From assembly GCA_963675665.1 (NCBI GenBank), contig OY776510.1:2400001-2464000 (forward strand): a DNA stretch of 64,000 bases, read 5' to 3'. This document shows positions 1 to 64,000 of this stretch, piece after piece. The notes beneath the pieces were generated by a model. That model did no database searches and was not told where the DNA came from. It saw only the letters and a program-made list of their open reading frames with translations. Position 1 is the first letter of the stretch. Every line of letters starts with the position of its first letter. This DNA comes from Spirochaetia bacterium. GTDB lineage: Bacteria > Spirochaetota > Spirochaetia > UBA9216. Made by a program: the position numbers and the translations under genes.

Positions 1-2
1 AT

Positions 3-698
3 TCGGCGAGGAAGATTGTAGATGATGTATCGATTGATATCAAGGCGGGCGAGGTGGTAGGCATTGCCGGCCTGATGGGTGCCGGAAGAACTGAATTCGC
101 AATGAGCGTGTTTGGACGATCGTACGGACGAAATATCAGCGGGCAGGTTTTTAAGGATGGAAAAGAGATATCTGTCAAAACCGTTGCCGATGCTATTAAA
201 AATAAAATTGCATATATTTCGGAAGATCGGAAAAAATTCGGGCTAGTACTTATCAATGATATTTCTGAAAATATAACTTTAACCAATCTTGAAAAAATAT
301 CCAGTTTATTTGTACTGGATGAAAACAGAGAGATCCTTGCTGCTGAAAAAGCTGTTGAGATGTTTAAGATAAAATGCACCAGTATCCTGCAGAAAACCGG
401 CCAATTAAGCGGTGGGAACCAGCAGAAAGTGGTGTTGAGCAAATGGATTTTTTCAGAGGCTGATATTCTTATTATGGATGAACCGACAAGAGGTATAGAT
501 GTCGGGGCAAAAAATGAAGTCTATAAAATTATTAATGATCTCGCAGCACAGGGAAAATCAATACTATTAATATCCTCTGAACTGCCTGAAATTCTTGGCG
601 TATGCGATCGGATATACGTAATGAGTGAGGGCAGGATAAAGGGGGAAATGTCCCGGCAGGAAGCAACCCAGGAAAAAATAATGAAACTGGTTGTCTGA
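3..698 (+). CDS. Sugar ABC transporter ATP-binding protein, GguA/MmsA type (5' part outside window)
   Basis: Frame is open from base 3 ([31 protein letters not shown]). Second ABC domain with LSGGNQQK signature and [12 protein letters not shown] Walker B. Followed by a GguB-like permease. Confidence 0.9.
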
Positions 699-712
699 CC
701 GGGGCTTGGAGG

Positions 713-810
713 AATGATAAAAAGTCCTCCATGACTTTTTATCATTTTGAAGTTTAAAAAGAAGACTTTTTAAACTTCACTTCTGAAGCCAGCCTTCCAT
801 GGCTGGAGTT
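713..810. repeat. Multi-hairpin intergenic element, copy A
   Basis: Perfect 14-bp stem 713-746 (loop CTCCAT), perfect 14-bp stem 748-779 (TGAAGT.., loop AAGA), 6-bp stem 789-806 (loop TTCCAT), ending in CTGGAGTT. Confidence 0.8.
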
Positions 811-827
811 TTTTATAGGAGGAAAGA

Positions 828-2075
828 ATGAGTACGAATGCAGAAATGAAAGAAGAGAATATTACAGCCAAACCTGAAGCAGCTGTTTCTGAAAAGCCGC
901 AGAAAAGTAATTCAGGTATGCTTAAAGTATTATTGCAGAATAATATCCGTCAATACGGAATGATAATAGCATTGATAGTAATTACTGGGCTGTTTCAGCT
1001 GCTGACGGGCGGAATATTGCTTAAGCCTCTTAATGTAACGAATATAGTGCTTCAAAATAGTTATATTCTGATACTTGCAATCGGAATGCTTCCGGTGATT
1101 TTAACCGGAGATATTGATCTTTCGGTAGGGTCCGTTGCCGCCTTTGTGGGAGCTATTACAGCCGTTTTAATGGTCAACCACGATTTTGGTTTCTGGGCTA
1201 CTTTGTTAATCGGTCTTCTGATGGGTCTTATGGTTGGTGCCTGGCAGGGATTCTGGATTGCCATCGTTAAAATTCCCGCTTTTATAGCCACTCTTTCCTC
1301 GATGCTGGTTTTTAGAGGCCTAACAATGGTTATTCTTGACGGCCGTTCAATAGGTCCTTTTTCCGACAGTTTCAGGGCGATGAGTTCAAGTTTTATTCCC
1401 GATTTTCTGTCGGGTGAATCCCTGCATATGACATCAATAATCATAGGTGTTGCCATATGTGCTGTTTTTATAATAATCGAGATTCTTAACAGGCGGGCCA
1501 AAAAAAGTTACGGTTTTGATATTCTGCCTTCCGTGTTTGTTTTAATAAAGCTTGTTCTCGTGTGCGGAGCTGTTATGGCTCTTGCTGTCGAATTTGCCTC
1601 TTATAAAGGAATACCTACTCTTCTTGTAATGCTTGGCGTTCTGTTCGTGATTTATACTTTTATTACAAGTAACACGGTAATAGGTCGCAGAGTATACGCA
1701 TTGGGTGGGAATGAGAAAGCAGCTGCTCTATCAGGGATAAATATTAAGCAGTTGAAGTTTATTATATTCTGCAATATGGGAGTTTTGTCTGCTGTTGCCG
1801 GAATGGTTTTTGCGGCAAGATTAAATGCCGGAACACCTAAAGCCGGTACCAATTTTGAGCTGGACGCAATAGCTGCATGTTTTATAGGTGGGGCTTCAAC
1901 CAAAGGCGGGATCGGTACAATTGCAGGAGCCATGATAGGCGGTCTTATAATGGGCGTTATTAATAACGGAATGTCCATCGTTGGAATAGCGATAGACTGG
2001 CAACAGGCAATTAAGGGTCTTGTTTTACTTCTTGCAGTTGCCTTTGACATCTACACAAAGAGCAAGGAAAGATAA
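828..2075 (+). CDS. Monosaccharide ABC transporter permease, GguB/MmsB type
   Basis: BPD_transp_2 motifs (GDIDLSVGS, IPAFIATL, GRRVYALGGNEKAAALSGI, FELDAIAACFIGG). AGGAGG SD upstream. Confidence 0.92.
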   Translation: MSTNAEMKEENITAKPEAAVSEKPQKSNSGMLKVLLQNNIRQYGMIIALIVITGLFQLLTGGILLKPLNVTNIVLQNSYILILAIGMLPVILTGDIDLSVGSVAAFVGAITAVLMVNHDFGFWATLLIGLLMGLMVGAWQGFWIAIVKIPAFIATLSSMLVFRGLTMVILDGRSIGPFSDSFRAMSSSFIPDFLSGESLHMTSIIIGVAICAVFIIIEILNRRAKKSYGFDILPSVFVLIKLVLVCGAVMALAVEFASYKGIPTLLVMLGVLFVIYTFITSNTVIGRRVYALGGNEKAAALSGINIKQLKFIIFCNMGVLSAVAGMVFAARLNAGTPKAGTNFELDAIAACFIGGASTKGGIGTIAGAMIGGLIMGVINNGMSIVGIAIDWQQAIKGLVLLLAVAFDIYTKSKER

Positions 2076-2130
2076 GAACTATTCTCGACAAATAGAAATC
2101 AATAGATAAATAATCCACAGGAGAAGAAAA

Positions 2131-3324
2131 ATGGCAGGCGGACCAGGTGCGTATTTAATTGGCGACGAAGAAAAAAAAGAGCTGCTGGAAGTAATAGACT
2201 CAAAGTATCTGTTCAGGTACGGTGCGGCGGATGACAGGAATTATAAACACAAGGTTGTTTCATTTGAAAAGGAATTGTCGGGTTATCTGGGGACAGAATA
2301 TACGGTTGCTACAAGCAGCGGAACAGGCGCTCTGATGTGCTGTTTGTCGGCATTGAATATCTCCGGAGGAGATGAAGTTCTTGTGCCGGGATATACGTTC
2401 ATTGCATCAATATCATCGATAATACTTTCCAATGCAACTCCGGTTCTGGTGGAAGTGGATGAATCTCTTACAATGGACCCGCGTGACATTGAAAAAAAGA
2501 TTACCAAAAAAACAAAAGCAATAATGCCGGTTCATATGCTGGGAAATCCTTGTAAAATGGATGAAATCAAATCGATTGCCGAAAAGTACAACCTGTATAT
2601 TATTGAAGATTGTTGCCAGGCTTTCGGTGCGTCTTATAAAGGGTTGAAGTGCGGAAATTACGGAGATATAGCTGCGTATTCATTGAATATATTTAAAACA
2701 ATAACCGCCGGAGACGGGGGTGCTGTTGCAACAAGCAGTTACAATTTATATGAAAGAGCTTTTGGTTTTCATGACCAGGGGCATAAACCTTCAAGGATGG
2801 GCGTTGAGGTTGGTAACAGGAATATAGTCGGTATGAATCTTCGAATGAATGAATTGACCGGGGCTGTATCATTGGCCCAGTTGAAGAAGCTGGATATGAT
2901 TTTAAAACTGCTCAGAAGGAATAAGGCCAGGTTTAAAAGAGGATTGAAAACGTCGCCGCACTATGCTTTCAGGGTTATAAATGATGAGAAAGGGGAGTGC
3001 GCCACATTATTGACATTAATATTCAAGACAAAGGAACTCGCTGAGAAAGTGGGTGGAGAACTGGGGATTAAACCGCTGTCTTATTCCGGGTGGCATGTTT
3101 ATAATAATATGGAACAGATTCTTGTTCACGAATCACTGTCAAAGAATATACTGCCGCAAACGGATGATATACTGTCCCGTTCAATTAATATAAGTGTCGG
3201 GGTTGTTGACAGCGGTTTGGGAGCGGGATTCGGTGTAAATATTAATTCCACTGATAAAGAAATCGATGAAGCTGCAAAAAGGTTGAGTTGTGTTATTCAA
3301 AATTCCGTCGGAGGAAAATCATGA
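2131..3324 (+). CDS. DegT/DnrJ/EryC1/StrS-family PLP aminotransferase
   Basis: Motifs SSGTGAL, GDEVLVPGYTFIAS, IMPVHMLG, IEDCCQAFG, SLNIFKTITAGDGG (PLP lysine), GMNLRMNE. Confidence 0.92.
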   Translation: MAGGPGAYLIGDEEKKELLEVIDSKYLFRYGAADDRNYKHKVVSFEKELSGYLGTEYTVATSSGTGALMCCLSALNISGGDEVLVPGYTFIASISSIILSNATPVLVEVDESLTMDPRDIEKKITKKTKAIMPVHMLGNPCKMDEIKSIAEKYNLYIIEDCCQAFGASYKGLKCGNYGDIAAYSLNIFKTITAGDGGAVATSSYNLYERAFGFHDQGHKPSRMGVEVGNRNIVGMNLRMNELTGAVSLAQLKKLDMILKLLRRNKARFKRGLKTSPHYAFRVINDEKGECATLLTLIFKTKELAEKVGGELGIKPLSYSGWHVYNNMEQILVHESLSKNILPQTDDILSRSINISVGVVDSGLGAGFGVNINSTDKEIDEAAKRLSCVIQNSVGGKS

Positions 3325-4457
3325 TTAATGCAGGTGTTATCGGGGCCGGGTATATTGGAAAGATACATCTTGATGCACTGAAAAGAATCAGCGGTGTGAA
3401 TATCAAGGCCGTCAGTGACATCAATCCAGAGTTTGCGCAGTCTGCGGCGGTGCATTTTGATGTTTCGGTTGCTGTACAAGATTATAAGGAAATTATTAAT
3501 GACAGTACTATTGATGTGATTCACAACTGTACTCCGAATAAATATCATTTTGATATAACTGAATCAGCCCTCGCAGCGGGAAAGCATGTAATGAGCGAGA
3601 AGCCTCTTGCCATGAATATCGTACAGGCTGAAGAGCTCTGTAATCTGGCTGAATCAAAAAAAGCCGTAACAGGTGTTAATTTTTGTTATCGATATTACCC
3701 GCTTGTTCAGGAGATGGCTGCAAGATTCAGACGGGGAGATGCGGGGGCTTTGCAGCTTGTTACAGGCACATGGTTTCAGGACTGGCTTTCAAGGGAAACT
3801 GATTATTCCTGGAGGCTTGATCGGGCGGAAGGGGGCGATTCGAATATAGCGGCAGATCTTGGCAGTCACTGGTTTGATCTTGTGCAATTTGTTACAGGGC
3901 AAAAGGTTAAAGAGGTTTTTGGAGATTTCCAGACGATCATAAAAGAAAGAAAAAAGCCAAAAATACAGGCGCTGGCTTTTCAGAAGACAGATTCTATTGA
4001 ATACGATTCGGTTGATGTTGAAGTAGAAGATTATGCTTCCATTCTTTTTCATTTTCAGAATGGAAGGCCCGGCTCGTTTACGGCAAGCCAGGTATGCAAC
4101 GGGAGAAAATCGGATACTGAATTCCAGATTTACGGATCAAAGTGTTCAATGGCCTGGAACCATAATGCCTCAGATAAAATATGGATAGGTTACAGGGACA
4201 AGGCTAACGAAGTTTTGACCGAATCACCTGTTTTGCAAATGGAGTCTACGGCTCGGTATGCTACGCTTCCTTCAGGGCATCCGGTAGGCTACTATGGCGC
4301 AGTACTGAATTTATTTAACGACTTTTATAATGCTGTTAAACAGAATTCTGTTCCCAACGAACTCGGGCGCCCGACTTTTGAAACCGGGTTTGAAGAAATG
4401 TGTATTTTGAAAGCAATACTGAAAAGTGTGAAAGAGAAGACCTGGGTTTTAGTATAG
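3321..4457 (+). CDS. Gfo/Idh/MocA-family NAD(P) oxidoreductase (paralog 1)
   Basis: GAGYIG Rossmann motif, EKPLA, DLGSHWFD. ATG at 3321 overlaps the upstream stop (ATGA) and has a GGAGG SD. Confidence 0.92.
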   Translation: MINAGVIGAGYIGKIHLDALKRISGVNIKAVSDINPEFAQSAAVHFDVSVAVQDYKEIINDSTIDVIHNCTPNKYHFDITESALAAGKHVMSEKPLAMNIVQAEELCNLAESKKAVTGVNFCYRYYPLVQEMAARFRRGDAGALQLVTGTWFQDWLSRETDYSWRLDRAEGGDSNIAADLGSHWFDLVQFVTGQKVKEVFGDFQTIIKERKKPKIQALAFQKTDSIEYDSVDVEVEDYASILFHFQNGRPGSFTASQVCNGRKSDTEFQIYGSKCSMAWNHNASDKIWIGYRDKANEVLTESPVLQMESTARYATLPSGHPVGYYGAVLNLFNDFYNAVKQNSVPNELGRPTFETGFEEMCILKAILKSVKEKTWVLV

Positions 4458-4485
4458 ATGTTGAGGAAGATTGCTAAAAGATTTT

Positions 4486-4520
4486 GCCCGGAAGAATAAA
4501 CATTCTCCCGGGCTTTTTGT
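4486..4520. terminator. Intrinsic terminator between convergent genes
   Basis: GCCCGGAAGAAT..ATTCTCCCGGGC stem followed by TTTTTGT. Confidence 0.6.
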
Positions 4521-4527
4521 GCCAGTC

Positions 4528-5760
4528 TTATTTTTCAGATTCCTCTGATTTCTTCCTGAGGAACCTGTAAAAGGCTCTCAAACCGGCTCCGTAGGCATCG
4601 TCTGATTCATTATAATCACAGTAGATTGTTTCGTAGTCAATCAGTAGTTCCGGAAGCAGTTCATATACAATTTTTTGTTCCAGCGATTCTTTAAAAAAGT
4701 TTCCCAGAATTGAGCTGTATCCGCTGATTAGTATCTTCTGGGGATTATATAGTTTGATCAAAGTGCAGCACGCGTTCCCGATAAAATTTCCGACTTCGTG
4801 AAGCGTATTTATTGCAAGTCTGTCTCCGCTTTCAGCCGCCTCTTTTATCAGCTCAATAGTTATGCCTGTCGCTCCTTCTTCAAGGTATTGCGACATGCTT
4901 GATATTACACCTTCTTTTAAACGATCATTAATTACTCTGATGATGCCGGTAGGGGAAATAATGGATTCAAGACAGCCGATTTTGCCGCAACTGCACCTGT
5001 ATGAGTTGTTGTTAACGGAAATGTGGCCTATCTCTCCGGCTGTGCCGTGATTCCCGATATATAATTCGCCGTTTATAAAGATGCCCGATCCGATTCCGTT
5101 GCCAAGGTAGAGCAGTACAAAATTATCAAGATCTTTTCCCTTTCCTGTGTTTTTTTCCAGGAAGGTAACTGATCGAGCCCTGTCGTCGATAAAAAATGGA
5201 AGGTGTGTAAAATTTTCAAGCATTTCAGCAATTTTTACGGGTTTAAGGATTCCGTGATGCGGACCGCTAAGCCATGTACCCCTTTTGGAATCAACCATAC
5301 CGGTTAACGCCATGCAGGCAGCCGATATGGTTTTATTCTCTGCGGTATATTCCGAGACTATTTTATTAATACAGGTTCCAATTGTTTCAACAAGATAAGC
5401 CGGAATGTCAGTCTCGGCAGGAATTTCCAAAGAGAATTTTTTGGAAAACACAAGTTTCTTTTCACAATCGGTTATTGCTATATAAAAATATTCTGCTTCA
5501 AGGGCTATTCCAAGGGTGTAAAAGACCTCGGCGGTCAGGGTGTAAATAATCGAGGGGCGGCCCGTTCCGGATTGTTGTTTCCCTTCTTTTTTTATAACTC
5601 CCATTTTCTCAAGTTCGTTAAGGAGTTCTGTAATCTTGATTATACTGAAGCCCGTAGTCTCCGACAGGGAGGCCCTTGTCGGAACGGACAGCTTAAATAT
5701 CGAATCTATTATTTTTATTTGGTCTTTTGTAAATTCCACTTCATAAGCCTCGGCCAACAT
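4528..5760 (-). CDS. ROK-family transcriptional regulator (NagC/XylR type)
   Basis: N-terminal wHTH (TRASLSETTGFS..SGTGRPS). ROK motif GIGSGIFING..AGEIGHI..CSCGKIGCLE. Confidence 0.92.
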   Translation of the reverse strand: MLAEAYEVEFTKDQIKIIDSIFKLSVPTRASLSETTGFSIIKITELLNELEKMGVIKKEGKQQSGTGRPSIIYTLTAEVFYTLGIALEAEYFYIAITDCEKKLVFSKKFSLEIPAETDIPAYLVETIGTCINKIVSEYTAENKTISAACMALTGMVDSKRGTWLSGPHHGILKPVKIAEMLENFTHLPFFIDDRARSVTFLEKNTGKGKDLDNFVLLYLGNGIGSGIFINGELYIGNHGTAGEIGHISVNNNSYRCSCGKIGCLESIISPTGIIRVINDRLKEGVISSMSQYLEEGATGITIELIKEAAESGDRLAINTLHEVGNFIGNACCTLIKLYNPQKILISGYSSILGNFFKESLEQKIVYELLPELLIDYETIYCDYNESDDAYGAGLRAFYRFLRKKSEESEK

Positions 5761-5864
5761 TTATAACATGTTGCTGATAAATTGACAACATAGTTTAATA
5801 ATGAATATAACAAACTATTCAAAATTTATGCCTATTTAAGTATAATTATAGTTTAAGTATATGT

Positions 5865-7001
5865 TTATACAGATGTCCATGCCTTTTTTTCATTACTCCT
5901 TATAATCGCGTCAAGAATTACCATTTCTTCATATCCCGTGCGGAAGTCAGGGCGACCGAGTTTATTATTTTCAGTTCCGTTTTTAACTGTATTATAGAAA
6001 TCCTTAAACAGGTTCAGTACTGCGCTGTAATAGCCAACGGGGTGACCCGTCGGGAGTGTCGCATATTTTGCAGTGGACGGATCCTGTAATAAAGGGGATT
6101 CGGTAAGGATTTCATTAGCTTTTTCCCGATGCCCAATCCATAACTTGTCCGCATATTTATGGTTCCATGCCATTGAGTACTTTGAGCCGTAAATTTGAAA
6201 TTCGGTGTCGGACTTTCTTCCGTTGCATATCTGGCTTGTAGTAAAGGAGCCCGGTTTTCCGTTTGAAAAGCGGAAAAGTATTGAAGAGTAATCATCAACT
6301 TCAATATCTACAGTCTCGTATCCTTCCGATTTAGCCTTTTCGAAAGCAAGAACCTGCTGTTTCGGCTTTTTTCTTTGTTTTATAAGCGTACGCATGTCTC
6401 CGAAGACTTCGATGATTTTTTCTCCTGTAACAAACTGTACCAAATCGAACCAATGACTGCCCAAATCTGCTGTTGTGTTGGATATTCCGCCTTCGGACTT
6501 GTCAAGCCTCCATGAATAATCAGTTTCTTTTGAAAGCCAGTCCTGAAACCATGTTCCCGTTGCAAACTGTAAATCTCCTGCATCTCCGCGCCTGAATCTT
6601 GCAGCCATTTCCTGAACGACCGGATAATACCGGTAACAGAAATTTACGCCGGTCACCGCCCGCTTTGATTCCGCAAGATTAGTAAGCTCTTCAGCTTCCT
6701 TCAGTGTCATAGCAAGAGGTTTCTCGCTTAATACATTCTTGCCTACAAGAAGAGCTTCTCTTGTTATGTCGTAATGATACTTGTTGGGGGTGCAATTGTG
6801 TATTACGTCGATATCCGGCGATTCGATTATCTCCTTGTAATCTGTTGCCGTTTTGCTGACGTCGAATTCGGCAGCAGTTGTTTCTGCAAGTTTTCTGTTT
6901 GAATCGGTTACAGCCAGAACTTTGACTCCGCTGATTCTTTTCAGGGCGTCGATATGTACTCTGCCGATATAACCTGTTCCGATAACTCCGATATTTATCA
7001 T
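5865..7001 (-). CDS. Gfo/Idh/MocA-family NAD(P) oxidoreductase (paralog 2)
   Basis: Same motifs and same length (378 aa) as 3321..4457. AAAGGAG SD. Confidence 0.92.
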   Translation of the reverse strand: MINIGVIGTGYIGRVHIDALKRISGVKVLAVTDSNRKLAETTAAEFDVSKTATDYKEIIESPDIDVIHNCTPNKYHYDITREALLVGKNVLSEKPLAMTLKEAEELTNLAESKRAVTGVNFCYRYYPVVQEMAARFRRGDAGDLQFATGTWFQDWLSKETDYSWRLDKSEGGISNTTADLGSHWFDLVQFVTGEKIIEVFGDMRTLIKQRKKPKQQVLAFEKAKSEGYETVDIEVDDYSSILFRFSNGKPGSFTTSQICNGRKSDTEFQIYGSKYSMAWNHKYADKLWIGHREKANEILTESPLLQDPSTAKYATLPTGHPVGYYSAVLNLFKDFYNTVKNGTENNKLGRPDFRTGYEEMVILDAIIRSNEKKAWTSV

Positions 7002-7037
7002 AGATATGCTCCTTTCAAAATAATGCTAATGGCAATT

Positions 7038-7060
7038 TAGTTATTTGTCAAACCAAACTA
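7038..7060. promoter_or_regulatory. Putative ROK (XylR-like) operator
   Basis: TAGTTATTTGTCAAACCAAACTA resembles the XylR-type TAGTTT-n11-AAACTA box. A related TAGTTT..AAACTA lies at 5791-5817, upstream of the ROK gene. Confidence 0.45.
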
Positions 7061-7166
7061 TGCATAAAAAGTGAAAAATGGGTGTTATTTAAATATAAAA
7101 TATATTTAAATAACCCAGAAAAACAATAAAAATTGTAAAATTAAACAAAAATCATATAAAAATAAT

Positions 7167-7195
7167 TTGACAGATGCGAATTGCGGTGATAACAT
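7167..7195 (+). promoter_or_regulatory. Sigma70-type promoter of the DegT-UroD-ABC-MttB operon
   Basis: TTGACA-17 nt-(TGn)TAACAT. Confidence 0.65.
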
Positions 7196-7238
7196 CGTTT
7201 TATAGACATACGGGGATGTGCCCGATAAGGAGAATCAG

Positions 7239-8519
7239 ATGAAAGAAAAGCTCGCCATGGAAGGCGGACCTAAAGCTAAAACTACTGCGACGTATCCGAT
7301 GTATCCGGGAGGGTTGGAAATAGGTGAAGAGGAAAAAAAGGAAGTGCTCGAAGTCCTGGAGAGAAAATATCTGTTCAGGTATTACGGGCCGGAAAAATAT
7401 CCGTCCAAGGTAAAAGAGTTTGAAACCCGATTTGCGGAAATGGTCGGGGCGAAAAATGCATTGGCTGTAACTAACTGTACCGGGGCCCTTATAACATCAT
7501 TGGTTGCCTGCGGTATTGGCCCGGGAGATGAGGTCATTGTCAGCGGTTATACTTTTTTTGCTTCATGCGCCGCTATTGTTGCAGCAAAAGCTATCCCGGT
7601 AATTGCCGAAGTAGATGAAACGCTGACGCTGGATCCTGTTGACTTTGAAAAGAAAATTACTCCGTCGACAAAAGCGGTAATAGTAGTTCACATGAGAGGA
7701 GTTCCCTGCGATATGGACAGGATAATGGCTATAGCTCAAAAGCACAATCTGAAGGTGATTGAAGACTGTGCTCAGGCTGTGGGAGGTTCCTATAAGGGGA
7801 AAGCGCTCGGGACTTTCGGAGATTGCGGCTGCTACTCTTTTCAGTACCATAAGATCATTACTGCCGGTGAAGGCGGGATGATAGTGACCGATGATGATCG
7901 CATTTATGATCGATGTATGGGGTATCATGACACCGCAGCCTGCTGGAGGCCTGAGAGGTTTGCTGAGCAGCGCTATGAAGGGGAGCTCTTTGCCGGTGTT
8001 AATTACAGGATGAGTGAACTGACGGGGGCTGTAATGAATGCCCAGCTTTCAAAACTGGATAATCTTGTTGCTCTTATGAGAAGAAATCAAAAAAGGATAA
8101 TTGACGGAATACGTGAAACAGACGGAATAACAATTCGACCGGTAAATGATCCGGAAGGAGATGTCGGAATATGCCTGATGTTTTATTTGGACAGTTCGGA
8201 TAAGGTTGAGCCCTTTGTGAAGGCTTTGAATGCGGAAGGCGTTGATGCGGGCGGCGTTTTTGATGCTGCTGTTCCCGATTGGCATGTATATTCTCACTGG
8301 AAACACATTATTGAGAAAAAAACGCCTACCGAAGAAGGCTGCCCGTGGACTTGTCCGTTTCATAAAGGCAAGGATATCGAGTATTCCGAAGATATGAATC
8401 CGAATACTCTTGATTACCTGGGAAGGGTTGTACATCTTGATATCCCATCACAACTTACAGTAGAAGAGTGCGATATGATTGCAAAGGGAATTAATAAGGT
8501 TGCGGCTCATTTTGCGTAG
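7239..8519 (+). CDS. DegT/DnrJ/EryC1/StrS-family PLP aminotransferase (paralog 2)
   Basis: YLFRYYG, GDEVIVSGYTFFAS, IEDCAQAVGG, SFQYHKIITAGEGG, GVNYRMSE. ATG 7239 has an AAGGAG SD. Confidence 0.92.
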   Translation: MKEKLAMEGGPKAKTTATYPMYPGGLEIGEEEKKEVLEVLERKYLFRYYGPEKYPSKVKEFETRFAEMVGAKNALAVTNCTGALITSLVACGIGPGDEVIVSGYTFFASCAAIVAAKAIPVIAEVDETLTLDPVDFEKKITPSTKAVIVVHMRGVPCDMDRIMAIAQKHNLKVIEDCAQAVGGSYKGKALGTFGDCGCYSFQYHKIITAGEGGMIVTDDDRIYDRCMGYHDTAACWRPERFAEQRYEGELFAGVNYRMSELTGAVMNAQLSKLDNLVALMRRNQKRIIDGIRETDGITIRPVNDPEGDVGICLMFYLDSSDKVEPFVKALNAEGVDAGGVFDAAVPDWHVYSHWKHIIEKKTPTEEGCPWTCPFHKGKDIEYSEDMNPNTLDYLGRVVHLDIPSQLTVEECDMIAKGINKVAAHFA

Positions 8520-8546
8520 GCACACACTGAAAGGGGAGTATGATAT

Positions 8547-9662
8547 ATGGCCTTGAAATTTGATATTCCTCATGGCGAAGTGGAACGAAGAAAAGATGTT
8601 GTTCGCAGAGTGTGGGACTATAAAGAGGTTGATCATATTCCCGTCTGTTTTGATCTTAAATACAATCCCGGGGGGATAACGGTTAGAGAAGAACTGACGG
8701 ATAAGGAGAAGCAGCTTGAATTGCGTTTATATAATATTGAAAAAAGTATAAACGAAATTCCTGATGACTATATTCCATCGTGTTTTCTCAATATCGGGTG
8801 TGTGGGCGTTGATGTGGCATATGGAGCGGAAGTTTTCTGGGAAGACGAAGCCAGGAATCCGTATATAAAAAAAGAAGTAATTAACAAGACTGAAGATATT
8901 TTCAAGCTGCAAAAACCTGATGTAAGAAAAGACGGAATGTTTCCGATGTTTCTTGATCTTATGAAATATGTGATAAAGGAAACTGAAGGATACATTCCGG
9001 TGTCGTGTCTGGATAATAACGGTATTACGGGGGTTGCCTGTGATCTTCTGGGAGCAGACAGGTTCTACATGATGCTCCTGGATGATGAGGCGGCCATGAA
9101 GCATTTGCTTGATATGATAAGTGATACCATCATTGAATTTACTGATGTATGTATTGAAATAGCCGGTGGTATCAACAATGTTACTTCTACCGACTGGTTT
9201 TACTTTTGGACGCCTGAAGGCCGGAAAGGGCATGTTTCCTGTGATGCCAGTGCAAATTACGGCCCGCAAATGTTTAAAAAGTATGATATTCCATTTAATA
9301 ATAAAATCTTTGAAAAATATGGAGCAGGCTTATTACATAATTGCGGACCGAATCCCTGCGGTCTCGAGTATCCTGAGCATTCGCAAAATCTTGCCGGTGT
9401 AAACCTTGCATATAAATATTCCAAAGACGATTTCGCTCGGATGAAAAAAGCGTACAGCGGGAAAAATATAATTTACATTATTTTTGATAATGAATCTCCA
9501 GAAGAAGCCTTATCAGGATGGAAAACGGCAATGGAAATCCTGTCCCCGGATGTTATCTCAATACCTATAGTTTTTATAGCCGAGGAAACAGATGATATAG
9601 CACGCCTCTATGAGAGATATCTGAAAGTGGGGAAAGAGTACGCCCGAAGAGTATGGCGTTGA
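8547..9662 (+). CDS. Uroporphyrinogen decarboxylase / MtaA-CmuA-like (corrinoid methyltransferase-family) protein
   Basis: Pattern 'LGADRFYMMLLDDEAAMKHLLDMISD', CDASANYGPQMFKKY and the Zn-type LLHNCG motif typical of the URO-D/MT superfamily. Confidence 0.7.
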   Translation: MALKFDIPHGEVERRKDVVRRVWDYKEVDHIPVCFDLKYNPGGITVREELTDKEKQLELRLYNIEKSINEIPDDYIPSCFLNIGCVGVDVAYGAEVFWEDEARNPYIKKEVINKTEDIFKLQKPDVRKDGMFPMFLDLMKYVIKETEGYIPVSCLDNNGITGVACDLLGADRFYMMLLDDEAAMKHLLDMISDTIIEFTDVCIEIAGGINNVTSTDWFYFWTPEGRKGHVSCDASANYGPQMFKKYDIPFNNKIFEKYGAGLLHNCGPNPCGLEYPEHSQNLAGVNLAYKYSKDDFARMKKAYSGKNIIYIIFDNESPEEALSGWKTAMEILSPDVISIPIVFIAEETDDIARLYERYLKVGKEYARRVWR

Positions 9663-9729
9663 AAATATTTTATAATGGATTTTATGGTGTAACCATAGGA
9701 TAATAAAAATTTTATTAAAGGACGGTGTT

Positions 9730-10986
9730 ATGAAGTCAGTGAGAAAAATTGGTGTCTGTATCATGCTTCTGGTTTTACTGGGAATTATCCCGGTTTTTGC
9801 CGGTGGTGCACAGGAGAAATCTGATGATGGAGTAGTAAAACTCCAATTCGCAAGCTGGATGGTAGCTGAGGCTTCAGGCGGAGAGGAAATTATCCCTGCA
9901 AAGATAGCTGAATGGGAAGCTGCACATCCCGGTGTTGAAGTGGAAGTTGTTCCTCTTGGATGGGAAGAAACACCGGATAAAATCATCCAGCAGACCATTG
10001 CGAAAAATATGCCTGACATTTTTACTATTGAGTCTTTATGGCTTGGTAAGTTTGAAGGCATGCCGAACTGCGTAGAAGATCTGAGTTCTTACATGGACGC
10101 AGGTTTTACTTCGGAGCTCATTCCTGCATATAAAAGCGGGATTATGAACGGTAGAACCGCCGGTCTGTTGTGGAGTCCGAACCCGATGTTCATTGTTTAT
10201 AACAAGGAGCTGGCAGCAAAAGCCGGGGTCTCCGGAACGCCGAAAAGTCTGGAAGACTGGGTTTCGCAGGCTGAAAAAATAAGCGCCCTTGGAGACGATA
10301 TATACGGTCTCGGTCTGCAGCTGGGTATTGATGAATATTCGGCAGACTTTTTTCATATCCTTGCCTGGATGAAAGGTGCCGATCTTCTTGATGCCTCCGG
10401 AAAACCTGTGGTGGATTCTGCAGAAATGGCCGATACGGTTGATCTTGTCAAATCTCTGGTCGACAGGAAGATTGTTCCCTTCGGTGAGGAAGTAAGAAAT
10501 TTGAGAACGATGTTTGCTCAGGGAAAGCTCGGGTTTTTTATTGAAGGCCCATGGATTGCCGGTATACTGGATGCGGAAGGAATGTCGAGAGACGAATGGG
10601 GCGCTGCTGCTGTGCCTGGAAATGTATCTCCCTGTTCTCACCTGCTGTGTATGTCTGCGCAAACGGAGAATAAGGATCTTGCATGGGATCTTATGAAATA
10701 TATTGTTTCCGAAGAATCTCTTACGAGTGAGTATTTTAAGGGTACCGGTTTGCTTCCGGTAGTGGCATATCAGTATGATAATGCCATTTATAATGATGAG
10801 CCCACCCGAATCGCTTTGGAAGCAATGTCAAATCTTAAGAATCCCAATGTATGGCAATCCCAGAAGAAATATGAAATTGAAATAGCTTTCATGGAGGTTG
10901 TTCAGAAAATCCTTCTTAATGATGACGATATCGGTAGCTCGTTAAGCGCTCTTAATGAGGACATTGCTGAAATCATTTCAGAGTAG
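9730..10986 (+). CDS. Carbohydrate ABC transporter substrate-binding protein (CUT1)
   Basis: Signal peptide ending VFAGGAQE. SBP_bac_1-like motifs (VYNKEL, FAQGKLGFFIEGPW, DLAWDLMKYI). Confidence 0.88.
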   Translation: MKSVRKIGVCIMLLVLLGIIPVFAGGAQEKSDDGVVKLQFASWMVAEASGGEEIIPAKIAEWEAAHPGVEVEVVPLGWEETPDKIIQQTIAKNMPDIFTIESLWLGKFEGMPNCVEDLSSYMDAGFTSELIPAYKSGIMNGRTAGLLWSPNPMFIVYNKELAAKAGVSGTPKSLEDWVSQAEKISALGDDIYGLGLQLGIDEYSADFFHILAWMKGADLLDASGKPVVDSAEMADTVDLVKSLVDRKIVPFGEEVRNLRTMFAQGKLGFFIEGPWIAGILDAEGMSRDEWGAAAVPGNVSPCSHLLCMSAQTENKDLAWDLMKYIVSEESLTSEYFKGTGLLPVVAYQYDNAIYNDEPTRIALEAMSNLKNPNVWQSQKKYEIEIAFMEVVQKILLNDDDIGSSLSALNEDIAEIISE

Positions 10987-10991
10987 TACAG

Positions 10992-11007
10992 AGGGCCTTC
11001 GGGCCCT
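10992..11007 (+). other. C(UUCG)G tetraloop hairpin after SBP gene (probable mRNA stabiliser or partial terminator)
   Basis: AGGGCC-TTCG-GGCCCT. Confidence 0.5.
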
Positions 11008-11030
11008 TTGATTTTAATAGGGGGGTATTG

Positions 11031-11942
11031 ATGAAAGATAGTACTAAACCATTGTCCGGCCATTATCTCAGCGACAGGATGTTTGCTTTCCTCCTGCTTC
11101 TTCCGGCTATAGTAGTGATAATTTTTATTATTGTTGTACCGCTTGTTACCGGAATTTATACAAGTTTTTTCAGATATTTTATGTCTGATTCCAGGGGTAT
11201 GGAATTTGTAGGTTTTCAGAATTATATTAGAATGTTCAGCAGGGGAGCTTTTTGGAATGCCTTTTTGAACACTCTGGTATATGTAGGAGGCTGCGTCCTG
11301 GGAGAGTTTGTAATCGGTTTTACTCTGGCTCTGCTTTTAAACTTTAGTTTCAGGGGCAAAGAGATAATAAACAGCCTTTTCTTTGTGTCGTGGATTATTC
11401 CGTCTATTGTTGTCGCCCTGATAACAAAGTTTTTATTTTTTGATCATTATCACGGAATAATTAATGTAGTACTTCAAAATCTGGGAATAATTGATGAATT
11501 TCTTCCCTGGTTGAAAGATCCAAACCTGGCAATGCCTTCGATACTTATAGCGACTGTATGGAAGATGTTTCCATTCATGTTTGTCCTTCTTTATGCGGGG
11601 CTTCAGGCTATACCGATTTCCGAAATAGAGGCTGCGAGGATAGACGGCGCAAATGCTTTTCAAAGATTTTTCTATATCACAATCCCTAATATGAGAGAGA
11701 TTATTGCCCTTGCCACCGTGCTGGAATTTATATGGATGTTTCAGTATATGACGATTATCTGGACTACAACAAAAGGCGGGCCGGCAGATGTGACTACAAC
11801 TCTACCGGTTATGATTTACAGGGTTTCGTTCAAAGGAAGCATGAATATGGGTTATGCTTCGGCAATAGGAGTTTTCTGGATGCTTTTTCTTCTGGGCTTC
11901 AGTATTTTTTACGTAAAAATGGTCGGAAAGGAGGAGAAGTAG
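11031..11942 (+). CDS. Carbohydrate ABC transporter permease (MalF/UgpA type)
   Basis: FVGFQNY, EAA motif EAARIDGANAFQRFFYITIP, GGPADVTTTL, MGYASA. Confidence 0.92.
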   Translation: MKDSTKPLSGHYLSDRMFAFLLLLPAIVVIIFIIVVPLVTGIYTSFFRYFMSDSRGMEFVGFQNYIRMFSRGAFWNAFLNTLVYVGGCVLGEFVIGFTLALLLNFSFRGKEIINSLFFVSWIIPSIVVALITKFLFFDHYHGIINVVLQNLGIIDEFLPWLKDPNLAMPSILIATVWKMFPFMFVLLYAGLQAIPISEIEAARIDGANAFQRFFYITIPNMREIIALATVLEFIWMFQYMTIIWTTTKGGPADVTTTLPVMIYRVSFKGSMNMGYASAIGVFWMLFLLGFSIFYVKMVGKEEK

Positions 11943-12808
11943 TGAGACAGCCGGGAAAGATGAACAGAACGAGAATAATAAAAACTATCAGAATAGTAAT
12001 TATTATAATTCTGCTTACTATAACATTATCGCCGCTTTACTGGATGGTGAATGTATCATTCAAGAATCAGGATGAAATCTTTCAGATTCCTCCTACTTTT
12101 TTTCCGAACAATTTTACGCTTGAGAATTATAAAGCTATTCTGATTGGAAATTTGTCTTCTTCCATTAAATTCTTAATGTATTTTAAAAACAGCCTGATAG
12201 TTGCAGCATTGACGGTTGTCGTTACTTTGCTGGTTGCTACACCGGCCGCATATGCCCTTTCAAGGGTCCGGTTTAAAGGTAAAAGGATGCTGATATATTT
12301 TGTGCTGATTTCACAGATGTTTCCAATTGTATTGATTCTTATCCCCCTCTATCAATCATTTCTTCGGTTGAATCTGGTCAGTACATTTGCAGGCCTTATG
12401 CTGGCAAATATGATGTTTGCCCTGCCGTTTTCAATATGGATGCTGAAAGGATATTTCGATTCAATACCGGGGGTTCTGGATGACGCTGCCAAAGTTGACG
12501 GTTGCAGTCGTATGCAGGCAATGCTTCTGGTAATCATGCCGAATGTCAGGCCGGGGCTTACTGCTGCAGCTATAGTGGTTTTTATTCAATGTTGGGATGA
12601 ATTCATGATTGCCCTGACCGTAATGGATAAAAATTCGATGAGGACTCTGCCTGTGGGCATTATTCAGTCTTTTGTGGGTGAGTTCTCGATAAAATGGGGA
12701 GAGATGATGGCTGCTTCCGTTATAACGACAATTCCGGTTGTTATCATCTTTATTTTTCTCAGCAAGAATCTTATCGGCGGACTGACTGCGGGCGCTGTTA
12801 AGGGATAA
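11942..12808 (+). CDS. Carbohydrate ABC transporter permease (MalG/UgpE type)
   Basis: DDAAKVDGCS EAA motif, WDEF, TLPVGI, GGLTAGAVKG. Start taken at GTG 11942 (AGGAG SD); ATG 11960 is also possible. Confidence 0.9.
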   Translation: MRQPGKMNRTRIIKTIRIVIIIILLTITLSPLYWMVNVSFKNQDEIFQIPPTFFPNNFTLENYKAILIGNLSSSIKFLMYFKNSLIVAALTVVVTLLVATPAAYALSRVRFKGKRMLIYFVLISQMFPIVLILIPLYQSFLRLNLVSTFAGLMLANMMFALPFSIWMLKGYFDSIPGVLDDAAKVDGCSRMQAMLLVIMPNVRPGLTAAAIVVFIQCWDEFMIALTVMDKNSMRTLPVGIIQSFVGEFSIKWGEMMAASVITTIPVVIIFIFLSKNLIGGLTAGAVKG

Positions 12809-12824
12809 TATTGGAGTATGAATA

Positions 12825-14258
12825 ATGCAAATGAATAATCTGAAGGTGTTATCCGATGAGGAAGTTGCAAACATAGTAAAAGCCTCATCGAGGATCCTCA
12901 GTGAAACAGGAGTCAAAATCGACAGCAGTACTGTTCTTGAAAAGCTTTCAAAAAAGGGCGCTGTAGTTGATTTTAAAGCGGGTATAGCAAGGTTTCCGGA
13001 GGAAATACAAAGAAAATGCCTGGAGTCGGCTCCCAAGGAAATACCTGTAGTTAACCGTAATGGAGAATATCAATTTACAATCGGCGGAGACAGTACTGTT
13101 TTTGCAAGCGGGCATAATGCTGTTTTTTTTGATGACTATATAACAGGTGAGCACAGACAGTTCGTTCGAAAGGACGTCAGAGATTATATTGCGGTTGCTC
13201 ATAATCTGGATGAGGTTGATTTAATCGGTTTGCCGGCCTCGCCTGGAGATGTGCCGCCGGCAAGTTCATTATTATATTCGCTGATGGATACATTTACTTT
13301 AAGTGATAAACCTGTTTATTTCTCTACTGAAAGCGACAGAATAAATCATTATGCAATTGAAATGGCTCAAGCGTCTGCGCCTCTGGCTGTGAATAAAGGT
13401 GCATATATGATCAGCCAGCTGTCTCCCACCTCTCCGTTGTTCTGGGAGAAGGGCGCCGTACAGGGAGTTGTTGAATGTGCGGAAAGAGGGTTTCCTGTTT
13501 CAATCCTTCCTGAACCTATAGCAGGCGTAACGGCTCCATATTCGCTTTCAGGACTTGTGACCGTGCATAACGTGGAAGCTCTTTCGGGAATAATTATCAC
13601 ACAGCTGATTAATCCCGGAACCCCTGTAATATGGGCAAGCAGCTGGACAACTTTTGACATGAAAAAAAGCGCTGCACTTGTCGGTTCTGTAGAAACTACA
13701 CTTTGCAGAATTGCCGGAGCCCAGGTTGCAAAGTATTATAATCTTCCCCTGCATACGACCGCCCCTAATTCGGACAATCATTCGCCTGATGAGCAGAACA
13801 GCTGGGAAAAGACTTTAAGTTCCTTTTGTGCAGCTTCGTCCGGAAATAATCTTATTATGAATATGGGAATGTATGCCTGCGGTATGACTATCAGCCTGGA
13901 GCAGTTAGTGCTTGATGCTGAAATAATCGGTCAGATTAAAAGGTTGAGAGAAGGTGTTGATGCTTCGGTTGATATGATAGCTGAAGAACTGATTGGAAAG
14001 GTCGGATACAGGGGTTCTTATATTATTGAAGATCATACCATAGATTTGTTGAAAACAGGTGAATACCGGGAACCTCTGATAGCTGTCAGGCAGAATCTTG
14101 ATTTATGGAAAGAAAAAGGAGCAAAGAATTCCATGGAACTTGCTCACGCTATGGTTAACAAGTTGCTGTCCCAGCCTTTGCCTGTGGTTGATGATAAAAA
14201 ATATGCAGAGATGTTTTCAATAATTAATACTTGTGAAAAGGAGTTGCTAAATGGCTAA
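12825..14258 (+). CDS. Trimethylamine methyltransferase (MttB) superfamily protein, non-pyrrolysine
   Basis: LKVLSDEEV..ILSETGV, GVTAPYSLSG, QLINPGTPVIW, FDMK, AQVAKYYNLP, SDNHSPDEQNSWEKT, SLEQLVLDAEI. No in-frame TAG. Confidence 0.88.
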   Translation: MQMNNLKVLSDEEVANIVKASSRILSETGVKIDSSTVLEKLSKKGAVVDFKAGIARFPEEIQRKCLESAPKEIPVVNRNGEYQFTIGGDSTVFASGHNAVFFDDYITGEHRQFVRKDVRDYIAVAHNLDEVDLIGLPASPGDVPPASSLLYSLMDTFTLSDKPVYFSTESDRINHYAIEMAQASAPLAVNKGAYMISQLSPTSPLFWEKGAVQGVVECAERGFPVSILPEPIAGVTAPYSLSGLVTVHNVEALSGIIITQLINPGTPVIWASSWTTFDMKKSAALVGSVETTLCRIAGAQVAKYYNLPLHTTAPNSDNHSPDEQNSWEKTLSSFCAASSGNNLIMNMGMYACGMTISLEQLVLDAEIIGQIKRLREGVDASVDMIAEELIGKVGYRGSYIIEDHTIDLLKTGEYREPLIAVRQNLDLWKEKGAKNSMELAHAMVNKLLSQPLPVVDDKKYAEMFSIINTCEKELLNG

Positions 14259-15066
14259 TATTAGTGTGTGTGCTGAATGTTTCTTTACCGATTTGCCTTT
14301 TGCAGAAAGGGTGAAGAAAATAGCTGCTATCGGATACCGGGATATTGAATTCTGGCATCCGGAAGGAACGTTTAACGGAAGTGATATTGATTTTACGCAA
14401 GCCAAGGATGCGGCGACGCTTAACAGTTCGGCCGGTTCGGTCGGCGTGAAATATAATGATTTCGCATTTGGCGCATGGGACGGTTCGATCGGCGGTAATG
14501 CGACAAAAAAAGAAGACCATGAAAAATGGCTGCAGCAGATTGATGCAATGCTGGCTTTTGCTCAAAGCATCTCCTGTCCAAAAGGGATAATTCTTTCGGG
14601 AATGACTCAGCAGGGAATGAATCGTGATCTTATGAACGGGAACCTGTTGATTGCGTTTGGAAAAGCCGCTTCCGCTGCTGAAAAAGCAGGCATTACGCTT
14701 GTGATAGAACCGCTTAACAGTCTTGTAGATCATGCCGGGTATTATCTTGATAAAACCGGTGCGGCTGTTGAACTTATAAGACAAATTAATAGCCCTAACC
14801 TGAAAATGCTGTACGATGTTTATCATATGCAGGTCATGGAGGGGAATATTCTGGATTTTATTGAAAGAAATATCGATATTATCGGACATTTTCATTCTGC
14901 CGGAGTTCCCGGACGTGCCGAATTGTTCGATACGGAAGTCAATTATCCTGTTATTATAAAGAAAATTGATGAACTTGGATATGACGGATGTTTTGGTCTT
15001 GAGTATTTCCCAAAACTGGAAGATGAAGAATCATTAAAAAGAACTCTGGAGTATTTAACTGTCTGA
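14251..15066 (+). CDS. Hydroxypyruvate isomerase (Hyi)-like TIM-barrel sugar isomerase
   Basis: IEPLNSLVDHAGY, LYDVYHMQVMEGN, GHFHSAGVPGR, GCFGLEYFP. Confidence 0.85.
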   Translation: MANISVCAECFFTDLPFAERVKKIAAIGYRDIEFWHPEGTFNGSDIDFTQAKDAATLNSSAGSVGVKYNDFAFGAWDGSIGGNATKKEDHEKWLQQIDAMLAFAQSISCPKGIILSGMTQQGMNRDLMNGNLLIAFGKAASAAEKAGITLVIEPLNSLVDHAGYYLDKTGAAVELIRQINSPNLKMLYDVYHMQVMEGNILDFIERNIDIIGHFHSAGVPGRAELFDTEVNYPVIIKKIDELGYDGCFGLEYFPKLEDEESLKRTLEYLTV

Positions 15067-15088
15067 TTAAGAATTCTGAATAAATAGT

Positions 15089-15133
15089 GAGAGCCTTTAG
15101 TGCTGAATTGCCGCCCGAAGGCTCTTTTTTTTG
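15089..15133 (+). terminator. Intrinsic terminator ending the MttB operon
   Basis: GAGAGCCTT...AAGGCTCTT followed by a T-run. Confidence 0.65.
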
Positions 15134-15204
15134 ATCGCTGGAAAATAAATATCAATAACTAATTTATAGATGACCAGATAACTAAGATATGATATTGTCC
15201 ATGT

Positions 15205-16176
15205 ATGACTGAAATAACTGACAGCAGGATAAAAATAAAGGACAAGTTGGGCGCTGTAGCTGTGCGCCTGGGGTTTTTCAGGGGTTCTTATTCGATTTCT
15301 CCGGGATTATACAATTTGAATAATCCCGATTCAAACTCCCCGGTTTTTGTTTCTGCAAATTATAAATTGTCGTTTGATATTCTCAGAAAATCATTGAAGG
15401 GCATAAGTTGCTGGTTGCTTGTTCTGGATACAAAAGGAATAAATGTATGGTGTGCTGCGGGTAAGGGGACTTTCGGGACCGATGAGCTTGTTGAACGTAT
15501 TGACAAAGTGCAGCTTTCACGTCAAGTGAACCATAAAAATATAATTGTACCGCAGCTAGGCGCACCAGGGATTAAAGCTCGGGAAATCAGGCTGAAAACA
15601 GGATTCAGGGTGATTTACGGGCCGGTTGAAGCCAGGGACATTCCTGAATTTATTTCAAACGGACTAAGAAAATCGGAGCAAATGCGAAGAAAGACTTTCA
15701 GGATCCGTGAACGTCTTGTTCTGGTTCCGGTTGAGCTGATTCATGCATGGAAGCTCCTGCTGCCGATAATTGCTGCCAGTATACTATTCAGTTTCTTTAC
15801 GGCCGGGCCGGAGAAGTTTGATTTGCTTTCTGCTGTTTTGCCCGGTATTCTGGGTGTAGTGTCAGGAGGGCTGTTGATGCCCACGCTCCTTCCCTGGTTG
15901 CCTTTCAGGGCGTTTTCATTGAAAGGGGTATTCAGCGGAGTAATAGTTGCACTGTTATGGCTTATAACGACAGGACCTGAGCTTGCAGCTGCATTGTTCG
16001 GCGGCGGTTTGCTGATAACGTCATCATCCTTTGTGGCAATGAATTTTACCGGATCCTCGACTTTCACTTCATTGTCCGGGGTTAGGAAAGAGATGAGAAT
16101 TGCGGTTCCTGCGCAGATTGTTTCTGTTTTTATTTTTACCGTATCCGCAATTTTTCTTGCTGTTTTTGGAGGTTGA
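15205..16176 (+). CDS. hgcA: Mercury methylation corrinoid protein HgcA
   Basis: Cap-helix motif DTKGINVWCAAGKGTFG, SPVFVSANYKLSFD, PQLGAPG, YGPVEARDIP, and a C-terminal TM domain with MNFTGSSTFTSLSGVRKEM. Directly followed by hgcB. Confidence 0.96.
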   Translation: MTEITDSRIKIKDKLGAVAVRLGFFRGSYSISPGLYNLNNPDSNSPVFVSANYKLSFDILRKSLKGISCWLLVLDTKGINVWCAAGKGTFGTDELVERIDKVQLSRQVNHKNIIVPQLGAPGIKAREIRLKTGFRVIYGPVEARDIPEFISNGLRKSEQMRRKTFRIRERLVLVPVELIHAWKLLLPIIAASILFSFFTAGPEKFDLLSAVLPGILGVVSGGLLMPTLLPWLPFRAFSLKGVFSGVIVALLWLITTGPELAAALFGGGLLITSSSFVAMNFTGSSTFTSLSGVRKEMRIAVPAQIVSVFIFTVSAIFLAVFGG

Positions 16177-16178
16177 TT

Positions 16179-16475
16179 TTGATTTATCTGAAGAATGTTT
16201 CTACGCTTGAGTATGATCGGAACAGCTGTACGGGATGCGGCATGTGTATTGAGGTCTGTCCGCATAATGTTTTTGAGCGCGAAGATGGAAAAGTTAAAAT
16301 TCTTTCAAAAGATCGATGTATGGAATGCGGTGCCTGCATGATGAACTGTGCATTCGATGCAATACGGGTAAATAAAGGAGTCGGTTGTGCTTCTGCTGTA
16401 ATCAATGGAGTTCTGAAGGGGACTGAACCGTCCTGCGGATGCAGCGACGGTAATAGCAGCGGCTGCTGTTGTTGA
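16179..16475 (+). CDS. hgcB: Mercury methylation 2[4Fe-4S] ferredoxin HgcB
   Basis: CTGCGMCIEVCP and CMECGACMMNC motifs, GVGCA, Cys-rich tail (..GCCC). TTG 16179 follows a GGAGGT SD (track start 16173). Confidence 0.95.
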   Translation: MIYLKNVSTLEYDRNSCTGCGMCIEVCPHNVFEREDGKVKILSKDRCMECGACMMNCAFDAIRVNKGVGCASAVINGVLKGTEPSCGCSDGNSSGCCC

Positions 16476-16483
16476 GTGAAGTA

Positions 16484-17512
16484 TCAATCGATAGTATCGG
16501 ATGTTATAATTTCAATCGGAATATCCAGTATATCGGCCTCAGGCGACTGGTGTCTTATCAGGTGATCGAACATGGTTTTTATCAGAAGGTACCCCTGGTA
16601 TTCCGGGTTTTGTCCCAATGTGAAATCGATTGTTCCGTTTTTAAGCAGGTTTACGGTCGCGGGAACAACATCGTGTGAAATAACCTTAATTTTTCCAACT
16701 TTGCCGGCTATCTCCAGGGCCCGGCCTATTCCGGCGCAGCCTCCACCCGTTATGTAAATACCTTTCAGGTTAGGGTGGTTTTGGCAGTATTCAAGAACAA
16801 TTTTAAAAGCTGCTTCAGTCCGGTCCTGGTTTTCCCGGATATCTATAATATTAACGTGTGGGTGAAAGTCGTTGATCCTTTCCTGGAAGCCTCTGAGCCG
16901 GTCCTGGTGACAAGAGAGGCTTTTTGAGCTGATGATTATTCCGATATCGCCTCCTTCGGGAAGGAGTTTGCTCATCAGTCCGGCGGCAGTACGTCCGCCC
17001 CTGAAATGGTTCTGCCCGACAAAGCAGATATCGTCTATTTCCTTAATCTGTGAATTAAAAGTAATAATCGCTGTTCCCTTTTTGCCCATAAGGTTAATCT
17101 TTTCGACAACCTGGGGGTCGTTCAGCGGGAAAACCGCTACGCCTGCAAAGTTTTCATTCTCAAAATGGTTTAAAATACCGATTTGTTCAGCAGGTTCAAG
17201 TGTGCTGAGCATTTTTATTGTTATGTCGATACCGAATAATTTGAATTCATCCCGGGCTTTGTGTATTCCCTGAATGATTTCGTGGACAAAGGGGTTGTAT
17301 TCGGGAGTGAGAATAACTCCTATTCTGGTTTTTTCCTTGCTCATAACAAGGGCTTTTCCAAGATAATTGGGCTTGTAGTTCAGCTCTTTAGCTATTCTGA
17401 GAACACGTTCCCTGGTTTCTGTTTTCACACCCGGACGGTCGTTAAGTACTTTGTCTACCGTACCGCGTGATACTTCCGCCAGTTCTGCGATCTGCTTTAT
17501 TGTAACAGACAC
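16484..17512 (-). CDS. LacI-family transcriptional regulator
   Basis: VTIKQIAELAEVSRGTVDKVLNDRPGV HTH plus a periplasmic-binding-type sensor domain. Confidence 0.93.
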   Translation of the reverse strand: MSVTIKQIAELAEVSRGTVDKVLNDRPGVKTETRERVLRIAKELNYKPNYLGKALVMSKEKTRIGVILTPEYNPFVHEIIQGIHKARDEFKLFGIDITIKMLSTLEPAEQIGILNHFENENFAGVAVFPLNDPQVVEKINLMGKKGTAIITFNSQIKEIDDICFVGQNHFRGGRTAAGLMSKLLPEGGDIGIIISSKSLSCHQDRLRGFQERINDFHPHVNIIDIRENQDRTEAAFKIVLEYCQNHPNLKGIYITGGGCAGIGRALEIAGKVGKIKVISHDVVPATVNLLKNGTIDFTLGQNPEYQGYLLIKTMFDHLIRHQSPEADILDIPIEIITSDTID

Positions 17513-17676
17513 CCTCTGCCTCCAGTAATGTCTATTATATGTGTAAAAAAAAACTTTTGCTATACGTTTTTAAGGAAAAATAACACACGTGCACAATTGA
17601 TTATAAAAATAGTAACGTAAAATTCGTGTTAAGAGTATAAATGAGCAAAAATACGGCAAATATCATCAGAAAAACA

Positions 17677-17724
17677 TTGCAATCCGGGTATTCATATGTT
17701 AACATAAAAATGTGCACGAGCACA
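17677..17724 (+). promoter_or_regulatory. Sigma70 promoter with adjacent LacI-type operator
   Basis: TTGCAA-17-(TGn)TAACAT at 17677-17705. Near-perfect palindrome TGTGCACGAGCACA at 17711-17724, with a second related site (AACACACGTGCACA) at 17582-17595. Confidence 0.7.
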
Positions 17725-17819
17725 ATTTTATGTTGTAAGCTATCAATAAGAAACTGTTTTACATTTATACACAAACATATTTTGGGGTTTGTGTTTGTGG
17801 AATATCAGAAGGAGTGACT

Positions 17820-18692
17820 ATGAAATTTGGAACGTTGTATTCCTACTGGAATAATACCTGGAGCTGTGACTATTTCAGAACAGCTGAAAGGGTAAGACGT
17901 GCAGGTTTTGATATCCTTGAAATAGGAGCAGGGCATCTGCTGGATATGTCAAAAGAGGATATTCTGAAACTGAAGGAACATTCAGCAAATTTGGGGCTGA
18001 CTGTAACCTGTAATATAGGTCCTGCGAAGGACAAGGATGTTGCATCTGCAGATGCGGATACTCGGAGAGCAGGCATTACATTTCTGTCGGATATCATGAA
18101 AGCAATGAAGCTTCTCGGATCAAAAACGCTTGTAGGTGTTCAATATACATACTGGCCGAATGATTTCAGTGATCTTGATAAACCTGCTATCTGGGCGCGC
18201 GGAGTTGAAAGTGTAAAGGAACTCGCGAAAACAGCTGAAGACTGTGATGTGCAGATGTGTCTTGAGGTTGTCAACAGATTTGAGACTCACATTCTAAATA
18301 CAGCAGAAGAGGCTATATCGTTTTGCAATGAAGTAGGGCACAAGAATGTCAGCATACTTCTTGATACATTTCACATGAATATTGAAGAAGACAATATTGC
18401 TGATGCGATCCGGTTGGCAGGCAGCAGGCTTGATCATCTTCATGTCGGAGAAGGAAACCGGAAGCTTCCGGGCGAAGGTTCGCTTCCCTGGACTGAAATT
18501 GGGCAGGCATTACGAGATATTAATTTTACAAAAGGCGTTGTTATGGAACCGTTTTACTTTTCAGGGGGAAAAGTGGGCGAGGATATCAAGGTCTGGCGTG
18601 ACCTCAGTGAAGGTGCAACTGCCGAAGAGATGGATAAGCGCATAGAAACATCCTTAAAATTCCTCAGGAATAAATTCGTCGGTGAGGATTAA
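17820..18692 (+). CDS. Ketose 3-epimerase (D-psicose/D-tagatose 3-epimerase family)
   Basis: MKFGTLYSYW, EVVNRFE, LLDTFHMNIEE, HLHVGEGNRKLPG, VMEPF..GEDIKVWRDLS. Confidence 0.88.
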   Translation: MKFGTLYSYWNNTWSCDYFRTAERVRRAGFDILEIGAGHLLDMSKEDILKLKEHSANLGLTVTCNIGPAKDKDVASADADTRRAGITFLSDIMKAMKLLGSKTLVGVQYTYWPNDFSDLDKPAIWARGVESVKELAKTAEDCDVQMCLEVVNRFETHILNTAEEAISFCNEVGHKNVSILLDTFHMNIEEDNIADAIRLAGSRLDHLHVGEGNRKLPGEGSLPWTEIGQALRDINFTKGVVMEPFYFSGGKVGEDIKVWRDLSEGATAEEMDKRIETSLKFLRNKFVGED

Positions 18693-18696
18693 TTGA

Positions 18697-19641
18697 ATGG
18701 CTGAAATATGGACTATGGGTGAAATGATTGTAGAGATAATGCGGCCCAAGGCGGGCATGGATCTTGATAAGGCCGGCCTTTTTAAAGGTCCCTATCCCAG
18801 CGGGGCGCCTGCGATTTTTATAGATACAGTTGCGCGTATGGGACACAGCTCAGGCATTATAGGCGGCGTCGGTCATGATGATTTCGGGAAATGCCTTCTT
18901 GAGCGTCTGGAATCGGACGGAGTAGATTGTTCGAAGGTTGTGATCAGTGAAAGCGGAACTACCGGTGTGGCATTTGTAACATATTTTAATGACGGTTCAA
19001 GGAAGTTCCTTTACCATATCGGCAATACTCCTGCTGTTGAAGCCAAAGCTCCTGCGGCTTCTGAACTTGCGGGCATCAGGTTCTTCCATATTATGGGCTG
19101 CTCATTAATGGCTGAACCGAATTTTGCGAAAGAGATAATCAAAACAATGCACACGGCAGTTTCTATGGGAGCAAAGATAAGCTTCGATCCGAATATCCGT
19201 AAAGAACTGCTTAAAGACAACTCTGTTATGTCGATTGTTCATGAAGCTTTTAAAAATACAAACATCTTTATGCCCGGGGTTGATGAACTTCTGATGCTCA
19301 CGGAAGAAAGCACTGCGGAACAGGCTGTGAAAAAGTGTTTTGAGCAGCAATCAATGGAAATGGTTGTACTAAAGCGCGGATCAGAAGGCTGTACCGTTTA
19401 TACCCGGACCGGAACTTATGAAAAGGGCGTTTACAAGGTTGAAGCAGTTGATCCTACTGGCGCAGGGGACAGTTTTGACGGAGCATTTTTATGCGGGTTG
19501 CTGGAATCGCTGCCTGTAACTGAAGTTATTGAGCTTGCCGCTTCGGCGGGGGCTTTGAATACAGCTGCATTCGGCCCTATGGAAGGTGCTATTTCGGTTG
19601 AGAATGTAAAGCGCCTGATCTCTGCCGGTATTTCCGGCTGA
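18697..19641 (+). CDS. PfkB-family carbohydrate kinase (tagatose kinase-like)
   Basis: GPYPSGAPAIFID, FDPNIRKEL, DPTGAGDSFDGAF, GPMEG. Confidence 0.88.
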   Translation: MAEIWTMGEMIVEIMRPKAGMDLDKAGLFKGPYPSGAPAIFIDTVARMGHSSGIIGGVGHDDFGKCLLERLESDGVDCSKVVISESGTTGVAFVTYFNDGSRKFLYHIGNTPAVEAKAPAASELAGIRFFHIMGCSLMAEPNFAKEIIKTMHTAVSMGAKISFDPNIRKELLKDNSVMSIVHEAFKNTNIFMPGVDELLMLTEESTAEQAVKKCFEQQSMEMVVLKRGSEGCTVYTRTGTYEKGVYKVEAVDPTGAGDSFDGAFLCGLLESLPVTEVIELAASAGALNTAAFGPMEGAISVENVKRLISAGISG

Positions 19642-19657
19642 TATTTGAAAGGAACGA

Positions 19658-20980
19658 ATGGAAATGAGCGATATCTTATTAAGGATTGTAGAAAAGCAAA
19701 AAGCCGGCATTCCGGCTGGAATAGTTTCGGTTTGTACATCCAACGGCTATGCAATTAAATCCGCGATGAAACATGCCATGGAATATGACGTACCGGTTCT
19801 TCTGGAAGCGACGGCAAACCAGGTAGATCAGGCCGGCGGATATACCGGTATGAAACCTGTTGATTTTATCGCCTTTATTCATAATATTGCTCAGGAAATA
19901 AATTTTCCGGTAAAACGGATTATCCTGGGGGGGGACCATCTGGGACCTCTGACCAGAAAGCATCTGGATGAAAAAGAAGCCATGGAGTATGCGGAGGTCC
20001 TTGTAAGCGAATACGTCTCAGCCGGGTTTTCAAAAATACATCTGGATACTTCCATGAAGCTTGGAAGCGATCCCGCCGGAGAAGCGCTGCATATTTCAAC
20101 AGTAGCCGAACGCGGTGCCAGGTTGTGTATTGCAGCGGAAGCCGCATTTAAACAGCGGTCTGAAAAGTATCCGGCAGAAACACCTCCGTTTTACATTATA
20201 GGAAGCGAAGTACCAATTCCGGGTGGTGCGCAGGATCCGGAGGAAGGTGCTGATGTAACATCACCCGAACACTGCAGGGAAACCTTTGAAACATACAAAC
20301 AGGTTTTCAGTAAACACAATCTTGATGATGCCTTTAAAAGAGTCATTGCGCTGGTTGTTCAAACCGGTGCCGAGTTTGGAGACACCGATATCTATCCGTA
20401 CAGCTCTGAAAAAGCACGATCCCTGACGGAATACGGGCGTAAGAACCTTCCTTTTGTTTTTGAAGGGCATTCAACCGATTATCAGACCGAAGATTCCTTG
20501 AAAGCAATGGTAAAAGACGGTATTGCTTTTCTAAAAGTGGGACCGGCTTTAACTTTCGCTCTCAGAGAGGCCCTTTTTATGCTGGAGATGATTGAGCAGG
20601 AGGTTTACTACGGTACTTCCTGGGATGCTTCAAATTTCAGGGATGTGCTTGAGCTGGCAATGCTGAATAACCCGGGATATTGGAAGAATCATTATCATGG
20701 AGATGCAAGAAAGCAGTATTTTTCACGTAAATTCAGTTTTTCGGATCGTGCGCGTTATTTTCTTAATGATCCCGAGGTTGAAAAGGCTGTGAACTGTCTT
20801 GTCAGGAATATCAATAATTTTGAAATACCTATCTCTTTGCTGAGTCAATACATGCCGCGGGAGATGTATGAATTTGCGAAGAATAAAAGAGATTTGAAAG
20901 CGGAAGATTTAATTGATATGCATATCGGATTTTATCTTGATAATTATTACAAAGCGATTTTGCCTGATGAGTTGAGATAA
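19658..20980 (+). CDS. GatZ/KbaZ-family protein (putative tagatose-6-phosphate 4-epimerase)
   Basis: EATANQVDQAGGYTGMKP, LGGDHLGP, KIHLDTSM, GSEVPIPGG, FEGHSTDYQ, LKVGPALTFALREALF, SDRARY. Confidence 0.9.
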   Translation: MEMSDILLRIVEKQKAGIPAGIVSVCTSNGYAIKSAMKHAMEYDVPVLLEATANQVDQAGGYTGMKPVDFIAFIHNIAQEINFPVKRIILGGDHLGPLTRKHLDEKEAMEYAEVLVSEYVSAGFSKIHLDTSMKLGSDPAGEALHISTVAERGARLCIAAEAAFKQRSEKYPAETPPFYIIGSEVPIPGGAQDPEEGADVTSPEHCRETFETYKQVFSKHNLDDAFKRVIALVVQTGAEFGDTDIYPYSSEKARSLTEYGRKNLPFVFEGHSTDYQTEDSLKAMVKDGIAFLKVGPALTFALREALFMLEMIEQEVYYGTSWDASNFRDVLELAMLNNPGYWKNHYHGDARKQYFSRKFSFSDRARYFLNDPEVEKAVNCLVRNINNFEIPISLLSQYMPREMYEFAKNKRDLKAEDLIDMHIGFYLDNYYKAILPDELR

Positions 20981-21051
20981 AATAAATTTTCATACATTAA
21001 ATTTTATCTCATTAAAGCCAGGTACTAAATAAATAAAGAAACGGAGAGAGT

Positions 21052-22293
21052 ATGAGTTATAAGGAAACACTTCTAAGCCAGATTAAGATTGGAAACAGAA
21101 TATGCAGGAACAGGTTTTTTGTTCAGGCTATGGAATGCAATGACGAGGATGCTACAGGTAACCCTTCTGATGAAACCACGGAAAGATATAAAACCCTTGC
21201 CCGGGGCGAGGCAGGACTGGTTTCGCTTGAAGCAATCTCGGTTACCCGCGAAAGCCGGGCGCGCGATAATCAGTTGATGATAATGGAACCCAACCGAGAG
21301 CCGCTTACAAAATTTGTAAAGGCCGTAAAAGAGGTGAATCCAGATACCCTTTTTATCTTTCAGCTTACTCATTCAGGAGAACTGTCAAATCCGGAGTTTT
21401 CACGGCGAGTTTGTGTTAAACCGCTTCCAGGTTACGGCGGCGATTTTTTGACTGAAGATGAAGTTGAAAAAATAATGGACGATTTCGTCCTAGCCGCAAA
21501 GATAGCGCATGCCGCCGGGGCCGACGGAATTGATATGAAGCTCTGTCACGGTTACCTGGGGTCACAAATCCTCAGGCCATATAACGATCGTAAATGGAAA
21601 TTCGGAGGGTCCTGGGAGAACCGCAGCAGGTTTGCATTTGAACTGTATGAGCGTATGTCAAAGGCTGTTAACGACAAGAACTTTCTAATCGGTTCTAAAA
21701 TCTCTGCTTGGGAAGGTTTTCCGGGCGGGTTTGGAACAGACGGACCGGATTCTCCGGTAATGGATTTAACAGAGCCTTTGAAACTTATCAAGGGACTTGA
21801 AGAACGCGGGGCGCAGTATTTTATACAGTCGGCAGGAAGCCCGTCAATTACTATCAGCCTTACACAGGTAGACAAATATCATCCGTATTTCGGTTACCTG
21901 CACCAGTACTGGGCAAAGGAAATGCGCAAAGCGTTGAAACCTGAAACTGTTGTTATAGGTTCAAACTTTTCTATTTTCGGCAACGGCAAGAACAAACTCT
22001 GCGCCGTCGACAAAAAAGACAACAACCTTTTCCGTTACGGAGCGCAGTGCGTGGAAAGAGGTGTAGTCGACATGATAGGTCTGGGACGCCAGTCTTTTGC
22101 CGATCCGCTGCTGCCTCTCAAGCTGCGTGAGGGACATGAAGAAGATATCAAGTACTGTGTAGTCTGCGACAATTGTCTTGAACTTTTAATCCAGCAGAGC
22201 AAAGTAGGTTGCAGCACCTTCAACAGGTATTACACGGACATTCTAAGAAAGACCAGGGAAGAGAAGGGTAAGCTTGTGATAAAGCATACCTAA
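21052..22293 (+). CDS. NADH:flavin oxidoreductase (Old Yellow Enzyme family) with C-terminal Cys cluster motif
   Basis: QLTHSG, CHGYLGSQILRP..FGGSWENRSRF, GRQSFADP, CVVCDNC-x11-C. Confidence 0.82.
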   Translation: MSYKETLLSQIKIGNRICRNRFFVQAMECNDEDATGNPSDETTERYKTLARGEAGLVSLEAISVTRESRARDNQLMIMEPNREPLTKFVKAVKEVNPDTLFIFQLTHSGELSNPEFSRRVCVKPLPGYGGDFLTEDEVEKIMDDFVLAAKIAHAAGADGIDMKLCHGYLGSQILRPYNDRKWKFGGSWENRSRFAFELYERMSKAVNDKNFLIGSKISAWEGFPGGFGTDGPDSPVMDLTEPLKLIKGLEERGAQYFIQSAGSPSITISLTQVDKYHPYFGYLHQYWAKEMRKALKPETVVIGSNFSIFGNGKNKLCAVDKKDNNLFRYGAQCVERGVVDMIGLGRQSFADPLLPLKLREGHEEDIKYCVVCDNCLELLIQQSKVGCSTFNRYYTDILRKTREEKGKLVIKHT

Positions 22294-22294
22294 T

Positions 22295-22461
22295 CAAAGC
22301 ACAGGAAGACCTGTGCTTTGCTCTTGGAGTTTGCCTGCAAAGCAGGCAAACATCCACAGATAGTCATCTATTACGGGTTTTTATTTTGGGTTATCAGCGT
22401 TCTGCGCTGAAACATCCACAACCGGCAACCCGTAAGGGAGTAATGCCTGGCGAAACATCCA
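22295..22461. repeat. Multi-hairpin intergenic element, copy B (three TGGAGT..AAACATCCA units)
   Basis: 11-bp stem with AAGA loop (22295-22320). Units at 22325-22356, 22387-22418 and 22436-22461 each end in AAACATCCA. TTACGGGTT/AACCCGTAA arms enclose the middle unit. Confidence 0.75.
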
Positions 22462-22486
22462 TAAATGAACGTATTGGAGCGGGGAT

Positions 22487-23971
22487 ATGTCGAAACTGCT
22501 TGAAATGCAGGGAATAAGTAAAAGTTTCTTTGGAGTAGAGGTTCTGCACAGGGTAGATTTCAGCGTGGAAAAAGGGGAGATTCGGGCGTTGTGCGGCGAA
22601 AACGGGGCCGGCAAGTCCACGCTGATGAAGGTATTGTCGGGAATCCACGAACAGGAAGAAGGCGAGGTTTATTTCAAGGGTGAGCATATAAAGCGAACGG
22701 CCGATCCGCTTGAGGTGCAGGGGCACGGAATCTCGATGATCCACCAGGAACTGAACCTGTTTGATGATCTGAGCGTAGCGCAGAATATCTTTCTGTGCCG
22801 TGAACCGAAGACAAAGAGAGGTCTGATAGATTTCGGCGAGATGAACCGCGAGGCAAAAAAGCTTCTGGAGCGGCTGGGTCAGAATATAGACCCGCGGATG
22901 AATGTCCGCGAGCTGAAGATAGCGCAGAAGCAGATGGTTGAAATAGCGAAGGCAATCTCGTTCAACGTAGAGCTGTTGATAATGGACGAACCCACATCGG
23001 TGCTCACGGGAAAAGAAACCGGGATAATGTTCGGGCTGATGAGAAACCTGAGCGCGGAAGGGATAGCAATCATATACATCTCGCACAGGCTGAAGGAAAT
23101 AACCGAGGTATGCCACACGGTAACGGTGCTTCGCGACGGCTCGTACATAGACACGAAGCAGGTTGCTGAAGTAACCGAGAAAGACATAGCGACGCTGATG
23201 GTAGGGCGCGAGGTCAAGGAATCGAGTGTAGGGGACTTCTGCGGAGAGGAAGAAGACCTTGTACTTGAGGTAAAGAACGTAAGCGACGGGCTGTTGAAGG
23301 ACGTAAGCTTTGACGTGAAACGCGGCGAGATAGTGTGTTTCAGCGGGTTAGTCGGAGCGGGACGCACCGAGCTTATGGAGGTAATCTTCGGCATACGACA
23401 CCCGGAATCGGGTGAGGTGCTGCTTGAAGGAAAACCTGTAACGGTAAGAAGCGCGATAGATGCGATCAGGATGGACATAGGACTGGTGACCGAGGACCGT
23501 AAGGATTCGGGACTGGTGCTGTGCCGTGATATAACCGAGAACTCGAACTATGTGTTCTGGCGCAAGAACAGCGGTTTCTTCAAAAACAGGGGAAAGACCC
23601 GGAAGAACACGGACAGAATGATAGAACGCCTCCGGATAAGATGCGCCGGCTCGGACCAGGCAGTGGCGAACCTGAGCGGCGGGAACCAGCAGAAGGTTGC
23701 GCTTGCGAAGTGGCTGTTAAGCGACGCGAAGGTGCTGATACTTGACGAGCCTACGCGTGGAGTAGACGTCGGAGCAAGGCAGGAGATCTATCAGATCATC
23801 CGGGAGCTTGCCGACGACGGGATAGCGATAGTGATAGTGTCGTCGGACATGCAGGAAGTAATGAGCATCAGCCAGCGGGTGGTAGTAATGCATGAAGGAC
23901 GGAAGACCGGGGAGCTTAAGTGTTCCGAGCTTGAAGAAGAAAAAATAATGTACCTGGCAACAAACGTATAG
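22487..23971 (+). CDS. Monosaccharide ABC transporter ATP-binding protein (RbsA/MglA type)
   Basis: [36 protein letters not shown]. Confidence 0.95.
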   Translation: MSKLLEMQGISKSFFGVEVLHRVDFSVEKGEIRALCGENGAGKSTLMKVLSGIHEQEEGEVYFKGEHIKRTADPLEVQGHGISMIHQELNLFDDLSVAQNIFLCREPKTKRGLIDFGEMNREAKKLLERLGQNIDPRMNVRELKIAQKQMVEIAKAISFNVELLIMDEPTSVLTGKETGIMFGLMRNLSAEGIAIIYISHRLKEITEVCHTVTVLRDGSYIDTKQVAEVTEKDIATLMVGREVKESSVGDFCGEEEDLVLEVKNVSDGLLKDVSFDVKRGEIVCFSGLVGAGRTELMEVIFGIRHPESGEVLLEGKPVTVRSAIDAIRMDIGLVTEDRKDSGLVLCRDITENSNYVFWRKNSGFFKNRGKTRKNTDRMIERLRIRCAGSDQAVANLSGGNQQKVALAKWLLSDAKVLILDEPTRGVDVGARQEIYQIIRELADDGIAIVIVSSDMQEVMSISQRVVVMHEGRKTGELKCSELEEEKIMYLATNV

Positions 23972-23983
23972 CGGAGAGAGATA

Positions 23984-24967
23984 ATGGAAGAGTTGAAACA
24001 GGAAAACAGGTTTATTCAGCTGGCGTCGAGGGTATGGAAGAACTACAGCATAGTGGTAGTGTTTGTGGTAATCCTGATAATCTGCGGGATAGCAGCGCCG
24101 CGGTTTCTGAGGCCGAACAACCTTTTAAACATCCTGAGAAATACCTCGATAGTAGGAATCATAGCGTTGGGAATGACGTTTGTGATCATAGCCGGCGGAA
24201 TTGATTTATCGAGCGGGCCTGTGCTTGCGACATCGGGAGCGGCGTTGATAGCGCTGCAGAAGATGGTGACCGAGAGCGGGGACCCCGCGATGCCGTTGAT
24301 AGTACCGATACTGGTGTGCCTTGCGATATCGACGGGAATAGGCTTTGCGAACGGAATAATCATAACTAAGGCGAAACTGCCGCCGTTTATAGTAACGCTG
24401 GCAGTGGGGATAATAGCGCGGTCGGTGGTAATGTACTTCTGCCGCGGAGCGACAATCATGGGGAACAAGATTCCCGAGTTCACGAATATTGGAAACGGGT
24501 CGGTATTCAAGATACCGATACCGTTCATAATGGCGATAGTGCTGGCCTTGATACTGCATGTAGCGCTGACGCGATCGAAGTTCGGTACCTATGTGTTTGC
24601 TGTGGGCGGAAACGAGAACGCGGCGAAGTACTCGGGAATCAAGGTAGACCGTATAAAGATAGCGACGTACATGATAGTGGGACTGTGCACGGGCCTTGCG
24701 GCGGTCATAGAGATGTCGCGTATGGCGGCTGTGGCGGCGACGTCGAGCGGAATGCAGTACGAGTTTGAGGCGATAACGGCGGTAATAGTAGGCGGAACCT
24801 CGCTTAACGGAGGAAAGGGCCGGCTGATAGGAACGATAGTAGGATTTATCATCCTGGGAATAGTCAAGAACATGATGATAATGCTGAACATCTCGCCGTA
24901 CCTTGCCGGAGCGGTAAAGGGCGCGGTAATCCTGTTTGCGGTACTGATTCAACGTAGGGAGAAATAA
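23984..24967 (+). CDS. Monosaccharide ABC transporter permease (RbsC type)
   Basis: GGIDLSSG, LPPFIVTL, FAVGGNENAAKYSGI, YEFEAITAVIVGGTSLNGGKG. Confidence 0.93.
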   Translation: MEELKQENRFIQLASRVWKNYSIVVVFVVILIICGIAAPRFLRPNNLLNILRNTSIVGIIALGMTFVIIAGGIDLSSGPVLATSGAALIALQKMVTESGDPAMPLIVPILVCLAISTGIGFANGIIITKAKLPPFIVTLAVGIIARSVVMYFCRGATIMGNKIPEFTNIGNGSVFKIPIPFIMAIVLALILHVALTRSKFGTYVFAVGGNENAAKYSGIKVDRIKIATYMIVGLCTGLAAVIEMSRMAAVAATSSGMQYEFEAITAVIVGGTSLNGGKGRLIGTIVGFIILGIVKNMMIMLNISPYLAGAVKGAVILFAVLIQRREK

Positions 24968-25019
24968 TCAGCAAGCTGATTATTTCTCCTGGAGTTTTTC
25001 ACTTCGTGAAAAACATCCA
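24958..25019. repeat. Multi-hairpin intergenic element, copy C
   Basis: Perfect stem GGAGAAATAATCAG-CAAG-CTGATTATTTCTCC (24958-24989), then TGGAGTTTTTCAC-TTC-GTGAAAAAC-A-TCCA (24990-25019). Confidence 0.8.
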
Positions 25020-25123
25020 CGGACTGTAAACCGTAAAGTGTTTATATAAAGCAAGTTTTCGGGCTGTTCTGTATGGACAGGACCGGTTACTGATAAAACA
25101 AATTTCAATACGGAGGAACAAAA

Positions 25124-26077
25124 ATGAAAAGAACTGTAATGGTGATCTGTGCAGTGCTGATGCTTGCATCAGGAATGGTTTTTGCTGGAGGACAGCAGGA
25201 AGCAGTAGAAGACGGAGTATTCCGCGTAGCAGTATCACTGCCGCCGGCAAACAACGCATGGCAGGCAAAGCTTCTTGATTCAGTGCTTGAAGAGACAGCC
25301 AAAGACGTAGACGAATATTCTTTTGTTGTCAAAAATGCTGTTGATGATGCGGACCAGCTGAACATGCTGACAACCTTCAAGGAAGGCAACTACGACATGA
25401 TAATCTGTCTGCCCGGAAACGGCACCCTGATGACCCCGATCTGTGAAGAGATCTATGACGCCGGAATACAGCTGATGATAGTAGACCGCCCGATTGAAAG
25501 CGACAAGTATACAGTACTTATCGGCGGCGACAACTACCTCTGCGGCTCAAATGCGGCGAAATACCTCGGCGACAGGCTTGGAGGCAAGGGCGACATAGCG
25601 ATACTGAGAAGTTATGTGGGAATACCAATCGACCTCGACAGGTATAACGGTTTCATGGAATATCTTACAAAAGAATTTCCGGAAATCAATGTTCTTGTTG
25701 AAGGCGACGGCGAGTTCAACCAGGAAGCAGGGCTTAAGGCTATGAGCGATATCCTTCCGGCATATCCTAACATTGATGCTGTTTACACACAGGATGACGA
25801 AACTGCTGTAGGGGCCCTTACAGCTATCGAAAACGCCGGAAGAACAGACGTACAGTTTGTAACCGGTATGGGCGGCGGAAAGACTTCGTATAAGCTTATG
25901 CAGGAAAAGAATCCTCTTTACGGCGCATCAATGTCTTATTTCCCGACAATGGGCGGCGATGCTATAAGACTTGCAAAAGAGATCCTGAAGGGCGCTTCCT
26001 TTGAGAAGGACAATATTGCTCCTACTTATATTGTTACTGAAGACAATGTTGATCAATACCTTGAGAATGCATACTAG
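25124..26077 (+). CDS. Monosaccharide ABC transporter substrate-binding protein (Peripla_BP_4)
   Basis: Signal peptide ending VFAGGQQE. IVDR, GGDNYLCG, DAVYTQDDETAVGA. GGAGG SD. Confidence 0.9.
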   Translation: MKRTVMVICAVLMLASGMVFAGGQQEAVEDGVFRVAVSLPPANNAWQAKLLDSVLEETAKDVDEYSFVVKNAVDDADQLNMLTTFKEGNYDMIICLPGNGTLMTPICEEIYDAGIQLMIVDRPIESDKYTVLIGGDNYLCGSNAAKYLGDRLGGKGDIAILRSYVGIPIDLDRYNGFMEYLTKEFPEINVLVEGDGEFNQEAGLKAMSDILPAYPNIDAVYTQDDETAVGALTAIENAGRTDVQFVTGMGGGKTSYKLMQEKNPLYGASMSYFPTMGGDAIRLAKEILKGASFEKDNIAPTYIVTEDNVDQYLENAY

Positions 26078-26157
26078 GATTAGTTTTTATTAATTTACAG
26101 GGGAAACGGCGGCCTGCTCCGACGCTTCCCCGTTTGGAACACAGGAGACTGTAAGGA

Positions 26158-27294
26158 ATGAAGATTTATAAAGCAGGTGTGATAGGCACAGGTTTTGTCG
26201 GGCGTATTCATATTGAAACAATACGCCGGCTGGGTAATGCTGAAGTAACGGCTGTAGCGGATATGGTATCGGCAGAACAAACAGCCGGTGATATGAATAT
26301 CCCCGAATATTTTACAGATTATAAAGAGATGATTGATCAACTCGATCTGGATATTGTGCACATCTGTACGCCTAATAATACGCATTTTGAAATTGCCTGT
26401 TATGCCCTGGATAACGGAGTTAATGTACTATGTGAAAAACCCATGACTGCAACGCTTGAAGAAGCGCAAATACTTGCGGAAAAAGCAAATAAGTCCGGTT
26501 TGATTGCAGCTTTGAATTATCATAATCGGTTTTACCCGATGAACCACCATCTGAGAAATATAATTCGGGACGGAGAACTGGGTGAGATCTTTTCAATAAC
26601 GGGAACATATACCCAGGACTGGCTGCTGAATATAACGGATTACAGCTGGCGTCTCAGTGCTGAAGAATCGGGCAAAACCCGGACGGTTGCAGATATAGGT
26701 TCGCACTGGATGGACCTGGTTGAATTTGTAAGCGGGCATAAAATTACTGCCGTATGCGCTGATTTCTCGATTATACATCCCGTACGGAAAAAACCGAAAA
26801 AGCAGGTCCTTGCATTCTCTACGGATCAGTTTGCTGAAGGCGATTATGAAGATATCCCTGTAAGCACCGAAGACTGCGCAAGCGTGCTGTTCAGGTTTGA
26901 CAATGGGGCAAAGGGGAGCGCTTTCTTTTCACAGGTAATAGCCGGAAAATCCGTTGCTATTGATTATCTTATCGGAGGGTACAGGAAATCAGCTGAATGG
27001 AACAGCGAATTGTGTAATAAGCTTGTGGTAGGAAGAAAAGACAGCTTTTGTGAAGTATCTGAAAAAGGGCCGGTAACGGTTCATCCCGACAGCAGGTCGG
27101 TTGTAGCTTATCCGATAGGGCATCTGGAAGGTTTTCCTGATGCTTTTAAACAGTGTTTTTCCCAGGTTTACGGAAGTATTGACAACCCGTATGCGCCCCG
27201 GGACTATGCTGATATGCAGGACGGACTGCACGAAATGATCCTGTGTGAAAAGATTTTTGAAAGTAATCAGAAACAGAAATGGATAGAAATCTGA
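26158..27294 (+). CDS. Gfo/Idh/MocA-family oxidoreductase (paralog 3)
   Basis: GTGFVG, CEKPM, QDWLL..DYSWRL, DIGSHWMD. Same subfamily as 3321 and 5865. Confidence 0.92.
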   Translation: MKIYKAGVIGTGFVGRIHIETIRRLGNAEVTAVADMVSAEQTAGDMNIPEYFTDYKEMIDQLDLDIVHICTPNNTHFEIACYALDNGVNVLCEKPMTATLEEAQILAEKANKSGLIAALNYHNRFYPMNHHLRNIIRDGELGEIFSITGTYTQDWLLNITDYSWRLSAEESGKTRTVADIGSHWMDLVEFVSGHKITAVCADFSIIHPVRKKPKKQVLAFSTDQFAEGDYEDIPVSTEDCASVLFRFDNGAKGSAFFSQVIAGKSVAIDYLIGGYRKSAEWNSELCNKLVVGRKDSFCEVSEKGPVTVHPDSRSVVAYPIGHLEGFPDAFKQCFSQVYGSIDNPYAPRDYADMQDGLHEMILCEKIFESNQKQKWIEI

Positions 27295-27350
27295 ACTGAA
27301 TCTTCCAAACTGTGTTAATCTGATGTAGATATATCTGGAGGCTATTAACT

Positions 27351-28346
27351 ATGAATATTTCAATTTTTTCAGTTGTATATAAAGACCTTCCGCTTGATAA
27401 GGCGCTGGATTCCATAAAGGCAAAGGGAGTTTCTTCCGTTGAAGTCGGCGCAGGGGGGTTTATCGGTAAAGAACACTGTAACCCCGGAGAGCTGCTGGCG
27501 GATAAAGACAAGCTGGGCAAATTCAGGGACAGCTTTGAAAGCAGACATATGGAGATTAATTGTCTTAGTTGTCACGGAAATCCTGTGCATCCTCAGCAGA
27601 AACTTGCAGACGAGTATCATCAGGATATAAAAGACGCAATAGATTTGGCTTCAGAGCTTGGCGTGGAAAAGATTGTAACTTTTTCCGGCTGCCCGGGCGG
27701 CAGCGATACCGACAGCTATCCCAACTGGCCGGTCTCTCCTTTTCCGGAAGATTTTCAGTCGGTTTTTGAATGGCAGTGGAATGAGAAGCTTGTTCCTTAC
27801 TGGAAAAAGATGGGAAAATATGCTGAAGATAAGGGCGTTAAAATTGCAATGGAGCTGCACGGCGGATATTCGGTTCATACGCCCTATACAATGATTAAAA
27901 TGCGTAATGAAACCGGGTGCAAGGTTTTAGGCGGCAACCTTGACCCGAGCCATATGTGGTGGCAGGGAATAGACCCGGCGAAGGCCGCCCGTTATCTTAA
28001 TAACCAGGATTGTCTGTTTCATTTTCATGCCAAGGATGCATTCATTGATGAAGAGTATGTTTCCTATTACGGGGTAACTGATATGCAGAGTTTCGGTGTA
28101 ACATACGGCCGCGGATGGCAGTTTCGGACAGTAGGTTACGGCCATGATATGAAGGTCTGGGCCGATATTTTCAGTACGCTGCGTGCAACCGGGTATGACG
28201 GTGTTATCAGTATTGAGCATGAAGACTCATATATGTCGGTTGAAGAAGGTTTAAATAAGGCTGTTGCTAATCTTAATCAGGTGGTGATCTTCGAGCCGGC
28301 TTCATCGCCAAAAGCTTTTGATATTGACGATAAATTTTTGACTTAA
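27351..28346 (+). CDS. Sugar phosphate isomerase/epimerase TIM barrel (YfiH / 3-keto-glycoside eliminase-like subfamily)
   Basis: LSCHGNPVHP, FSGCPGG..PNW, MELHGG, NLDPSHMWWQGIDP, HFHAKD, WQFRTVGYGH, SIEHED. Confidence 0.8.
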   Translation: MNISIFSVVYKDLPLDKALDSIKAKGVSSVEVGAGGFIGKEHCNPGELLADKDKLGKFRDSFESRHMEINCLSCHGNPVHPQQKLADEYHQDIKDAIDLASELGVEKIVTFSGCPGGSDTDSYPNWPVSPFPEDFQSVFEWQWNEKLVPYWKKMGKYAEDKGVKIAMELHGGYSVHTPYTMIKMRNETGCKVLGGNLDPSHMWWQGIDPAKAARYLNNQDCLFHFHAKDAFIDEEYVSYYGVTDMQSFGVTYGRGWQFRTVGYGHDMKVWADIFSTLRATGYDGVISIEHEDSYMSVEEGLNKAVANLNQVVIFEPASSPKAFDIDDKFLT

Positions 28347-28353
28347 AAAGTGC

Positions 28354-28468
28354 TTGATGTTTTCTGTTCCGGAAGATATTATTGCGCCAATAAAAACAAA
28401 TAATTTTAACTGGAGCTATGCAAGGTTTTAGGTAACCATCCCGGCTCAGGGGATGGGTGTATGCTCCA
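28354..28468 (+). promoter_or_regulatory. Promoter plus structured 5' leader sequestering the start codon of the symporter
   Basis: TTGATG-17-TATTAT (28354-28382). Stems TGGAGC/GCTCCA and ATGCA/TGTAT, with inner hairpin CCATCCC/GGGATGG (28411-28468). Confidence 0.5.
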
Positions 28469-30104
28469 TGGAATAATATTCCTGACAATTTATTTTATAA
28501 TTATGGTTGTTCCTGATTTTCTGCCGGAAAAAAGAAAATCAGGCCGCCTGACTTCAACAGTCATTTCTTCCGACAGCAATTTTTTTCTGTCCGGAAAGAA
28601 CATGTCGGCAGTTGTTCTGCTTGTTTCTACCGCTGCGACAAATTTTTCAGCATTTACAATTCTCGGGTTATCAGGCGCCGGTTACCGCCTGGGTTATGCT
28701 TTTTATCCGGTTATGGCCTTCGGTACCGGTTTTATGGCGCTCGGAATGTACCTTGTCGGAGAACCTCTTGGTGAACTCGGCAGGAAGCGCAGCTATGTCA
28801 GCCCTGCTGATTTTATTCAGGACAGGTACGGCTCTTCGGCACTGGCCAAAGTTTATGCAATTTTACTTGTAATTATTACTTTGCCGTACCTTGCGCTTCA
28901 GCCGATGGCCGCGGGGATAATTCTGGAATCTTTTTTCGGAGTTCCTTACAGGATTGGAGTTGTTGCAAGCCTGGCCGTTGTCGGCCTGTACACAACACGG
29001 GGCGGCATGAGGGCAGTAGCGCGAACCGATCTGATTCAGGGCGTGATAATGCTTGTACTTGCCGCCGCTGCATATGCCGCAGTCCTGCACAGTTTAGGGG
29101 GATTTTCAGAAGCCCATAACACAGCATTCAAGGCCGCTCCTCAGCTTTTTGAGCGGGCAGGCGGGGGGGCGGGTGTTAGTTCGGCTGCTCTGGCCGGGTA
29201 TATCGTTCTCTGGTTTTTTGCCGACCCTATGTTTCCCCAGCTCAATCAGCGTTTTCTGGCAGCCGGCAGCAGCAGAACACTTGAGAAAACAGTGACAATC
29301 TATCCGCTTGTTACTATGGTTCTCTTTTTCCTGACTGTCTCCCTCGGCGTATTGGGAGCAGGCGCTCTTCCCGGCTTGTCGGCAACCGAGTCGGACAGGA
29401 TCTGGCCGGTTCTGATTGCAGAAGCGGCCAGCCCGGTTCTGGCATCTGTTTTTATGATTGCGCCTCTTGCCGCTATTATGTCCACGCTTGATTCGCAATT
29501 GTTAAGTCTCTCTTCAATTGTTACAAGAGATCTGCTTGGAAAAAAGAATACAAAACCTCGAAATATCAAGTTTATCACAGCTGCAATTGCTGCTGCCGGG
29601 TTAATAATTGCACTGTATCCTCCAAATAATATTCTTGATTTTATTAACAAATCAAGCTTTCTCGGTTATGCAGCGCTTGCACCACTTGTATTCGGCGGTC
29701 TTTATGGAAAGCGGTTGAATTATATTGGTGCTTTTTCTTCCATTATAACCGGTGAAGGACTTACCCTTCTGTTCGGGATTGGAGTAATCAGCCCCGGTAA
29801 GATTCCTGCAGTATTTATTATCTGCGGAGCATCATGGCTGGCGATGATTGCCGGTTCATACGCCGGGAAATTGCATCCTGCCGGGTTTCCCGTTTACAGG
29901 CTGCAGGATAAGCTGCCGCTTAAGTGGGCTGTGTTTTTTATAATTCTTTTCATTCTGGGCTGTGATTTCTTAAGCTATTTTGTGTTTAAGAGCACCGGCG
30001 GAGTCCCGGCTGGAGGGTTGCCGTTAAGGATGTATTACCAGGCAGGTTTATGTATTCTGCTTGCGGTAGGATACTTTATGTTTTTTCGAAATAAAAATAG
30101 GTGA
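28461..30104 (+). CDS. Sodium:solute symporter (SSS) family protein with an extra C-terminal two-TM extension
   Basis: FFLSGK, ATNFSAFTILGLSGAGY, SPADFIQDRYGS, GGMRAVARTDLIQG, AAIMSTLDSQLL. Confidence 0.9.
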   Translation: MLHGIIFLTIYFIIMVVPDFLPEKRKSGRLTSTVISSDSNFFLSGKNMSAVVLLVSTAATNFSAFTILGLSGAGYRLGYAFYPVMAFGTGFMALGMYLVGEPLGELGRKRSYVSPADFIQDRYGSSALAKVYAILLVIITLPYLALQPMAAGIILESFFGVPYRIGVVASLAVVGLYTTRGGMRAVARTDLIQGVIMLVLAAAAYAAVLHSLGGFSEAHNTAFKAAPQLFERAGGGAGVSSAALAGYIVLWFFADPMFPQLNQRFLAAGSSRTLEKTVTIYPLVTMVLFFLTVSLGVLGAGALPGLSATESDRIWPVLIAEAASPVLASVFMIAPLAAIMSTLDSQLLSLSSIVTRDLLGKKNTKPRNIKFITAAIAAAGLIIALYPPNNILDFINKSSFLGYAALAPLVFGGLYGKRLNYIGAFSSIITGEGLTLLFGIGVISPGKIPAVFIICGASWLAMIAGSYAGKLHPAGFPVYRLQDKLPLKWAVFFIILFILGCDFLSYFVFKSTGGVPAGGLPLRMYYQAGLCILLAVGYFMFFRNKNR

Positions 30105-30152
30105 GAGGTTAATTAGAAACCGCCATGTTTCAGTTTGGATATGAGAATGTAA

Positions 30153-31031
30153 TCAGGCTTTGACAATCATTCTTACAAGCTGATCAGCCCCGTTTTCTTC
30201 AAACCTGTAACCGCTGCATGTTTCTACACGCAGCCTCTGGTTCTCAAACCTCCGTTTGAAGGGGTAAAAAATGGTTTCTTTTTCAAAGTATACAGCTTCC
30301 CAGAAAGCGTTATACCCGGCGCCGCAGACAAGAAGATCGACGGCATTGAAATAATCGACCGCCGGAAAGAGTCCCTCCTGGAAATTGGTTGTGTAGATGA
30401 TTTGATAGCCTTCTTCTTCAAGGTAAGAGTATGTCTTTTTTATTTCTTCGTACTCCCCGGGTTTGCCGTTTACTGAAAACAGGCATATTTTTGAACCGCC
30501 GCCGGGACTGAGTTTTTCAAGAGCGGCGGCCCGCGGAAGAATTTCATCGCGGTTGCGGATAACTATCGGGTTGATCTGTTCCATCGTTATTTTGGAATCA
30601 AACGGCTCCGTGGCGATAATACGGTCATACTGCTTCGGTTCAAAAACAAGTGGGTCTCCCGGCAGGGGAATTGAGAAGGCGTCGTCCGATACCTGGCGGC
30701 ACAGAAATATTTTCAGGCAGTCGAACCCGTCTATGAAATGGCGGAGTGTATACCATGACAGGTCGACAAGAAGGACGTCGGGTTTAAGCGCTGCAAGTTT
30801 TAAAAAAAGGGCAGACGACTTGAAGTTATCAGCCCCAAGCTGTTTTTCGTTTTCCGGCGGCAGTTCGACGTGAGAAACGTTCTCCCTGTCCGCCAGTTCG
30901 CCGAAACCGCCGCAGTGAAGAATTGTAAAGTCCGCGTTTATCCCGTTCCGCTTCAGGGCTCGGGCAACGGAAAGCCCCTGAACAATATGCCCGGAACCGG
31001 TCATCATCGAAGAATAGTAAACTATGTTCAT
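30153..31031 (-). CDS. Hypothetical protein, GT-B glycosyltransferase-like
   Basis: N-terminal TGSGHIVQGLSVARAL, KPDVLLVD, DLLVCGAGYNAFWE, RRFENQRLR resemble MurG/PseG-like GT-B motifs. Confidence 0.6.
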   Translation of the reverse strand: MNIVYYSSMMTGSGHIVQGLSVARALKRNGINADFTILHCGGFGELADRENVSHVELPPENEKQLGADNFKSSALFLKLAALKPDVLLVDLSWYTLRHFIDGFDCLKIFLCRQVSDDAFSIPLPGDPLVFEPKQYDRIIATEPFDSKITMEQINPIVIRNRDEILPRAAALEKLSPGGGSKICLFSVNGKPGEYEEIKKTYSYLEEEGYQIIYTTNFQEGLFPAVDYFNAVDLLVCGAGYNAFWEAVYFEKETIFYPFKRRFENQRLRVETCSGYRFEENGADQLVRMIVKA

Positions 31032-31046
31032 TCCGGGCAAAGACTG

Positions 31047-32588
31047 TCAGTACTGTTCGAAAAAACTGAAAGGAGATTCGCCGACGTCGTCCGGGTTGAA
31101 GGTCTCCCAGTCTGATCCGCTGATGTCGTCGAACGAAACAACCCGCTCCGCATCGCTTGAAGAGCCGCCGTTTTCATCTGCCAGCCTTATTTTCCGCGCC
31201 GGCACAGCCAGAAAACGGTGCGGGCCGAAGAAATCAGTGGATTCCGGATCGGTTGACGGCATGCCCTCGGGAGCTCCGTAGCCTGCGACGTATCCAAGCG
31301 AGGTGCTGAATTGCAGGATCTGGAAACCTGTTCCGCCCTGGTTGTTCGCAACATAGACGGCCGAATCCTTTACGATGATGTCCCATGGATCGGCCAGCCC
31401 GGAATAGGCATTGTGCGCAGTCTCCGTTTCGGTAGAGGGATCATACCTGAATACGGCCTTTGCAGCCGAATCATTTGTTCCGACCATATACAGCATGCCG
31501 TTTTGGTCCGAATCAATTCCCGTTATTGTATTAATTGTCGTAGCCGCCAGGCTCAATGTTGCCGGGTTTCCGCCGTCGAGATCGCATTTCCACAGGTTTG
31601 TTCCGTCCGAGTAGTATACGATTCCGTTAGTTCTGTCTACGGCAAGGGCGTCAATTCCGTCGCTCTGGTCCGGGAGGCCTGTTGCCGAGGTGTCGTTTAT
31701 ATCATCGAGAACAAAAACCCGGTTATATCCGGTGGAAAATGCGCGATTGGCAAAATAGATTTTTCCGTCGGCATCATAATCTATATCATAAACACGAAGG
31801 TAACTGCCCGCAAAACCGATTCCCGAATATAGAATTTCGGTCCAGTTGTCGCCGGCCATATTATCAATCTGAACCATTCGGTAATTCTGATAATCGGGGA
31901 TTAAAATCTTCATGTCGTCAATCTGATCGATTGTTACGGCAACATTCGACGCGACCCCGGCGCTAAGGTCGTCTGTTTCAGACCCGTAGAAACTCAGGAA
32001 AATACTTCCGGCCGCCGGATTCACGTTGGCCGTTGCCGAGAAAGTGCGGGCCGTTCCGTCGGGAACCTCTATTACGGCAGACGTGGCCGTGCCGGCAAGC
32101 GATTGCGTTACAGACGTCATATCCGCCCCGCTTATGACCAGGTCAATAGAGCTTATGTTTGCATTGTTGTTGGTTATCGAAACGGTCACTGTAGAGCCTT
32201 TGTCGAAACCGGAGACAGGTTCGCCGGCTTCGGATTCTCCGACTTCATTTGTTGAATAAACCAGCAGGTATTCGGCCCCGTCCGGTATCTTCGTGTTTGC
32301 CGGAATGGCTACCTCTATCTCTCCCCCGGTTGCAGTTGCTTCGGCTATCGCCGCAGCGCCCGCAAGTTTTTCAGTCGCGCTGCTTCCCCAGTAAACGGTG
32401 AAGCCCGTAACATCATAGTCGGATTCAGCGGGCGTGACGGTTAAGGTCCCTGCTATCTCGCCTGAGCCCATATCGGTATCGGTAAAACTGACGGTAATAA
32501 ATCCTGTGCCGGGAATTTGGCCGGTGCATGAATAAAAGACAAGAACAGGAAGCACAATTAAAACGAAATGAGTGATAAAACGTTTCAT
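31047..32588 (-). CDS. Surface lipoprotein with Ig-like N-terminal region and NHL/beta-propeller-like C-terminal region
   Basis: ATG 32588 with GGAGGA SD, signal peptide and lipobox VFYSC. Thr/Ser/Ala-rich beta strands, then repeats such as DADGKIYFAN, DRTNGIVYYSD, DQNGMLYMV. Confidence 0.7.
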   Translation of the reverse strand: MKRFITHFVLIVLPVLVFYSCTGQIPGTGFITVSFTDTDMGSGEIAGTLTVTPAESDYDVTGFTVYWGSSATEKLAGAAAIAEATATGGEIEVAIPANTKIPDGAEYLLVYSTNEVGESEAGEPVSGFDKGSTVTVSITNNNANISSIDLVISGADMTSVTQSLAGTATSAVIEVPDGTARTFSATANVNPAAGSIFLSFYGSETDDLSAGVASNVAVTIDQIDDMKILIPDYQNYRMVQIDNMAGDNWTEILYSGIGFAGSYLRVYDIDYDADGKIYFANRAFSTGYNRVFVLDDINDTSATGLPDQSDGIDALAVDRTNGIVYYSDGTNLWKCDLDGGNPATLSLAATTINTITGIDSDQNGMLYMVGTNDSAAKAVFRYDPSTETETAHNAYSGLADPWDIIVKDSAVYVANNQGGTGFQILQFSTSLGYVAGYGAPEGMPSTDPESTDFFGPHRFLAVPARKIRLADENGGSSSDAERVVSFDDISGSDWETFNPDDVGESPFSFFEQY

Positions 32589-32729
32589 AATAGTCCTCCA
32601 GTTAAAAAGGTAGCCCATTGGAACACAGCTGTCAATAATAAAGGAAGGAAACCGGGAATATGGATAACTTTACGGACAAGTATGGTTAACTTACGGTTCT
32701 AATTCTTTATCTTTTCTTTATCTTTTTTC

Positions 32730-32777
32730 TTGACAAGTTTTCAAGTATAACTTATTATTTACTGGTAGGTACAACAT
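32730..32777 (+). promoter_or_regulatory. Sigma70 promoter and possible GntR/HutC-type operator
   Basis: TTGACA-17-TATTAT (32730-32758). TGGTAGGTACAACA just downstream resembles GntR/HutC boxes. Confidence 0.55.
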
Positions 32778-32806
32778 GATGTCCCTATAAGGAGACGATG
32801 TAAGTA

Positions 32807-33547
32807 ATGGAAGATTCAATAGCCGGTGCGCCGGTGCCGCTTTACTACAAGCTTAAAAAAACAATTCTTTCAATGATTGAGAACGGAGAACTTCAGGCGG
32901 ATGAGATAATTCCATCCGAACGCGTTCTGCAGGAAACTTATAATATGAGCAGGACCACAGTCAGGAAGGCGATAGATGAACTGGTAAACGAAGGCTTTCT
33001 GTACAAGCGCCACGGCAAGGGGACTTTTGTTAAGGGCAGAAGGTTTGCTCAGGAACTGATAAACCTGACGACGAATACCGAGTCACTTAAAGCGCTCGGT
33101 TTTGATCCCAAATCAAGGGTTATTGAAAGCGGGATTATAGAGCCCAAGAAGGTCATCGCTGAAAATCTGGGCCTGGCTTCCGGAGAAAAGGTTTTTCATA
33201 CGCAGCGGGTTTTCTATGGCGATGATGAGCCAGTCAATTACACCTTTTCCTACATCCCTTATAAACATGTTACAGATATTGAAAAACATGATTTTGCAGT
33301 CGACTCTATCTACGATGCAATTAAAAACGAATACGGGATTAAAATTCTCAGAGTTGAAAGAACGATCGAAGCGGTGCGATCCGCCGAACAGATAGCGCTT
33401 TCTCTGGAGACGGATAAAACCAGTCCTTTACTGAAGGTAACAGGCTGGGTGTTTGCCGGGAGCGGCAAAGATAATTTTATTGTGGAATATTTTGTTACTT
33501 ATTACAGATCGGATAAATCCAAGTTTTTTATCAGCCTGGAATACTGA
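32807..33547 (+). CDS. GntR-family (HutC/UTRA) transcriptional regulator
   Basis: PLYYKLK..IPSERVL..SRTTVRKAIDELVNEGFLYKRHGKGTFV plus a UTRA-like C-terminus. Confidence 0.93.
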   Translation: MEDSIAGAPVPLYYKLKKTILSMIENGELQADEIIPSERVLQETYNMSRTTVRKAIDELVNEGFLYKRHGKGTFVKGRRFAQELINLTTNTESLKALGFDPKSRVIESGIIEPKKVIAENLGLASGEKVFHTQRVFYGDDEPVNYTFSYIPYKHVTDIEKHDFAVDSIYDAIKNEYGIKILRVERTIEAVRSAEQIALSLETDKTSPLLKVTGWVFAGSGKDNFIVEYFVTYYRSDKSKFFISLEY

Positions 33548-33825
33548 TTTGTGTTTTCATTGAAATCAGAACCGGAACCTTGCGGTTCCGCAGGAGATTG
33601 TTGCCTATGACTGAAACGGGTAAAACAGTTTAATTTATATTTAAGAATTTAATTAAAAGTATACTCAAAAAACCGGCTAAAATGCTGCCTCGAGCCTGGA
33701 TTGTATCATTTTTCGGCAGCTAAGACTGAATTGTAAGAATTGTCTCTGATTTTTTGCAAAACCCGATGGTTTTGAAAGCCCGGAAAATATCCGCCAGAAA
33801 TTGCCTCAGGGATGATAAGGGGAAT

Positions 33826-34821
33826 ATGAAAACGAGTAATGAAATAAAGGAAGTATGCATAGGGCATTTAACACTGGATGATGTAGTCAACTATGACGGA
33901 ACTACGATGTTCAATACCGCCGGCGGGGCTGCGTTATACTCCGCAGCCGGGGCAGCGCTATGGTCGGAGCAAGTCGGAATTTTTGCCAAAGTAGGAAGCG
34001 ACTATGCGAAAGATAAAATACAGGAGCTTACCGGTATGGGAATAGATGTACAGGGGCTGAAAAAGGTCGGGTACCCCGGCATAAGCATCTGGGCGCTTTA
34101 TGAAAAAGACGGTGCAAGAAAATTCATTCCCAAGAGTTACTCGGGTGATTACGGGCATCTGGCGCCTGAGCCGGATGATTTTCCCGCGTCATACAGGGAG
34201 CAGGCTGAAGCGGTTCATATTTCACCTATGCCGCTTTCCTGTCAGTTGGAATTTCTCAAAAGCGGCTGGAGCAGGGACAAACTGGTTACTCTCGATCCAC
34301 ACTATGACTGGTGCGGACCTGAATATCATGACGAATGGACGGAAATCTTTCAGCGGGTTCACACTTTTCTTCCGAGTGAAGATGAAATAGTGGATTTGAT
34401 GGACCTGGACGGGAAAAAAGAGAAAATTAATGATTACAAAACGGTAATCGAAAAGATTGCCGCTGCCGGTGTCAGGGTCGTCGCGCTGAAACTGGGCGTA
34501 CGCGGGATACTTGTGTTTGATTCGGTGAAAGATTTGTTTTTCCATGTACCCAGCTGCGCCGGCCGGATTGTTGATGTCACAGGTGCGGGCGATGCATTTG
34601 CCGGCGGGTATCTTGCCGGGCTGTCAAAGGGTGAACCTGCGTTTGAAGCTGCTCTTAAGGGATGTGTTTCCTCATCAGCAGCGCTGGAAGGCTTCGGTGC
34701 GTTCAGCATGCTGCAGCATGCCGACGGAAAAATTGAAAGGCGGCTGGAAACACTCAGAAAAGAGTTTTTCTATAAATACGGAGAGTTGGCAACTCAGTTA
34801 TTTCAGGAGGAATTATCGTGA
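33826..34821 (+). CDS. PfkB-family carbohydrate kinase
   Basis: GGAALYSAAGA, FLPSEDE, KLGVRG, DVTGAGDAFAGG. ATG 33826 follows an AAGGGG SD. Confidence 0.88.
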   Translation: MKTSNEIKEVCIGHLTLDDVVNYDGTTMFNTAGGAALYSAAGAALWSEQVGIFAKVGSDYAKDKIQELTGMGIDVQGLKKVGYPGISIWALYEKDGARKFIPKSYSGDYGHLAPEPDDFPASYREQAEAVHISPMPLSCQLEFLKSGWSRDKLVTLDPHYDWCGPEYHDEWTEIFQRVHTFLPSEDEIVDLMDLDGKKEKINDYKTVIEKIAAAGVRVVALKLGVRGILVFDSVKDLFFHVPSCAGRIVDVTGAGDAFAGGYLAGLSKGEPAFEAALKGCVSSSAALEGFGAFSMLQHADGKIERRLETLRKEFFYKYGELATQLFQEELS

Positions 34822-35945
34822 CCAATAATATCTGGACTCCGATGCTGGATGAAATCCGGAGTCAGCAGGAATACCTGCTTTCATGTTACAGGGAAGGTCT
34901 TGAACAGGCGGACCGGCTTTTAAAATCGTCTGAAGAAATCAGTATAGATAAAATATACATAACCGGCTGCGGAGATTCGTTCTATGCGGGGACCGTTTGC
35001 AAAATGTTTTTTTCAAAGTATGCCGGTGTTTCCACCGAGGTTTACCAGGCCCTTGAGTTCTCAAGATATATATGGCCGGAAATTGAAGAAAACAGTCTTG
35101 TCGTCGGCATATCCAGTTCGGGAGAGGTTGCAAGAACAATCGAATGCCTGAAGAGGGCAAAAAAAGCAGGAGCCCGGACTGTAGCGATAACAGCCGATCC
35201 GAATAGCAGACTGGCCCGGGCAGCCGATTCCGTTATCGAGGTAAAGATACCTTCATCCTACGGTAAACTGCCGGGTACCAGATCATATATGGGATCCGTT
35301 GCATCTCTGATGGGGCTGGCGGCAGTCATCGGGATAATTAAAGAGTTTATAACCCGCGATGATGCCGTACGTATTGAAAACATAATGGAAAATATTTCCG
35401 GTGCAATTGCTGAAACGATTGAGATTAATCTGACTGAAATCGAATCGATAATAGAAAATGAAAATATCGAACAGATTCAGCTTGCAGGCAGCGGTCCGAA
35501 CCTGGGAACTGCCGAATTCGGTGCCATGAAAATTCTGGAAGCAGCGGGTTTGAATTCATCCGTGCAGGGAACGGAAGAATGGGCACATACCCTTTATTTC
35601 ACTGCAGGAAGAGGCACATGCGTGTTTTTTATTGCTCCTGAAGGAAATTCCTTTGACCGTACAATTGAAATAATACCGGCTGTGAAAACAGTGGACGGAA
35701 CGGCAATTGTAATAACCGAAGAACGTAAAGCCGAAACTTTCAGCAGCGCCGACTACATCCTCAGAATCAGGGGCGTTGCTAATCTTCCGGAAGAATTCAG
35801 CGGCCTGCTTTTCATAATACCGCTTGAGATTCTGGCATATAAACTGGCCGTTTCGCTGAATGCCACGCCGATGGGCTTTGAAGACAATCCGGCAAAAAAG
35901 AAAGAGAATTTCAGGCAGATAAGGGAGTCCAGAATAACCGTATGA
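34818..35945 (+). CDS. Double-SIS-domain sugar-phosphate isomerase/deaminase/deglycase (GlmS-C/FrlB/AgaS-like)
   Basis: ITGCGDSFYAG, GISSSGE, TRSY, GSGPNLGTAEFGAMKILE, EEWAH. Confidence 0.85.
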   Translation: MTNNIWTPMLDEIRSQQEYLLSCYREGLEQADRLLKSSEEISIDKIYITGCGDSFYAGTVCKMFFSKYAGVSTEVYQALEFSRYIWPEIEENSLVVGISSSGEVARTIECLKRAKKAGARTVAITADPNSRLARAADSVIEVKIPSSYGKLPGTRSYMGSVASLMGLAAVIGIIKEFITRDDAVRIENIMENISGAIAETIEINLTEIESIIENENIEQIQLAGSGPNLGTAEFGAMKILEAAGLNSSVQGTEEWAHTLYFTAGRGTCVFFIAPEGNSFDRTIEIIPAVKTVDGTAIVITEERKAETFSSADYILRIRGVANLPEEFSGLLFIIPLEILAYKLAVSLNATPMGFEDNPAKKKENFRQIRESRITV

Positions 35946-36751
35946 AAATAAAAAGTGTTTACGCGATGGTCGGGCTTGAACCGCTTCCCGGAACATATAA
36001 CCACCGGGGGAAATGTATTCGTGATATTGCCTTTGCTGCTGTCGCTGAGGCGATAAAGCTTGAGAAAGCCGGTTTCTGCGGCCTGATAATTCAGAATATC
36101 AACGACTTTCCGGGAATGAAGAAAGTCAATCCTGAAATAACTGCTTATATGTCGGTTATCGGAAACGAGATAAGGGCGGCAGTTTCGCCGCAGATGCGTC
36201 TCGGGGTAAGTGTCCTTTGGAATGACGGCGAAGCTGCAGTGGCAGTAGCAGATGCGATTCAGGCCGACTTTGTAAGGCTGAAGGTCTTTATCGGGGCAAT
36301 GGTAAACGCGGAAGGAATAGTTCAGGGGTGCTCCGGAGAGGTTTTGCAGATAAAAAAACGGCTCGGAAGCAGAGTGGAACTCTGGGCTGATATTCTGGAC
36401 CGGACGGGATTTCCTCTCGGAGTTGTGAGCCAGGAAGAAGCGATAGTGCAGGCGATTAAACGCGGCGGCGCAGATGCCGTTATTCTGACCGGAAAAGAAC
36501 CGGAAAGGACCTGTGAAATGCTTGCAGCCGGTAAAAAGAAATTCGGCGATCTGAGAATATTCGCCGGGGGCGGGTGCACTCCCGGAAACCTGATGGAAAT
36601 ACTGAATTATGCAGACGGGGCGATTGTTGCTTCGAGTTTCAAGAAAGACGGAAACATGTACAACGCTATTGATGAAAAAAGGCTGAAAGAGTTTTCAGCC
36701 GCACTTAAAGAGGTACCAGACATATATTCCGGAAATATGTGTAGAAAATAA
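35942..36751 (+). CDS. BtpA/SgcQ-family TIM-barrel protein
   Basis: MVGLEPLPGT, QNINDFP, GVSVLWND, ADAVILTG, ADGAIVASSFKKDG. Confidence 0.85.
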   Translation: MKIKSVYAMVGLEPLPGTYNHRGKCIRDIAFAAVAEAIKLEKAGFCGLIIQNINDFPGMKKVNPEITAYMSVIGNEIRAAVSPQMRLGVSVLWNDGEAAVAVADAIQADFVRLKVFIGAMVNAEGIVQGCSGEVLQIKKRLGSRVELWADILDRTGFPLGVVSQEEAIVQAIKRGGADAVILTGKEPERTCEMLAAGKKKFGDLRIFAGGGCTPGNLMEILNYADGAIVASSFKKDGNMYNAIDEKRLKEFSAALKEVPDIYSGNMCRK

Positions 36752-36771
36752 AATTTGAAGGAGTTTGTCAG

Positions 36772-37818
36772 ATGAAAAAGTACAGTGTTTTGATATTAAC
36801 TGTAATCGTATCGATCGTTCTTATTGCCGGCTGCGCAAAAGAATCCTCAATTGAAGACGCCGGATCGGCTGAAAAGACGCCGGCCGGGAATGAACTGAAG
36901 GTAGCGCTTGTTTCGGATGTGGGAGGTGTAAACGACAATTCATTTAACCAGTCGGCATGGGAAGGATTACTCAGGGCTGAGACTGAACTGGGGGTCAATG
37001 TTTCATATGTTGAGTCAATGGACAGAAGCGAGTATTTTCAGAACCTTGAAACAATGCTCGAGAGTGAAAACAACCTGATATGGGGCGTAGGCTATATGAT
37101 GGCGGATGCAATGATAGAAGCCGCTCATACTAACCCGGACCAGAAGTATGCAATTATTGATAAATCATACGGAGATGAAACCCCGGAAAATCTTGTAGGT
37201 GTTGAGTTCAAGGCTGAGCAGGCTGCTTTTCTTGTGGGGTATATAGCCGGGAAAATGACGGAAACAGGAACAGTAGGGTTTATAGGCGGAATAAAGGGCG
37301 CAATCATCGACCAATTTGATTACGGTTACCATGCAGGTGTCCATACTGCAAACCCTGAGGTTAAAGTACTCAGACAGTATGCTAATTCTTTTACCGATAT
37401 AGCGATGGGAAAGGCTATTGCCAATTCAATGTATGAAGATGATGCGGATATTGTTTTTCATGCTGCAGGTCCCGTAGGAGACGGTTTGATTGAATCGGCG
37501 AAGGAAAGGGAAAAATGGGCGATCGGTGTCGACAAGGACCAGAACAGTCTGGCTCCCGACAATGTCCTGACTTCCGCAATGAAAAGAGTGGATAATGCAA
37601 TGTTCAATGTTGTGAAGGATCTGCAGGAAGGTAAGTTCAACGGCGGAAGCTCGGTTGTTTACGGACTTTCGGATGGAGGCGTTGATATAGCGCCGTCTTC
37701 AGATAAACATGTTCCCGCTTCAATACTTGAAGAAGTAGACGCTCTTAAAAAGAAGGTAATCAGCGGCGAAATTGCCGTTCCTTTCAATAAAGAGAGTTAC
37801 ACAGCTTTTATTAAGTAA
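36772..37818 (+). CDS. BMP-family (PnrA/TmpC-like) nucleoside ABC transporter substrate-binding lipoprotein
   Basis: Lipobox IAGC. DVGGVNDNSFNQSAWEG, FHAAG, IGVDKDQ, LTSAMKRVD. Confidence 0.92.
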   Translation: MKKYSVLILTVIVSIVLIAGCAKESSIEDAGSAEKTPAGNELKVALVSDVGGVNDNSFNQSAWEGLLRAETELGVNVSYVESMDRSEYFQNLETMLESENNLIWGVGYMMADAMIEAAHTNPDQKYAIIDKSYGDETPENLVGVEFKAEQAAFLVGYIAGKMTETGTVGFIGGIKGAIIDQFDYGYHAGVHTANPEVKVLRQYANSFTDIAMGKAIANSMYEDDADIVFHAAGPVGDGLIESAKEREKWAIGVDKDQNSLAPDNVLTSAMKRVDNAMFNVVKDLQEGKFNGGSSVVYGLSDGGVDIAPSSDKHVPASILEEVDALKKKVISGEIAVPFNKESYTAFIK

Positions 37819-37883
37819 AGTTTTTTAAATTGACGCAGCAGCCTGTATCAAGCAGGCTGCCTGGGTTTATCCGGAGGGAAAAA

Positions 37884-39422
37884 TTGTCCAACAGCGAACG
37901 GGAAGAAGCTGTAGTAGAGATGCGGAATATTACAAAGATGTTCGGCAGTTTTACTGCAAACAATAATATTGATTTCACCCTGAGGAAGGGAGAAGTCCAT
38001 GCTCTTTTAGGGGAAAACGGCGCCGGAAAAACCACATTGATGAATATTCTATATGGGCTGTTGCATCCCGATTCAGGAGAAATATTTATATGTAACAGCA
38101 GGGTTAGAATGAAAAACCCCGCTGTGGCAATAGCTCACGGAATAGGGATGGTTCATCAGCACTTCATGCTGGTCCAGCCTTTCACAGTGACGGAGAATAT
38201 CATTCTCGGGTGTGAGACAACTAAAACGGGCTGGATCCTGGATATTGCCGCCGGAAGGAAAAAGGTCAGGGACCTTTCGGAAAAATACGGGCTTCAGGTA
38301 GATCCTGATGCGAGAATTTGTGATATTACCGTCGGAATGCAGCAGAGGGTAGAGATTCTCAAGGCACTATACCGGGGAGCTGAAATACTAATTCTGGATG
38401 AACCGACGGCTGTTCTTACGCCACAGGAGATCATAGAGCTTCAGAAGATTATGAGAAATCTTACTGCAAACGGCAAGTCGATTATCATAATTACTCATAA
38501 GCTTAAAGAAATTAAACAATCGGCTGATCGCTGTACAATCATCCGGAGAGGTCACTATATAGATACCCTGGATGTATCCGGAGTAACGGAACGTGAACTT
38601 GCATCAAGAATGGTAGGAAGGGAAATAAATTTTTCTATCGATAAAAAGGAATGCAGCAGGGGCAACAGGGTGCTTGAACTCCGGGACCTGGTTCTGTTCA
38701 ATAAACGGAATATCAGGATGCTTAACAATCTGACGCTCGATGTTCATGCAGGAGAAATAGTAGGACTTGCGGGAGTCGACGGAAACGGTCAAAGCGAACT
38801 GATCGAATCTATAATGGGGGTACTGCCGGTATCATCGGGCAGTATTTTCATAAACGGAACCGACATGGCGAATAAAGCCCCCCGAAAGGTGATTGAAAGC
38901 GGAATAGCGAGCATACCGGAAGACCGTCAGAAACGCGGGCTGGTTCTTGAACACTCTGTTTCGGAAAACATGATAATCGAGAATTATTACAGAAAGCCTT
39001 TCTCCAGTAAAGGGCTGCTGGATAAAATTTCCGTGAATAAACATGCACGGGAGCTTATTGAAAGGTTCGACATCAGGCCGGATGATCCGCAGATAAAAGC
39101 AGGCGCTTTATCCGGGGGTAACCAGCAGAAGGTAATAATTGCGCGTGAAGTCTCTAACAATCCTGATTTGTTGATAGCTGCACAGCCTACAAGGGGGCTG
39201 GACGTCGGTGCGATTGAATTTGTTCACAGAACCATTATTGAACAGAGGGACAGGGGGAAAGCTGTTCTTCTTGTATCCTTTGAACTTGATGAGATCCTTC
39301 AGCTATCCGACCGGATAGCTGTAATATACGAAGGCAAGATTACGGGCGTGCTGAATGCACAGAATACTGATGAGAATGAAATAGGCCTGATGATGGCGGG
39401 AGGTGCGCACAATGAAAGCTAA
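37884..39422 (+). CDS. Nucleoside-type ABC transporter ATP-binding protein (NupA/YufO-like)
   Basis: [51 protein letters not shown] 37884 follows a GGAGGG SD. Confidence 0.92.
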   Translation: MSNSEREEAVVEMRNITKMFGSFTANNNIDFTLRKGEVHALLGENGAGKTTLMNILYGLLHPDSGEIFICNSRVRMKNPAVAIAHGIGMVHQHFMLVQPFTVTENIILGCETTKTGWILDIAAGRKKVRDLSEKYGLQVDPDARICDITVGMQQRVEILKALYRGAEILILDEPTAVLTPQEIIELQKIMRNLTANGKSIIIITHKLKEIKQSADRCTIIRRGHYIDTLDVSGVTERELASRMVGREINFSIDKKECSRGNRVLELRDLVLFNKRNIRMLNNLTLDVHAGEIVGLAGVDGNGQSELIESIMGVLPVSSGSIFINGTDMANKAPRKVIESGIASIPEDRQKRGLVLEHSVSENMIIENYYRKPFSSKGLLDKISVNKHARELIERFDIRPDDPQIKAGALSGGNQQKVIIAREVSNNPDLLIAAQPTRGLDVGAIEFVHRTIIEQRDRGKAVLLVSFELDEILQLSDRIAVIYEGKITGVLNAQNTDENEIGLMMAGGAHNES

Positions 39423-40515
39423 TCATTTTATCAGCAGAAAACTTGTTTTTACCCTGATTTCAATTTTTACAGGCTTTTTTGTGGGTGCGGTTGTTCTGCT
39501 TATAATCGGTATAAATCCGTTTACTGCATATTCGATAATGATTAAAGGCTGTTTCGGTAAAACAAAATACCTTGCTTACGTAATAATCAATTCAACCCCG
39601 ATAATCATGACGGGACTTTCGGTTGCATTCGCTTTCAGAACCGGTCTTTTTAATATCGGTGTCGAAGGACAACTGGTTACCGGGGCTATGGCAGCGGCGG
39701 CTGTAGGGGTTTTTATTTCATCCCCGCCTCCTGTTCATGTTCTGCTGGCTATTTCAGCCGCAATTGCCGCGGGTGCCGCCTGGGGAGGCATTGCCGGTGC
39801 TCTGAAGGCAAAATTCGGTATAAATGAAGTTATTTCCTCCATTATGCTTAACTGGATTGCGTTATATCTTAATAATTATTTCGTGTTTTTCGAATCGTTC
39901 AAACGCGTAGACAAGGAAGCATCCAGAAAAATCCTGCAGTCCGCCAGCATCAGGATTCTGGAAGGATGGAAGACTTCAGGTTTCGCCCGCGAATGGCTCG
40001 GAACACACCCTGCTTTGGAGGGCATATTAAGTACGCCCTTTAACTGGGGAATATTTATAGCATTGGCTGCTGCAATCCTGGTCGCCTTCATTCTGAATAA
40101 AACTACCCTGGGTTATGCACTCCGGAGCGTCGGGTTCAATCATCTTGCGGCTGAATACTGCGGAATCAATGTCCACCGGAGCGTACTTATTTCAATGATG
40201 ATATCGGGCGGCATCGCGGGTGCAGCCGGAGCTGTTCATGTTCTCGGGCATACAGGAGAAGTCCTTGTACTGTCGACATCCTACGGTTACGGTTTCGACG
40301 GGATCGCGGTAGCGCTGATAGGCGCCAATACGGCTGCGGGTTCGGTTTTTGCAGGTTTTCTTTTAGGTGCCTTGAAATACGGCGGACAGAAAATTCAGCC
40401 TTTAACAGGGGCGCCTTCCGAAGTGATTCAGATTATTATCGGAACTATTATTTTCTTTACGGCAATTCCGCTGGCCGGAAAATTAAAACTGAAAGGCAGG
40501 AACAGTAATGAATGA
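39412..40515 (+). CDS. Nucleoside-type ABC transporter permease
   Basis: GLFNIGVEGQ, NEVISSIMLNWIA, GFDGIAVAL. Confidence 0.92.
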   Translation: MKANHFISRKLVFTLISIFTGFFVGAVVLLIIGINPFTAYSIMIKGCFGKTKYLAYVIINSTPIIMTGLSVAFAFRTGLFNIGVEGQLVTGAMAAAAVGVFISSPPPVHVLLAISAAIAAGAAWGGIAGALKAKFGINEVISSIMLNWIALYLNNYFVFFESFKRVDKEASRKILQSASIRILEGWKTSGFAREWLGTHPALEGILSTPFNWGIFIALAAAILVAFILNKTTLGYALRSVGFNHLAAEYCGINVHRSVLISMMISGGIAGAAGAVHVLGHTGEVLVLSTSYGYGFDGIAVALIGANTAAGSVFAGFLLGALKYGGQKIQPLTGAPSEVIQIIIGTIIFFTAIPLAGKLKLKGRNSNE

Positions 40516-41431
40516 TATCTGGTTAATTGCAGGTATAACACTGATGTATTCTTCTCCGCTGATATTTGCTTCTCTCGGCGGTGTCATTTCGGAGAATTCA
40601 GGAGTGATCAATATAGGTCTGGAAGGGATCATGACGCTTGGTGCATTTGTCGGTGCCGCAGCCTGTTTTTTTTCTCATAATCCCTGGCTCGGGTTTCTTG
40701 CGGCAGGAGCGGCAGGTGCGGCGCTGGCCCTGCTGCATGCTGTTGCATGCATAAGTTTTGAGGCAGACCAGGTTATTTCCGGTATTGCGCTTAATTTTCT
40801 GGGCGGCGGGTTGTCGTTATTCCTGTGCCGTATTTTCTTTAACGGTTCCACCCAGACAAAAACAATAGCGCTCGGTGAAAAAATCAGCAGACCTTTCGAC
40901 GGCTTATTTCCGGAATCAAGATTTTTTGAACTGGTTATCAACCAGTATGCCACTGTCTATATTGCGCTTCTGCTTGTCGTATTGTTATGGTTTCTGCTCT
41001 ACAGAACAAAGCCGGGTTTAAGGATAAGGGCGGTCGGCGAACATCCTAAAGCCGCTGACACCCTCGGCATCAATATTTACAGTATACGATATTTCTGTGT
41101 AATTTTTTCCGGTATTCTGGCAGGGTTCGGCGGAGCATCAATGAGTATTGCAATGGTATCCAGTTTCAGACCGACATTGATTTCCGGCCAGGGGTTTATT
41201 GCGCTTGCTGCTATGATTTTCGGTAAATGGAAACCGCAGGGGGCTTTTCTTGCCTGCCTGCTGTTCGGCTCAACACAGGGACTGGTGGTATACCTCGGAG
41301 GCAGAGGCTTCGATATTTCTGCGCATTTGCTGGCAATACTGCCGTATTTAATAACATTGGTTGTACTGATGGGGTTCGTCGGCAGGGCAGTCGCTCCCGC
41401 TGCTGACGGAATCCCCTACAGAAAAGGGTAG
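40508..41431 (+). CDS. Nucleoside-type ABC transporter permease
   Basis: SENSGVINIGLEG, GLRIRAVGEHPKAADTLGI, GFIALAAMIFGKW, APAADGIPY. Confidence 0.92.
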   Translation: MNDIWLIAGITLMYSSPLIFASLGGVISENSGVINIGLEGIMTLGAFVGAAACFFSHNPWLGFLAAGAAGAALALLHAVACISFEADQVISGIALNFLGGGLSLFLCRIFFNGSTQTKTIALGEKISRPFDGLFPESRFFELVINQYATVYIALLLVVLLWFLLYRTKPGLRIRAVGEHPKAADTLGINIYSIRYFCVIFSGILAGFGGASMSIAMVSSFRPTLISGQGFIALAAMIFGKWKPQGAFLACLLFGSTQGLVVYLGGRGFDISAHLLAILPYLITLVVLMGFVGRAVAPAADGIPYRKG

Positions 41432-41478
41432 ATGTAACGGGGCATCAAGTAATAATTCAGTAATGGAGAAATAATATT

Positions 41479-42144
41479 ATGGAAGAATTTGAAAGGGAAA
41501 TGGCAGCAAGAATAGACCATACGATTCTGAATCCCGATGCAACAGATCTGGATATAAAACGAGTGTGTGAAGAAGCGGTGAAATACGGTTTTTATTCGGT
41601 TTGTGTGAATCCGGTTAATGTTGCAGTGGTCAAAAACCTGCTTGTGGGTTCGGATGTGAAAACATGCACGGTGGTCGGGTTTCCGCTCGGAGCATCCGGG
41701 ACAAGTGTAAAGGTCTTCGAAACCGAAGAGGCAATAGCCGCGGGTGCTGATGAAATAGATATGGTAATAGATATAGGGGCATTTAAAAGCGGGAACAGCG
41801 AAAAGGTTTACACGGATATTGCCGGGGTTGTTAAGGCGGCGGGTAAAAACGCCCTGGTAAAAGTGATAGTCGAAACCTGCCTACTTACAGAAGCGGAGAA
41901 AATCGGCGTTTGCAGGGTAGTCAAAGATGCAGGTGCCGGTTATATTAAAACCTCCACCGGTTTCAGCAGAAAAGGCGCCGAGCTTGAAGATATAAGACTT
42001 ATGCGTGAAATCCTCGGCGGTTCCGTGCTGATAAAAGCCTCCGGCGGTATAGGCGATTACAGTACTGCCTGTGCCATGCTTGCCGCAGGTTCGGACAGGA
42101 TAGGCACGAGCAAGTCCGTAGCTATAGTCAGTAAAGGAAAATAA
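41479..42144 (+). CDS. deoC: Deoxyribose-phosphate aldolase
   Basis: IDHTIL, VGFPLGA, GADEIDMV, KVIVET, IKTSTGF, IKASGGI, RIGTS. Confidence 0.93.
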   Translation: MEEFEREMAARIDHTILNPDATDLDIKRVCEEAVKYGFYSVCVNPVNVAVVKNLLVGSDVKTCTVVGFPLGASGTSVKVFETEEAIAAGADEIDMVIDIGAFKSGNSEKVYTDIAGVVKAAGKNALVKVIVETCLLTEAEKIGVCRVVKDAGAGYIKTSTGFSRKGAELEDIRLMREILGGSVLIKASGGIGDYSTACAMLAAGSDRIGTSKSVAIVSKGK

Positions 42145-42154
42145 AATTCAGAGT

Positions 42155-43057
42155 TTGAGAAGCAGGCTTATTATCGGGCTGATAAGAAACAGGAACATCT
42201 TAAAAAAAGGTACTGAAACCTATGATGAATCGTTTTCGGTTCAGGAATTCAGGGACCGTACCGAGAAGGTCTCAAGGAAGCTGAGGCTGCCGAAAAATAT
42301 CAGTACCGAGAAAATTAAGATTGGTAATATTGAAGCTGAATGGATAATTCCCGATTTGGTAAAATCAGACGGCGTACTGTTTTATATTCACGGGGGCGGG
42401 TTTATTTCCGGTTCGTGCAATACTCACAGAACTCATGTTGCCAAATTTGCCGCCGGCACCGGCCTGAGGTCTCTTGTTTTCAATTACCGGCTTGCCCCCG
42501 AACATCCCTTTCCGGCAGGACTTAACGACTGCATAGATGTGTACAAGTGGCTGATGACGCGGGCAGATGAGGAAGGTTCCGGCGGTATTATAATCGGCGG
42601 GGAGTCAGCCGGCGGAACACTGGCATTATCACTGCTTCTTGCCCTGAAAGAGGAGGGGGTAAAGCTGCCAAAAGGGGTTTTCTCCATTTCACCGGCAACT
42701 GATCTGAGCTGCCGGGCAGCCTCTTTCAGCTATAATGCCGGAAAAGATATTGCGCCTGAAGGCTCATGGGGACTGTGGACAGGTTACTATACCGGCAGCG
42801 AATCAACTGATAACCCGCTACTTTCCCCTCAGTTCGGCAATTATTCAGGATGCCCGCCGCTTTATTTCTGTATTGGAACGCATGAAATACATTATGACGA
42901 CTGTCTAAATGCCGCTGAAAAAGCCCGCAAAGACGGTGTCGACGTGACTTTGCGGAAATGGCCGGGGATGGTGCACGCCTTCCCCCTGCTGTCGCCTTTG
43001 TTCCCCGAGGCCCGAAAAGCGCTGAATGATATATGTCGGTTCTGTTCTAATCTCTGA
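42155..43057 (+). CDS. Alpha/beta hydrolase (HSL-family esterase)
   Basis: HGGGF, YRLAPEHPFPAG, GESAGG nucleophile motif, GMVHAF. Confidence 0.9.
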   Translation: MRSRLIIGLIRNRNILKKGTETYDESFSVQEFRDRTEKVSRKLRLPKNISTEKIKIGNIEAEWIIPDLVKSDGVLFYIHGGGFISGSCNTHRTHVAKFAAGTGLRSLVFNYRLAPEHPFPAGLNDCIDVYKWLMTRADEEGSGGIIIGGESAGGTLALSLLLALKEEGVKLPKGVFSISPATDLSCRAASFSYNAGKDIAPEGSWGLWTGYYTGSESTDNPLLSPQFGNYSGCPPLYFCIGTHEIHYDDCLNAAEKARKDGVDVTLRKWPGMVHAFPLLSPLFPEARKALNDICRFCSNL

Positions 43058-43082
43058 CCTACGGCCTGGAAGGCCGTTGCTC
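43052..43082 (-). repeat. Degenerate direct copy of an internal part of tRNA-Arg(TCT) (att-like scar)
   Basis: CTCTGACCTACGGCCTGGAAGGCCGTTGCTC matches 44351-44381 at 29/31 positions. Confidence 0.75.
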
Positions 43083-43088
43083 AATACT

Positions 43089-44160
43089 TTAATTCTTTAC
43101 CTGTATCCTGCTAATCTCATTTATAAAGTCAGACAGCGGGCATGCTTCTATTAATTCATGAATAGGATATCTGTCTGAACCGGGATATATGACGTAGAGT
43201 TTTGAAAGATCCAGTTCTTTTATTGAACTGTGCATGGATTTTGTTGTTTTTGGTGTTTCGGTAAATTTAATTTCTATCCCAATTCTTTTATTACCCAGAA
43301 TTGTAAAAAGGTCCAGCTCTGCTCCGCTGTATGTCGACCAGAAGTAAGATTGCAGGATTGGGTTAATTCGCATTATTTGCTCTATGACAAAACTTTCCCA
43401 TGATGCTCCTGATTGAGGGTGTCCCATCAGAGTGTCCATTGTTGTTATACCAAGCAAATGATGCAGCAGGCCTGTGTCTCTTATGTATATTTTAGGTGAT
43501 TTCACCTGTCTTTTTTTTAAATTTGCATGCCACGGCGGCAGGGGTCTTATCATGTAGGTAGAGCTGAGAATGTCGATATAGGAACGGATAGTTTTATCAC
43601 TCATTCCCATTGAGCCTGCAAGCTGTGAGCTGTTCAGCAGCTGTCCATGGCTGTGGGCAAGCATTGTCCAGAAGCGTCTCAGTGTTTCCGGCGGTATGTT
43701 TATGCCGAATTGGGGGATGTCTCTTTGCAGAAAGGTCCTTACAAAACCCTCTCTCCATGCTATGCTGTCATCATCGTTTTCTGCGAGATAGGAGAGGGGG
43801 AATCCACCTCTTAGCCAGAGCCGGTTTATTTTATCGGTTCCGGTCTCTGAAATGTCGAACCCGTGAAGATCTACAAACTCAACCCGTCCGGCCAGAGATT
43901 CGGAAGCTTTTTTTATAATATCAGGCGATGCACTTCCGAGAATTAGAAAACGACCGTTATTCTGAACCTTGTCAGACAGTACCCTGAGCACGGGAAACAA
44001 TTCAGGCATTTGCTGGATCTCATCAATTATTATCAAGCCGGAAATATTTGACAGATAGAGTTCGGGATTCTGCAGTTTTGCCCGATCTGAAGGAGATTCA
44101 AGGTTAAAGGGGGGTATCTTTTTTCCGTTTACATATCTCGACTTCGTCTCGATGCTGCTT
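43089..44160 (-). pseudogene. 5'-truncated AAA_14/DUF4143-family ATP-binding protein
   Basis: IIIDEIQ Walker B, FLILGSAS..SESLAGR, RGGFP, KSPKIYIRDTGL, AELD..GIEIK. The frame extends upstream through FNLESPSDRAKLQNPEL to a TAA near 44160 with no Walker A (GxRQxGKT). Confidence 0.75.
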
Positions 44161-44228
44161 TATAGCATAATTTTGGATAAAGCGCAGTCCGGGAGGATTT
44201 GCTCTCTGTCGCCTGCGGCGATTCCTTT

Positions 44229-44253
44229 TGGAGTTTGACAAAGGCAAACTCCA
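44229..44253. repeat. TGGAGTTTG..CAAACTCCA hairpin (member of the intergenic element family)
   Basis: TGGAGTTTGACAAAGGCAAACTCCA, similar to 22325-22356. Confidence 0.6.
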
Positions 44254-44293
44254 TCAAACCTTTTAACGGTTCGAATCCTTCTGATTTGCACAT

Positions 44294-44330
44294 AAAAAAA
44301 CCGAAGCCACCTGGCGGTGACCTCGGTTTT
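44294..44330 (-). terminator. Intrinsic terminator of the tRNA pair
   Basis: Minus strand reads AAAACCGAGGTCACC-GCCA-GGTGGCTTCGGTTTTTTT. Confidence 0.7.
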
Positions 44331-44403
44331 ACGTCCAAGAGGATTCGAACCTCTGACCTACGGCTTAGAAGGCCGTTGCTCTATCCAGCTGAGCTATGGA
44401 CGC
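44330..44403 (-). tRNA. tRNA-Arg(TCT), CCA not encoded
   Basis: GCGTCCA TAGCTCAGCTGGATAGAGC A ACGGC-CTTCTAA-GCCGT AGGTC AGAGG-TTCGAAT-CCTCT TGGACGT A. Confidence 0.97.
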
Positions 44404-44454
44404 ATATTAAAAATAATTTTTCAGGCCGCGGCTTTTCAGCGGTTGCCCGGGAAT

Positions 44455-44527
44455 TCGGAATGAGAGGACTCGAACCTCCGATTTCCTGCTCCCAAAGCAG
44501 GCGCCTTAGCCACTAGGCAACATTCCG
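44455..44527 (-). tRNA. tRNA-Pro(TGG), CCA not encoded
   Basis: CGGAATG TTGCCTAGTGGCTAAGGC G CCTGC-TTTGGGA-GCAGG AAATC GGAGG-TTCGAGT-CCTCT CATTCCG A. Confidence 0.96.
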
Positions 44528-44545
44528 TCTCTCTAACGTCCGCAA

Positions 44546-44574
44546 AGTATAAGAATTATATTTCGGTGAGTCAA
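44546..44574 (-). promoter_or_regulatory. Sigma70 promoter of tRNA-Pro/tRNA-Arg
   Basis: Minus strand TTGACT-17-TATACT. Confidence 0.75.
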
Positions 44575-44576
44575 GG

Positions 44577-44666
44577 GAGAAAGAGCATAAAAACTGTCGT
44601 TTTTATGCTCTTTCTCTGAAGTATTTTCAAGAGAAAATACTTCAGGAGAATTTACCGCCTGGAGTT
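44577..44666. repeat. Multi-hairpin intergenic element, copy D
   Basis: Perfect 18-bp stem 44577-44616, abutting perfect TGAAGTATTTTC-AAGA-GAAAATACTTCA (44617-44644), then CTGGAGTT at 44659-44666. Same layout as copy A. Confidence 0.8.
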
Positions 44667-44698
44667 CTTATTCCTTATATCAAAACATTTTAAGCCGC

Positions 44699-45481
44699 TC
44701 AGTAATCAAGTTTTACAAACGGAATTATGCTCTTTGCCATCAGTTCTGCAATGTCTGACTTGCGCTCCATTGATGTTTCATCGTCGCACCGGATCAGGTT
44801 TTCAAACCTGCTCAGAAAATGTTCGGGCAGGGTGTGAAGCTTTTTCAGCCTGGGGATTATATTCCGCCGGGGCGGCTCGAACTCATGGTTGAAGATAAAT
44901 AAAAGGCTGCAGCATGTTTTCAGGAACCCGCTTAGAGACACCATGAAAAAGTAATTGTCCTTCTCCATGGCCGCAGACTGAAGATCGATCAGGTAGTGTT
45001 CCATTGATGCAAATGATGCTATTGCAAGCATGTTCCAGAATTCATCGGGAAGTTTGTCGAGTTTCTGCTTTATATGATCAAGCCAGAGGTTTTTCTGGAT
45101 CAGCACTTTACCGGTAAGGATTCTGTAAAACATATAGGTGCCTGAAGCCCTGAATGCGTTGTAATTCTCGGATTTAAGTTCCAGAATGGTGTTTATTCTG
45201 TCGAGGTTTTTAAATTCGATTCTTACCGGAATATCATCAATAAAAAAACGATCTTTTGTTCCGTAGCTTGAAGTTTCGAAGGCTCCGGCGTCTGAGAAAA
45301 GCGCCTGACGAATATTCTTGTCGGGAATTTCCCCTTTATAGTAGACATCCAGACTGATAAAAAAATAGGGGCTAATCAATTCTTCTTCTGCAGATTCAAG
45401 AATAGTTATAGCATCAACCTGTTCCCATTTTGAAAGGCGTTCGGCCAAATCTGTAGATATCTTTTGTACTTTGCGTTTCAT
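44699..45481 (-). CDS. Conserved hypothetical protein, DUF4037-like (nucleotidyltransferase-like N-terminus)
   Basis: SPYFFISLDVYY..IP, SLLFIFNHEFEP, P..F..R pattern recalled from spirochaete DUF4037 proteins. Confidence 0.6.
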   Translation of the reverse strand: MKRKVQKISTDLAERLSKWEQVDAITILESAEEELISPYFFISLDVYYKGEIPDKNIRQALFSDAGAFETSSYGTKDRFFIDDIPVRIEFKNLDRINTILELKSENYNAFRASGTYMFYRILTGKVLIQKNLWLDHIKQKLDKLPDEFWNMLAIASFASMEHYLIDLQSAAMEKDNYFFMVSLSGFLKTCCSLLFIFNHEFEPPRRNIIPRLKKLHTLPEHFLSRFENLIRCDDETSMERKSDIAELMAKSIIPFVKLDY

Positions 45482-45534
45482 GTTGTCTATTTTATCATAT
45501 TTATATTATGATTCAAAGTAATAAAGGAGGCGCT

Positions 45535-46056
45535 TTGTATTTAGCCGTGATATTGCCGCCGAATAATTCGGAAACAGGTTTACTAAAACTCAAACGACGT
45601 ATTTTCCAGGAAACCGGGGCTGTTTCAGCCTGGGCTCTGAAACCTATGATCCCTTTCGCGTTCATGGAGCAGAAACCAGCGATTATCAGCAGAAGAGATC
45701 TGCCGCAATTGCCGCCGGAAGGCCTGGCGATAGACCGGATTATCGAAAAAAGCGGCCAGGTTTGCCTCGGTTCAGAGGTCTGCGCCGGGTTTTGCAAAGA
45801 GCTCATTTCATTATTTAAAGAATATGGTTTGTCCGAAGGTTTTGACGGGCTTCACCTCTTTGATTCGTCCGACTGCGGCTACCTGTTATTGTCAAAGGAT
45901 GTTGCAGAAATGGAGGAGACTGTTCTGCACTGGCACAGTTGTACGCTTTCCGTTTACAGAACGGAGACTAAACTCTTTCGGAATGCTGAGTGGTGGGAAA
46001 GAGTAGTGCTGGAAGATATTTTTGAAATTAAATTTCCAGGAGTTCCGAAGACATAA
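45535..46056 (+). CDS. Hypothetical protein
   Basis: ORF with TTG 45535 after an AAGGAGG SD (track start 45508). No recognisable motif. Confidence 0.55.
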   Translation: MYLAVILPPNNSETGLLKLKRRIFQETGAVSAWALKPMIPFAFMEQKPAIISRRDLPQLPPEGLAIDRIIEKSGQVCLGSEVCAGFCKELISLFKEYGLSEGFDGLHLFDSSDCGYLLLSKDVAEMEETVLHWHSCTLSVYRTETKLFRNAEWWERVVLEDIFEIKFPGVPKT

Positions 46057-47692
46057 CAATTTTGTTTCTGCCTGATTCCTTGGCTTTATATAATGCCTGG
46101 TCGGCTATTGAATTCAGCTCGGAAGGATTTTTAATATCAGGATAGCAGGCAATACCGCAGCTGAATGTGACGTAAAAATCGCCTTCGGTTGAAACGTGGC
46201 GAATTTGCGAGAAGCTCTCTCTGATTTTTTCCATTATCGTCCTGGCGTTTGAAATACCGGTATTTAGCAGGATGACAGCAAACTCCTCTCCACCGTATCT
46301 TCCGATTATATCAGTTCTTCTCAGTCTGTCCTGAAGCAGGCGCGACAAACTTTTTAAAACCCGGTCTCCGGTCATATGGCCGTGGACATCATTGACCTTC
46401 TTGAAATGATCTATATCTATCATGGCAAAGCAGAGTTCCGATTCAGTGCGTTCGGCCCGCAAAAGTTCGTTGTACAGGAATTCCTTTATATTAACATGAT
46501 TAAGCAGGCCGGTAAGCGAATCGCGCTCCATAAAATATCTCATCTGGCGGTTGCGTTCAGCCTTGGATGTCACTGACGATATGAGAAAGTCGGGCTTTAT
46601 AGGTTTTGTAAGAAAATCATCGCCACCGTGTTTTATAGCTTCAAACTGGATTTCCCTGTTGGATTCAAATGACAGGAATACTATCGGGATGCTGACAAAT
46701 GCTTCCTGCTGACGGATAATTGCGGCAAGATCGGGTCCGTCGCAATCAGGCATGTACATATCCATTAAAATCAGATCAGGTTTGGATTCAGCAAGAATAT
46801 CAAGAACCTTTTTCGGATCCGAAGCGACGGAAGTGATCATCCCGGCCTGTTGAAGAACGAGAGCATAATAGGAAACCTGCTCCGGATCATCATCAATAAT
46901 CAGAATATGAAATGGTTTGATATTTTCATCGTTGGTAAGAGAATCTACCCTGTCAATAAGTCTGCTTACATCCAGCGGTATGGTGAAAAAATCATCTCCT
47001 CCGGCTTTCACACACTCATGTCTTATCTCAAAATTGTCATTATCCGAGAAAAAGATAACGCTTAATTTACGACTGGAATTATCTTTTATTCTACGTACGG
47101 CTGATGCTGTCATGGGTTTGTGTTCAATCATGTTCGTGTTCATAATCAGCAGTTCATTTTCAGCTTCCTTAAGATGTTCTTTAAGCGAAGAGAAACTGTT
47201 AACAATCTGTACTGTATAGCCGAAGTATCCGAGCTGTTCGGAAAGATCTTTTGAGATCAGATCATCCTCCCCGAGTACAAATACAATCTTTTTTATATGA
47301 GAATCAGACTCTTCAGGAATAGTCCCTGGGGTTTCGGTTTGAAGGTCGAATTTTTCGGGTTCTGCACAGATTTCCCTGATGTCTTTCAGATATTTCACTA
47401 TAAGTTTTGATTCAGAATTTGAAACATGTTCTTTTTTTCTGATAATTTCATCAATCAGCCCTTCGAAATCTCTGGCCGCATCAGTAAGCGCCAATAGTCC
47501 GAAAGTTGCTGCCGAGCCGGCAATCTTGTGGATATGAATTTTGAGATCAGGCAGATTTTTTTGAATGTCCCTTTGTTCAAGGATTTCAACAGCAATATGT
47601 TTCAGCTGGTTATATCTGCCCGGCAGTGTTTTAAGGTAATTCTCTTTCAGCGTTCGAAGTCTTTCATTTGTTTTTTCAGACATTCCATCCAT
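46028..47692 (-). CDS. Diguanylate cyclase with Hpt-REC-REC-GGDEF architecture
   Basis: HKIAGSAATFG (Hpt), ILIIDDD..LILMDMYMP..DFLTKP (REC), RRTD I-site and RYGGEEF. Confidence 0.92.
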   Translation of the reverse strand: MDGMSEKTNERLRTLKENYLKTLPGRYNQLKHIAVEILEQRDIQKNLPDLKIHIHKIAGSAATFGLLALTDAARDFEGLIDEIIRKKEHVSNSESKLIVKYLKDIREICAEPEKFDLQTETPGTIPEESDSHIKKIVFVLGEDDLISKDLSEQLGYFGYTVQIVNSFSSLKEHLKEAENELLIMNTNMIEHKPMTASAVRRIKDNSSRKLSVIFFSDNDNFEIRHECVKAGGDDFFTIPLDVSRLIDRVDSLTNDENIKPFHILIIDDDPEQVSYYALVLQQAGMITSVASDPKKVLDILAESKPDLILMDMYMPDCDGPDLAAIIRQQEAFVSIPIVFLSFESNREIQFEAIKHGGDDFLTKPIKPDFLISSVTSKAERNRQMRYFMERDSLTGLLNHVNIKEFLYNELLRAERTESELCFAMIDIDHFKKVNDVHGHMTGDRVLKSLSRLLQDRLRRTDIIGRYGGEEFAVILLNTGISNARTIMEKIRESFSQIRHVSTEGDFYVTFSCGIACYPDIKNPSELNSIADQALYKAKESGRNKIVMSSELLEI

Positions 47693-47737
47693 AATCTACT
47701 TTATTCTCTCAGGGTTTTGCATTATAGTATTATTAAT

Positions 47738-48187
47738 ATGGATAATTGTAAATCTCTTTCACCGAGTCTTGAAGATTATCTTGAAGCGATACTGATCCTC
47801 GAAACAAAACATCGTGTCGCGAGGGTTCGTGATATAGCTGCTCATCTGGAGGTCCAAATGCCTTCAGTAACAGGGGCTGTTAAAAACCTTCGTGAAAAAG
47901 GCCTTGTTAATTACGAAAAAAACTCATTTATCAGTCTTACCGAGGAAGGGAAAAAGATCGCGGATGAGATACTCAAAAAACATTCAGTTCTTGTTGATTT
48001 TCTCGAAAGCATTCTGTTGCTTTCGCATGAAAAGGCAGTTGAACAGGCATGCAATATTGAGCATGTAATTGATTCTGAGACAGCAATAAGGTTCAGCAAT
48101 TGTACAGCTGTATTAAGAAGTAAACTGGCTGATAATGAAAGAGTTTCCATGGATGATTGGAAACTGAGTATTGAAAAAGGCTTATAG
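47738..48187 (+). CDS. DtxR/MntR-family metal-dependent regulator
   Basis: LSPSLEDYLEAI, ARVRDIA..PSVTGAVKNL, ACNIEH. The real start is ATG 47738. Confidence 0.9.
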   Translation: MDNCKSLSPSLEDYLEAILILETKHRVARVRDIAAHLEVQMPSVTGAVKNLREKGLVNYEKNSFISLTEEGKKIADEILKKHSVLVDFLESILLLSHEKAVEQACNIEHVIDSETAIRFSNCTAVLRSKLADNERVSMDDWKLSIEKGL

Positions 48188-48817
48188 AGCTTTTTTTATT
48201 TCCGGCCAGCAACAGTAGTCCGAAACAGGACAGGTCATGCACAAGGGTTTTTGTGCCTTGCAGAAATCCCTGCCAAGTTTGTTCAGAAGCATTGAGAATC
48301 TGTAACTTATAGCGGCAGGTACTTTCTCTATCAAATCATATTCGATTTTTTCCGGCTCTTTTGCCGTTGTAAGATCCAGGCGCGCGGCAGTTCGGGCAAA
48401 ATGCGTATCCACTATAATAGCCGGAAGATGAAAGCAGGTGCCCCTGATTACGTTAGCACTCTTTCTGCCCACACCGGGCAATTCAAGCAGGTCTTCCATG
48501 TCAGACGGGACATGATCGCTATGTTGGTTATGAATAATTGCGGCAGTTTTTATAATATTGGATGCTTTAATATTGAAAAATCCTACAGATTTTATTATGC
48601 CAGCCGTTTCAGCCGGATCCGCTTCAGCAAGATGCTCAGGCGACGGAAATCTTGCGAATAAATTCGGAAGAATTGAATTTACCTGTTTGTCGGTGGTTTG
48701 AGCTGACAGAATAACTCCTATCAGCAGTTGAAAGCAGTTTTCTGCTTCAAGAAAAGTGATTTCCCCATCAGTCAGCGAGTCAAGTCTGTTGTAAATCTGC
48801 ATTATCTTCATTATCAA
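48182..48817 (-). CDS. nth: Endonuclease III
   Basis: ILSAQTTDKQVN, HhH LPGVGRKSAN, VDTH, C-x6-C-x2-C-x5-C Fe-S motif. Confidence 0.93.
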   Translation of the reverse strand: MIMKIMQIYNRLDSLTDGEITFLEAENCFQLLIGVILSAQTTDKQVNSILPNLFARFPSPEHLAEADPAETAGIIKSVGFFNIKASNIIKTAAIIHNQHSDHVPSDMEDLLELPGVGRKSANVIRGTCFHLPAIIVDTHFARTAARLDLTTAKEPEKIEYDLIEKVPAAISYRFSMLLNKLGRDFCKAQKPLCMTCPVSDYCCWPEIKKAL

Positions 48818-48893
48818 ATAGCCTTTACATTAAATTGATTTTCTGTTATGTTACTGATCCAGTATAAGTATACAAGCGTAAGGTAGGAATATA

Positions 48894-49085
48894 ATGGCTC
48901 GTAAATGTGATATATGCGGAAAAGGGACTATTGCAGGCAATAATGTCAGCCATGCCCATAACAAAACCAGAAGGGTTTGGAAACCGAATCTTGTAAAAAT
49001 GCAGGCGCTGATTGATGGCAAGAAGAAAACCATTAAAATCTGCACCCGCTGCCTCAGATCCGGAAAAGTTCAGAAAGCCGTCTAA
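48894..49085 (+). CDS. rpmB: 50S ribosomal protein L28 (Zn-ribbon C+ form)
   Basis: [39 protein letters not shown]. Confidence 0.97.
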
Positions 49086-49101
49086 TACCACAAACATAGA
49101 T

Positions 49102-49875
49102 TTAAATTTTAACTTTCAACCCGTCAAAAGCAGGAGCAATGCCGCCAGGCAGATCCTGCTTTAGATCTTTATGCAGTGTATCATGGCAAAGGTGTGTAAA
49201 CCATGTCTTTTCAGCTCCGATCCTGCGTGCCGCTTCGATTGCTTCAGGTATAGAAAAATGTGTTGAATGCGGTTTGTATCGTAAAGCATCAATGATCAGG
49301 TATTTAACACCTTTAAGCTTTGCGAAACTTGAATCGGGAATACTGCTGCAGTCGGTAAGATAAGCAAAGTCGTCTATCCTGTATCCCAGTACATCGAGAT
49401 CGCCGTGCTTCATCGGAACAGGCAGAAACTCCAGTTCGCCTATTTTTATAGTATCGTTGTTTTCAAGCATAATATTACTGATAGTATGAATTGAGATCCT
49501 GGGTTTTCCGCCGCCTCGCTGAGTCTGGTGGAATAAATATGAGAATCTGTCTTTAAATTCAGTCATTGTCCATTCGTTGCCGAATACGGGGACCGGATTT
49601 CTGAATGTGTACGGCCTGATATCGTCCAGTCCGTGAACATGATCAGCATGGCAGTGTGTAATAAGCAGCCCGTCCACTGTGCTGATCTTTTCGCGAAGCG
49701 CCTGTTGCCTGAAATCAGTCGAGGTATCGATAACAACAGAGGTATTTCGGCTTTGAATCCATATTGACGCCCTGGTTCTTTTATCATGAGGATCTTCCGA
49801 AGTGCAGACAGGGCAGTTGCAGTTTATTGAGGGAACTCCGAAAGAAGTTCCGGATCCAAGTACGGTTATCAGCAT
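49102..49875 (-). CDS. MBL-fold metallo-hydrolase (PhnP-like phosphodiesterase)
   Basis: LGSGTSFGVP..CNCPVC, THCHADHVHGLDD, YLTDCS, HSTH, THLCH. Start taken at ATG 49875. Confidence 0.9.
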   Translation of the reverse strand: MLITVLGSGTSFGVPSINCNCPVCTSEDPHDKRTRASIWIQSRNTSVVIDTSTDFRQQALREKISTVDGLLITHCHADHVHGLDDIRPYTFRNPVPVFGNEWTMTEFKDRFSYLFHQTQRGGGKPRISIHTISNIMLENNDTIKIGELEFLPVPMKHGDLDVLGYRIDDFAYLTDCSSIPDSSFAKLKGVKYLIIDALRYKPHSTHFSIPEAIEAARRIGAEKTWFTHLCHDTLHKDLKQDLPGGIAPAFDGLKVKI

Positions 49876-49980
49876 GGGATGATAATATAGATAATTATCA
49901 GGAATTTCCATAGCTGTAACTCCCGGGGACATCTAAAACTGAGGTTATATAAAACTACAGTTGTCGATGTCTCCCCCTTG

Positions 49981-50520
49981 TTATATTTCGATAATATGGG
50001 CACCGACAATTTCACCGTAAAACATGGTATGGTAGTCCCTGTTTGAGCCGGGGAAGTCAGAGGCGACATCTGACGGATAGTAGTCGGATTTAAAGCGGTC
50101 CTGTATCGTTCCGGCATCCTGCTTCTGTTTGTATATTATTCTGCATTCAAGCGTCATCGGCAGTTCTTTAAATCCGGGAACGGATATTTTTCTGCCGTCA
50201 ACTACAGTTAATCCCAAATCTGCAATTTTATCTGTATTTCGGCCGCTTTTTGTTCCGGCGTAACCTGTTATCCTGCCCACAGGGCCTGTTCCATATGGAA
50301 TATTAATGGAGAACTCTCCGTAATCAAGTAATTCATGGGTGTAGCGTCCCGAGCGTACAAATACGGTAAAAATCGGAATTCCCCATTCAATTCCAATCTG
50401 GCCCCAGGCGATGGTCATTGTATTATACCCTTCATCTTTTTTGGTGGTCAGGAGAACACCTTTTTTAAGCGGTTGTAAAATGTCGGTCATATAGTCGAAG
50501 GGATCAATTTCTTTATACAT
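49981..50520 (-). CDS. Flavin reductase-like (flavoredoxin family) protein
   Basis: NTMTIAWGQIG..W, VRSGRYT, GTKSGRNTDK, DYHTMFYGEIV. Confidence 0.85.
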   Translation of the reverse strand: MYKEIDPFDYMTDILQPLKKGVLLTTKKDEGYNTMTIAWGQIGIEWGIPIFTVFVRSGRYTHELLDYGEFSINIPYGTGPVGRITGYAGTKSGRNTDKIADLGLTVVDGRKISVPGFKELPMTLECRIIYKQKQDAGTIQDRFKSDYYPSDVASDFPGSNRDYHTMFYGEIVGAHIIEI

Positions 50521-50785
50521 TATTTACCTCAGCTATTGTTTATTCTGTGGGATAAGCTTCAGACCTAATATAACTGAACCATGCAGGCATATCAAGTCCG
50601 GAATTATTTTTTCACAGAGTAAGGATCATGTTAAACCTGAAATCAAAAAAGCAGCAAAGCATATAAGAAGAACCTTATCTTAAGCCCGGTAATTGGTGTA
50701 ATGGCTGAAGCAATAGACTCAGTTGAAAATGATGTAGTCTCATGGTATTATTCTTTATTCCAAAAAGAATATTTTGAGGATTTAA

Positions 50786-51829
50786 ATGCGAACCTTGTTT
50801 GCTGTTTCCGTTCTTTGTTTAGTTTTAATAACCGGTTGTGTTACGTCTCCTCCCGTATTATTTACTTTTGATCTGCCTGAGTATTCGTCCTATACCAGGG
50901 AAGTGAATAACCGGGAACTCGTTCTGAATGTTATTGATGTTAATAACATCGGTGTTAAAATAATAAAACATCCTGCTGCATATGAGAATGGTTACAGTGA
51001 CAAACCAATTAAATCTTACTATACCGAATCAATGAATAAAGTTTTAACTGATATCGGGTTTAAATTAAGTGAATTTACCGATTATGAATTCAGGGTTTAT
51101 ATACTTGATGCATACGTCCAGTGGGGAATGGGATTAAATGTAGAGGTAACATCCGTTTTCAGATCGCGGATTGAAATAACCTGTATTCCGGATGATAAAA
51201 TTGTGTTTGAAAATGAATACAACACAAAACGTGTAGTGAAAGCAACTGCCGGAGGGCCGTCTTCAATCCCATATGTAAAAAGGCTGTTCAAAAATACACT
51301 TGAAGCACATATGAATGAAATAATCTCAAGTATTAACTTTCATGAAATATTTATCAAATCAGATGATGATTCTGATAATATAAATCAGGGAGATACTCCT
51401 GGATTGTACATAAAAGATGCCAGGCGTAATAATCTTCCGATTATTACCGTTTTCGATTTCGAATATGAAGGAATATCAAAAAATGAAGCAAGTTTTTTGG
51501 TAGATTTCCTGGGCGGAGCATTATTTGATACAGGGAATTATCGTATTATTGACAGAAAGCAACGTGAATCGATATTGTCCGAAATACAATTCTCAATGTC
51601 GGGTTGTACTGAGGAGTCATGCCAGTTGGAAATAGGCAAGCTGTTGGCAGCAGATTATCTGGTTATCGGAAGCCTGGGAAAATTGGGGTCGAGGTTTATC
51701 ATAAATGCGAAACTAATCGATATTGAACTTGGAGAAACTGTTTTGTCTGCTCGCGAAATTTATCCAAATGTTGATGCAATGATTGATGGTTGTGATGAGT
51801 TCGCCGTTCGCTTGTCGGTAATTAATTAA
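50786..51829 (+). CDS. Lipoprotein with C-terminal CsgG/TolB-N-like domain
   Basis: Lipobox LITGC. C-terminal VFDF..YRIIDRKQRESILSEIQFSMSGC..IGKLLAADYLVIGSLGKLG..IDIELGE. Confidence 0.75.
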   Translation: MRTLFAVSVLCLVLITGCVTSPPVLFTFDLPEYSSYTREVNNRELVLNVIDVNNIGVKIIKHPAAYENGYSDKPIKSYYTESMNKVLTDIGFKLSEFTDYEFRVYILDAYVQWGMGLNVEVTSVFRSRIEITCIPDDKIVFENEYNTKRVVKATAGGPSSIPYVKRLFKNTLEAHMNEIISSINFHEIFIKSDDDSDNINQGDTPGLYIKDARRNNLPIITVFDFEYEGISKNEASFLVDFLGGALFDTGNYRIIDRKQRESILSEIQFSMSGCTEESCQLEIGKLLAADYLVIGSLGKLGSRFIINAKLIDIELGETVLSAREIYPNVDAMIDGCDEFAVRLSVIN

Positions 51830-51871
51830 TCCATTACCCTTGATCGAATACAATTCCACAGTAATATGCAT

Positions 51872-53278
51872 TTATTTTACTGCCGGTATTGAAAGGAAAA
51901 AAGTCGAACCTTCGTTAATTTTACTTTCTACCCGTATCTGGCCGCCAAGTTTTTCAACGAACTCTTTACATAAAATTAAGCCCAGACCGGTACCCTGTTC
52001 GGCTTCTGTTCCCGGAGTTGAGTGATGCACATCTATTCTGAACAGGTTTGTAACAATTTCCTCTTCCATACCGAGGCCGTGATCCCTGATCTTGATAAGT
52101 ACCTTGTCATTAATTTTTTCTGTGGAAATATCAACAACGCCGGTAGGAAAAGAGAATTTTATGGCATTGGAGACAAGGTTTCGAAGGATGGTTTTTACCA
52201 TGTGTAAATCTGCATATACCATTACGGGATCCGGGGTTTCGAAATTAAATTTAATGCCTTTTTTGGCAGACGGCAGTTTGAAGAGCTCAATAGTATTAGT
52301 AATTGTATTATTAATATCAAATTCTACAGGTTCAAATGCGTTTTTACCTATCTCATTTGTCGACCATTCCAGTAAGTTCGAAAGCAGATCCATAACCCGC
52401 CCTGAAGATTGTTGAAGTAATTCGGTGGCCATAATAACATCTTCAGGAGCGTTATCTTTTGTTTTTTCAACAAGCAAATTACTGATGCCTATTATGGAGC
52501 TTATAGGGTTTCGCAGATCGTGGGCAATAATCGAAAAGAATTTATCTTTCTTTGCATTCAATTCCTGAAGCTGGGTCCTTCCTCTCATCAGTTCCTTTAT
52601 CAGGTTCTCCTGTCTCTTTTGAAAGACGAAGAACAGCCTGGCTATGCAAAAAAGCAGAAAGATAAGTATGGAAAAATAAAGAACCTGTTTTATCAGGAAT
52701 GAATAGATTTCAGCATCATCCAAAATCTCTTTTTCAGGTGTTGACAGGCCGAGCGTCCAGGTTTGGTCATGGAAGCGAAATGAAGTCCAGGCAACCCATT
52801 CCTTGCCCTTATCCGGCAGCCAGATATACCATCCCTGTCCCTCGGTTGCATTCTCCACACCACGGGTCATCTCTTCATAATGAGATGCTCCGTGTTCTTT
52901 CTGTATCTCAAATATCTGACGCATCGATTTCCCGCGGTAATAATCAGGAAAATCACTGCTTTTGTCGAAAATCACGTAATCTTTGTTGTATATCCAGGCA
53001 TCTCCGTTTTTCAGTAAGTGTATCGGTTCTACAATGAAAGAAAGAATCTCCTGTTCAATCTGATCAACAGTAGCGCCTTCTTCGGAAATTCTTTTATTGA
53101 ACCAGAGATCAGCCATTTGCTTTGCTTCCTGGATTATTGCCGACTCCATATCCAGATAGTTGTCTATAACAATGCTGTATTGTCTTTTAAAGCTGAAATA
53201 TACAACGAATGTAAGCATTATCGAAAATAATATTATGCTTATATAAAGCATTTTCTTCATGGATTTATTATTGGTCAT
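51872..53278 (-). CDS. Membrane sensor histidine kinase (Cache-like periplasmic domain)
   Basis: Two TM segments. FSIIAHDLRNP H-box, NLVSNAIKF, DHGLGM, GTGLGL. Confidence 0.92.
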   Translation of the reverse strand: MTNNKSMKKMLYISIILFSIMLTFVVYFSFKRQYSIVIDNYLDMESAIIQEAKQMADLWFNKRISEEGATVDQIEQEILSFIVEPIHLLKNGDAWIYNKDYVIFDKSSDFPDYYRGKSMRQIFEIQKEHGASHYEEMTRGVENATEGQGWYIWLPDKGKEWVAWTSFRFHDQTWTLGLSTPEKEILDDAEIYSFLIKQVLYFSILIFLLFCIARLFFVFQKRQENLIKELMRGRTQLQELNAKKDKFFSIIAHDLRNPISSIIGISNLLVEKTKDNAPEDVIMATELLQQSSGRVMDLLSNLLEWSTNEIGKNAFEPVEFDINNTITNTIELFKLPSAKKGIKFNFETPDPVMVYADLHMVKTILRNLVSNAIKFSFPTGVVDISTEKINDKVLIKIRDHGLGMEEEIVTNLFRIDVHHSTPGTEAEQGTGLGLILCKEFVEKLGGQIRVESKINEGSTFFLSIPAVK

Positions 53279-53783
53279 TTTCCAAGTACCTATTCTCCTG
53301 TTAATCCAAACTCAATGAGGAAATAATCAGCACTTTTTCAAAATCCTTTTGGGTTTTTATAAGATTTATTATTTTTAATGACACATATTGTATCACAGGA
53401 TTTATGATAACAGAATCAAAAAATTGATAAAAAAATGTAAATGTATGAAAGAGTAAGCCATTTTTTTGATTTCCATATTAAAAATTGGATGAAATATCAA
53501 AAAAATTGCAATTCCACCTTTTTCCGGTATATATACAGCGTTTGCTTATTTCTGTCTGGCAGCAGGAACCATACTTGGAGGCAGAATATCCGACAGCATA
53601 TCAAACCGGCGACTTTTACTGATTCTTCTGAGTATAATTCTCCCCCTGGCTGCAGTTCTGGTTTTATTAATTCGTCCGGCAGAACCTGCGGAAGGTTAAT
53701 ACTGTTCTTAAGGATCATATTAAAACTTTGTACAATCCGGAGATGATTTTGGATAGCTGTCTACGGAATACAGGATTGCGCTA

Positions 53784-55292
53784 TTATATGGTAAGCTTTC
53801 CTTTCCACAGCCTGTTCTTTACTTTTCTTATTTTTCCGGAGATAATCATCTGAGTAACAGCTGCCCCGGCGTCGTCTTCTGATAATTGCGGATGTTTTGC
53901 ATGAAGCATTCTGACCGCTGAGGGTTGCGACAGTACTCTCCGGTTATGCTTGATCAAATGAAATATTTCTTCTTCCCAATCTGCGGTATTCATAACATTT
54001 TTGCGGCAGACATCGCATCCGAAGCAAATATCCGGTTCAGAGCCCAACAGCCGCATCAGCGATTCGCGCCGGCAGGTTGTGCTGTCTGAGGCGAAACGTA
54101 GAAGGGCGGCATGGCGGGCGTTATGTTTCATGCCGGCTGCCGTATCGGACGGCGACAGCAGAAGAATTGCCTCGGCGGGGTCCATGTCCCGTCCGGCGCG
54201 GCCCGATTCCTGCAGGTAGGCTTCAACCGACGGTGACAGATCATGATGGATAACGGTGCGGATATTCGGTTTATCTATGCCCATACCGTAGGCTGTCGTA
54301 GCGCAAAGTATACCGTTAGCAGATTTAAAAAACCATTTCTCAATCCCTGCTTTTTCTTCCCTGCTCAGCCCGGCATGATAAAAGAAAATGTCATTTTCTT
54401 TAAGTCTCAGCCGCAATTGCAGAGCCGTCCGCTCAGCAGATCTGCGTGTGGAACAGAACACAAGAGCCGGGCGGTTGACAAGTTCGGCGTGCGAATACCC
54501 TTTACCGGTTTGCGGTTTATCTCCATTTTGTACAAGAAGCAGCTGCAGGCTGTTTATCTTGCACAGCGAAGGCATCACCGTGTAGGAAATGTTTGGACGA
54601 TCGGGGTTTGCGGAAACCACATGTGGTGCATCCTCAGGAAACAGTACTTCCCGGACTCTTGAAAGTACGGTTTCAGAAGCTGTTGCTGTAAAAGCGGTAA
54701 CAACCGGAATGCCGCCTTCCGCATAAATCCTCCGGCTTTCAAGATAGGCCGGCCTGAATGTATCGCCCCATTCGCTTACGGTATGAACCTCGTCAAAGAC
54801 TATGTGCATGAAACAGCTTTTTGCCAGCATGGGCAATACCTGCGGGGAAAGGGCTGTTTCCGGGTTTGTCAGAACAATCTTTATGCTTCCTTTTACAATT
54901 CCGTTGAAAATATTTCTGCGTTCGGCTGCGTTTTGTCCGCCCGTCAGCGCGGCAGCTCCAATGCCTGCATCCACGCAGCGGCGGAGCTGGTCGGATATCA
55001 GGGATAGCAGCGGAAAAATTACAAGCGTCGGTCCGGCAAGCAACAGCGCCGGCAGCATAAAGCAGAGGCTTTTTCCTGCTCCGGTCGGAAGAATCACTAT
55101 CTGCTTTGCCGGCGGATCTTTTTCGTCTCCCTGCTCGGAAGTCGTTTTCTTTTTCCCGAGGTTCGAGAAATACTCTCCGGACTCCAGTATATTTGAAATT
55201 ACCAGTCTTTGATAAGGAAAAAGATAATTTATACCAAATGAGCTTTGTGCTGTTTCTGTTATCGGATCGGAAATACTGAAAGGTTCTTCCAT
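53784..55292 (-). CDS. recQ: RecQ-family ATP-dependent DNA helicase (short form, no HRDC evident)
   Basis: PTGAGKSLCF, DEVHTVSEWGDTFRP, TATA, GMGIDK, QESGRAGRD, CRR..CFGCDVC Zn motif. Confidence 0.88.
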   Translation of the reverse strand: MEEPFSISDPITETAQSSFGINYLFPYQRLVISNILESGEYFSNLGKKKTTSEQGDEKDPPAKQIVILPTGAGKSLCFMLPALLLAGPTLVIFPLLSLISDQLRRCVDAGIGAAALTGGQNAAERRNIFNGIVKGSIKIVLTNPETALSPQVLPMLAKSCFMHIVFDEVHTVSEWGDTFRPAYLESRRIYAEGGIPVVTAFTATASETVLSRVREVLFPEDAPHVVSANPDRPNISYTVMPSLCKINSLQLLLVQNGDKPQTGKGYSHAELVNRPALVFCSTRRSAERTALQLRLRLKENDIFFYHAGLSREEKAGIEKWFFKSANGILCATTAYGMGIDKPNIRTVIHHDLSPSVEAYLQESGRAGRDMDPAEAILLLSPSDTAAGMKHNARHAALLRFASDSTTCRRESLMRLLGSEPDICFGCDVCRKNVMNTADWEEEIFHLIKHNRRVLSQPSAVRMLHAKHPQLSEDDAGAAVTQMIISGKIRKVKNRLWKGKLTI

Positions 55293-55418
55293 TATTAATA
55301 GATAACCGGATTTATTTCTCAGAATTCAATTCGTTAATATTCCATTAGGGCTTTCTCGGTTTCAGAATATCGTACGCCTTTATTCAATTTAGAGGAGATT
55401 TTTATCAATTCCGCTTCT

Positions 55419-55451
55419 GAAACACGGAGTTCCCCGAAAACTCCGTGTTTC
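55419..55451. repeat. Perfect 13-bp hairpin with GGAGTT/AACTCC core
   Basis: GAAACACGGAGTT-CCCCGAA-AACTCCGTGTTTC between divergent genes. Confidence 0.55.
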
Positions 55452-55562
55452 GTTTAATTATACTGTAAGGTTTTAATTCGCGGTCGAAACCTTTATAATA
55501 CCGGTTCGGCGTTTAGCGAAATAACAACAAATAACAATAAAAAAAAATAAATGATATTATAC

Positions 55563-55591
55563 TTGACCCGGTAAATATACGGTGCTACTAT
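55563..55591 (+). promoter_or_regulatory. Sigma70 promoter of the MCP gene
   Basis: TTGACC-17-(TGn)TACTAT. Confidence 0.6.
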
Positions 55592-55635
55592 TTATCAATA
55601 TTATAATGTATTAAAAAAACTAACAGGAGTTTGTT

Positions 55636-57696
55636 TTGCATTATAACGTATTCCCTAAAATTTTAATCATTCAATTAGCCGGGTCATTTATTCTTTCCGT
55701 CTGTATATTAATTTTGCTTTCTTTATCAGGCATGGCAAATCTGAGTCTGAATCCGGTCGGAATACTGCTGGTTTCCGGCCTTATCTCTGTGAGCCTCTCC
55801 GGCTGGACTTATTTTTTATTGCATGTATTTATTAACAAACCGATTTACAGAATTCACACCAGAATAAAATGTATTGCAGATAAAACTGAAACAATTCAGA
55901 AAGAGTATACGGGGCCCGGTTCAAAGAGCTTCTTTGAATTGTCTCAATGTCTTGAATCGTTTTTATCGGAATTGGATCAAACTATCGGAACTCTGCAGGA
56001 GCTTGCGGATAAAAGCACCGAGATCGGAGAAACCGTCGAAGGTTCATTACGCAAGGCGGATCTCCTGAATACTGATGTTTCAAGATCCATCAGTGATAAT
56101 CTTTTAAAGATATCCTCATTAAACACCGATATCGACAAATCGGTCGACGAGATTAATAATGTCGGAACTTCGGTAAAAAAACTTACCGAGCTGATTACGG
56201 AAAGGCAGAGTTCATCTGTGAATGAATCTACAGCCGCAATAGAAGAAATGCTGGCCTCGATAGAGAATATCTCGAGAACGTCAACTGAAAAAAGCAGGGT
56301 GACCAGCGAGCTGGATTTGATCACCAAAGCCGGTTCCAAAGAAATGGAAAATACTCTAAGGGCTATTGAACAGGTTTCAAATACTGCCGATTCGGTCGTT
56401 TTACTGGTCGGGGTAATAAATGATATTGCGGAAAAGACGAATCTTCTGGCCATGAATGCAGCCATTGAAGCCGCCCATGCCGGTGAGGCAGGACGCGGCT
56501 TTTCTGTTGTTGCTGCAGAAGTAAAAAAGCTTGCCGAACAGACAAATAACAATTCCAAACAGATAACCGAATCGCTGTCGGCAATGAAAAAACAGATGAA
56601 AGATGCTACTGAGCGGACTGTTCAGACCGACGCAAGTTTTAAGCGAATTGCTGAAAAAATCTCTGAAGTTAACGACGGGATAACAGAAATCTCCAACGGC
56701 GTAAATGAAATTTCGATCGGCGGGGCGGAGATAATGACCGCCATGCAGAACTTGCTGACAATTACCGACGAGGTAAAAGACTTTTCAGGTCTCACTGATC
56801 AGCAAATTAATCTTATTATTCAGGCGATGGGTAATGTCTCGGTCCTCTCTGCCGAGAACCTTGATAAAGCGAATAAAATGGATACTCTTGTTCAGGAAAT
56901 ATCAGCATCCATGAAAACCCTGGGTACGCTTGGCGAGTTGAATGCCGAACAACTCAACGGAATCGACACAGCGCTATCGAGGCTGTCGATCTCAACCAAA
57001 AAAAGCAGTTTTGTTATTGCCTATAATGAAGTTCCGCCCTTTTGCATGAGCGGAAAAAATGCTGTTCCTGAAGGTGCGGCAAATGATTATTTAAGAGAAA
57101 TCCTTGGAGAAATGGGAGTCACAGACATAAAGTATCGGCATGTTCAATCGCTTGAACGCATTTATGAAATGCTTGATCGTAACTACATTGATGCCTACAC
57201 TCTGGCGACAAAGACATATGATCTCAGGCCTGAATTAAAATACAGCGTACCTGCAAAGCCGAGTATTACCCCGGCTGCGGGACTGCTAGTCAGTATTGAT
57301 AATCCGCTTTCAGCGATTTCGAACCCTGATGATCTCGGGAATATGGTTATAGGCACAAAAACCGGTATGCCGATAAACGACACACTGCAGAAGTCCGGTG
57401 CAAAGATTGAGATAATCGGCGGTGAGAATCCCCTTATGGATTGTATAAGCCTGGTCGCAAAGGGCCGTCTGGATGCGGTCTATTCATTAATTTATACGGA
57501 GCTTGAGTATATGGCTAAAACTCTCGGGCTCCAGGGAAAACTTAAAACAGTTGTTCTGCCTGATCCGTTACTCGAAATCTACACTGCTTTTTCACCTGAA
57601 GCGTCACAAAGATATCTTGATAATTTTAATAAAGCTTTTGAAAAAGTAAGCAGGGAAAAACCCTTTGCTTCTTTTCTTAAAAAATATATGTTCTGA
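55636..57696 (+). CDS. Methyl-accepting chemotaxis protein with C-terminal solute-binding (PBP2-like) domain
   Basis: Two N-terminal TMs. [38 protein letters not shown] signalling tip. Tail [15 protein letters not shown] resembles SBP_bac_3. TTG start with AGGAG SD. Confidence 0.9.
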
Positions 57697-57708
57697 ATTA
57701 TCTGTTGT

Positions 57709-59058
57709 TTACCTTACAGTATTAACTCTTATACCCATGGATCTCATCCTGGTACATACATCGTCGACGGCAGTTTTTGCGGAATCATCCATTTTCGTTA
57801 TCTTAGTCATGTCCAGAGTAACCACTTCCCGGTTTCTCAGCATTTCAAGTTTCAGTATATGAACAAGATAATAAGCATTTGACAGGGTCAGTGCTCCGCT
57901 AAGCGCGAATTTGCCCGGCTTTGTAGCATCAAGAACGATTCCAAACGGCAGGTTCCATTCTCCTGCCGGTTCTGCTATATCTTCACCGCGCTCATATCTC
58001 ATTATCATTTCGTTTGTGTCCCGCAGTCTCTCAACAAGACTCCTGATAAGTTCAAGAAACCATGAAGGAACATTATAAACATTATTATAGAAATCGCGGA
58101 CATCAAGAACGTGAACAGTTCCGGGTTTGTCGGCTCTGACATCGGCGGATCTTATACCTTCCTTTATCAGCGACATTTCTCCGATAACATCTCCGCTTTC
58201 TGCCTTGCCAAGTACAATTGTACCTGTTTCAGTTTCGCGTGAAATTGTAAAGCTGCCGTTTTTTACTACGTACATTACATGCTCAAGTGCCCCCTGCCTG
58301 ATCAGTAAATCGCCTTTTTCAACATGTTTAATAGGGATATGTGTTCTTGCCAGTATGTTCTGCAATCCCTTTATTGAAAGCACCTTGTCTCTGATCAGCT
58401 GCATGTTTTCAATCTGAATTCTTTTCTCCGCAACCTCGCTTGACTTGATCAGATTAAATATAAAATTGATGCCGGCCTGGTCTATATCTATGACATCCGA
58501 GAAATCAAGAATGAGAATTGAATTGTTTTTAAGTTTGATTTCGCGAATCTTGTTTTTAATAGGCTCGATAGAAGCTTCGGTAAATCTGCCTTTAAGAAAA
58601 AGTCTTCGGGCCCTTTCCGTTTTGGGCGCCCCTGACTCCGGCTGCCCGGCTACAGGCTGGGGGGCGGGGACAGCTTCGGTCATCCCGGGTGTTTTATGCC
58701 CTGTCATGTATTCACCCAGCTGTTCGGTTGTCGTTCGAATACGTCTGACCAGAACTTTTGCAATTGATACCGCCCATGATGAAATGCCCAGGTGCTCATC
58801 TTCAAGGATGCTGTAAGGCAGATCATTTACCAGGGTAGGCGATGTTGCAATAACTGTTGCTGATCGCTTGATTCCGGTAAGAAAAGACATCTCTCCGACA
58901 TATTGGCCGGGGCCGAGTTCCGTGATTGGTATCTGTTTACCTTCTTTTTCGATCAAAACCTGAACCGAACCGGTTCTTATTATATACATATTCCGCGAGG
59001 TATCTCCCGCCTTGAAGAGCAAATCGCCTTTATTGAATCGTACAAGCCTGGTGTTCAT
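57709..59058 (-). CDS. Signalling protein with cNMP-STAS-cNMP-STAS architecture
   Basis: Two cNMP motifs (GEMSFLTGIKRSATV, GEMSLIKEGIRSADV), each followed by a STAS-like segment (LDFSDVIDIDQAG, LDMTKITKMDDSA). Confidence 0.8.
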   Translation of the reverse strand: MNTRLVRFNKGDLLFKAGDTSRNMYIIRTGSVQVLIEKEGKQIPITELGPGQYVGEMSFLTGIKRSATVIATSPTLVNDLPYSILEDEHLGISSWAVSIAKVLVRRIRTTTEQLGEYMTGHKTPGMTEAVPAPQPVAGQPESGAPKTERARRLFLKGRFTEASIEPIKNKIREIKLKNNSILILDFSDVIDIDQAGINFIFNLIKSSEVAEKRIQIENMQLIRDKVLSIKGLQNILARTHIPIKHVEKGDLLIRQGALEHVMYVVKNGSFTISRETETGTIVLGKAESGDVIGEMSLIKEGIRSADVRADKPGTVHVLDVRDFYNNVYNVPSWFLELIRSLVERLRDTNEMIMRYERGEDIAEPAGEWNLPFGIVLDATKPGKFALSGALTLSNAYYLVHILKLEMLRNREVVTLDMTKITKMDDSAKTAVDDVCTRMRSMGIRVNTVR

Positions 59059-59118
59059 GAATAAAGAATAACTGAGATTAAGGTTTATTGCAAACAGGTT
59101 TTGGTTTTGATCTGATTT

Positions 59119-60021
59119 TTAGATCTCGTCGGCTATCCGGCAGAACAGCCACCAGGCCGCGTAGGCTTTCATGTTTGAGTTGATTGATTCAGTATGGGCC
59201 CCGCCGCAATCGTACCAGTCGGATCCTTCGGTGTGTGTGTTCTGCCAGGCTGTTGCCCAGTTGCCGCCTGTGTAATTACAGGCATCATCGGCATTTTGCG
59301 AAAGGTAGTTTCTTCCGTCGGGATCGTGGCTTTCTATATCGGCGAAGTCAAACAGCCATTTATCATTATTTTTGCAGAAGCTTCTGATTTGCTCGTTTCG
59401 TTGATTTAAATTACCGTCTTCGCCTGTTCCGTCGAGATGTCCCGTCATATATATAAATGTAATTTCAGGGTGCGCTTTCTCAAAGGCCGACATTGGAGCA
59501 AGATACTCATCAATCATCGCCTGTTCGGTTTTGGAAGATACCTGGCCGCACCACGACCACATTATTACGTTGTATCTGTCGTATTCGGAATCATCAAGAA
59601 AATCCTGTGTTTCATTTACCCATGAAGGATAATAACCCGCATCCAGCTCCAAATGTCCGTCGCCATACCCTGCGCCCTCAAAATAATCAAGAGCGCCATC
59701 CGAACCTGTTGAATTAAAATTAAAGAGATCAGTTGAGTAATCTCTGTTCAGATTTCCTTCATTGGAGAAATAGATGAGGCCGTTCATTCCGGTTGTAATT
59801 TGGCTTCCGTGTGATGTGTGACCGTAAGCTATATGCAATTTGCTTTTTACCTGTTTGATATCCGATTCGCTTATACGGCCTTCCGGGAGTTCATGAATGA
59901 CTTTGTGATCAGCTGTTTTTGATTTTGCTGTTTCTTCATCAATATTATCATTACAGCTGTAAAGCTGAAATAAACAAACCAGAGAAAGCAGAAAATACAA
60001 GCGGCCTATTTGAATTTTCAT
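59119..60021 (-). CDS. Conserved hypothetical lipoprotein (possible SGNH-like fold)
   Basis: Lipobox LYSC. HIAYGHTSHGSQ, MWSWCGQ, YMTGHLDG, LFDFADIES. Confidence 0.65.
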   Translation of the reverse strand: MKIQIGRLYFLLSLVCLFQLYSCNDNIDEETAKSKTADHKVIHELPEGRISESDIKQVKSKLHIAYGHTSHGSQITTGMNGLIYFSNEGNLNRDYSTDLFNFNSTGSDGALDYFEGAGYGDGHLELDAGYYPSWVNETQDFLDDSEYDRYNVIMWSWCGQVSSKTEQAMIDEYLAPMSAFEKAHPEITFIYMTGHLDGTGEDGNLNQRNEQIRSFCKNNDKWLFDFADIESHDPDGRNYLSQNADDACNYTGGNWATAWQNTHTEGSDWYDCGGAHTESINSNMKAYAAWWLFCRIADEI

Positions 60022-60101
60022 ATGAACAATTATACCACGATATGATTATGATTTCATAAATGCTGTACTAATGAAGATATTGAAAGATTTATAATGATAA
60101 A

Positions 60102-60130
60102 CTGCCCGGATTGTGTATCAATCCGGGCAG
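60102..60130. terminator. Hairpin after the aldehyde dehydrogenase gene
   Basis: CTGCCCGGATTG-TGTAT-CAATCCGGGCAG. Confidence 0.6.
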
Positions 60131-60138
60131 GAGCAGTA

Positions 60139-61548
60139 TTACAACATGCCCTTGAGTACTATGGTTTTTAATTGACTCATTTCTTCAAGGGTATTGAGCA
60201 TCCCCTCGCGTCCGATTCCGCTTTTCTTGTAACCGCCGAAAGGCTGATCAAGCGTCCGGTATGTACCGTGACCATTAATGACGGTACAGCCGCATTCAAG
60301 CGCAGCAGCCTGCTGCAGCGCCCGTTTATAATTACCCGAGAACACCGCCCCCGACAGGCCGAACTGTGAAGAATTGGCAATACGAACGGCCTCTTCATCG
60401 GTTTCAAACCCTATAATCGGAAAAACCGGTCCGAAAATTTCCATATCGGTTGCTACACTGCATTTCGGCAAAACATTGGTGATAACTGCAGGTTTGAAAA
60501 AATTGTTCTCCAACCTTTCCCCTCCCCAGTAAAGCGTACAACCTTCCGAAATGCATATGTCAATCTGTTTCATAACGGTATCAAGCGCTGATTTACTTAT
60601 AATACATCCCAGATCACTGTCTTCATCGGCAGGATTAGTTATTCTGATTTTTTTCAGCCTGTCGACAAGCAAATCGGCAAAAGTGTCTTTCACTGAATTG
60701 TGTATAATAAACCGCTTGGGCGCGCAGCAGGTCTGTCCTGTATTCTGAAGTCTGCCTTCAATTGCTTCGTTTGCAGCAAGTTCAAGATCAGAATCTTCAT
60801 GGACAATAAAAGCATCATTTCCGCCGAGTTCAAGAAATACTCTGTGCAGATTCGGCGCCGCATTAACCATTATCCGGATTCCTACATCAGTACTGCCGGT
60901 AAGGCTTACAGCCGCAATGTCCGGGTTTGTAACAAGCCATTTACCGACATCTGCGCCGCTTCCCGATACGAACTGAATCAGATTCTCCGGAAAACCGATA
61001 TCATCGGCCAGTTCAATCATCATCTTTACCGCCAGCGGATTGGTGCTTGCAGGCTTAACGATTATGGGGTTGCCGGCGGCAATGGCCGGTGCAGCCTTCT
61101 GACTGTAAAGTTCCACCGGATAATTAAACGGTACGATGCATGCTATCGGCCCTATCGGCTCCCGGACTGTATAGATGATATCGCTTTCGATTCCGGGCTG
61201 CGACTGGGGAAGGACTTCCGAGTACATATGTTTTATACGCTCGGCGTATCCCTCAAAAATGCGTGCTGCAACATCTGCCTCGCCGCGGCATTCGGTTATC
61301 CGTTTTCCCATCTCAGCACACTCAAGCCTTGCAATGCTTTCCTGTTTTGTACGAATTTTGTCCGCATACTTGTACATAAGTTCCGCACGGCGGTATACCG
61401 GGACTCTCTTCCATTCTGAGGCGGCTTTGAGGGATTTTTGTACGATGCTCTGAATTTGAGCTTCGGAGGCGCGTGGAACGGATCCTACAAGTGATCCGTC
61501 CACCGGGTTGTGGACATTGATGCCGGATTCCGGCATAACTGAGTTCAT
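60139..61548 (-). CDS. NAD(P)-dependent aldehyde dehydrogenase (lactaldehyde dehydrogenase-like)
   Basis: IVPFNYP, KPAS, LTGSTDVG, LELGGND, NTGQTCCA (catalytic Cys), EIFGPV, PFGGYKKSGIGREG. Confidence 0.95.
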   Translation of the reverse strand: MNSVMPESGINVHNPVDGSLVGSVPRASEAQIQSIVQKSLKAASEWKRVPVYRRAELMYKYADKIRTKQESIARLECAEMGKRITECRGEADVAARIFEGYAERIKHMYSEVLPQSQPGIESDIIYTVREPIGPIACIVPFNYPVELYSQKAAPAIAAGNPIIVKPASTNPLAVKMMIELADDIGFPENLIQFVSGSGADVGKWLVTNPDIAAVSLTGSTDVGIRIMVNAAPNLHRVFLELGGNDAFIVHEDSDLELAANEAIEGRLQNTGQTCCAPKRFIIHNSVKDTFADLLVDRLKKIRITNPADEDSDLGCIISKSALDTVMKQIDICISEGCTLYWGGERLENNFFKPAVITNVLPKCSVATDMEIFGPVFPIIGFETDEEAVRIANSSQFGLSGAVFSGNYKRALQQAAALECGCTVINGHGTYRTLDQPFGGYKKSGIGREGMLNTLEEMSQLKTIVLKGML

Positions 61549-61551
61549 ATG

Positions 61552-61662
61552 AATCTCCTTTCCAATGAGGGAGGCATTGCTGTTTCCGGCAATACCCTGT
61601 CGGTCCGGTTCCCGTAGCCAGGCTGAAACAGCTGATCCTTAGGGAGAAGGGACTCGAAGATT
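61552..61662 (-). ncRNA. Moco/Tuco (molybdenum/tungsten cofactor) riboswitch-like RNA, P3-less (tungsten-type) variant
   Basis: Minus strand AATCTTCGAGT..CCTAAG..TACGG..GGACCGAC-AGGGTATTGC-CGGAAAC-AGCAATGCCT-CCCTCATTGGAAAGGAGATT. Matches the moaA-leader landmarks. P1 (AATCTTC/GGAGATT) sequesters the SD. Confidence 0.8.
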
Positions 61663-61669
61663 TTTTACA

Positions 61670-61699
61670 AGATTAATACAGGCATGCAGGCCATGTCAA
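61670..61699 (-). promoter_or_regulatory. Sigma70 promoter just upstream of the riboswitch
   Basis: Minus strand TTGACA-18-TAATCT, placing the TSS at about 61663. Confidence 0.6.
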
Positions 61700-61813
61700 G
61701 AACATTGTATACAATAAGATCGTTTACTGCATGTAACAAGGTTGTCACATTCTTCTGTTTTTACTTTTTTTATGATATAATCATCTATATTTTATATTGG
61801 AACGAGGTTCAGG

Positions 61814-62592
61814 ATGAAAAAATTGATGATAATTTTTCTTGTGTTTTCTGCTTTAATCTTCAGCAGTTGTGATTTTTTTACAGTATTTTCGGATCCCCGG
61901 ATGCCTACATAATTACGTTCTCAATGCAGGGAAGTGTTGGTGAAGCTGAAATAGATAATGAAAACCGAACTGTTGTTATTACAGTTGAACCGATGGATAT
62001 CTCTGATATCTCGCCCGACATAACGATATCTGAAGGAGCCACTATAACCGGACCATCATCTATCGAGGACGGAGTAGCTGCTGTATATACTCTTACAGCT
62101 GAGAACGGTGATATTCTGGAATGGGAAGTAACAATTAATGTACAGTACGGTGTTTCATTTACCGTTGAAGGCCAGAAGGTTGTTCTGACCGGAGGTTTTA
62201 AAGACAGCGGCGATTTCACAGCCAATGAGGCTTGCGGCCACGGGGTTCCAGGCATTCAGAAAATTGACGGAGATGGTATGGCCCTTGAACATGTCTACGA
62301 CTGGAATGTTTTATCCGAAGCACCACCGTACGATTATTTGGATATATATGTTAATGGTATGACAACAGGTACATTTAAAGGAGAATTTGATTTCTATGAT
62401 TATTCGGAAGACTCCTTAGAATACTTCTACGGTAATATAGCAGTATCAGAGTTCGGTGCAATCGGCGGAAATTTCCGGGCTGAGTTCTCAGGAGTTAACG
62501 AAGGTGAAACAAAAAGTCTGATAAACGGTTTTGCCAAGCTTATGGTCATCGAGGACCTTGGCTTCGGGAGCATCGAAGAAGTATTGTATTAG
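61814..62592 (+). pseudogene. Surface lipoprotein (DUF5018/cadherin-like N-terminal domain) frameshifted at a T7 tract
   Basis: ATG 61814 gives MKKLMIIFLVFSALIFSSC (lipobox) then stops. One extra T in the run at 61873-61879 joins it to the 61924..62592 frame (DFFYSIFGSPDAYIITFSMQGSVGEAEID). Confidence 0.75.
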
Positions 62593-62609
62593 AATTTATG
62601 TTCCTGGCT

Positions 62610-62646
62610 GCTTACGCCGTTTTCCTGTAATTTCTTCGGCGTAAGC
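62610..62646. terminator. Hairpin after the lipoprotein gene
   Basis: GCTTACGCCG...CGGCGTAAGC. Confidence 0.45.
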
Positions 62647-62708
62647 TGATGTTTCAAAATATCTGTTCATTTTTTTGATTTATTCCTGTTTTTTACTATA
62701 ATAAAAAC

Positions 62709-64000
62709 ATGAAAAGCTTTAAGGACCCTTTTCTTTTTATTATTGCCGCTTATACTGTTTTTTTTACTGTGCCCGCCGTTCTGTCTGCGCAGGATGATAT
62801 TGAAAGTTTAAAAAAGAAAGTTCTGGTTATACACCCGTTTCATGAGCTCAGTGAATGGGAAAGCAGTTTCAATTATGCTTTTCATTCGGCACTTAGCAAA
62901 AGAGAGGATGTTCAGGTAAGCATTTTTCATGAATTCAGCGCTGCAGATCTTGCCGACGGGTTTAAGACAGAAGAAGAACTGGCTGAAGATCTGGGAAATC
63001 TTGTAGATTTTATCAAACCGGATGCCATTGTTTCATTATTTTCATCGATACATAATCTTATGATTGATTATCAAAGTATAATTAATGCAAATGTACCAAA
63101 TATCTGTGTTCCGGTAACGGAACAGATGATGAAAAAGCTGGAATCGTTACCGGGCTTTTATGGTGTAAAAAGTATCTCCGGAAAAGCCATGGCTGAGACA
63201 ATTAATGTAATGAAGTTGCTGATACCTGAATTACGGCAGATATATGTTGTCGGAGGCGTTTCAGTTACTGATAATACATACAGAAGACTGTTTCAATCCG
63301 TAATCAGTACCGGGCAGACAGATTTGGAATACCATTACCTGACAGGTTTGTCTCTGGCCAAGCTTCTTTCCGAGGTTTCGGGGCTGCCTGCAAATTCAGC
63401 AATATTTTATTTAACAGTGAACGAAGATAATAAAGGCGACTATTATAATACGAATGCAATATTGCCTGAAATCGTAAAAAAGGCATCTGTACCCATCTTT
63501 TCATTTTATGATTCGCTTCTTGGTTTCGATATAGTCGGCGGAAATATGACGAGCGCTGAATTTTACGGAAATTATACTGCAGAATTACTGATCAAGCTTA
63601 TGACCGAAGCATCTTCCGATATTCAGGAAAATGAGGAGAGAAGCAGCTTTATATTTAACTGGCCGCAGTTGAAACGTTGGGGGATCGATGTCGATATGCT
63701 TCCGGAAAACAGTATAGTCATGGATCGGGAGTACACATTCCGGGAACAATATAAAGGCCGCATTATTGCGGCTATTGCAATCGGAATTCTTCAAGCCGTA
63801 CTGATAATTGCTTTGATATATTTCCTGAATAAGAAAAGACTTGCGGAGAAAATGCTTCAGCAGAGAAAGAACCAGCTTGAAGAATCTCTTAATGAGAAAG
63901 AGATTCTGCTGAAAGAAATTCATCATCGCGTAAAAAATAACATGGCCATAATAAGCTCTTTTCTGAACCTGCAGTCTGATAATCTAGATAAGGATCTTTC
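62709..64000 (+). CDS. Sensor histidine kinase (HisKA_2 type) with periplasmic ABC-SBP-like sensor; 3' end outside window (absent from ORF track)
   Basis: [22 protein letters not shown] signal/sensor start, a TM near 63760-63830, and [28 protein letters not shown] at the window end in the same frame. Confidence 0.85.

Follow-up and report, generated by a model that had tools for sequence, protein, structure and literature searches.

Why is a protein of the MttB methyltransferase superfamily encoded among genes for sugar uptake and sugar conversion? This question is raised by a locus in the genome of a Spirochaetia bacterium (contig OY776510.1), which was analyzed in a window of 64,000 nucleotides. 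The original prediction read the locus as a pathway that imports an N- and/or O-methylated amino sugar or aminocyclitol, strips off its methyls, deaminates it and then reduces or isomerises it.

Organization of the operon

Positions 7239-15066 constitute one operon of seven tightly packed genes, all on the plus strand, which confirms the structure and the gene set first noted. The first gene encodes a KdnA-like DegT-family PLP aminotransferase (7239-8519; PF01041, 287 bits). Its reading frame opens at GTG 7218 (7218-8519), and the ATG at 7239, which yields 426 aa, is preferred as the start, as it was originally, because an AAGGAG ribosome-binding site precedes it. The second gene (8547-9662) encodes an MtaA-like protein of the UroD superfamily, with PF01208 matching only at 44 bits over residues 84-204. 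Its motif LHNCGPNPCG contains H264-x-C266-G, invariant among 15 sequences. The MtaA/CmuA models reach 29-46 bits, far under their cut-offs, the range for MtaA-family models being 21-46 bits where 235-600 would be required, and a PDB sequence search returned no match. The AF2 model (pLDDT 93.6) has its top Foldseek matches in the Methanosarcina mazei methyltransferase structures 4ay8 and 4ay7 (TMq 0.69/0.68, TMt 0.74/0.75), with true UroD ranking below them. The predicted fold is thus closest to the corrinoid methyltransferase MtaA, in agreement with the UroD/MtaA-like assignment made originally.

A carbohydrate importer of the CUT1 type had been proposed, and three of its components are present. 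The solute-binding protein (9730-10986) carries a signal peptide and matches SBP_bac_8 (110.7 bits) and SBP_bac_1 (96.2 bits); its closest solved proteins are the oligosaccharide binders Lin1841 (74 bits), MalE3 and GacH. The permeases are MalF/UgpA-like (11028-11942; BPD_transp_1 70, UgpA 104 and MalF 90 bits) and MalG/UgpE-like (about 11957-12808; BPD_transp_1 50 bits). The reading frame of the latter opens at 11732, but its MalG match (153 bits, residues 76-358) starts only at the ATG at 11957, residue 76 of the frame. No ABC ATPase was found within 7239-15066. The operon ends with the MttB-superfamily gene (12825-14258) and a gene for a Hyi/OtnI-like TIM barrel of the xylose-isomerase fold (14251-15066; PF01261, 97 bits), whose first 8 bases are shared with the end of the MttB gene. 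The latter protein scores below the cut-offs of the hydroxypyruvate isomerase model TIGR03234 (163.7 against 353 bits) and of the 2-oxo-tetronate isomerase model (150 bits); its PDB matches include 3ngf (101.5 bits) and YgbM (1k77, 73.6 bits).

Both ends of the operon carry signals close to the positions originally given, 7167 and 15089. A sigma-70-like promoter (TTGACA-17-TAACAT with extended TG) at 7167-7195 is a consensus match only, at 10 of 12 positions, and the divergent GFO gene has a mirror-image counterpart on the minus strand, at 7051-7023. Downstream, an intrinsic-terminator-like hairpin followed by T8 occupies 15092-15135 on the plus strand, with the stem AGAGCCTT/AAGGCTCT at about 15092-15127 (-16.2 kcal/mol, z -2.4, equalled by 3 of 200 shuffles). 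The consensus scan missed it because of its long loop. A GC-rich hairpin (10989-11010, plus strand; 9 base pairs including 6 G-C, 4-nt loop) immediately 3' of the solute-binding protein gene is possibly a partial terminator or mRNA stabiliser within the operon.

The divergent genes are also as predicted. On the minus strand, 5865-7001 encodes a Gfo/Idh/MocA (GFO) oxidoreductase (PF01408, PF22725), levoglucosan-dehydrogenase-like, with NF052479 at 182 bits under a cut-off of 650, 4h3v at 148 bits and 6a3f at 134.5 bits. Downstream of it, 4528-5760 (minus strand) encodes a NagC/Mlc-like ROK regulator with an N-terminal winged helix (PF00480, 154 bits; NagC model 178.8 bits, under a cut-off of 650), and a terminator lies at 4513-4486. 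Further upstream, a plus-strand module (828-4457) comprises a CUT2 (GguB-like) permease (828-2075), a second DegT (2131-3324) and a second GFO (3288-4457); the solute-binding protein, ATPase and LacI regulator that belong to it are encoded immediately ahead of the window. On the other side, HgcA (15205-16176; 400.8 bits, cut-off 275) and HgcB (16173-16475; 125.4 bits, cut-off 99), absent from the original prediction, are encoded on the same strand and begin 139 bp past the Hyi-like gene.

An Asn-type clade of the MttB superfamily

The operon's MttB-superfamily protein is an uninterrupted product of 477 aa (PF06253, 273 bits; TIGR02369, 347.8 bits, under the cut-off of 525). It was aligned with 7xcl, 9yce and 2qne. 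Asn315 aligns with the pyrrolysine (X334) of Methanosarcina barkeri MttB in 7xcl and is invariant across 23 clade members, so that the Asn first read by eye at the Pyl-equivalent position (TAP-N-SD) is upheld. No pylS was found in the host genome, which has only two MttB-family genes. The protein is designated MttB-N. Its clade is defined by the motifs HTTAPNSD..DEQNSWEK, which 163 of the 184 candidate stretches from species genomes carry; these 163 species genomes span more than 10 phyla. MttB-N stands apart from two structurally solved non-Pyl relatives and from the Pyl enzyme, against which it scores 174-191 bits, while its scores with members of its clade are 440-770 bits, and a quick tree supports the separate Asn clade with SH-aLRT 98.

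The corrinoid contacts of MttB given in excerpts of PMC9842639 are G110-T111 and G372, the latter hydrogen-bonding the corrinoid. They align with A94-S95, a conservative change, and with an invariant G353 of MttB-N. Met249 of MttB aligns with Glu230, which is invariant in the clade along with many other polar residues.

Conservation of the gene set

The original prediction depended on whether the genes co-occur elsewhere, and they do. The 80 loci kept around MttB-N genes include a Hyi-like gene in 39, a close DegT in 30 (a more distant one in 9 more), SSF in 20, GFO in 19, a UroD-like gene in 17, a XylA-like gene in 14 and a CUT1 permease in 12. At the 36 of these loci flanked by 5 kb or more in both directions, the counts are Hyi 20, DegT 17 (and 6), SSF 11, GFO 10 and UroD-like 9. 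The partner-gene contexts are spread over every subclade of the MttB-N tree. The same DegT-Hyi-MttB arrangement is repeated in members of Spirochaetota, Atribacterota, Bacteroidota, Verrucomicrobiota, Armatimonadota, Planctomycetota, Bacillota and others. From the side of the aminotransferase, 22 metagenome loci were collected with a DegT of at least 60% identity and at least 3 kb downstream; Hyi is found in 17 and an Asn-type MttB in 6, while DegT-Hyi with a GFO or XylA-like gene and without MttB is found in 7.

The transporters beside the clade are all sugar-type: CUT1, a YidK-like SSF (284 bits) and GguB, which passes its cut-off at 519.7 bits. The regulators are of the ROK, LacI and cupin sugar types.

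Corrinoid machinery

The operon contains no corrinoid protein, and tblastn searches found none in the flanks of the 80 MttB-anchored loci (five queries) or of 78 scored DegT-anchored loci (two queries), 158 in all. The host encodes an MtgC-type corrinoid protein (NF047996 212.9 bits and TIGR02370 200.3 bits, both under their cut-offs) away from the operon, at 2,068,048-2,068,734, beside an MtaA-family gene, CobW and RACo. No methyltransferase I adjoins it. Small corrinoid proteins are found in four of five other clade-bearing genomes and RACo also in four of five, against only 1 of 14 control genomes for RACo. In one complete genome that carries the clade, G002, B12-binding_2 proteins are entirely absent. 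Such corrinoid/MtaA-like/RACo clusters look like the 'mlp' clusters that the available part of a preprint (10.1101/2023.07.31.551370) ties to methyl-sulfur or methyl-selenium metabolism. By this resemblance, they may serve a different pathway.

Another spirochaete, G087, encodes a sister-clade MttB with 38% identity and an Asp in the Pyl position. Its gene immediately follows a DegT-GFO pair and precedes a corrinoid protein gene by 42 bp, with Asn-type MttB, DegT and UroD-like genes 3 kb upstream. The DegT heading this row is 53% identical to the second DegT of the window (2131-3324).

Proposed pathway and alternative explanations

The recurrence of the core across many phyla points to an undescribed breakdown route for a methylated amino-sugar-like compound. 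A literature search found no description of such a pathway, and the original prediction, too, did not recognise it as a described one. We infer every catalytic step, the order of the steps, the substrate and even the involvement of methyl groups. The substrate would be a polar sugar-like compound with an amino group that bears one or more methyls; candidate classes are amino sugars, amino-polyols and aminocyclitols in methylated form. It would be taken up by the CUT1 system with an ATPase encoded elsewhere. MttB-N would act as methyltransferase I, moving a methyl from the protonated substrate to Co(I) of a corrinoid protein, for which the distant MtgC-type protein is a candidate. The MtaA-like protein would hand the methyl to an acceptor, or take off a second type of methyl. 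The KdnA-like aminotransferase could then convert the freed primary amine to a carbonyl, the Hyi/OtnI-like isomerase could shift the carbonyl to the adjacent carbon, and the divergent GFO dehydrogenase may set the oxidation state, which would yield an ordinary sugar for central metabolism. Regulation of the set is probably the task of the ROK protein.

We give corrinoid-dependent demethylation of an imported amino sugar or aminocyclitol, followed by deamination and isomerisation, about an even chance. The original interpretation is supported in part. The conserved gene set, the sugar-type transport, the replaced betaine site (see below), the corrinoid contacts, the MtaA-like fold of the UroD-like protein, the corrinoid genes elsewhere in the host and in most other carriers, and the arrangement in G087 favor it. 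Counting against it are the missing corrinoid protein at the 158 loci, the absence of B12-binding_2 proteins from G002, the resemblance of the corrinoid clusters to 'mlp' clusters, the 12 of 36 full-flank loci with no partner gene, the 7 of 22 DegT loci that do without MttB, the KdnA-like nature of the DegT and the loss of both aromatics that hold the quaternary amine in MtgB. So does the substrate, since we know of no abundant natural N-methylated amino sugar that would account for so broad a distribution.

It is unlikely that MttB-N is no methyltransferase and, with its TIM-barrel fold retained, handles an ordinary, unmethylated amino sugar without a corrinoid, for instance as an isomerase, a lyase or a helper of the deaminase type. 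None of the 158 loci has a corrinoid protein, G002 lacks a B12-binding_2 protein, the DegT-Hyi pair often occurs without MttB, and the substrate residues of the betaine enzyme MtgB are all four replaced, with Glu230 and many polar residues newly invariant. The corrinoid-bonding Gly is nevertheless invariant and the G-T turn conservatively A-S, the sister clade adjoins a corrinoid protein, the MtaA-like protein recurs (17 of 80 loci), and RACo, elsewhere rare, accompanies the clade in four of five carrier genomes and in the host. The characterised superfamily members named in the parts of the literature examined are all corrinoid methyltransferases.

The non-Pyl ones among these members all use quaternary amines, in the same parts of the literature. 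MttB-N could accordingly be an ordinary demethylase of the betaine, carnitine or choline type, with the aminotransferase and isomerase finishing the demethylated amine and no sugar involved. The substrates of Hyi/OtnI are C3-C4 hydroxy-carbonyl acids, as would be expected from a carnitine-like skeleton, and CUT1 and SBP_bac_8 systems carry non-sugar solutes too. The betaine site argues otherwise: Y97/R312/H348/F356 of MtgB, as given in PMC13080624, align with H97/H310/N346/G353, so that none of the four residues is kept and both aromatics that hold the quaternary amine are lost. The sugar-type character of all three independent kinds of transporter next to these genes, the recurring GFO (19 of 80 loci) and xylose-isomerase-like genes (14 of 80) and the sugar-type regulators also disagree with this explanation, which we hold to be improbable.

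That separate sugar and amine functions are neighbors by chance is very unlikely. The region is crowded with unrelated sugar operons and 12 of the 36 full-flank loci have no partner gene; yet the DegT-Hyi-MttB order repeats across many phyla, and the genes here overlap or nearly abut, which indicates translational coupling.

A supply of methyls by MttB-N and the MtaA-like protein to the corrinoid protein HgcA, linking the operon to mercury methylation, would suit the close same-strand HgcAB and an operon with no corrinoid protein of its own, but it is hardly credible, as the terminator-like hairpin lies between them, HgcA was found in none of the 80 related loci, and in the four other Spirochaetota genomes with both MttB-N and HgcA the genes are either separated by 1 Mb or placed on separate contigs, the adjacency being unique to this genome.

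Comparison with known systems

The best solved match to MttB-N is the Pyl-dependent trimethylamine:corrinoid methyltransferase MttB of M. barkeri (7xcl/7xcm/7xcn; 191 bits), in which Pyl334, Tyr364 and Met249 correspond to Asn315, Met345 and Glu230, with Gly372 kept as G353. The glycine betaine:corrinoid methyltransferase MtgB of Desulfitobacterium hafniense (2qne, 9yce) is a superfamily member of the same length, also without pyrrolysine, and aligns end to end (174 bits), with Leu at the Pyl position instead of Asn. MtgB adjoins its own corrinoid protein and THF methyltransferase, whereas the MttB-N operon has neither and has sugar genes as neighbors.

The UroD-like protein shares its fold and the H-x-C-G, a zinc site in MtaA-type proteins, with the methylcobamide:CoM methyltransferases MtaA/MtbA (4ay7/4ay8), at only 17-18% identity. 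To our knowledge, bacteria lack coenzyme M. UroD-superfamily O-demethylases, OdmB and VdmB, are named in the available part of 10.1101/2023.07.31.551370. The operon protein has this superfamily in common with them.

The rhizopine (3-O-methyl-scyllo-inosamine) moc genes and the kanosamine genes NtdA/NtdC are aminocyclitol and amino-sugar systems. What they have in common with the operon is the combination of a GFO-family dehydrogenase, a protein of the xylose-isomerase fold, an importer of the sugar type and a transaminase of the DegT type. Unlike the operon, they have no MttB, and Moc demethylation is oxygen-dependent.

NtdA matches the operon DegT at 92.6 bits only. Far closer is KdnA, the 8-amino-3,8-dideoxy-manno-octulosonate transaminase of Shewanella (5k8b; 271.6 bits over residues 23-364, runner-up 175 bits), and the Lys of the conserved stretch SF..K..GEGG aligns with the catalytic Lys of KdnA. 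The DegT assignment was right, and the enzyme is far more like KdnA than like the inosose or NDP-sugar transaminases. The substrate of KdnA is a free sugar acid, not a nucleotide sugar, and the reaction takes place at its terminal carbon. It is biosynthetic and paired with an alcohol dehydrogenase, whereas the operon DegT is accompanied by an isomerase, importers and MttB, and this company suggests that it is most likely catabolic.

Operon structure and surroundings

Seven plus-strand genes at window positions 7239–15066, in a complete source genome of 5.15 Mb, are separated by 16 to 67 bases or overlap. A promoter-like site (TTGACA-17-TAACAT, a match to the consensus) is located at 7167 (+), and an AAGGAG box occupies the ribosome-binding position of the first gene, before its ATG at 7239. 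This gene encodes a DegT-family aminotransferase (PF01041, 287 bits). The second encodes a UroD-like protein, for which PF01208 is the only model passed, with a weak score (44 bits against a cut-off of 23.9, residues 84–204 only). Profile matches recognized a family-1 solute-binding protein (SBP) and two MalF/MalG-type permeases in the middle of the operon. The sixth gene (12825–14258) encodes an MttB-family protein (PF06253, 273 bits), designated here as MttB-N. The last gene, ending at 15066, encodes a protein with a xylose-isomerase fold; its closest models, those of hydroxypyruvate isomerase and 2-oxo-tetronate isomerase, both score below cut-off. A terminator-like hairpin with an 8-bp stem followed by T8 is found at about 15092–15135 (+; −16.2 kcal/mol, z −2.4). 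A GFO-family dehydrogenase (5865–7001, −) and a ROK regulator (4528–5760, −), both recognized by profile matches, are divergent from the operon. Since the gene families, promoter, terminator and divergent GFO/ROK pair were all recovered, the operon had been described correctly in the original prediction. It did not mention that no ABC ATPase is encoded among the seven genes of the operon, nor the LacI regulator, CUT2 sugar ABC importer, second DegT and second GFO just upstream (CUT2 permease to second GFO at 828–4457, +), nor HgcA and HgcB, which begin 139 bp downstream.

HgcA is the corrinoid protein of mercury methylation and HgcB is a ferredoxin. The hgcA–hgcB pair (15205–16475, +) is complete, HgcA contains NVWCAAGKGTF, and both proteins pass their NCBIfam equivalog cut-offs (400.8 vs 275 bits for HgcA and 125.4 vs 99 for HgcB). 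HgcA was found above cut-off in 27 of 151 sampled Spirochaetota genomes. Further downstream (16484–19641), the genes after a LacI-family regulator (−) encode a D-psicose 3-epimerase (385.9 bits, cut-off 300) and a tagatose-kinase-like PfkB protein, which stays below its cut-off (281.5 vs 420 bits); this region is a predicted rare-sugar module. RNA features were recognized at 61539–61671 (−) and 44330–44527 (−): a Moco/tungsten riboswitch, which scores 61.5 bits against a gathering score of 36, and two tRNA genes.

MttB-N and its clade

MttB-N matches PF06253 over its full length (272.8 bits; residues 3–465 against profile positions 28–490 of 500). The sole NCBIfam model matched is TIGR02369 (trimethylamine methyltransferase MttB), and the score is under its cut-off (347.8 vs 525 bits). 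Among solved relatives, to which this comparison was limited, MttB-N scores 191 bits with MttB, 174 bits with MtgB and 130 bits with 4yyc. The reading frame has no stop and no in-frame TAG, and PylS was not found in the source genome by profile search. X334 of M. barkeri MttB (7xcl) aligns with Asn315, which agrees with the Asn that had been read by eye at the pyrrolysine-equivalent position.

In the database search, 7999 candidates were scored and 1088 proved to be relatives. Those closest to MttB-N, at 58–71% identity, are from spirochaetes, and a large group at 43–48% identity includes matches with sources named Clostridiaceae, Armatimonadetes, Phycisphaerae and Atribacter/Atribacteraceae, including a 45% identical clade match (P0109) with the source name Atribacter laminatus. 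The sole extra domain among the best 120 near-length matches is a permease fusion (P0018); no fused form longer than 836 aa was found, which is weak evidence. In an alignment of 23 relatives, H310-T-T-A-P-N315, D317, D322-E-Q-N325 and W327-E328 are invariant in all 23, as are H97, N98, E230, N346 and G353.

Two motifs from the H310–E328 stretch were used to scan one-genome-per-species collections. They matched 184 candidate stretches, of which 163 encode a relative; 80 loci were retained for analysis. In a quick maximum-likelihood tree, from which one locus with a truncated MttB (L031) was left out, the window MttB-N and 79 loci form a single clade with SH-aLRT 98, separate from the second MttB of the source genome and from the second paralogues of spirochaete loci.

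The second MttB paralogue of the source genome (448 aa) is encoded at 9282–10628 of locus L001 (G000:C1:2747000-2766900). It is divergent from a polar-amino-acid-type ABC importer (SBP_bac_3), and a 4Fe-4S protein gene on the opposite strand overlaps its 3′ end. Because these surroundings are unlike those of the operon, this paralogue probably acts on a different substrate from MttB-N.

Active site of MttB-N

In MtgB, the cation-π pair is Y97 and F356, and the carboxylate binders are H348 and R312 (PMC13080624). The alignment with 9yce is shifted from this numbering by +2, as established from the chain positions of R (310), H (346) and F (354). Y97, F356, H348 and R312 align with H97, G353, N346 and H310 of MttB-N, respectively; every one of the four is replaced, and the substituted residues do not vary across the 23-member alignment. 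The aromatic and basic pairs that bind glycine betaine in MtgB are not present in MttB-N.

For MttB, the corresponding structural report describes the Gly110–Thr111 peptide and Gly372 as hydrogen-bond partners of the corrinoid, Met249 as a gate above the cobalt, and Tyr364 as the partner of pyrrolysine (PMC9842639). G110–T111, G372, Met249 and Tyr364 align with A94–S95, G353, E230 and M345 of MttB-N. The cofactor-facing positions of MttB-N are thus retained or conservatively altered, and its substrate pocket has been rebuilt as a polar and acidic one. The invariant Glu230, Asp317 and Asn315 would be suited to a protonated secondary or tertiary amine, or to a hydroxyl-rich ligand.

Partner enzymes and importer

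The best solved relative of the operon DegT is KdnA (271.6 bits; the next entry scores 175 bits), which forms the terminal 8-amino group of Kdo8N by transamination of a free sugar acid. The DegT lysine aligns with the KdnA lysine in the ..SF..K.IT.GEGG stretch. No curated equivalog is reached, the best being LegC (200 bits vs a cut-off of 420). Identities as an inosose-type transaminase (150–154 bits) and a kanosamine-type transaminase (NtdA, 92.6 bits) were rejected, as both are clearly more distant than KdnA. A C-terminal motif, G-C-P-[WF]-T-C-P-[FY] (CPWTCPFH in the window DegT), is common to the operon DegT and a DegT from the complete spirochaete genome G087 (L089:977-2233); the upstream DegT of the window lacks it and has a gap in the alignment.

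The nearest solved structures to the Hyi-like protein are 3ngf and E. coli YgbM. It is below the equivalog cut-offs of hydroxypyruvate isomerase (163.7 vs 353.45 bits) and 2-oxo-tetronate isomerase (150 vs 325), and its assignment goes no further than the broad PF01261 fold family (97 bits). The divergent GFO is nearest to 4h3v and levoglucosan dehydrogenase 6a3f. The operon SBP is distantly related to oligosaccharide binders. The components of a CUT1 importer found in the operon are the SBP and both MalF/MalG-type permeases; the MalK-type ATPase is absent from it. A MalK-type ABC ATPase is encoded elsewhere in the genome (L002:14283-15377, −), adjoining a cluster of corrinoid protein, MtaA-family, CobW and RACo genes, and may be shared by ATPase-less CUT1 importers such as that of the window.

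The UroD-like protein has no sequence match in PDB and scores below the MtaA-family cut-offs (29.2 vs 235.4 bits for TIGR01463, 45.6 vs 244 for PRK06252). The top Foldseek matches of its predicted model (pLDDT 93.6) are M. mazei methylcobalamin:CoM methyltransferase 4ay8 and 4ay7 (TMq 0.69/0.68, TMt 0.74/0.75, E-values 2e-13 and 7e-13); true uroporphyrinogen decarboxylases rank below them. All 15 orthologues aligned share H264-x-C266-G, and its H-x-C is presumably a zinc-binding site. The protein is thus modelled with an MtaA-like fold and a putative H-x-C metal motif.

Conservation of the gene set

Neighbourhood analysis from the MttB and the DegT had been proposed as a check on the original prediction, and the gene set was found to recur across phyla. 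The genes around the 80 MttB-anchored loci were counted by tblastn with the window proteins and by grouping every ORF up to 8 kb from the MttB into clusters; many of these loci are incomplete, and 36 have at least 5 kb on both sides. Among the 80, the Hyi-like gene is found in 39, a close DegT in 30 with a more distant DegT in 9 more, a YidK-like sodium:solute symporter (SSF) in 20, GFO in 19, the UroD-like gene in 17, an Arthrobacter-type xylose-isomerase-like protein in 14, and a CUT1 permease in 12. The counts in the 36 loci with full flanks are 20 for Hyi, 17 for DegT (plus 6 distant), 11 for SSF, 10 for GFO and 9 for UroD-like; any transporter is present in 16, and 12 have no partner gene. 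The order DegT–Hyi–MttB is repeated in Spirochaetota, Atribacterota, Bacteroidota, Bacillota, Armatimonadota, Lentisphaerota and Planctomycetota, as well as in Akkermansia, and the gene contexts are scattered across the entire MttB-N tree.

DegT is conserved far better than MttB, being 60–78% identical across phyla in which MttB-N is 44–48% identical. Scanning of metagenome contigs for DegT yielded 599 pattern matches, 447 of them confirmed relatives, and 80 loci were kept. Within the subset of 22 loci in which DegT reaches 60% identity and is followed by 3 kb of sequence or more, the Hyi-like gene is present in 17 and the Asn-type MttB in 6, while 7 have Hyi with GFO or a XylA-like gene without MttB, and 5 have neither Hyi nor MttB. 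These counts indicate that DegT–Hyi is the tightest unit, which MttB often joins as a third member without being obligatory.

Corrinoid proteins

No corrinoid protein is encoded in the operon. None was detected in the 80 MttB-anchored loci by tblastn, for which five corrinoid proteins served as queries and the source genome as positive control, nor in the 78 scored DegT-anchored loci (158 related loci in all). The source genome contains two MttB-family genes and two small corrinoid proteins. One is of the MtgC type, with scores just below the cut-offs (212.9 and 200.3 bits), and lies at genome positions 2,068,048–2,068,734, 345 kb from the operon, grouped with an MtaA-family gene, CobW and RACo and with no methyltransferase I adjoining. 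The other is grouped with a second URO-D gene.

Five other genomes carrying the clade were compared: a small B12-binding_2 protein was found in four and RACo in four, with RACo in one of 14 control genomes. In the complete genome G002, RACo is present and the B12-binding_2 protein was not found. An Akkermansia genome with a DegT–Hyi–XylA-like–MttB–GFO locus encodes a lone 217-aa corrinoid protein (L085, G001:C16:5000-22000), 51% identical to that of the source genome (54% over a 185-residue tblastn match). Its gene is flanked by those of an ABC-2 exporter and an FGE-sulfatase-family protein, with RACo about 6 kb away. Clusters of corrinoid protein, MtaA-like protein and RACo without THF methyltransferase are termed 'mlp' in one report, which proposes a role in methyl-sulfur or methyl-selenium metabolism (10.1101/2023.07.31.551370). 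Because of this other proposed role, their presence is not specific evidence for a partner of MttB-N. In the MttB-rich Spirochaetota family f13, RACo would be expected for the other MttB paralogues anyway.

The strongest link between the setting of MttB-N and a corrinoid protein is an island in G087. One row contains MttB-N, DegT and UroD-like genes. A second, 3 kb further, contains DegT, GFO, a sister MttB, a corrinoid protein and another MttB. The sister MttB (38% identical) has Asp at the pyrrolysine position, and the corrinoid gene is 42 bp downstream of it. The DegT heading this row is 53% identical to the upstream DegT of the window. The whole 34 kb island (L088/L089, G087:C1:3496000-3530000) includes seven MttB-family, four URO-D-family, two DegT and one class-III aminotransferase genes, two xylose-isomerase-fold or GFO genes, one corrinoid protein and two ABC importers. 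It resembles a series of modules for demethylation followed by deamination.

Several f13 MttB homologues have a single in-frame TAG, including those at G087:C1:3507856-3509262, G127:C117:9238-10641 and G141:C4:58343-59746. These three genomes encode the PylS C-terminal domain (318–338 bits, cut-off 178); in G127 it is found about 700 bases past the MttB with the TAG. These observations point to the decoding of pyrrolysine in the spirochaetes concerned.

Proposed pathway and alternatives

The reading that we judge most likely, at about even odds, is that the operon imports and degrades a methylated-amino sugar-like compound. The importer would take up a sugar-like compound with a methylated amino group, and its methyl groups would be removed by corrinoid chemistry, for which another genomic locus would supply the corrinoid protein. 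The freed primary amine would be transaminated by DegT, and the carbonyl product isomerised and reduced. The likeness of DegT to KdnA and of the last enzyme to Hyi/OtnI suggests that the amine is on a terminal carbon beside a hydroxyl; by homology, transamination would then yield an α-hydroxy aldehyde, and the isomerase a ketose.

The main rival is that MttB-N no longer transfers methyl groups and acts on an unmethylated amino sugar, which we consider unlikely. A classical betaine substrate is less probable still, and fits poorly because the betaine site is lost and the transporters near the clade are of sugar type. A functional tie between the operon and the adjacent HgcAB is scarcely credible, since a terminator-like hairpin lies between them, HgcA occurs in none of the 80 MttB-anchored loci, and no linkage of MttB-N and HgcA is seen in the four other Spirochaetota of the sample with both genes.

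Returning to the methylated amino-sugar pathway, a broader proposal is put forward tentatively, and is rather doubtful. With the Asn-type clade, methyl groups that are sugar-borne and non-quaternary would have their first corrinoid methyltransferase. The polar acidic pocket of this clade (Glu230, Asn315, Asp317, His97/310) would replace pyrrolysine or an aromatic cage and activate a protonated N-methyl (or O-methyl) amino sugar. With the KdnA-like transaminase and the isomerase, it would constitute a widespread oxygen-independent route for unrecognised methylated amino sugars, of which terminal (ω) methylamino-deoxy sugars are one possible class, and the route would span from sediment Planctomycetota and Atribacterota to gut Akkermansia.

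Comparison with known MttB-superfamily members

A full-text literature search found no paper in which a relative of MttB is connected with genes for DegT, Hyi-like proteins or sugar transport. In MAGICdb, non-Pyl MttB members without an assigned substrate are labelled 'MtxB'. The SBP, MttB, MtaA-like protein and KdnA-like transaminase of the clade offer targets for assays. If the proposed pathway is correct, it indicates that anoxic habitats contain a pool of methylated amino-sugar-like compounds, and an additional methyl-group source for the one-carbon metabolism of fermenters. To our knowledge, there are many non-Pyl relatives of MttB, the majority without an assigned substrate, and the substrates of the characterised superfamily members are small quaternary amines or trimethylamine. 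The clade described here is a widespread one in a new metabolic setting, and its presence in sugar-type operons of more than 10 phyla would, on the same premise, widen the chemistry of the MttB superfamily.

Follow-up and report, generated by a model that had tools for sequence, protein, structure and literature searches.

Do the two adjacent genes at positions 15205–16475 of this DNA form a true hgcAB pair, the accepted genetic marker for the production of neurotoxic methylmercury, and how did they come to lie where they do? A first-pass annotation of the 64-kb stretch analyzed here (the window) had reported an intact hgcAB locus at this place, in a probably sugar-fermenting spirochaete. Both reading frames were found to be open, each product passes the curated model of its family, and the gene identity, integrity and architecture of the pair all stand. 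That HgcA and HgcB are true and unfused is supported by the curated HMMs, by the motifs and the predicted fold, and by phylogeny.

The first gene, hgcA (15205–16176, plus strand), is an open reading frame without internal stop that encodes a corrinoid-binding membrane methyltransferase of 323 residues. The protein matches the NCBI curated equivalog model NF040863 with 400.8 bits (E = 4.2e-120), passing the cut-off of 275 by 126 bits, with residues 5–317 aligned to positions 4–321 of the 325-position profile; no other match above cut-off was found in the whole genome. The HgcA cap motif has the general form N(V/I)WCA(A/G)GK and contains the cobalt-ligating cysteine. Here it reads NVWCAAGK at residues 80–87, and residue 83 is a cysteine and not a selenocysteine, as had been claimed, since its codon is TGT; the cobalt-ligating cysteine of HgcA from Pseudodesulfovibrio mercurii ND132 is Cys93 (PMC11588087). 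The stretch from N80 to G88 shows zero variation across 51 aligned HgcA sequences, and the protein agrees with the consensus at 86 of the 88 highly conserved columns (at least 90% agreement among 50 homologues). Residue 126 is an arginine in a column that is nearly invariantly histidine, with arginine also present in one of the 50 homologues.

The only Pfam domain of HgcA is CdhD (58.9 bits, residues 32–149), the N-terminal corrinoid domain of the type found in the corrinoid iron–sulfur protein (CFeSP). Five hydrophobic stretches form the membrane domain (residues 184–323), and an AF2 model of the protein (pLDDT 90.9) places five long helices at residues 182–200, 207–227, 237–256, 260–285 and 290–321, in line with the transmembrane domain noted earlier. 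The cap region (residues 81–90) has a mean pLDDT of 60 in this apo model, which does not show it as helical. A Foldseek search with the model ranked 9a0b_A, a computational HgcAB model deposited earlier, first (39% identity, E = 8.6e-20); next came five CFeSP chains (E = 3e-7 to 1.1e-5), while phmmer against PDB sequences retrieved CFeSP chains exclusively (E = 1.7e-11 over residues 13–151). Antisense reading frames are also present inside hgcA and hgcB (e.g., 15741–16265, minus strand) and were taken as shadows of the conserved coding strand; one resembles an antisense frame in a congener because hgcA itself is conserved.

The second gene, hgcB (16173–16475, plus strand), follows immediately after hgcA in the same orientation, an arrangement seen in 69 of the 88 loci compared. 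Translated from the first TTG (16173), HgcB has 100 residues. A ribosome-binding site, GGAGG (16168–16172, plus strand), is located inside the 3' end of hgcA; 6 nt separate it from a second in-frame TTG, at 16179, and the HgcB sequences of relatives start at the position aligned with this codon; HgcB is therefore probably a protein of 98 residues starting at TTG 16179. The hgcA stop codon (TGA, 16174–16176) sits 2 nt ahead of the same TTG, and the position of GGAGG within the end of hgcA points to translation of hgcB being coupled to that of hgcA.

HgcB matches model NF040864 with 125.4 bits (cut-off 99, E = 5.8e-37), residues 5–99 covering positions 2–93 of the 93-position profile, and its Pfam matches are to Fer4 families. 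Both of the [4Fe-4S] motifs and the terminal CCC described in the first-pass annotation are in place. The first motif is CTGCGMCIEVCP at residues 19–30 (CX2CX2CX3C at 19–29, then Pro), and the second is CMECGACMMNC at residues 49–59, with Ala and not Pro as the next residue. Cys72 lies within GVGCA, Cys98, Cys99 and Cys100 close the C-terminus, and the cysteines line up with those of relatives. They would match the cysteines cited for ND132 HgcB (C73, C94 and C95; PMC11588087), a probable correspondence drawn from the alignment with relatives. The usual HgcB end is CC, whereas the CCC tail was found in only three of 69 HgcB tails, those of the genome under study and of both copies of one congener.

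Taken as an analogy, the enzyme of P. mercurii (PMC11588087) suggests how the pair might methylate mercury. The five helices would anchor HgcA in the membrane and the corrinoid would be held by the N-terminal CFeSP-like domain, where Cys83, in the cap region, would be the lower ligand of the cobalt. The predicted ferredoxin HgcB, with its two [4Fe-4S] clusters, would supply low-potential electrons and so keep the cobalt as Co(I). Co(I) would be methylated by S-adenosylmethionine to methyl-Co(III), and the methyl group would then pass to Hg(II) to form methylmercury; the cysteines at the C-terminus of HgcB would probably present the Hg(II). According to one survey, all tested organisms with an unfused hgcA methylated mercury, and no spirochaete was among the experimentally shown methylators as of 2022 (PMC10087281).

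The pair was then placed in its surroundings. An intrinsic terminator of the upstream operon (15089–15132, plus strand) has a 10-bp stem of the GAGAGCCUUU/AAGGCUCUC-type and, after it, eight consecutive U; its MFE is -18.2 kcal/mol (z -2.97), and none of 200 shuffled sequences folded as well. A consensus terminator scan missed it because its loop is longer than the limit of 8 set in that scan. This element parts hgcAB from the MttB and TIM-barrel genes upstream. The 72-nt intergenic leader that follows (15133–15204, plus strand) is A+T-rich and is the putative hgcAB promoter region, placed there solely because the terminator precedes it; a sigma-70 consensus scan found no promoter-like site in these 72 nt (scan total 8, shuffle mean 6.6), and no clear Shine–Dalgarno sequence was seen ahead of hgcA. 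We consider it highly probable that hgcAB is a functional two-gene operon with its own transcription unit.

The pair had been described as lying between two sugar clusters, which is right for one side. Downstream is a LacI-regulated rare-sugar cluster with tagatose-kinase-like and GatZ-like genes and a D-psicose 3-epimerase (385.9 bits, cut-off 300). The upstream operon is mixed: it encodes an ABC transporter, a URO-D/MtaA-like protein (8547–9662, plus strand), a DegT aminotransferase, a TIM-barrel isomerase and a non-Pyl MttB-family methyltransferase (12825–14258, plus strand; PF06253, E = 4.5e-81; TIGR02369, 347.8 bits, under the cut-off of 525). When eleven neighbor proteins were compared by BLASTP with the reading frames of 96 hgc loci (our own locus and duplicate places counted in), no MttB, URO-D, TIM-barrel, epimerase, kinase or GatZ homologue was found, and only weak permease and LacI-family matches were returned. 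There is therefore no conserved hgcAB neighborhood.

The statement that no ArsR-like regulator or metal-resistance gene adjoins the pair holds, at the level of Pfam, for the whole window, and no match to the HgcC-type regulator model NF040962 was found in the genome. That this sets the locus apart from many others is true in part: a small regulator lies directly upstream in 41 of the 88 hgc loci compared, but none was seen in the other 47. The missing neighbor regulator is thus real, yet not rare. There is likewise no transposase, integrase or tRNA beside hgcAB.

The host is a spirochaete. Its closed genome of 5.15 Mb, rated 96.4% complete, gave three FlaA matches over cut-off, a family with no match in any of 14 control genomes. 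It also carries seven [FeFe]-hydrogenase-type genes (Fe_hyd_lg_C) and many sugar clusters. One search of this genome for each of the acetyl-CoA synthase CdhC, DsrA and CbiC found no match, while CobS is present; MerB had no match either, but as it had none in the control genomes, that result is uninformative. The host looks fermentative, in agreement with the first-pass annotation, as well as H2-producing and lacking the acetyl-CoA pathway. Its gene content suggests that it is unable to build the corrin ring, yet able to complete or salvage cobamides. With CobS present and CbiC unmatched, the predicted HgcAB activity should depend on corrinoid from outside.

How the pair reached this genome was addressed with five congeners (G001–G005), two genomes of a sister genus in the same spirochaete family (G008 and G010) and a Spirochaetales MAG (L011). 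One reading is that the hgcAB cassette was recently acquired by horizontal transfer from outside the spirochaetes and not inherited within the family. The distribution of hgcA is patchy enough to suggest it, with matches over cut-off in nine of the 61 genomes of the class (the genome under study counted) and in one of the five other species of the genus, G001, which has two copies. Disagreement between HgcAB phylogeny and species trees is also on record (PMC7438021), and a single clade of the 16 spirochaete HgcAs was rejected here (p-AU 0.00123). Several non-spirochaete HgcAs are up to 54% identical to ours, as similar as those of the sister genus (47–48%); the G001 copies are 56% identical.

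Synteny could be read in the same way. The LacI, epimerase and kinase genes are syntenic in G001 (73%, 77% and 84% amino acid identity), while its hgcAB sits elsewhere, adjoining DUF2147 and an aconitase-family gene, and no synteny joins its copies to ours. In a DNA search of the five congeners, the LacI-to-kinase part was found in G001 only, and 12825–15066, with the upstream MttB and TIM-barrel genes, had no match in any of them, so that hgcAB lies at a synteny break.

Against a recent arrival from outside stands the HgcA tree, a quick tree with SH-aLRT support, in which our protein groups with both G001 copies (96) and then with the sister genus and the Spirochaetales MAG (97). The CCC tail of HgcB is common to the congener copies only. 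The codon usage of hgcA is at the 79th percentile of 2081 reading frames of similar length and its GC3 is 0.435 (genome mean 0.432), both typical of the genome, and the mobile-element and tRNA genes that might betray an insertion are, as said, missing beside the pair. The closest HgcA outside its own 90%-identity cluster is only 58% identical in a search of 5.8 billion proteins, and no recent donor is therefore visible. Taken together, we regard recent transfer from outside the spirochaetes as unlikely. Since HgcA is 56% identical to the congener copies and the neighbor orthologues are 73–84% identical, vertical descent within the genus is not proven; transfer within the family would yield the same tree.

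The sister genus offers a clue to what may have happened instead. Its hgcAB and that of the Spirochaetales MAG agree with ours in HgcA clade, in gene order and in an hgcA/hgcB junction with overlap or near-overlap, but in all three a MarR-type gene, encoding a Cys-rich MarR-family protein, overlaps the start of hgcA, and in G008 and G010 a thioredoxin-type arsC (163.3 bits, just under the cut-off of 174.3) adjoins hgcB. Our locus has neither, and no close homologue of the Cys-rich regulator was found anywhere in the genome (best 25–28% identity). The HgcA lineage is most likely common to this spirochaete family, and in this genus hgcAB has probably moved to a new place, where it stands without the MarR-type regulator and the ArsC gene that flank the sister-genus copies. 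A dedicated metal(loid) sensor is therefore unlikely to control its expression.

The surroundings of the pair raise another possibility, that HgcA, through its corrinoid, accepts methyl groups from the MttB-family enzyme two genes upstream and that mercury methylation is a side reaction. A regulator-less hgcAB would then have been recruited as the neighbor of an orphan non-pyrrolysine MttB operon, with HgcA as a membrane-bound acceptor of methyl groups from an imported methylated substrate. The MttB-family and URO-D/MtaA-like genes lie on the same strand as hgcAB, and the window contains no B12-binding-domain gene, the nearest match being at genome position 2,514,808. A strain of about 97.2% identity preserves the MttB–hgcAB arrangement; it is represented by a contig from another study with another organism code that is collinear over 12800–18700 with 163 differences and no gaps, which speaks for the stability of the hgcAB locus as well.

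MttB-family enzymes, however, have cognate corrinoid proteins of the soluble B12-binding (PF02310) type, and this domain has 13 matches elsewhere in the genome. The strong terminator separates the two operons, the hgcAB copies of G001 have other neighbors, and homologues of the MttB, URO-D and TIM-barrel genes are absent from all of the roughly 90 other hgcA loci (duplicates counted). What HgcAB does natively is described as an open question (PMC10349881), but the methyl donor to HgcA in the single biochemical study was SAM and not a compound of the methylamine type (PMC11588087). We therefore judge both the acceptor role and the recruitment scenario very improbable; if the pairing were true, it would give the first concrete physiological role of HgcAB beyond accidental mercury methylation.

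Least probable of all is that the pair is a paralogue, either of the HgcAB-like fusion type or belonging, as a corrinoid protein of CFeSP (AcsC/CdhE) type, to the acetyl-CoA pathway: the fusion model NF043039 and the CFeSP gamma model NF003195 do match HgcA (201.9 and 86.5 bits), CdhD is its sole Pfam domain and databases give many homologues the name "acetyl-CoA decarbonylase/synthase complex subunit gamma", but the NF043039 scores (63.1 bits for HgcB) stay below the cut-off of 285 and the NF003195 score below 306, the latter match is restricted to profile positions 323–445 of 450, a TGA stop separates the two reading frames, CdhC has no match in the genome, hgcA is its lone CdhD-domain gene over cut-off, and HgcA falls within the HgcA radiation among those of its own family. 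The paralogue reading, which the first-pass annotation had itself raised as the outcome to look for, is refuted at the sequence level by the sub-cut-off scores, the separate reading frames and the tree position. The fusion proteins share a corrinoid domain, a cap-type motif and a ferredoxin module with our pair but are single polypeptides, and the fused forms have been reported as non-methylating (PMC10087281). The CFeSP large subunit (AcsC/CdhE; PDB 2h9a, 2ycl, 4c1n, 4djd and 9fzy) has a corrinoid-binding domain homologous to that of HgcA, whereas HgcA lacks its N-terminal 4Fe-4S and TIM-barrel parts and has a membrane domain instead, as well as the Cys ligand.

The true HgcA and HgcB pair is best compared with that of ND132, here by family models and shared features. 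Common to both are separate adjacent genes with hgcA before hgcB, the cap motif with its Cys ligand, the CFeSP-type corrinoid domain and five TM helices in HgcA, and in HgcB the two [4Fe-4S] motifs, a Cys after the second cluster and the C-terminal cysteines. The contexts differ: in ND132 arsR2 lies directly upstream of hgcA (10.1101/2022.10.17.512643), while no ArsR-like regulator precedes hgcA here, and ND132 is a sulfate reducer whereas the present host is a fermentative spirochaete.

This hgcAB is a real find but an ordinary one, one more divergent lineage in a family that already counts many thousands of sequences, and its annotation follows from NCBI's own naming model. Spirochaete hgcAB has been published already, isolates included (PMC7438021), fermentative spirochaete methylators are part of the literature (PMC7438021, PMC7573106, PMC7536318), and several lakes and seas are rich in spirochaete hgcA (PMC7536318; PMC7438021). 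By 2022, methylation had been shown experimentally solely within Desulfobacterota, Firmicutes and Euryarchaeota, as given in PMC10087281. A closed spirochaete genome with one regulator-free hgcAB is a well-defined candidate for a methylation test, and the sister-genus copies with their MarR-type regulator and arsC offer the natural comparison.

The hgcA gene lies at 15205-16176 (323 aa) and hgcB at 16173-16475 if read from its first TTG (100 aa), both on the forward strand according to the ORF list and the raw sequence, and no internal stop was found in either gene by these means or by a motif script. The script placed NVWCAAGK at HgcA residues 80-87, with a TGT codon for Cys83, and five hydrophobic stretches within residues 184-323; in HgcB it found CTGCGMCIEVCP at 19-30, CMECGACMMNC at 49-59, Cys72, and C98-C99-C100 as the terminus. 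The identity and integrity of the two genes are clear, and the first-pass annotation had been right on their coordinates, Cys-bearing NVWCAAGK, HgcB motifs and terminal CCC. The start of hgcB can be refined. GGAGG (16168-16172) abuts the TTG at 16173, and a second in-frame TTG (16179) lies 6 nt beyond. Because GGAGG is spaced 6 nt from 16179 and the HgcB N-termini of relatives start at the position aligned with it (MMYLKNVSTLE... in the congener), HgcB is probably a 98-aa protein starting at 16179. This start falls 2 nt past the hgcA stop, which suggests that the two genes are translationally coupled.

When the pair was scored with NCBIfam HMMs, a kind of check that the first-pass annotation had proposed, HgcA gave 400.8 bits on equivalog NF040863 (cut-off 275), end to end, and HgcB 125.4 bits on NF040864 (cut-off 99). 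Of the alternatives that the first-pass annotation had named, a corrinoid iron-sulfur protein (CFeSP)/ACDS gamma identity fails, as HgcA reached 86.5 bits against a cut-off of 306 over the model's last 123 positions only, and so does an HgcAB-like fusion protein (201.9 bits for HgcA and 63.1 for HgcB, cut-off 285). The only Pfam domain of HgcA is the CdhD corrinoid domain (residues 32-149), and HgcB holds only Fer4-type domains. N80-G88 does not vary across an alignment with 50 homologues, and HgcA matches 86 of the 88 columns where at least 90% of these homologues agree, the departures being H126R, shared by one homologue, and V128I. The AlphaFold2 model built from this alignment (mean pLDDT 90.9, pTM 0.84) has an N-terminal domain of alpha/beta type, followed by five long helices (182-321). 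No helix was drawn in the cap region (block 81-90, pLDDT 60), which we take as a limit of a cofactor-free model. The top Foldseek match in the PDB was a deposited computational HgcAB model (9a0b_A, E 8.6e-20, 39% identity over 332 columns), followed by five CFeSP large-subunit chains, these six being all the matches at E <= 0.001; a sequence search of PDB chains with HgcA returned CFeSP proteins only.

In Pseudodesulfovibrio mercurii ND132, the ferredoxin HgcB carries two [4Fe-4S] clusters, the methyl group comes from SAM and passes through a methylcob(III)alamin whose Co is ligated by the thiolate of the conserved Cys, and activity requires HgcA Cys93 and HgcB C73, C94 and C95 (PMC11588087). 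Judged by motif position rather than by alignment with ND132, the equivalents of Cys93, C73 and C94-C95 would be Cys83, Cys72 and the C-terminal CCC. If the pair works like its P. mercurii homologue, HgcB, with two [4Fe-4S] clusters, would act as the ferredoxin partner of HgcA, and the SAM-derived methyl group would pass through methylcob(III)alamin on HgcA, its Co bound by the Cys83 thiolate. By the same analogy, we infer cofactor binding, electron supply and Hg methylation by this pair.

The window sits in a single contig of 5.15 Mb (43.3% G+C), in a genome (G000) rated 96.4% complete where hgcA is the only CdhD-domain gene over cut-off. We read the host as a fermentative, H2-producing spirochaete that would salvage corrinoids instead of making them, because the genome encodes FlaA, the spirochaete flagellar sheath protein (three matches over cut-off, none in 14 control genomes), seven [FeFe]-hydrogenase-type catalytic domains and CobS, and because one profile search each of G000 gave no match for acetyl-CoA synthase CdhC, DsrA or CbiC. 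B12-binding domains gave 13 matches. The fermenting spirochaete proposed earlier agrees with these data.

The placement of hgcAB between two sugar clusters proved correct on the downstream side only. There, a LacI-family gene (16484-17512, minus strand), convergent with hgcB and ending 8 nt past it, heads a LacI-controlled rare-sugar cluster. It comprises a D-psicose 3-epimerase (385.9 bits, cut-off 300), a tagatose-kinase-like PfkB (281.5 bits, cut-off 420) and a GatZ/KbaZ-like protein (474.9 bits, cut-off 568.8), these three at 17814-20980 on the plus strand, as well as an OYE-family reductase and a ribose-type ABC transporter. The upstream operon (7218-15066, plus strand) is of mixed content: a DegT-type aminotransferase, a URO-D/MtaA-like protein (8547-9662), a CUT1-type ABC transporter, a non-pyrrolysine MttB-family methyltransferase (12825-14258; 347.8 bits, where the cut-off for the trimethylamine enzyme is 525) and a hydroxypyruvate-isomerase-like TIM barrel, all on the plus strand. 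It had no DNA match in the five congeners, and no B12-binding corrinoid protein was found within the 64-kb window. It is intriguing that an MttB-family operon lacking its own corrinoid protein adjoins hgcAB. A functional link between the two is nevertheless very improbable, because a terminator separates them and this adjacency was seen in no other compared hgcA locus. The terminator, a stem-loop with U8 at about 15089-15132 closing the upstream operon (-18.2 kcal/mol, z -2.97, none of 200 shuffles equally stable), had been missed by the consensus scan owing to its long loop. The same scan found no promoter in the 72-nt leader before hgcA, and at Pfam level the window showed no mobile-element genes near hgcAB.

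Contigs of four coded public sequencing runs, none of them recorded as RNA, were compared over 12800-18700. One contig of run X1 was identical throughout and may be the source. A contig of run X4, which belongs to a different study and organism code, covers the region gap-free with 163 differences (about 97.2% identity), so the MttB-TIM-hgcAB-LacI-epimerase order is stable in a second population. Run X7, labeled marine metagenome, covers hgcA and hgcB in part, with short pieces of mostly 95-99% identity.

Elsewhere in the window, a molybdenum-cofactor riboswitch (61539-61671, minus strand; 61.5 bits, gathering score 36) lies immediately 5' of an ORF of the aldehyde dehydrogenase family (PF00171; 60139-61548) and runs slightly into its annotated start. 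As this family is not known to be Moco-dependent, the pairing is an unusual one. At 30153-32618 (minus strand), two adjoining ORFs of 295 and 523 aa, flanked on one side by a sodium:solute symporter gene and on the other by a GntR-regulated sugar-phosphate cluster, had no Pfam match at E <= 1e-5.

HgcA exceeded the cut-off in 9 of 61 genomes of the class (G000 counted), in 4 of 11 of the family (G000, its congener G001 with two copies, and G008 and G010 of a sister genus) and in one of the five other species of the genus. A quick maximum-likelihood tree was built from 88 rows, comprising 79 of the 80 searched loci with a usable gene plus relatives; it omits L082, L084, L085, L087 and L088 (duplicates of places in larger loci), L027 (split gene), L064 (truncated) and L090 (fusion-like, 29.5% identity). 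G000 and both G001 copies form one group (SH-aLRT 96), joined by G008, G010 and L011, a locus of an uncultured Spirochaetales MAG (SH-aLRT 97); the remaining ten spirochaete rows are scattered. A single clade of all 16 spirochaete rows, a group set by taxonomy yet named after the tree was seen, costs 119.6 log-likelihood units and is rejected (AU test, p-AU 0.00123). Given these groups and this rejection, the HgcA tree follows the species groupings, a comparison the first-pass annotation had called for, at the ranks of genus and family and departs from them at those of class and phylum. Such discordance has been published (PMC7438021) and matches our tree.

Synteny in the congener G001 did not extend to hgcAB. 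There the LacI gene, the epimerase and the kinase have stayed together (aa identities 73.0%, 76.8% and, over a partial 113 aa, 84.1%), with an unrelated gene beyond LacI; the hgcAB copies of G001 are found on two different contigs, next to DUF2147 and aconitase-family genes. Identities to these copies (56.3% and 55.7% for HgcA, 67.0% and 65.0% for HgcB) are below those of the syntenic neighbors. The CCC tail of HgcB occurs in 3 of 69 tails, only those of G000 and the two G001 copies. By codon usage, hgcA ranks at the 79th percentile among 2081 ORFs of comparable length, and its GC3 of 0.435 compares with a genome-wide mean of 0.432 (sd 0.07). Among 5.8 billion clustered proteins, the best hits to HgcA outside its own two-member cluster are 58% identical, with E <= 1e-40 in 7995 of 8000 scored candidates. 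HgcA may have been transferred within the family; we conclude that its lineage is old in the family, was lost repeatedly and moved within the genus. The G001 copies, L093 (C14) and L094 (C42), lie on separate contigs and have the same neighbors, which are about 80% identical to each other. With 8% contamination reported for G001, the two copies may represent two populations binned together, not a duplication.

The absence of a regulator, described at first as unlike many hgc loci, is real but common. At Pfam level no ArsR, MerR or ars/mer gene was found in the 64-kb window, and G000 gave no match to HgcC-type NF040962. For each of the 88 rows, ORFs of 70 aa or more whose end lies no further than 450 nt 5' of hgcA were collected, two at most per row, and classed by Pfam, a scan that misses regulators that are shorter or elsewhere; it yielded 150 ORFs, with a candidate in 85 rows. 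A small DNA-binding regulator stands directly 5' of hgcA in 41 rows (MarR-type 17, ArsR (HTH_5)-type 20, MazE/AbrB-type 4), a Sigma-70-type gene in one, and 47 rows, among them G000 and both G001 copies, showed no such regulator. The 16 spirochaete rows divide into MarR 8, ArsR 1, sigma factor 1 and none 6. Proportions are comparable in a survey of 31 confirmed methylators, where arsR accompanies 14 and a prlF/abrB-type gene 8 (PMC10349881).

The MarR-type genes encode a Cys-rich protein of about 150-180 aa, with CC near the N-terminus and a Cys pair near the C-terminus, found directly 5' of hgcA and often overlapping it in several phyla (17 of 88 loci): L092:9133-9633 (G008), L091:10580-11080 (G010), L011:7365-7859 and 14 further loci. 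In G008, G010 and L011 it has 164-166 aa and overlaps the hgcA start; G008 and G010 also have an arsC-like gene of thioredoxin type immediately next to hgcB. No close homologue was found in G000 (best 25-28% identity), no NCBIfam equivalog fits, and a literature search found MarR-type genes 5' of hgcA mentioned for two organisms only (PMC10349881). Also directly 5' of hgcA are a DAHP synthase gene in seven Desulfuromonadales-type loci (L008, L028, L037, L046, L055, L066, L071) and a GNAT acetyltransferase in three Methanomassiliicoccales-type loci (L036, L049, L063).

Earlier studies describe spirochaete hgcA in contigs, MAGs and the genomes of some isolates, and propose a fermentative lifestyle for such carriers (PMC7438021, PMC7573106, PMC7536318); as of 2022 the phylum had no experimentally confirmed methylator (PMC10087281). 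This closed genome, with one hgcAB pair and no regulator beside it, is a test case for the phylum, and the pair also makes an interesting contrast with the copies of the sister genus, which carry a regulator and arsC.

Follow-up and report, generated by a model that had tools for sequence, protein, structure and literature searches.

For the Moco/Tuco riboswitch class (RF01055), the regulon described so far in the accessible literature comprises genes for transport, biosynthesis and cofactor-using enzymes. Within the 64-kb window, by which we mean the whole stretch of DNA analyzed, the span 60139-61699 holds a gene for an aldehyde dehydrogenase (ALDH), its leader and a promoter recognized by eye, and the leader carries an RNA of this class. 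Unlike the known Moco/Tuco targets, the ALDH has no part in making, transporting or using the cofactor. The initial annotation proposed a metal-sparing switch, in which a cofactor-independent enzyme is translated only when the tungsten or molybdenum cofactor is scarce.

Results

The identity of the leader RNA was explored with cmscan, using all 4227 Rfam families against the window. RF01055 was matched on the minus strand with 61.5 bits (E 2.4e-12; gathering score, 36), over model positions 1-135 and untruncated. The whole-genome search returned the same match, and the only other Rfam matches within the window were two tRNAs. The landmarks read in the initial annotation, namely, CGAG, CCTAAG...TACGG, AGGG with a stem capped by GGAAAC, and the core GCCTCCC...TGGAAAGGAG, are all on the minus strand of the leader. 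P1, P2, P4 and P5 all align to the model with a few noncanonical pairs flagged, and none of the conserved junction nucleotides is disrupted. P2 carries CCUAAG...UACGG, where one position in the 3' half of the receptor is off consensus in a weakly conserved column, and P4 carries the tetraloop of the tetraloop/receptor feature described for Moco RNA (PMC2408646). The columns of the P3 hairpin are deleted, P2 and P4 being joined by only "GA..C", in agreement with the initial reading that there is no P3 stem. The element is a real P3-less riboswitch of the Moco/Tuco class, having in common with the published motif (PMC2408646) P1, P2, P4, P5, the GAAA tetraloop, the CCUAAG receptor region and the GCCUCCC...GGAAAGGAG core.

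The proposed pairing of P1 with the Shine-Dalgarno (SD) sequence was borne out by the alignment, where GGAGAU, the SD of the ALDH gene, pairs with AUCUUC as the 3' strand of P1 (Table 1). The AUG (61548-61546) follows GGAG after a spacer of 6 nt. This placement of the SD within P1 indicates that ligand binding would repress translation, which is the polarity needed by a cofactor-sparing switch. The same type of expression platform, with the ribosome-binding site inside P1, is found in the Escherichia coli moaA element. In the ligand-free MFE fold computed from the likely transcript start, P2, P4 and P5 are formed and P1 is absent, as expected of a helix that needs its ligand.

The promoter-like hexamers seen by eye would set the transcript start near 61668-61664, and the mRNA would thus have the 5' strand of P1 at its very 5' terminus. 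The promoter scan did not call this TTGACA/TATTAAT pair, the -10 failing the rule of the scan. The terminator hairpin directly 3' of the ALDH indicates that the gene is monocistronic.

TABLE 1 Features of the ALDH transcription unit (positions in the window)
Feature	Position	Strand	Basis
-35-like hexamer TTGACA	61694..61699	-	By eye
-10-like TATTAAT, 15-16 nt past the -35	61672..61678	-	By eye
Moco/Tuco aptamer (RF01055), P3-less form	61539..61671	-	Covariance-model match
P1 5' strand AUCUUC	61656..61661	-	RF01055 alignment
GAAA tetraloop on P4	61583..61586	-	Sequence and alignment
P1 3' strand GGAGAU, the ALDH Shine-Dalgarno	61553..61558	-	Sequence and RF01055 alignment
NAD(P)+ aldehyde dehydrogenase, non-acylating, Aldedh superfamily, 469 aa	60139..61548	-	PF00171
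Intrinsic terminator, 12-bp stem (8 G-C pairs) and U-rich tail	60102..60130	-	Terminator scan 3' of ALDH

The product of the gene matches the PF00171 (Aldedh) profile with 484 bits, residues 9-463 lying on profile positions 8-461. The motifs ELGGN, GQTC, EIFGP and PFGG.K.SG are present in the alignment, and the catalytic Glu and Cys motifs are intact. The best PDB match is 3ek1 (320 bits). None of the NCBIfam equivalogs reaches its cut-off, the best being lactaldehyde dehydrogenase (381 versus 650), and the nearest models are those for lactaldehyde and succinate-semialdehyde dehydrogenases. It follows from the family that the enzyme should require no pterin, metal or Fe-S cluster.

A search for orthologs of the ALDH in the genus or family found none (best, 47% identity), and a search of genome contigs yielded only five relatives, at 43-44% identity and none with RF01055. 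The closest among 5.8 billion proteins is 65% identical and is encoded on a 1.9-kb contig. A related strain shows 21 differences over 1661 nt, only one of which falls in the leader (at the tip of P2), the remainder being mostly in third codon positions. In another, more divergent copy, 2 differences fall in the 266 nt of SD and aptamer versus 23 in 595 nt of coding sequence. These comparisons, which are between near-identical strains, indicate an intact ALDH under purifying selection.

The metal-sparing reading turns on whether the genome holds AOR, tupABC/wtpA and Moco genes, and it encodes 16 AOR-family (AFOR_N) genes, MoaA and MoeA, and both TupA-like and WtpA transporters, the latter two behind other RF01055 copies. 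With four xanthine-oxidase-family (MoCoBD_1) genes and one Molybdopterin gene besides, the genome leans heavily on the pterin cofactor. It contains 11 RF01055 elements, the regulon of which is broad and includes purine genes and FecCD/radical-SAM operons. In Eubacterium limosum, P3-less RF01055 elements are reported for WOR1, tupABC, two Fe-type ABC transporters and focA (PMC11725836), and that P3-less Tuco subclass shares with the elements studied here the company of tungstate transporters, AOR/WOR and FecCD-type ABC transporters.

P3 is absent from 8 of the 11 copies, the ALDH leader among them, and present in L023 (from the alignment) and in L029 and L030 (by eye). The P3-less form is reported to correlate with tungsten metabolism and tungsten-related genes (PMC2408646), and P3-less copies indeed precede tupA-like and AOR genes in this genome. 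However, a P3-containing copy precedes the WtpA tungstate transporter, and in another genome of the class (G049), a P3-less RF01055 precedes a Mo-type MOP enzyme. P3 absence is thus no clean tungsten indicator here; caution is due in using the presence or absence of P3 as a label for either metal.

In the ligand-free MFE fold of the AOR leader of this genome, the ferredoxin-AOR operon has its SD and AUG occupied by an aptamer strand, in a pairing of 11 bp that would mean an ON switch. This extended pairing is absent from the g7 leaders, and a regular-expression search of the AOR leaders of genus g3 did not find the aptamer core.

Searching for ALDH genes behind this motif elsewhere, as the initial annotation had suggested, brought out other cases, one of them adjoining a riboswitch-controlled molybdopterin aldehyde oxidoreductase. 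Among 151 genomes of the class, an Aldedh gene lies directly downstream of at least 4 of 121 RF01055 matches (genomes G000, G002, G003 and G049), a count that may miss weakly scoring Aldedh neighbors, since the cross-match used 150 of 305 PF00171 matches. A composite-pattern scan of 401 class genomes (156 genera) recovered the same four genomes, belonging to three genera, and no further ALDH cases. The layout with the SD in P1 is common to all four ALDH-linked leaders, and AOR genes number 6, 8 and 5 in G002, G003 and G049, respectively. When 19 ALDH loci were scanned, RF01055 was present at two and absent before the three other ALDH paralogs of the genome studied here and 14 more distant loci. 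In G102 and G123, an ALDH lies about 15 kb downstream of RF01055 with opposite-strand genes between, so the two are unlinked, and the pattern match in G071 belongs to a ferredoxin and AOR operon with no ALDH.

In metagenomes, a pattern composed of the aptamer 3' core, the SD, 75-105 nt and NPxxG codons was found at 47 loci, with an ALDH after the SD at none of them; the pattern tolerates no change in the core, assumes the usual N-terminal spacing and would miss variants, including the short N terminus of the ALDH studied here. A home-made nhmmer profile indicated that the Moco-like RNA is real in about 14 of the 47. At L072 and L079, the pattern sits by chance within ALDH-like coding sequence. 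The arrangement is recurrent yet rare, a lineage-restricted solution and not a class-wide feature.

The three riboswitch-linked ALDHs have pairwise identities of 28.5-37.7%. The ALDH leader of this genome shares 67-69% identity with the g3 ALDH leaders versus 47-56% with the ten other riboswitches of its own genome, and the G049 ALDH leader is closest to that of its neighbor (64%). These kinships indicate at least two independent recruitments. The g3 ALDH passes the cut-off of the aminobutyraldehyde dehydrogenase subfamily (NF010000, 637 versus 615), and its gene is flanked by those for an aminotransferase and an acetate kinase. In G049, the riboswitch-ALDH unit is directly followed by a second promoter-like site and another P3-less RF01055, and then by a molybdopterin-dependent aldehyde oxidoreductase of 916 aa, which scores 1586 bits against NF045668 (cut-off, 1100) and matches PDB 1sij/1dgj over its full length. 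This adjacency of riboswitch-ALDH and riboswitch-MOP fits isofunctional alternatives.

Discussion

We consider it probable, with moderate confidence, that the leader is a translational OFF switch through which cofactor-independent aldehyde oxidation is expressed when the cofactor is scarce, in the way that B12 riboswitches act on metE. When the cofactor is plentiful, it would bind the aptamer and stabilize the weak P1 helix. Since the 3' strand of P1 is also the ribosome-binding site, this state would block translation of the ALDH, a ligand-dependent repression that we infer from the layout of the leader. When the metal, putatively tungsten or molybdenum, or the pterin is scarce, P1 would open and the ALDH would be made. 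The ALDH would most likely be a stand-in for aldehyde oxidation beside the 16 tungsten-type AORs and four xanthine-oxidase-family enzymes, and it may share substrates with the AORs. The metal-sparing switch of the initial annotation thus gains support from the aptamer, the polarity given by the SD in P1, the cofactor genes and the recurrence of the arrangement, but its tungsten-specific part is not supported.

The riboswitch might also repress an ALDH that does not stand in for the AORs and instead takes part, with a substrate of its own, in a wider response to low cofactor levels, such as the rerouting of amino acid or polyamine catabolism or the detoxification of a particular aldehyde. The breadth of the RF01055 regulon in this genome agrees with such a role, as do the neighborhood of the g3 gene, with an aminotransferase gene on one side and an acetate kinase gene on the other, and the different subfamilies of the three ALDHs, aminobutyraldehyde dehydrogenase in g3 and lactaldehyde/succinate-semialdehyde dehydrogenase as the nearest to the one studied here. 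Yet the recruitment of unrelated subfamilies points to a common chemistry, from aldehyde to acid, and not to one pathway, and in G049 the ALDH adjoins a riboswitch-controlled MOP aldehyde oxidoreductase; we therefore regard a wider response as plausible but unlikely. It is rather improbable that the RNA has another input, sensing metal-free molybdopterin or another pterin intermediate, or the opposite polarity, with an alternative fold making it an ON switch. For this class, PMC2408646 could not demonstrate that the ligand binds directly, its RNA structure is still called unknown in a 2024 review (PMC11672702), the P3 rule is unclean in these genomes, and both polarities have been proposed for the E. 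limosum Tuco elements (PMC11725836). Against an ON switch, the SD embedded in P1 and the 6-nt spacer leave no room for an anti-sequestor, and the E. coli moaA element, of the same layout, is genetically an OFF switch (PMC2408646).

Two further explanations appear very improbable. The ALDH could be a conventional pathway target, its substrate being an aldehyde derived from a pterin or from the cofactor; the sole point in favor is that riboswitches mostly govern the metabolism of their own ligand (PMC2408646). Moco/Tuco synthesis, as summarized in the same source, has no known step that relies on an Aldedh-family enzyme, three ALDHs of 28-38% identity would all need the same special activity, and none of them is clustered with moa/moe genes. 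Just as little credence is given to the leader being an inert relic or a hitchhiker of gene replacement, without regulatory effect on the ALDH, although the ALDH gene is accessory, with no ortholog in the genus, and its leader is homologous to one before a different ALDH in g3. A relic is at odds with the full-model score and intact junction nucleotides, the exact spacing between SD and AUG, a leader better conserved than coding third positions in related strains, and the independent second origin in G049.

The reading that we favor, a cofactor-sparing OFF switch, has a close parallel in cobalamin regulation. It was from such sparing logic that the B12 field drew some of its clearest genetic evidence on the identity of the ligand. 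Table 3 of PMC3766115 groups the B12-independent isozymes under cobalamin riboswitches (metE and nrd genes) as "Isozymes of B12-dependent enzymes." The logic is the same, in that the riboswitch of a costly cofactor represses a cofactor-independent enzyme while the cofactor-dependent counterpart is also encoded. This is, however, another RNA class with another cofactor, the arrangement is much rarer here, and, in contrast with the cobalamin isozymes, the isofunctionality of ALDH and AOR/MOP would follow from enzyme families and one neighborhood. In Aromatoleum aromaticum, a tungsten-dependent AOR and an NAD-dependent phenylacetaldehyde dehydrogenase are interchangeable in one anaerobic pathway (PMC6365974), and a riboswitch is not reported in the accessible text of that study. 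Aldedh-family genes are not listed in the RF01055 regulon in the accessible parts of PMC2408646, PMC11725836 and PMC3766115, including the 8 supplementary files of the last, and in the literature searched, as far as its text was accessible, cofactor-sparing logic is not reported for the Moco/Tuco class.

It is possible, although we hold it as a tentative and somewhat doubtful extension, that the locus is one half of a two-way isoenzyme switch, in which the same ligand turns NAD-ALDHs OFF through the SD inside P1 and AOR/MOP genes ON through an aptamer strand that competes with their ribosome-binding sites. This either/or picture would be weaker if the AOR and MOP genes were likewise ligand-repressed. 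If it is true, the ALDH leader would be a natural in vivo read-out of the free tungsten/molybdenum cofactor and would offer a genetic route to ligand specificity for a ligand not stable enough for its binding to be assayed. The ALDH unit is a simple single-gene reporter, in which the leader, the SD and the AUG all fit into 135 nt, and the riboswitch-ALDH beside the riboswitch-MOP in G049 is a ready-made test system. In the literature consulted, Moco/Tuco belongs to the small number of widespread riboswitch classes whose ligand binding and structure lack direct validation (PMC2408646, PMC11672702), and a cofactor-independent isozyme under its control would add a sparing logic to the class. The finding suggests how tungsten-dependent anaerobes may handle scarcity of tungsten or molybdenum.

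RESULTS AND DISCUSSION

A molybdenum/tungsten riboswitch in front of an aldehyde dehydrogenase gene

The initial annotation had placed a Moco RNA motif in the leader of an NAD(P)-type aldehyde dehydrogenase (ALDH) gene. A Rfam scan of the 64-kb window confirmed this observation, with a match to RF01055 (the Moco RNA motif, presently titled Molybdenum/Tungsten riboswitch aptamer) at 61.5 bits, above the gathering score of 36 (E 2.4e-12). The alignment covers all 135 model positions, and all the landmarks named previously were found in the minus-strand sequence. The P3 hairpin columns are deleted, and the 3′ strand of P1, GGAGAU, contains GGAG, the Shine-Dalgarno (SD) sequence of the ALDH, so that both structural claims made for this leader held. 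Besides RF01055, the scan of the window returned two tRNAs (73 and 65 bits) and nothing else.

Features of the ALDH locus and tRNA genes of the window
Feature	Position	Strand	Basis
Putative −35, TTGACA	61699-61694	−	By eye
Putative −10, TATTAAT	61678-61672	−	By eye
RF01055 match	61539-61671	−	Rfam scan
P1 helix, AUCUUC × GGAGAU	61661-61656 × 61558-61553	−	RF01055 alignment
P4 tetraloop, GAAA	61586-61583	−	RF01055 alignment
ALDH start codon, AUG	61548-61546	−	6 nt after GGAG
ALDH open reading frame	60139-61548	−	
Strong terminator 3′ of ALDH	60130-60102	−	Terminator scan
tRNA gene	44330-44403	−	Rfam scan
tRNA gene	44455-44527	−	Rfam scan

The TTGACA/TATTAAT pair upstream of the aptamer was not called by the promoter scan; if it is a promoter, the aptamer begins a few nucleotides from the 5′ end of the mRNA. 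In the minimum free energy fold of the ligand-free RNA from the putative transcript start, P2, P4, and P5 appeared and the weak P1 did not, which is the behavior expected of a ligand-dependent helix.

The encoded protein has 469 amino acids and matches PF00171 (Aldedh) over the whole domain with 484 bits. Alignment to PDB 3ek1 showed the catalytic Glu and Cys motifs to be intact, along with the remaining signatures of the family, and none of the substrate-specific NCBIfam models reached its cutoff. Since a terminator directly follows the gene, the unit is monocistronic. No ortholog was found in ten other genomes of the family and order (best match, 47% identity), and matches within the genus are at most 34% identical. 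Among 5.8 billion proteins searched, the best match was 65% identical and the remainder at most 52%. Comparison of the whole locus with a related strain's contig revealed 21 differences in 1,661 nt, of which one lies in the leader, at the variable P2 tip, and the majority of the rest at third codon positions. In a more distant metagenomic copy, 2 differences fall in 266 nt that take in the SD and the greater part of the aptamer, versus 23 in 595 nt of coding sequence. From these substitutions, both the gene and its leader look constrained.

Recurrence and origins of the riboswitch-ALDH arrangement

The survey for other ALDH genes behind this motif, as initially proposed, revealed further cases. 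Nineteen ALDH loci were scanned with Rfam, of which five come from other phyla, eleven from other genomes of the family, and three are paralogs in the source genome. The scan gave two matches, both directly upstream of an ALDH in genus g3 of the same family, f1 (genomes G002 and G003). This g3 ALDH is only 31% identical to the 469-amino-acid protein and passes the cutoff of the aminobutyraldehyde dehydrogenase subfamily. Across 151 genomes of the class, RF01055 occurs in 54, with 121 matches altogether. At least 4 of the 121 lie directly upstream of an ALDH (the source genome, G000, together with G002, G003, and G049, the last from genus g7 of another family), a lower bound because the cross-match of positions used 150 of 305 Aldedh matches. 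A composite pattern joining the aptamer 3′ core, the SD, and N-terminal NPxxG codons, run on 401 genomes of 156 genera, recovered the same four and no further ALDH case; a fifth match was rejected as a chance match in a ferredoxin-AOR operon (AOR, tungsten-type aldehyde oxidoreductase). Over a metagenome collection, the pattern gave 47 loci, none with an ALDH after the SD. With four genomes carrying it and none of the 47 metagenome loci, the arrangement is recurrent but rare, and confined to a few lineages. Every genome that has it also encodes several AORs.

The three riboswitch-linked ALDHs are mutually 28.5 to 37.7% identical. The leader of the 469-amino-acid ALDH is 67 to 69% identical to the g3 ALDH leaders versus 47 to 56% to the ten other riboswitches of its own genome, and the nearest relative of the G049 ALDH leader is the adjoining riboswitch (64%). 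As judged from sequence identity, these values indicate an "ALDH leader" lineage within f1, which has come to stand before two distinct ALDHs, and an independent recruitment in g7. Because unrelated ALDH subfamilies were repeatedly recruited, the selected property is likely to be their shared chemistry.

In G049, a 490-amino-acid ALDH is preceded by a promoter-like site and a P3-less RF01055 whose P1 contains the SD. Directly after this ALDH, another promoter-like site and another P3-less RF01055 stand before a 916-amino-acid protein, which scores 1,586 bits against NF045668 (cutoff, 1,100), aligns along its entire length with Desulfovibrio aldehyde oxidoreductases of solved structure, and is thereby classed, at equivalog level, as a molybdopterin-dependent aldehyde oxidoreductase. 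Cofactor-free and predicted cofactor-dependent aldehyde-oxidizing enzymes thus adjoin, each behind its own cofactor sensor.

Cofactor-dependent genes and the riboswitch regulon

The W/Mo enzymes, transporters, and Moco genes sought by the initial annotation are present in the source genome (5.15 Mb, single contig): 16 full-length AOR-family genes, four of the xanthine oxidase family and one of the DMSO reductase family, TupA-like and WtpA systems, and MoaA and two MoeA for pterin cofactor synthesis. A whole-genome search returned 11 RF01055 elements. Besides the ALDH, their targets are the TupA-like ABC system, the WtpA tungstate ABC system, five FecCD/Peripla_BP_2-type ABC operons (loci L021, L023, L025, L028, and L029), a ferredoxin-AOR pair (L024), a unit encoding a 503-amino-acid solute-binding protein, an Oxidored_molyb-like-domain protein, and a large permease (L027), and a purB-guaB-purA-guaA operon (L022).

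Radical-SAM proteins, two of them of approximately 750 amino acids, are encoded in three of the five FecCD-type operons. The five copies and these partners suggest a transported substrate linked to the cofactor rather than plain iron. In Eubacterium limosum, excerpts of PMC11725836 place P3-less ("Tuco") elements on WOR1, tupABC, two "Fe-type" ABC transporters, and focA. The L027 unit is a conserved regulon member, its binding protein being found behind the riboswitch in three more genomes of the family (L113/G003, L114/G002, and L115/G004; 42 to 51% identity).

In L022, a P3-less RF01055 (295-416; G000:C1:3452594-3452715, +; 78 bits) is followed by a terminator-like hairpin and the purine operon. 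This operon serves purine/GTP synthesis, and the pterin cofactor is made from GTP. In G006 (L112), another species of the genus, purB again lies behind the riboswitch (87% identity). The excerpted published descriptions of the class yielded no mention of this operon as a target.

In each of G002, G003, G049, G012, and G071, one RF01055 is found approximately 400 to 550 nt before the sequence encoding an AOR N-terminal domain, with a small ferredoxin gene in between where inspected (source genome and G071). The riboswitch-ferredoxin-AOR unit therefore appears widespread in the class. In the ligand-free minimum free energy fold of the L024 leader (G000:C1 ~1792000-1792314, −), an 11-bp helix pairs the aptamer P4-3′/P5-5′ strand with the SD and the AUG that start the ferredoxin-AOR operon, which suggests an ON switch for the cofactor-dependent enzyme. 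This pairing is not conserved in the g7 leaders, where the SD lies approximately 10 nt after P1. The opposite strand of the approximately 100-nt hairpin-rich spacer between this riboswitch and its operon matches TD-2 RNA (RF03162; L024 6616-6714, +; 63.6 bits versus 48.7), overlapping the 3′ end of the riboswitch (6696-6815, −); the "TD-2 sRNA" may be a reverse-strand reading of a Moco riboswitch expression platform.

P3 is absent in 8 of the 11 elements of the source genome, among them the ALDH, tupA-like, AOR, and purine operon elements, and present in three, including the wtpA one. Its status was taken from alignments for the ALDH element, the seven other P3-less copies, and L023, and by eye for L029 and L030. 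Two elements are exceptions to the rule that P3 denotes Mo and its lack W: the P3-containing one upstream of the WtpA tungstate-binding protein (L030 337-497; NF003196, 439 versus 355), and a P3-less one in G049 upstream of a Mo-type, xanthine oxidase-family aldehyde oxidoreductase (L051 3056-3177). In these genomes, lack of P3 is an imperfect guide to tungsten.

A predicted cofactor-sparing switch

Since the SD lies inside P1, ligand binding should form this helix and block translation initiation, and the ALDH would be synthesized under cofactor shortage. The same layout occurs in the Escherichia coli moaA element, for which excerpts of PMC2408646 report genetic proof of repression; those of PMC11725836 report two terminator-type operons of E. 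limosum up under tungsten limitation. The logic would be that of B12 riboswitches on B12-independent isozymes. A sparing switch is the best-supported explanation of the ALDH leader, and we regard it as moderately probable.

In the parts covered of a RegPrecise survey (PMC3766115, including a term search of eight supplementary files), an isozyme category is given for cobalamin and absent for MOCO. Within the portions of the literature searched (PMC2408646, PMC11725836, PMC3766115, and PMC11672702; neither the RegPrecise database nor subscription journals were included), no link of the RF01055 class to an Aldedh-family gene or any cofactor-independent isozyme was found. The RNA belongs to a class already known; the target gene and the predicted regulatory logic are new for this class.
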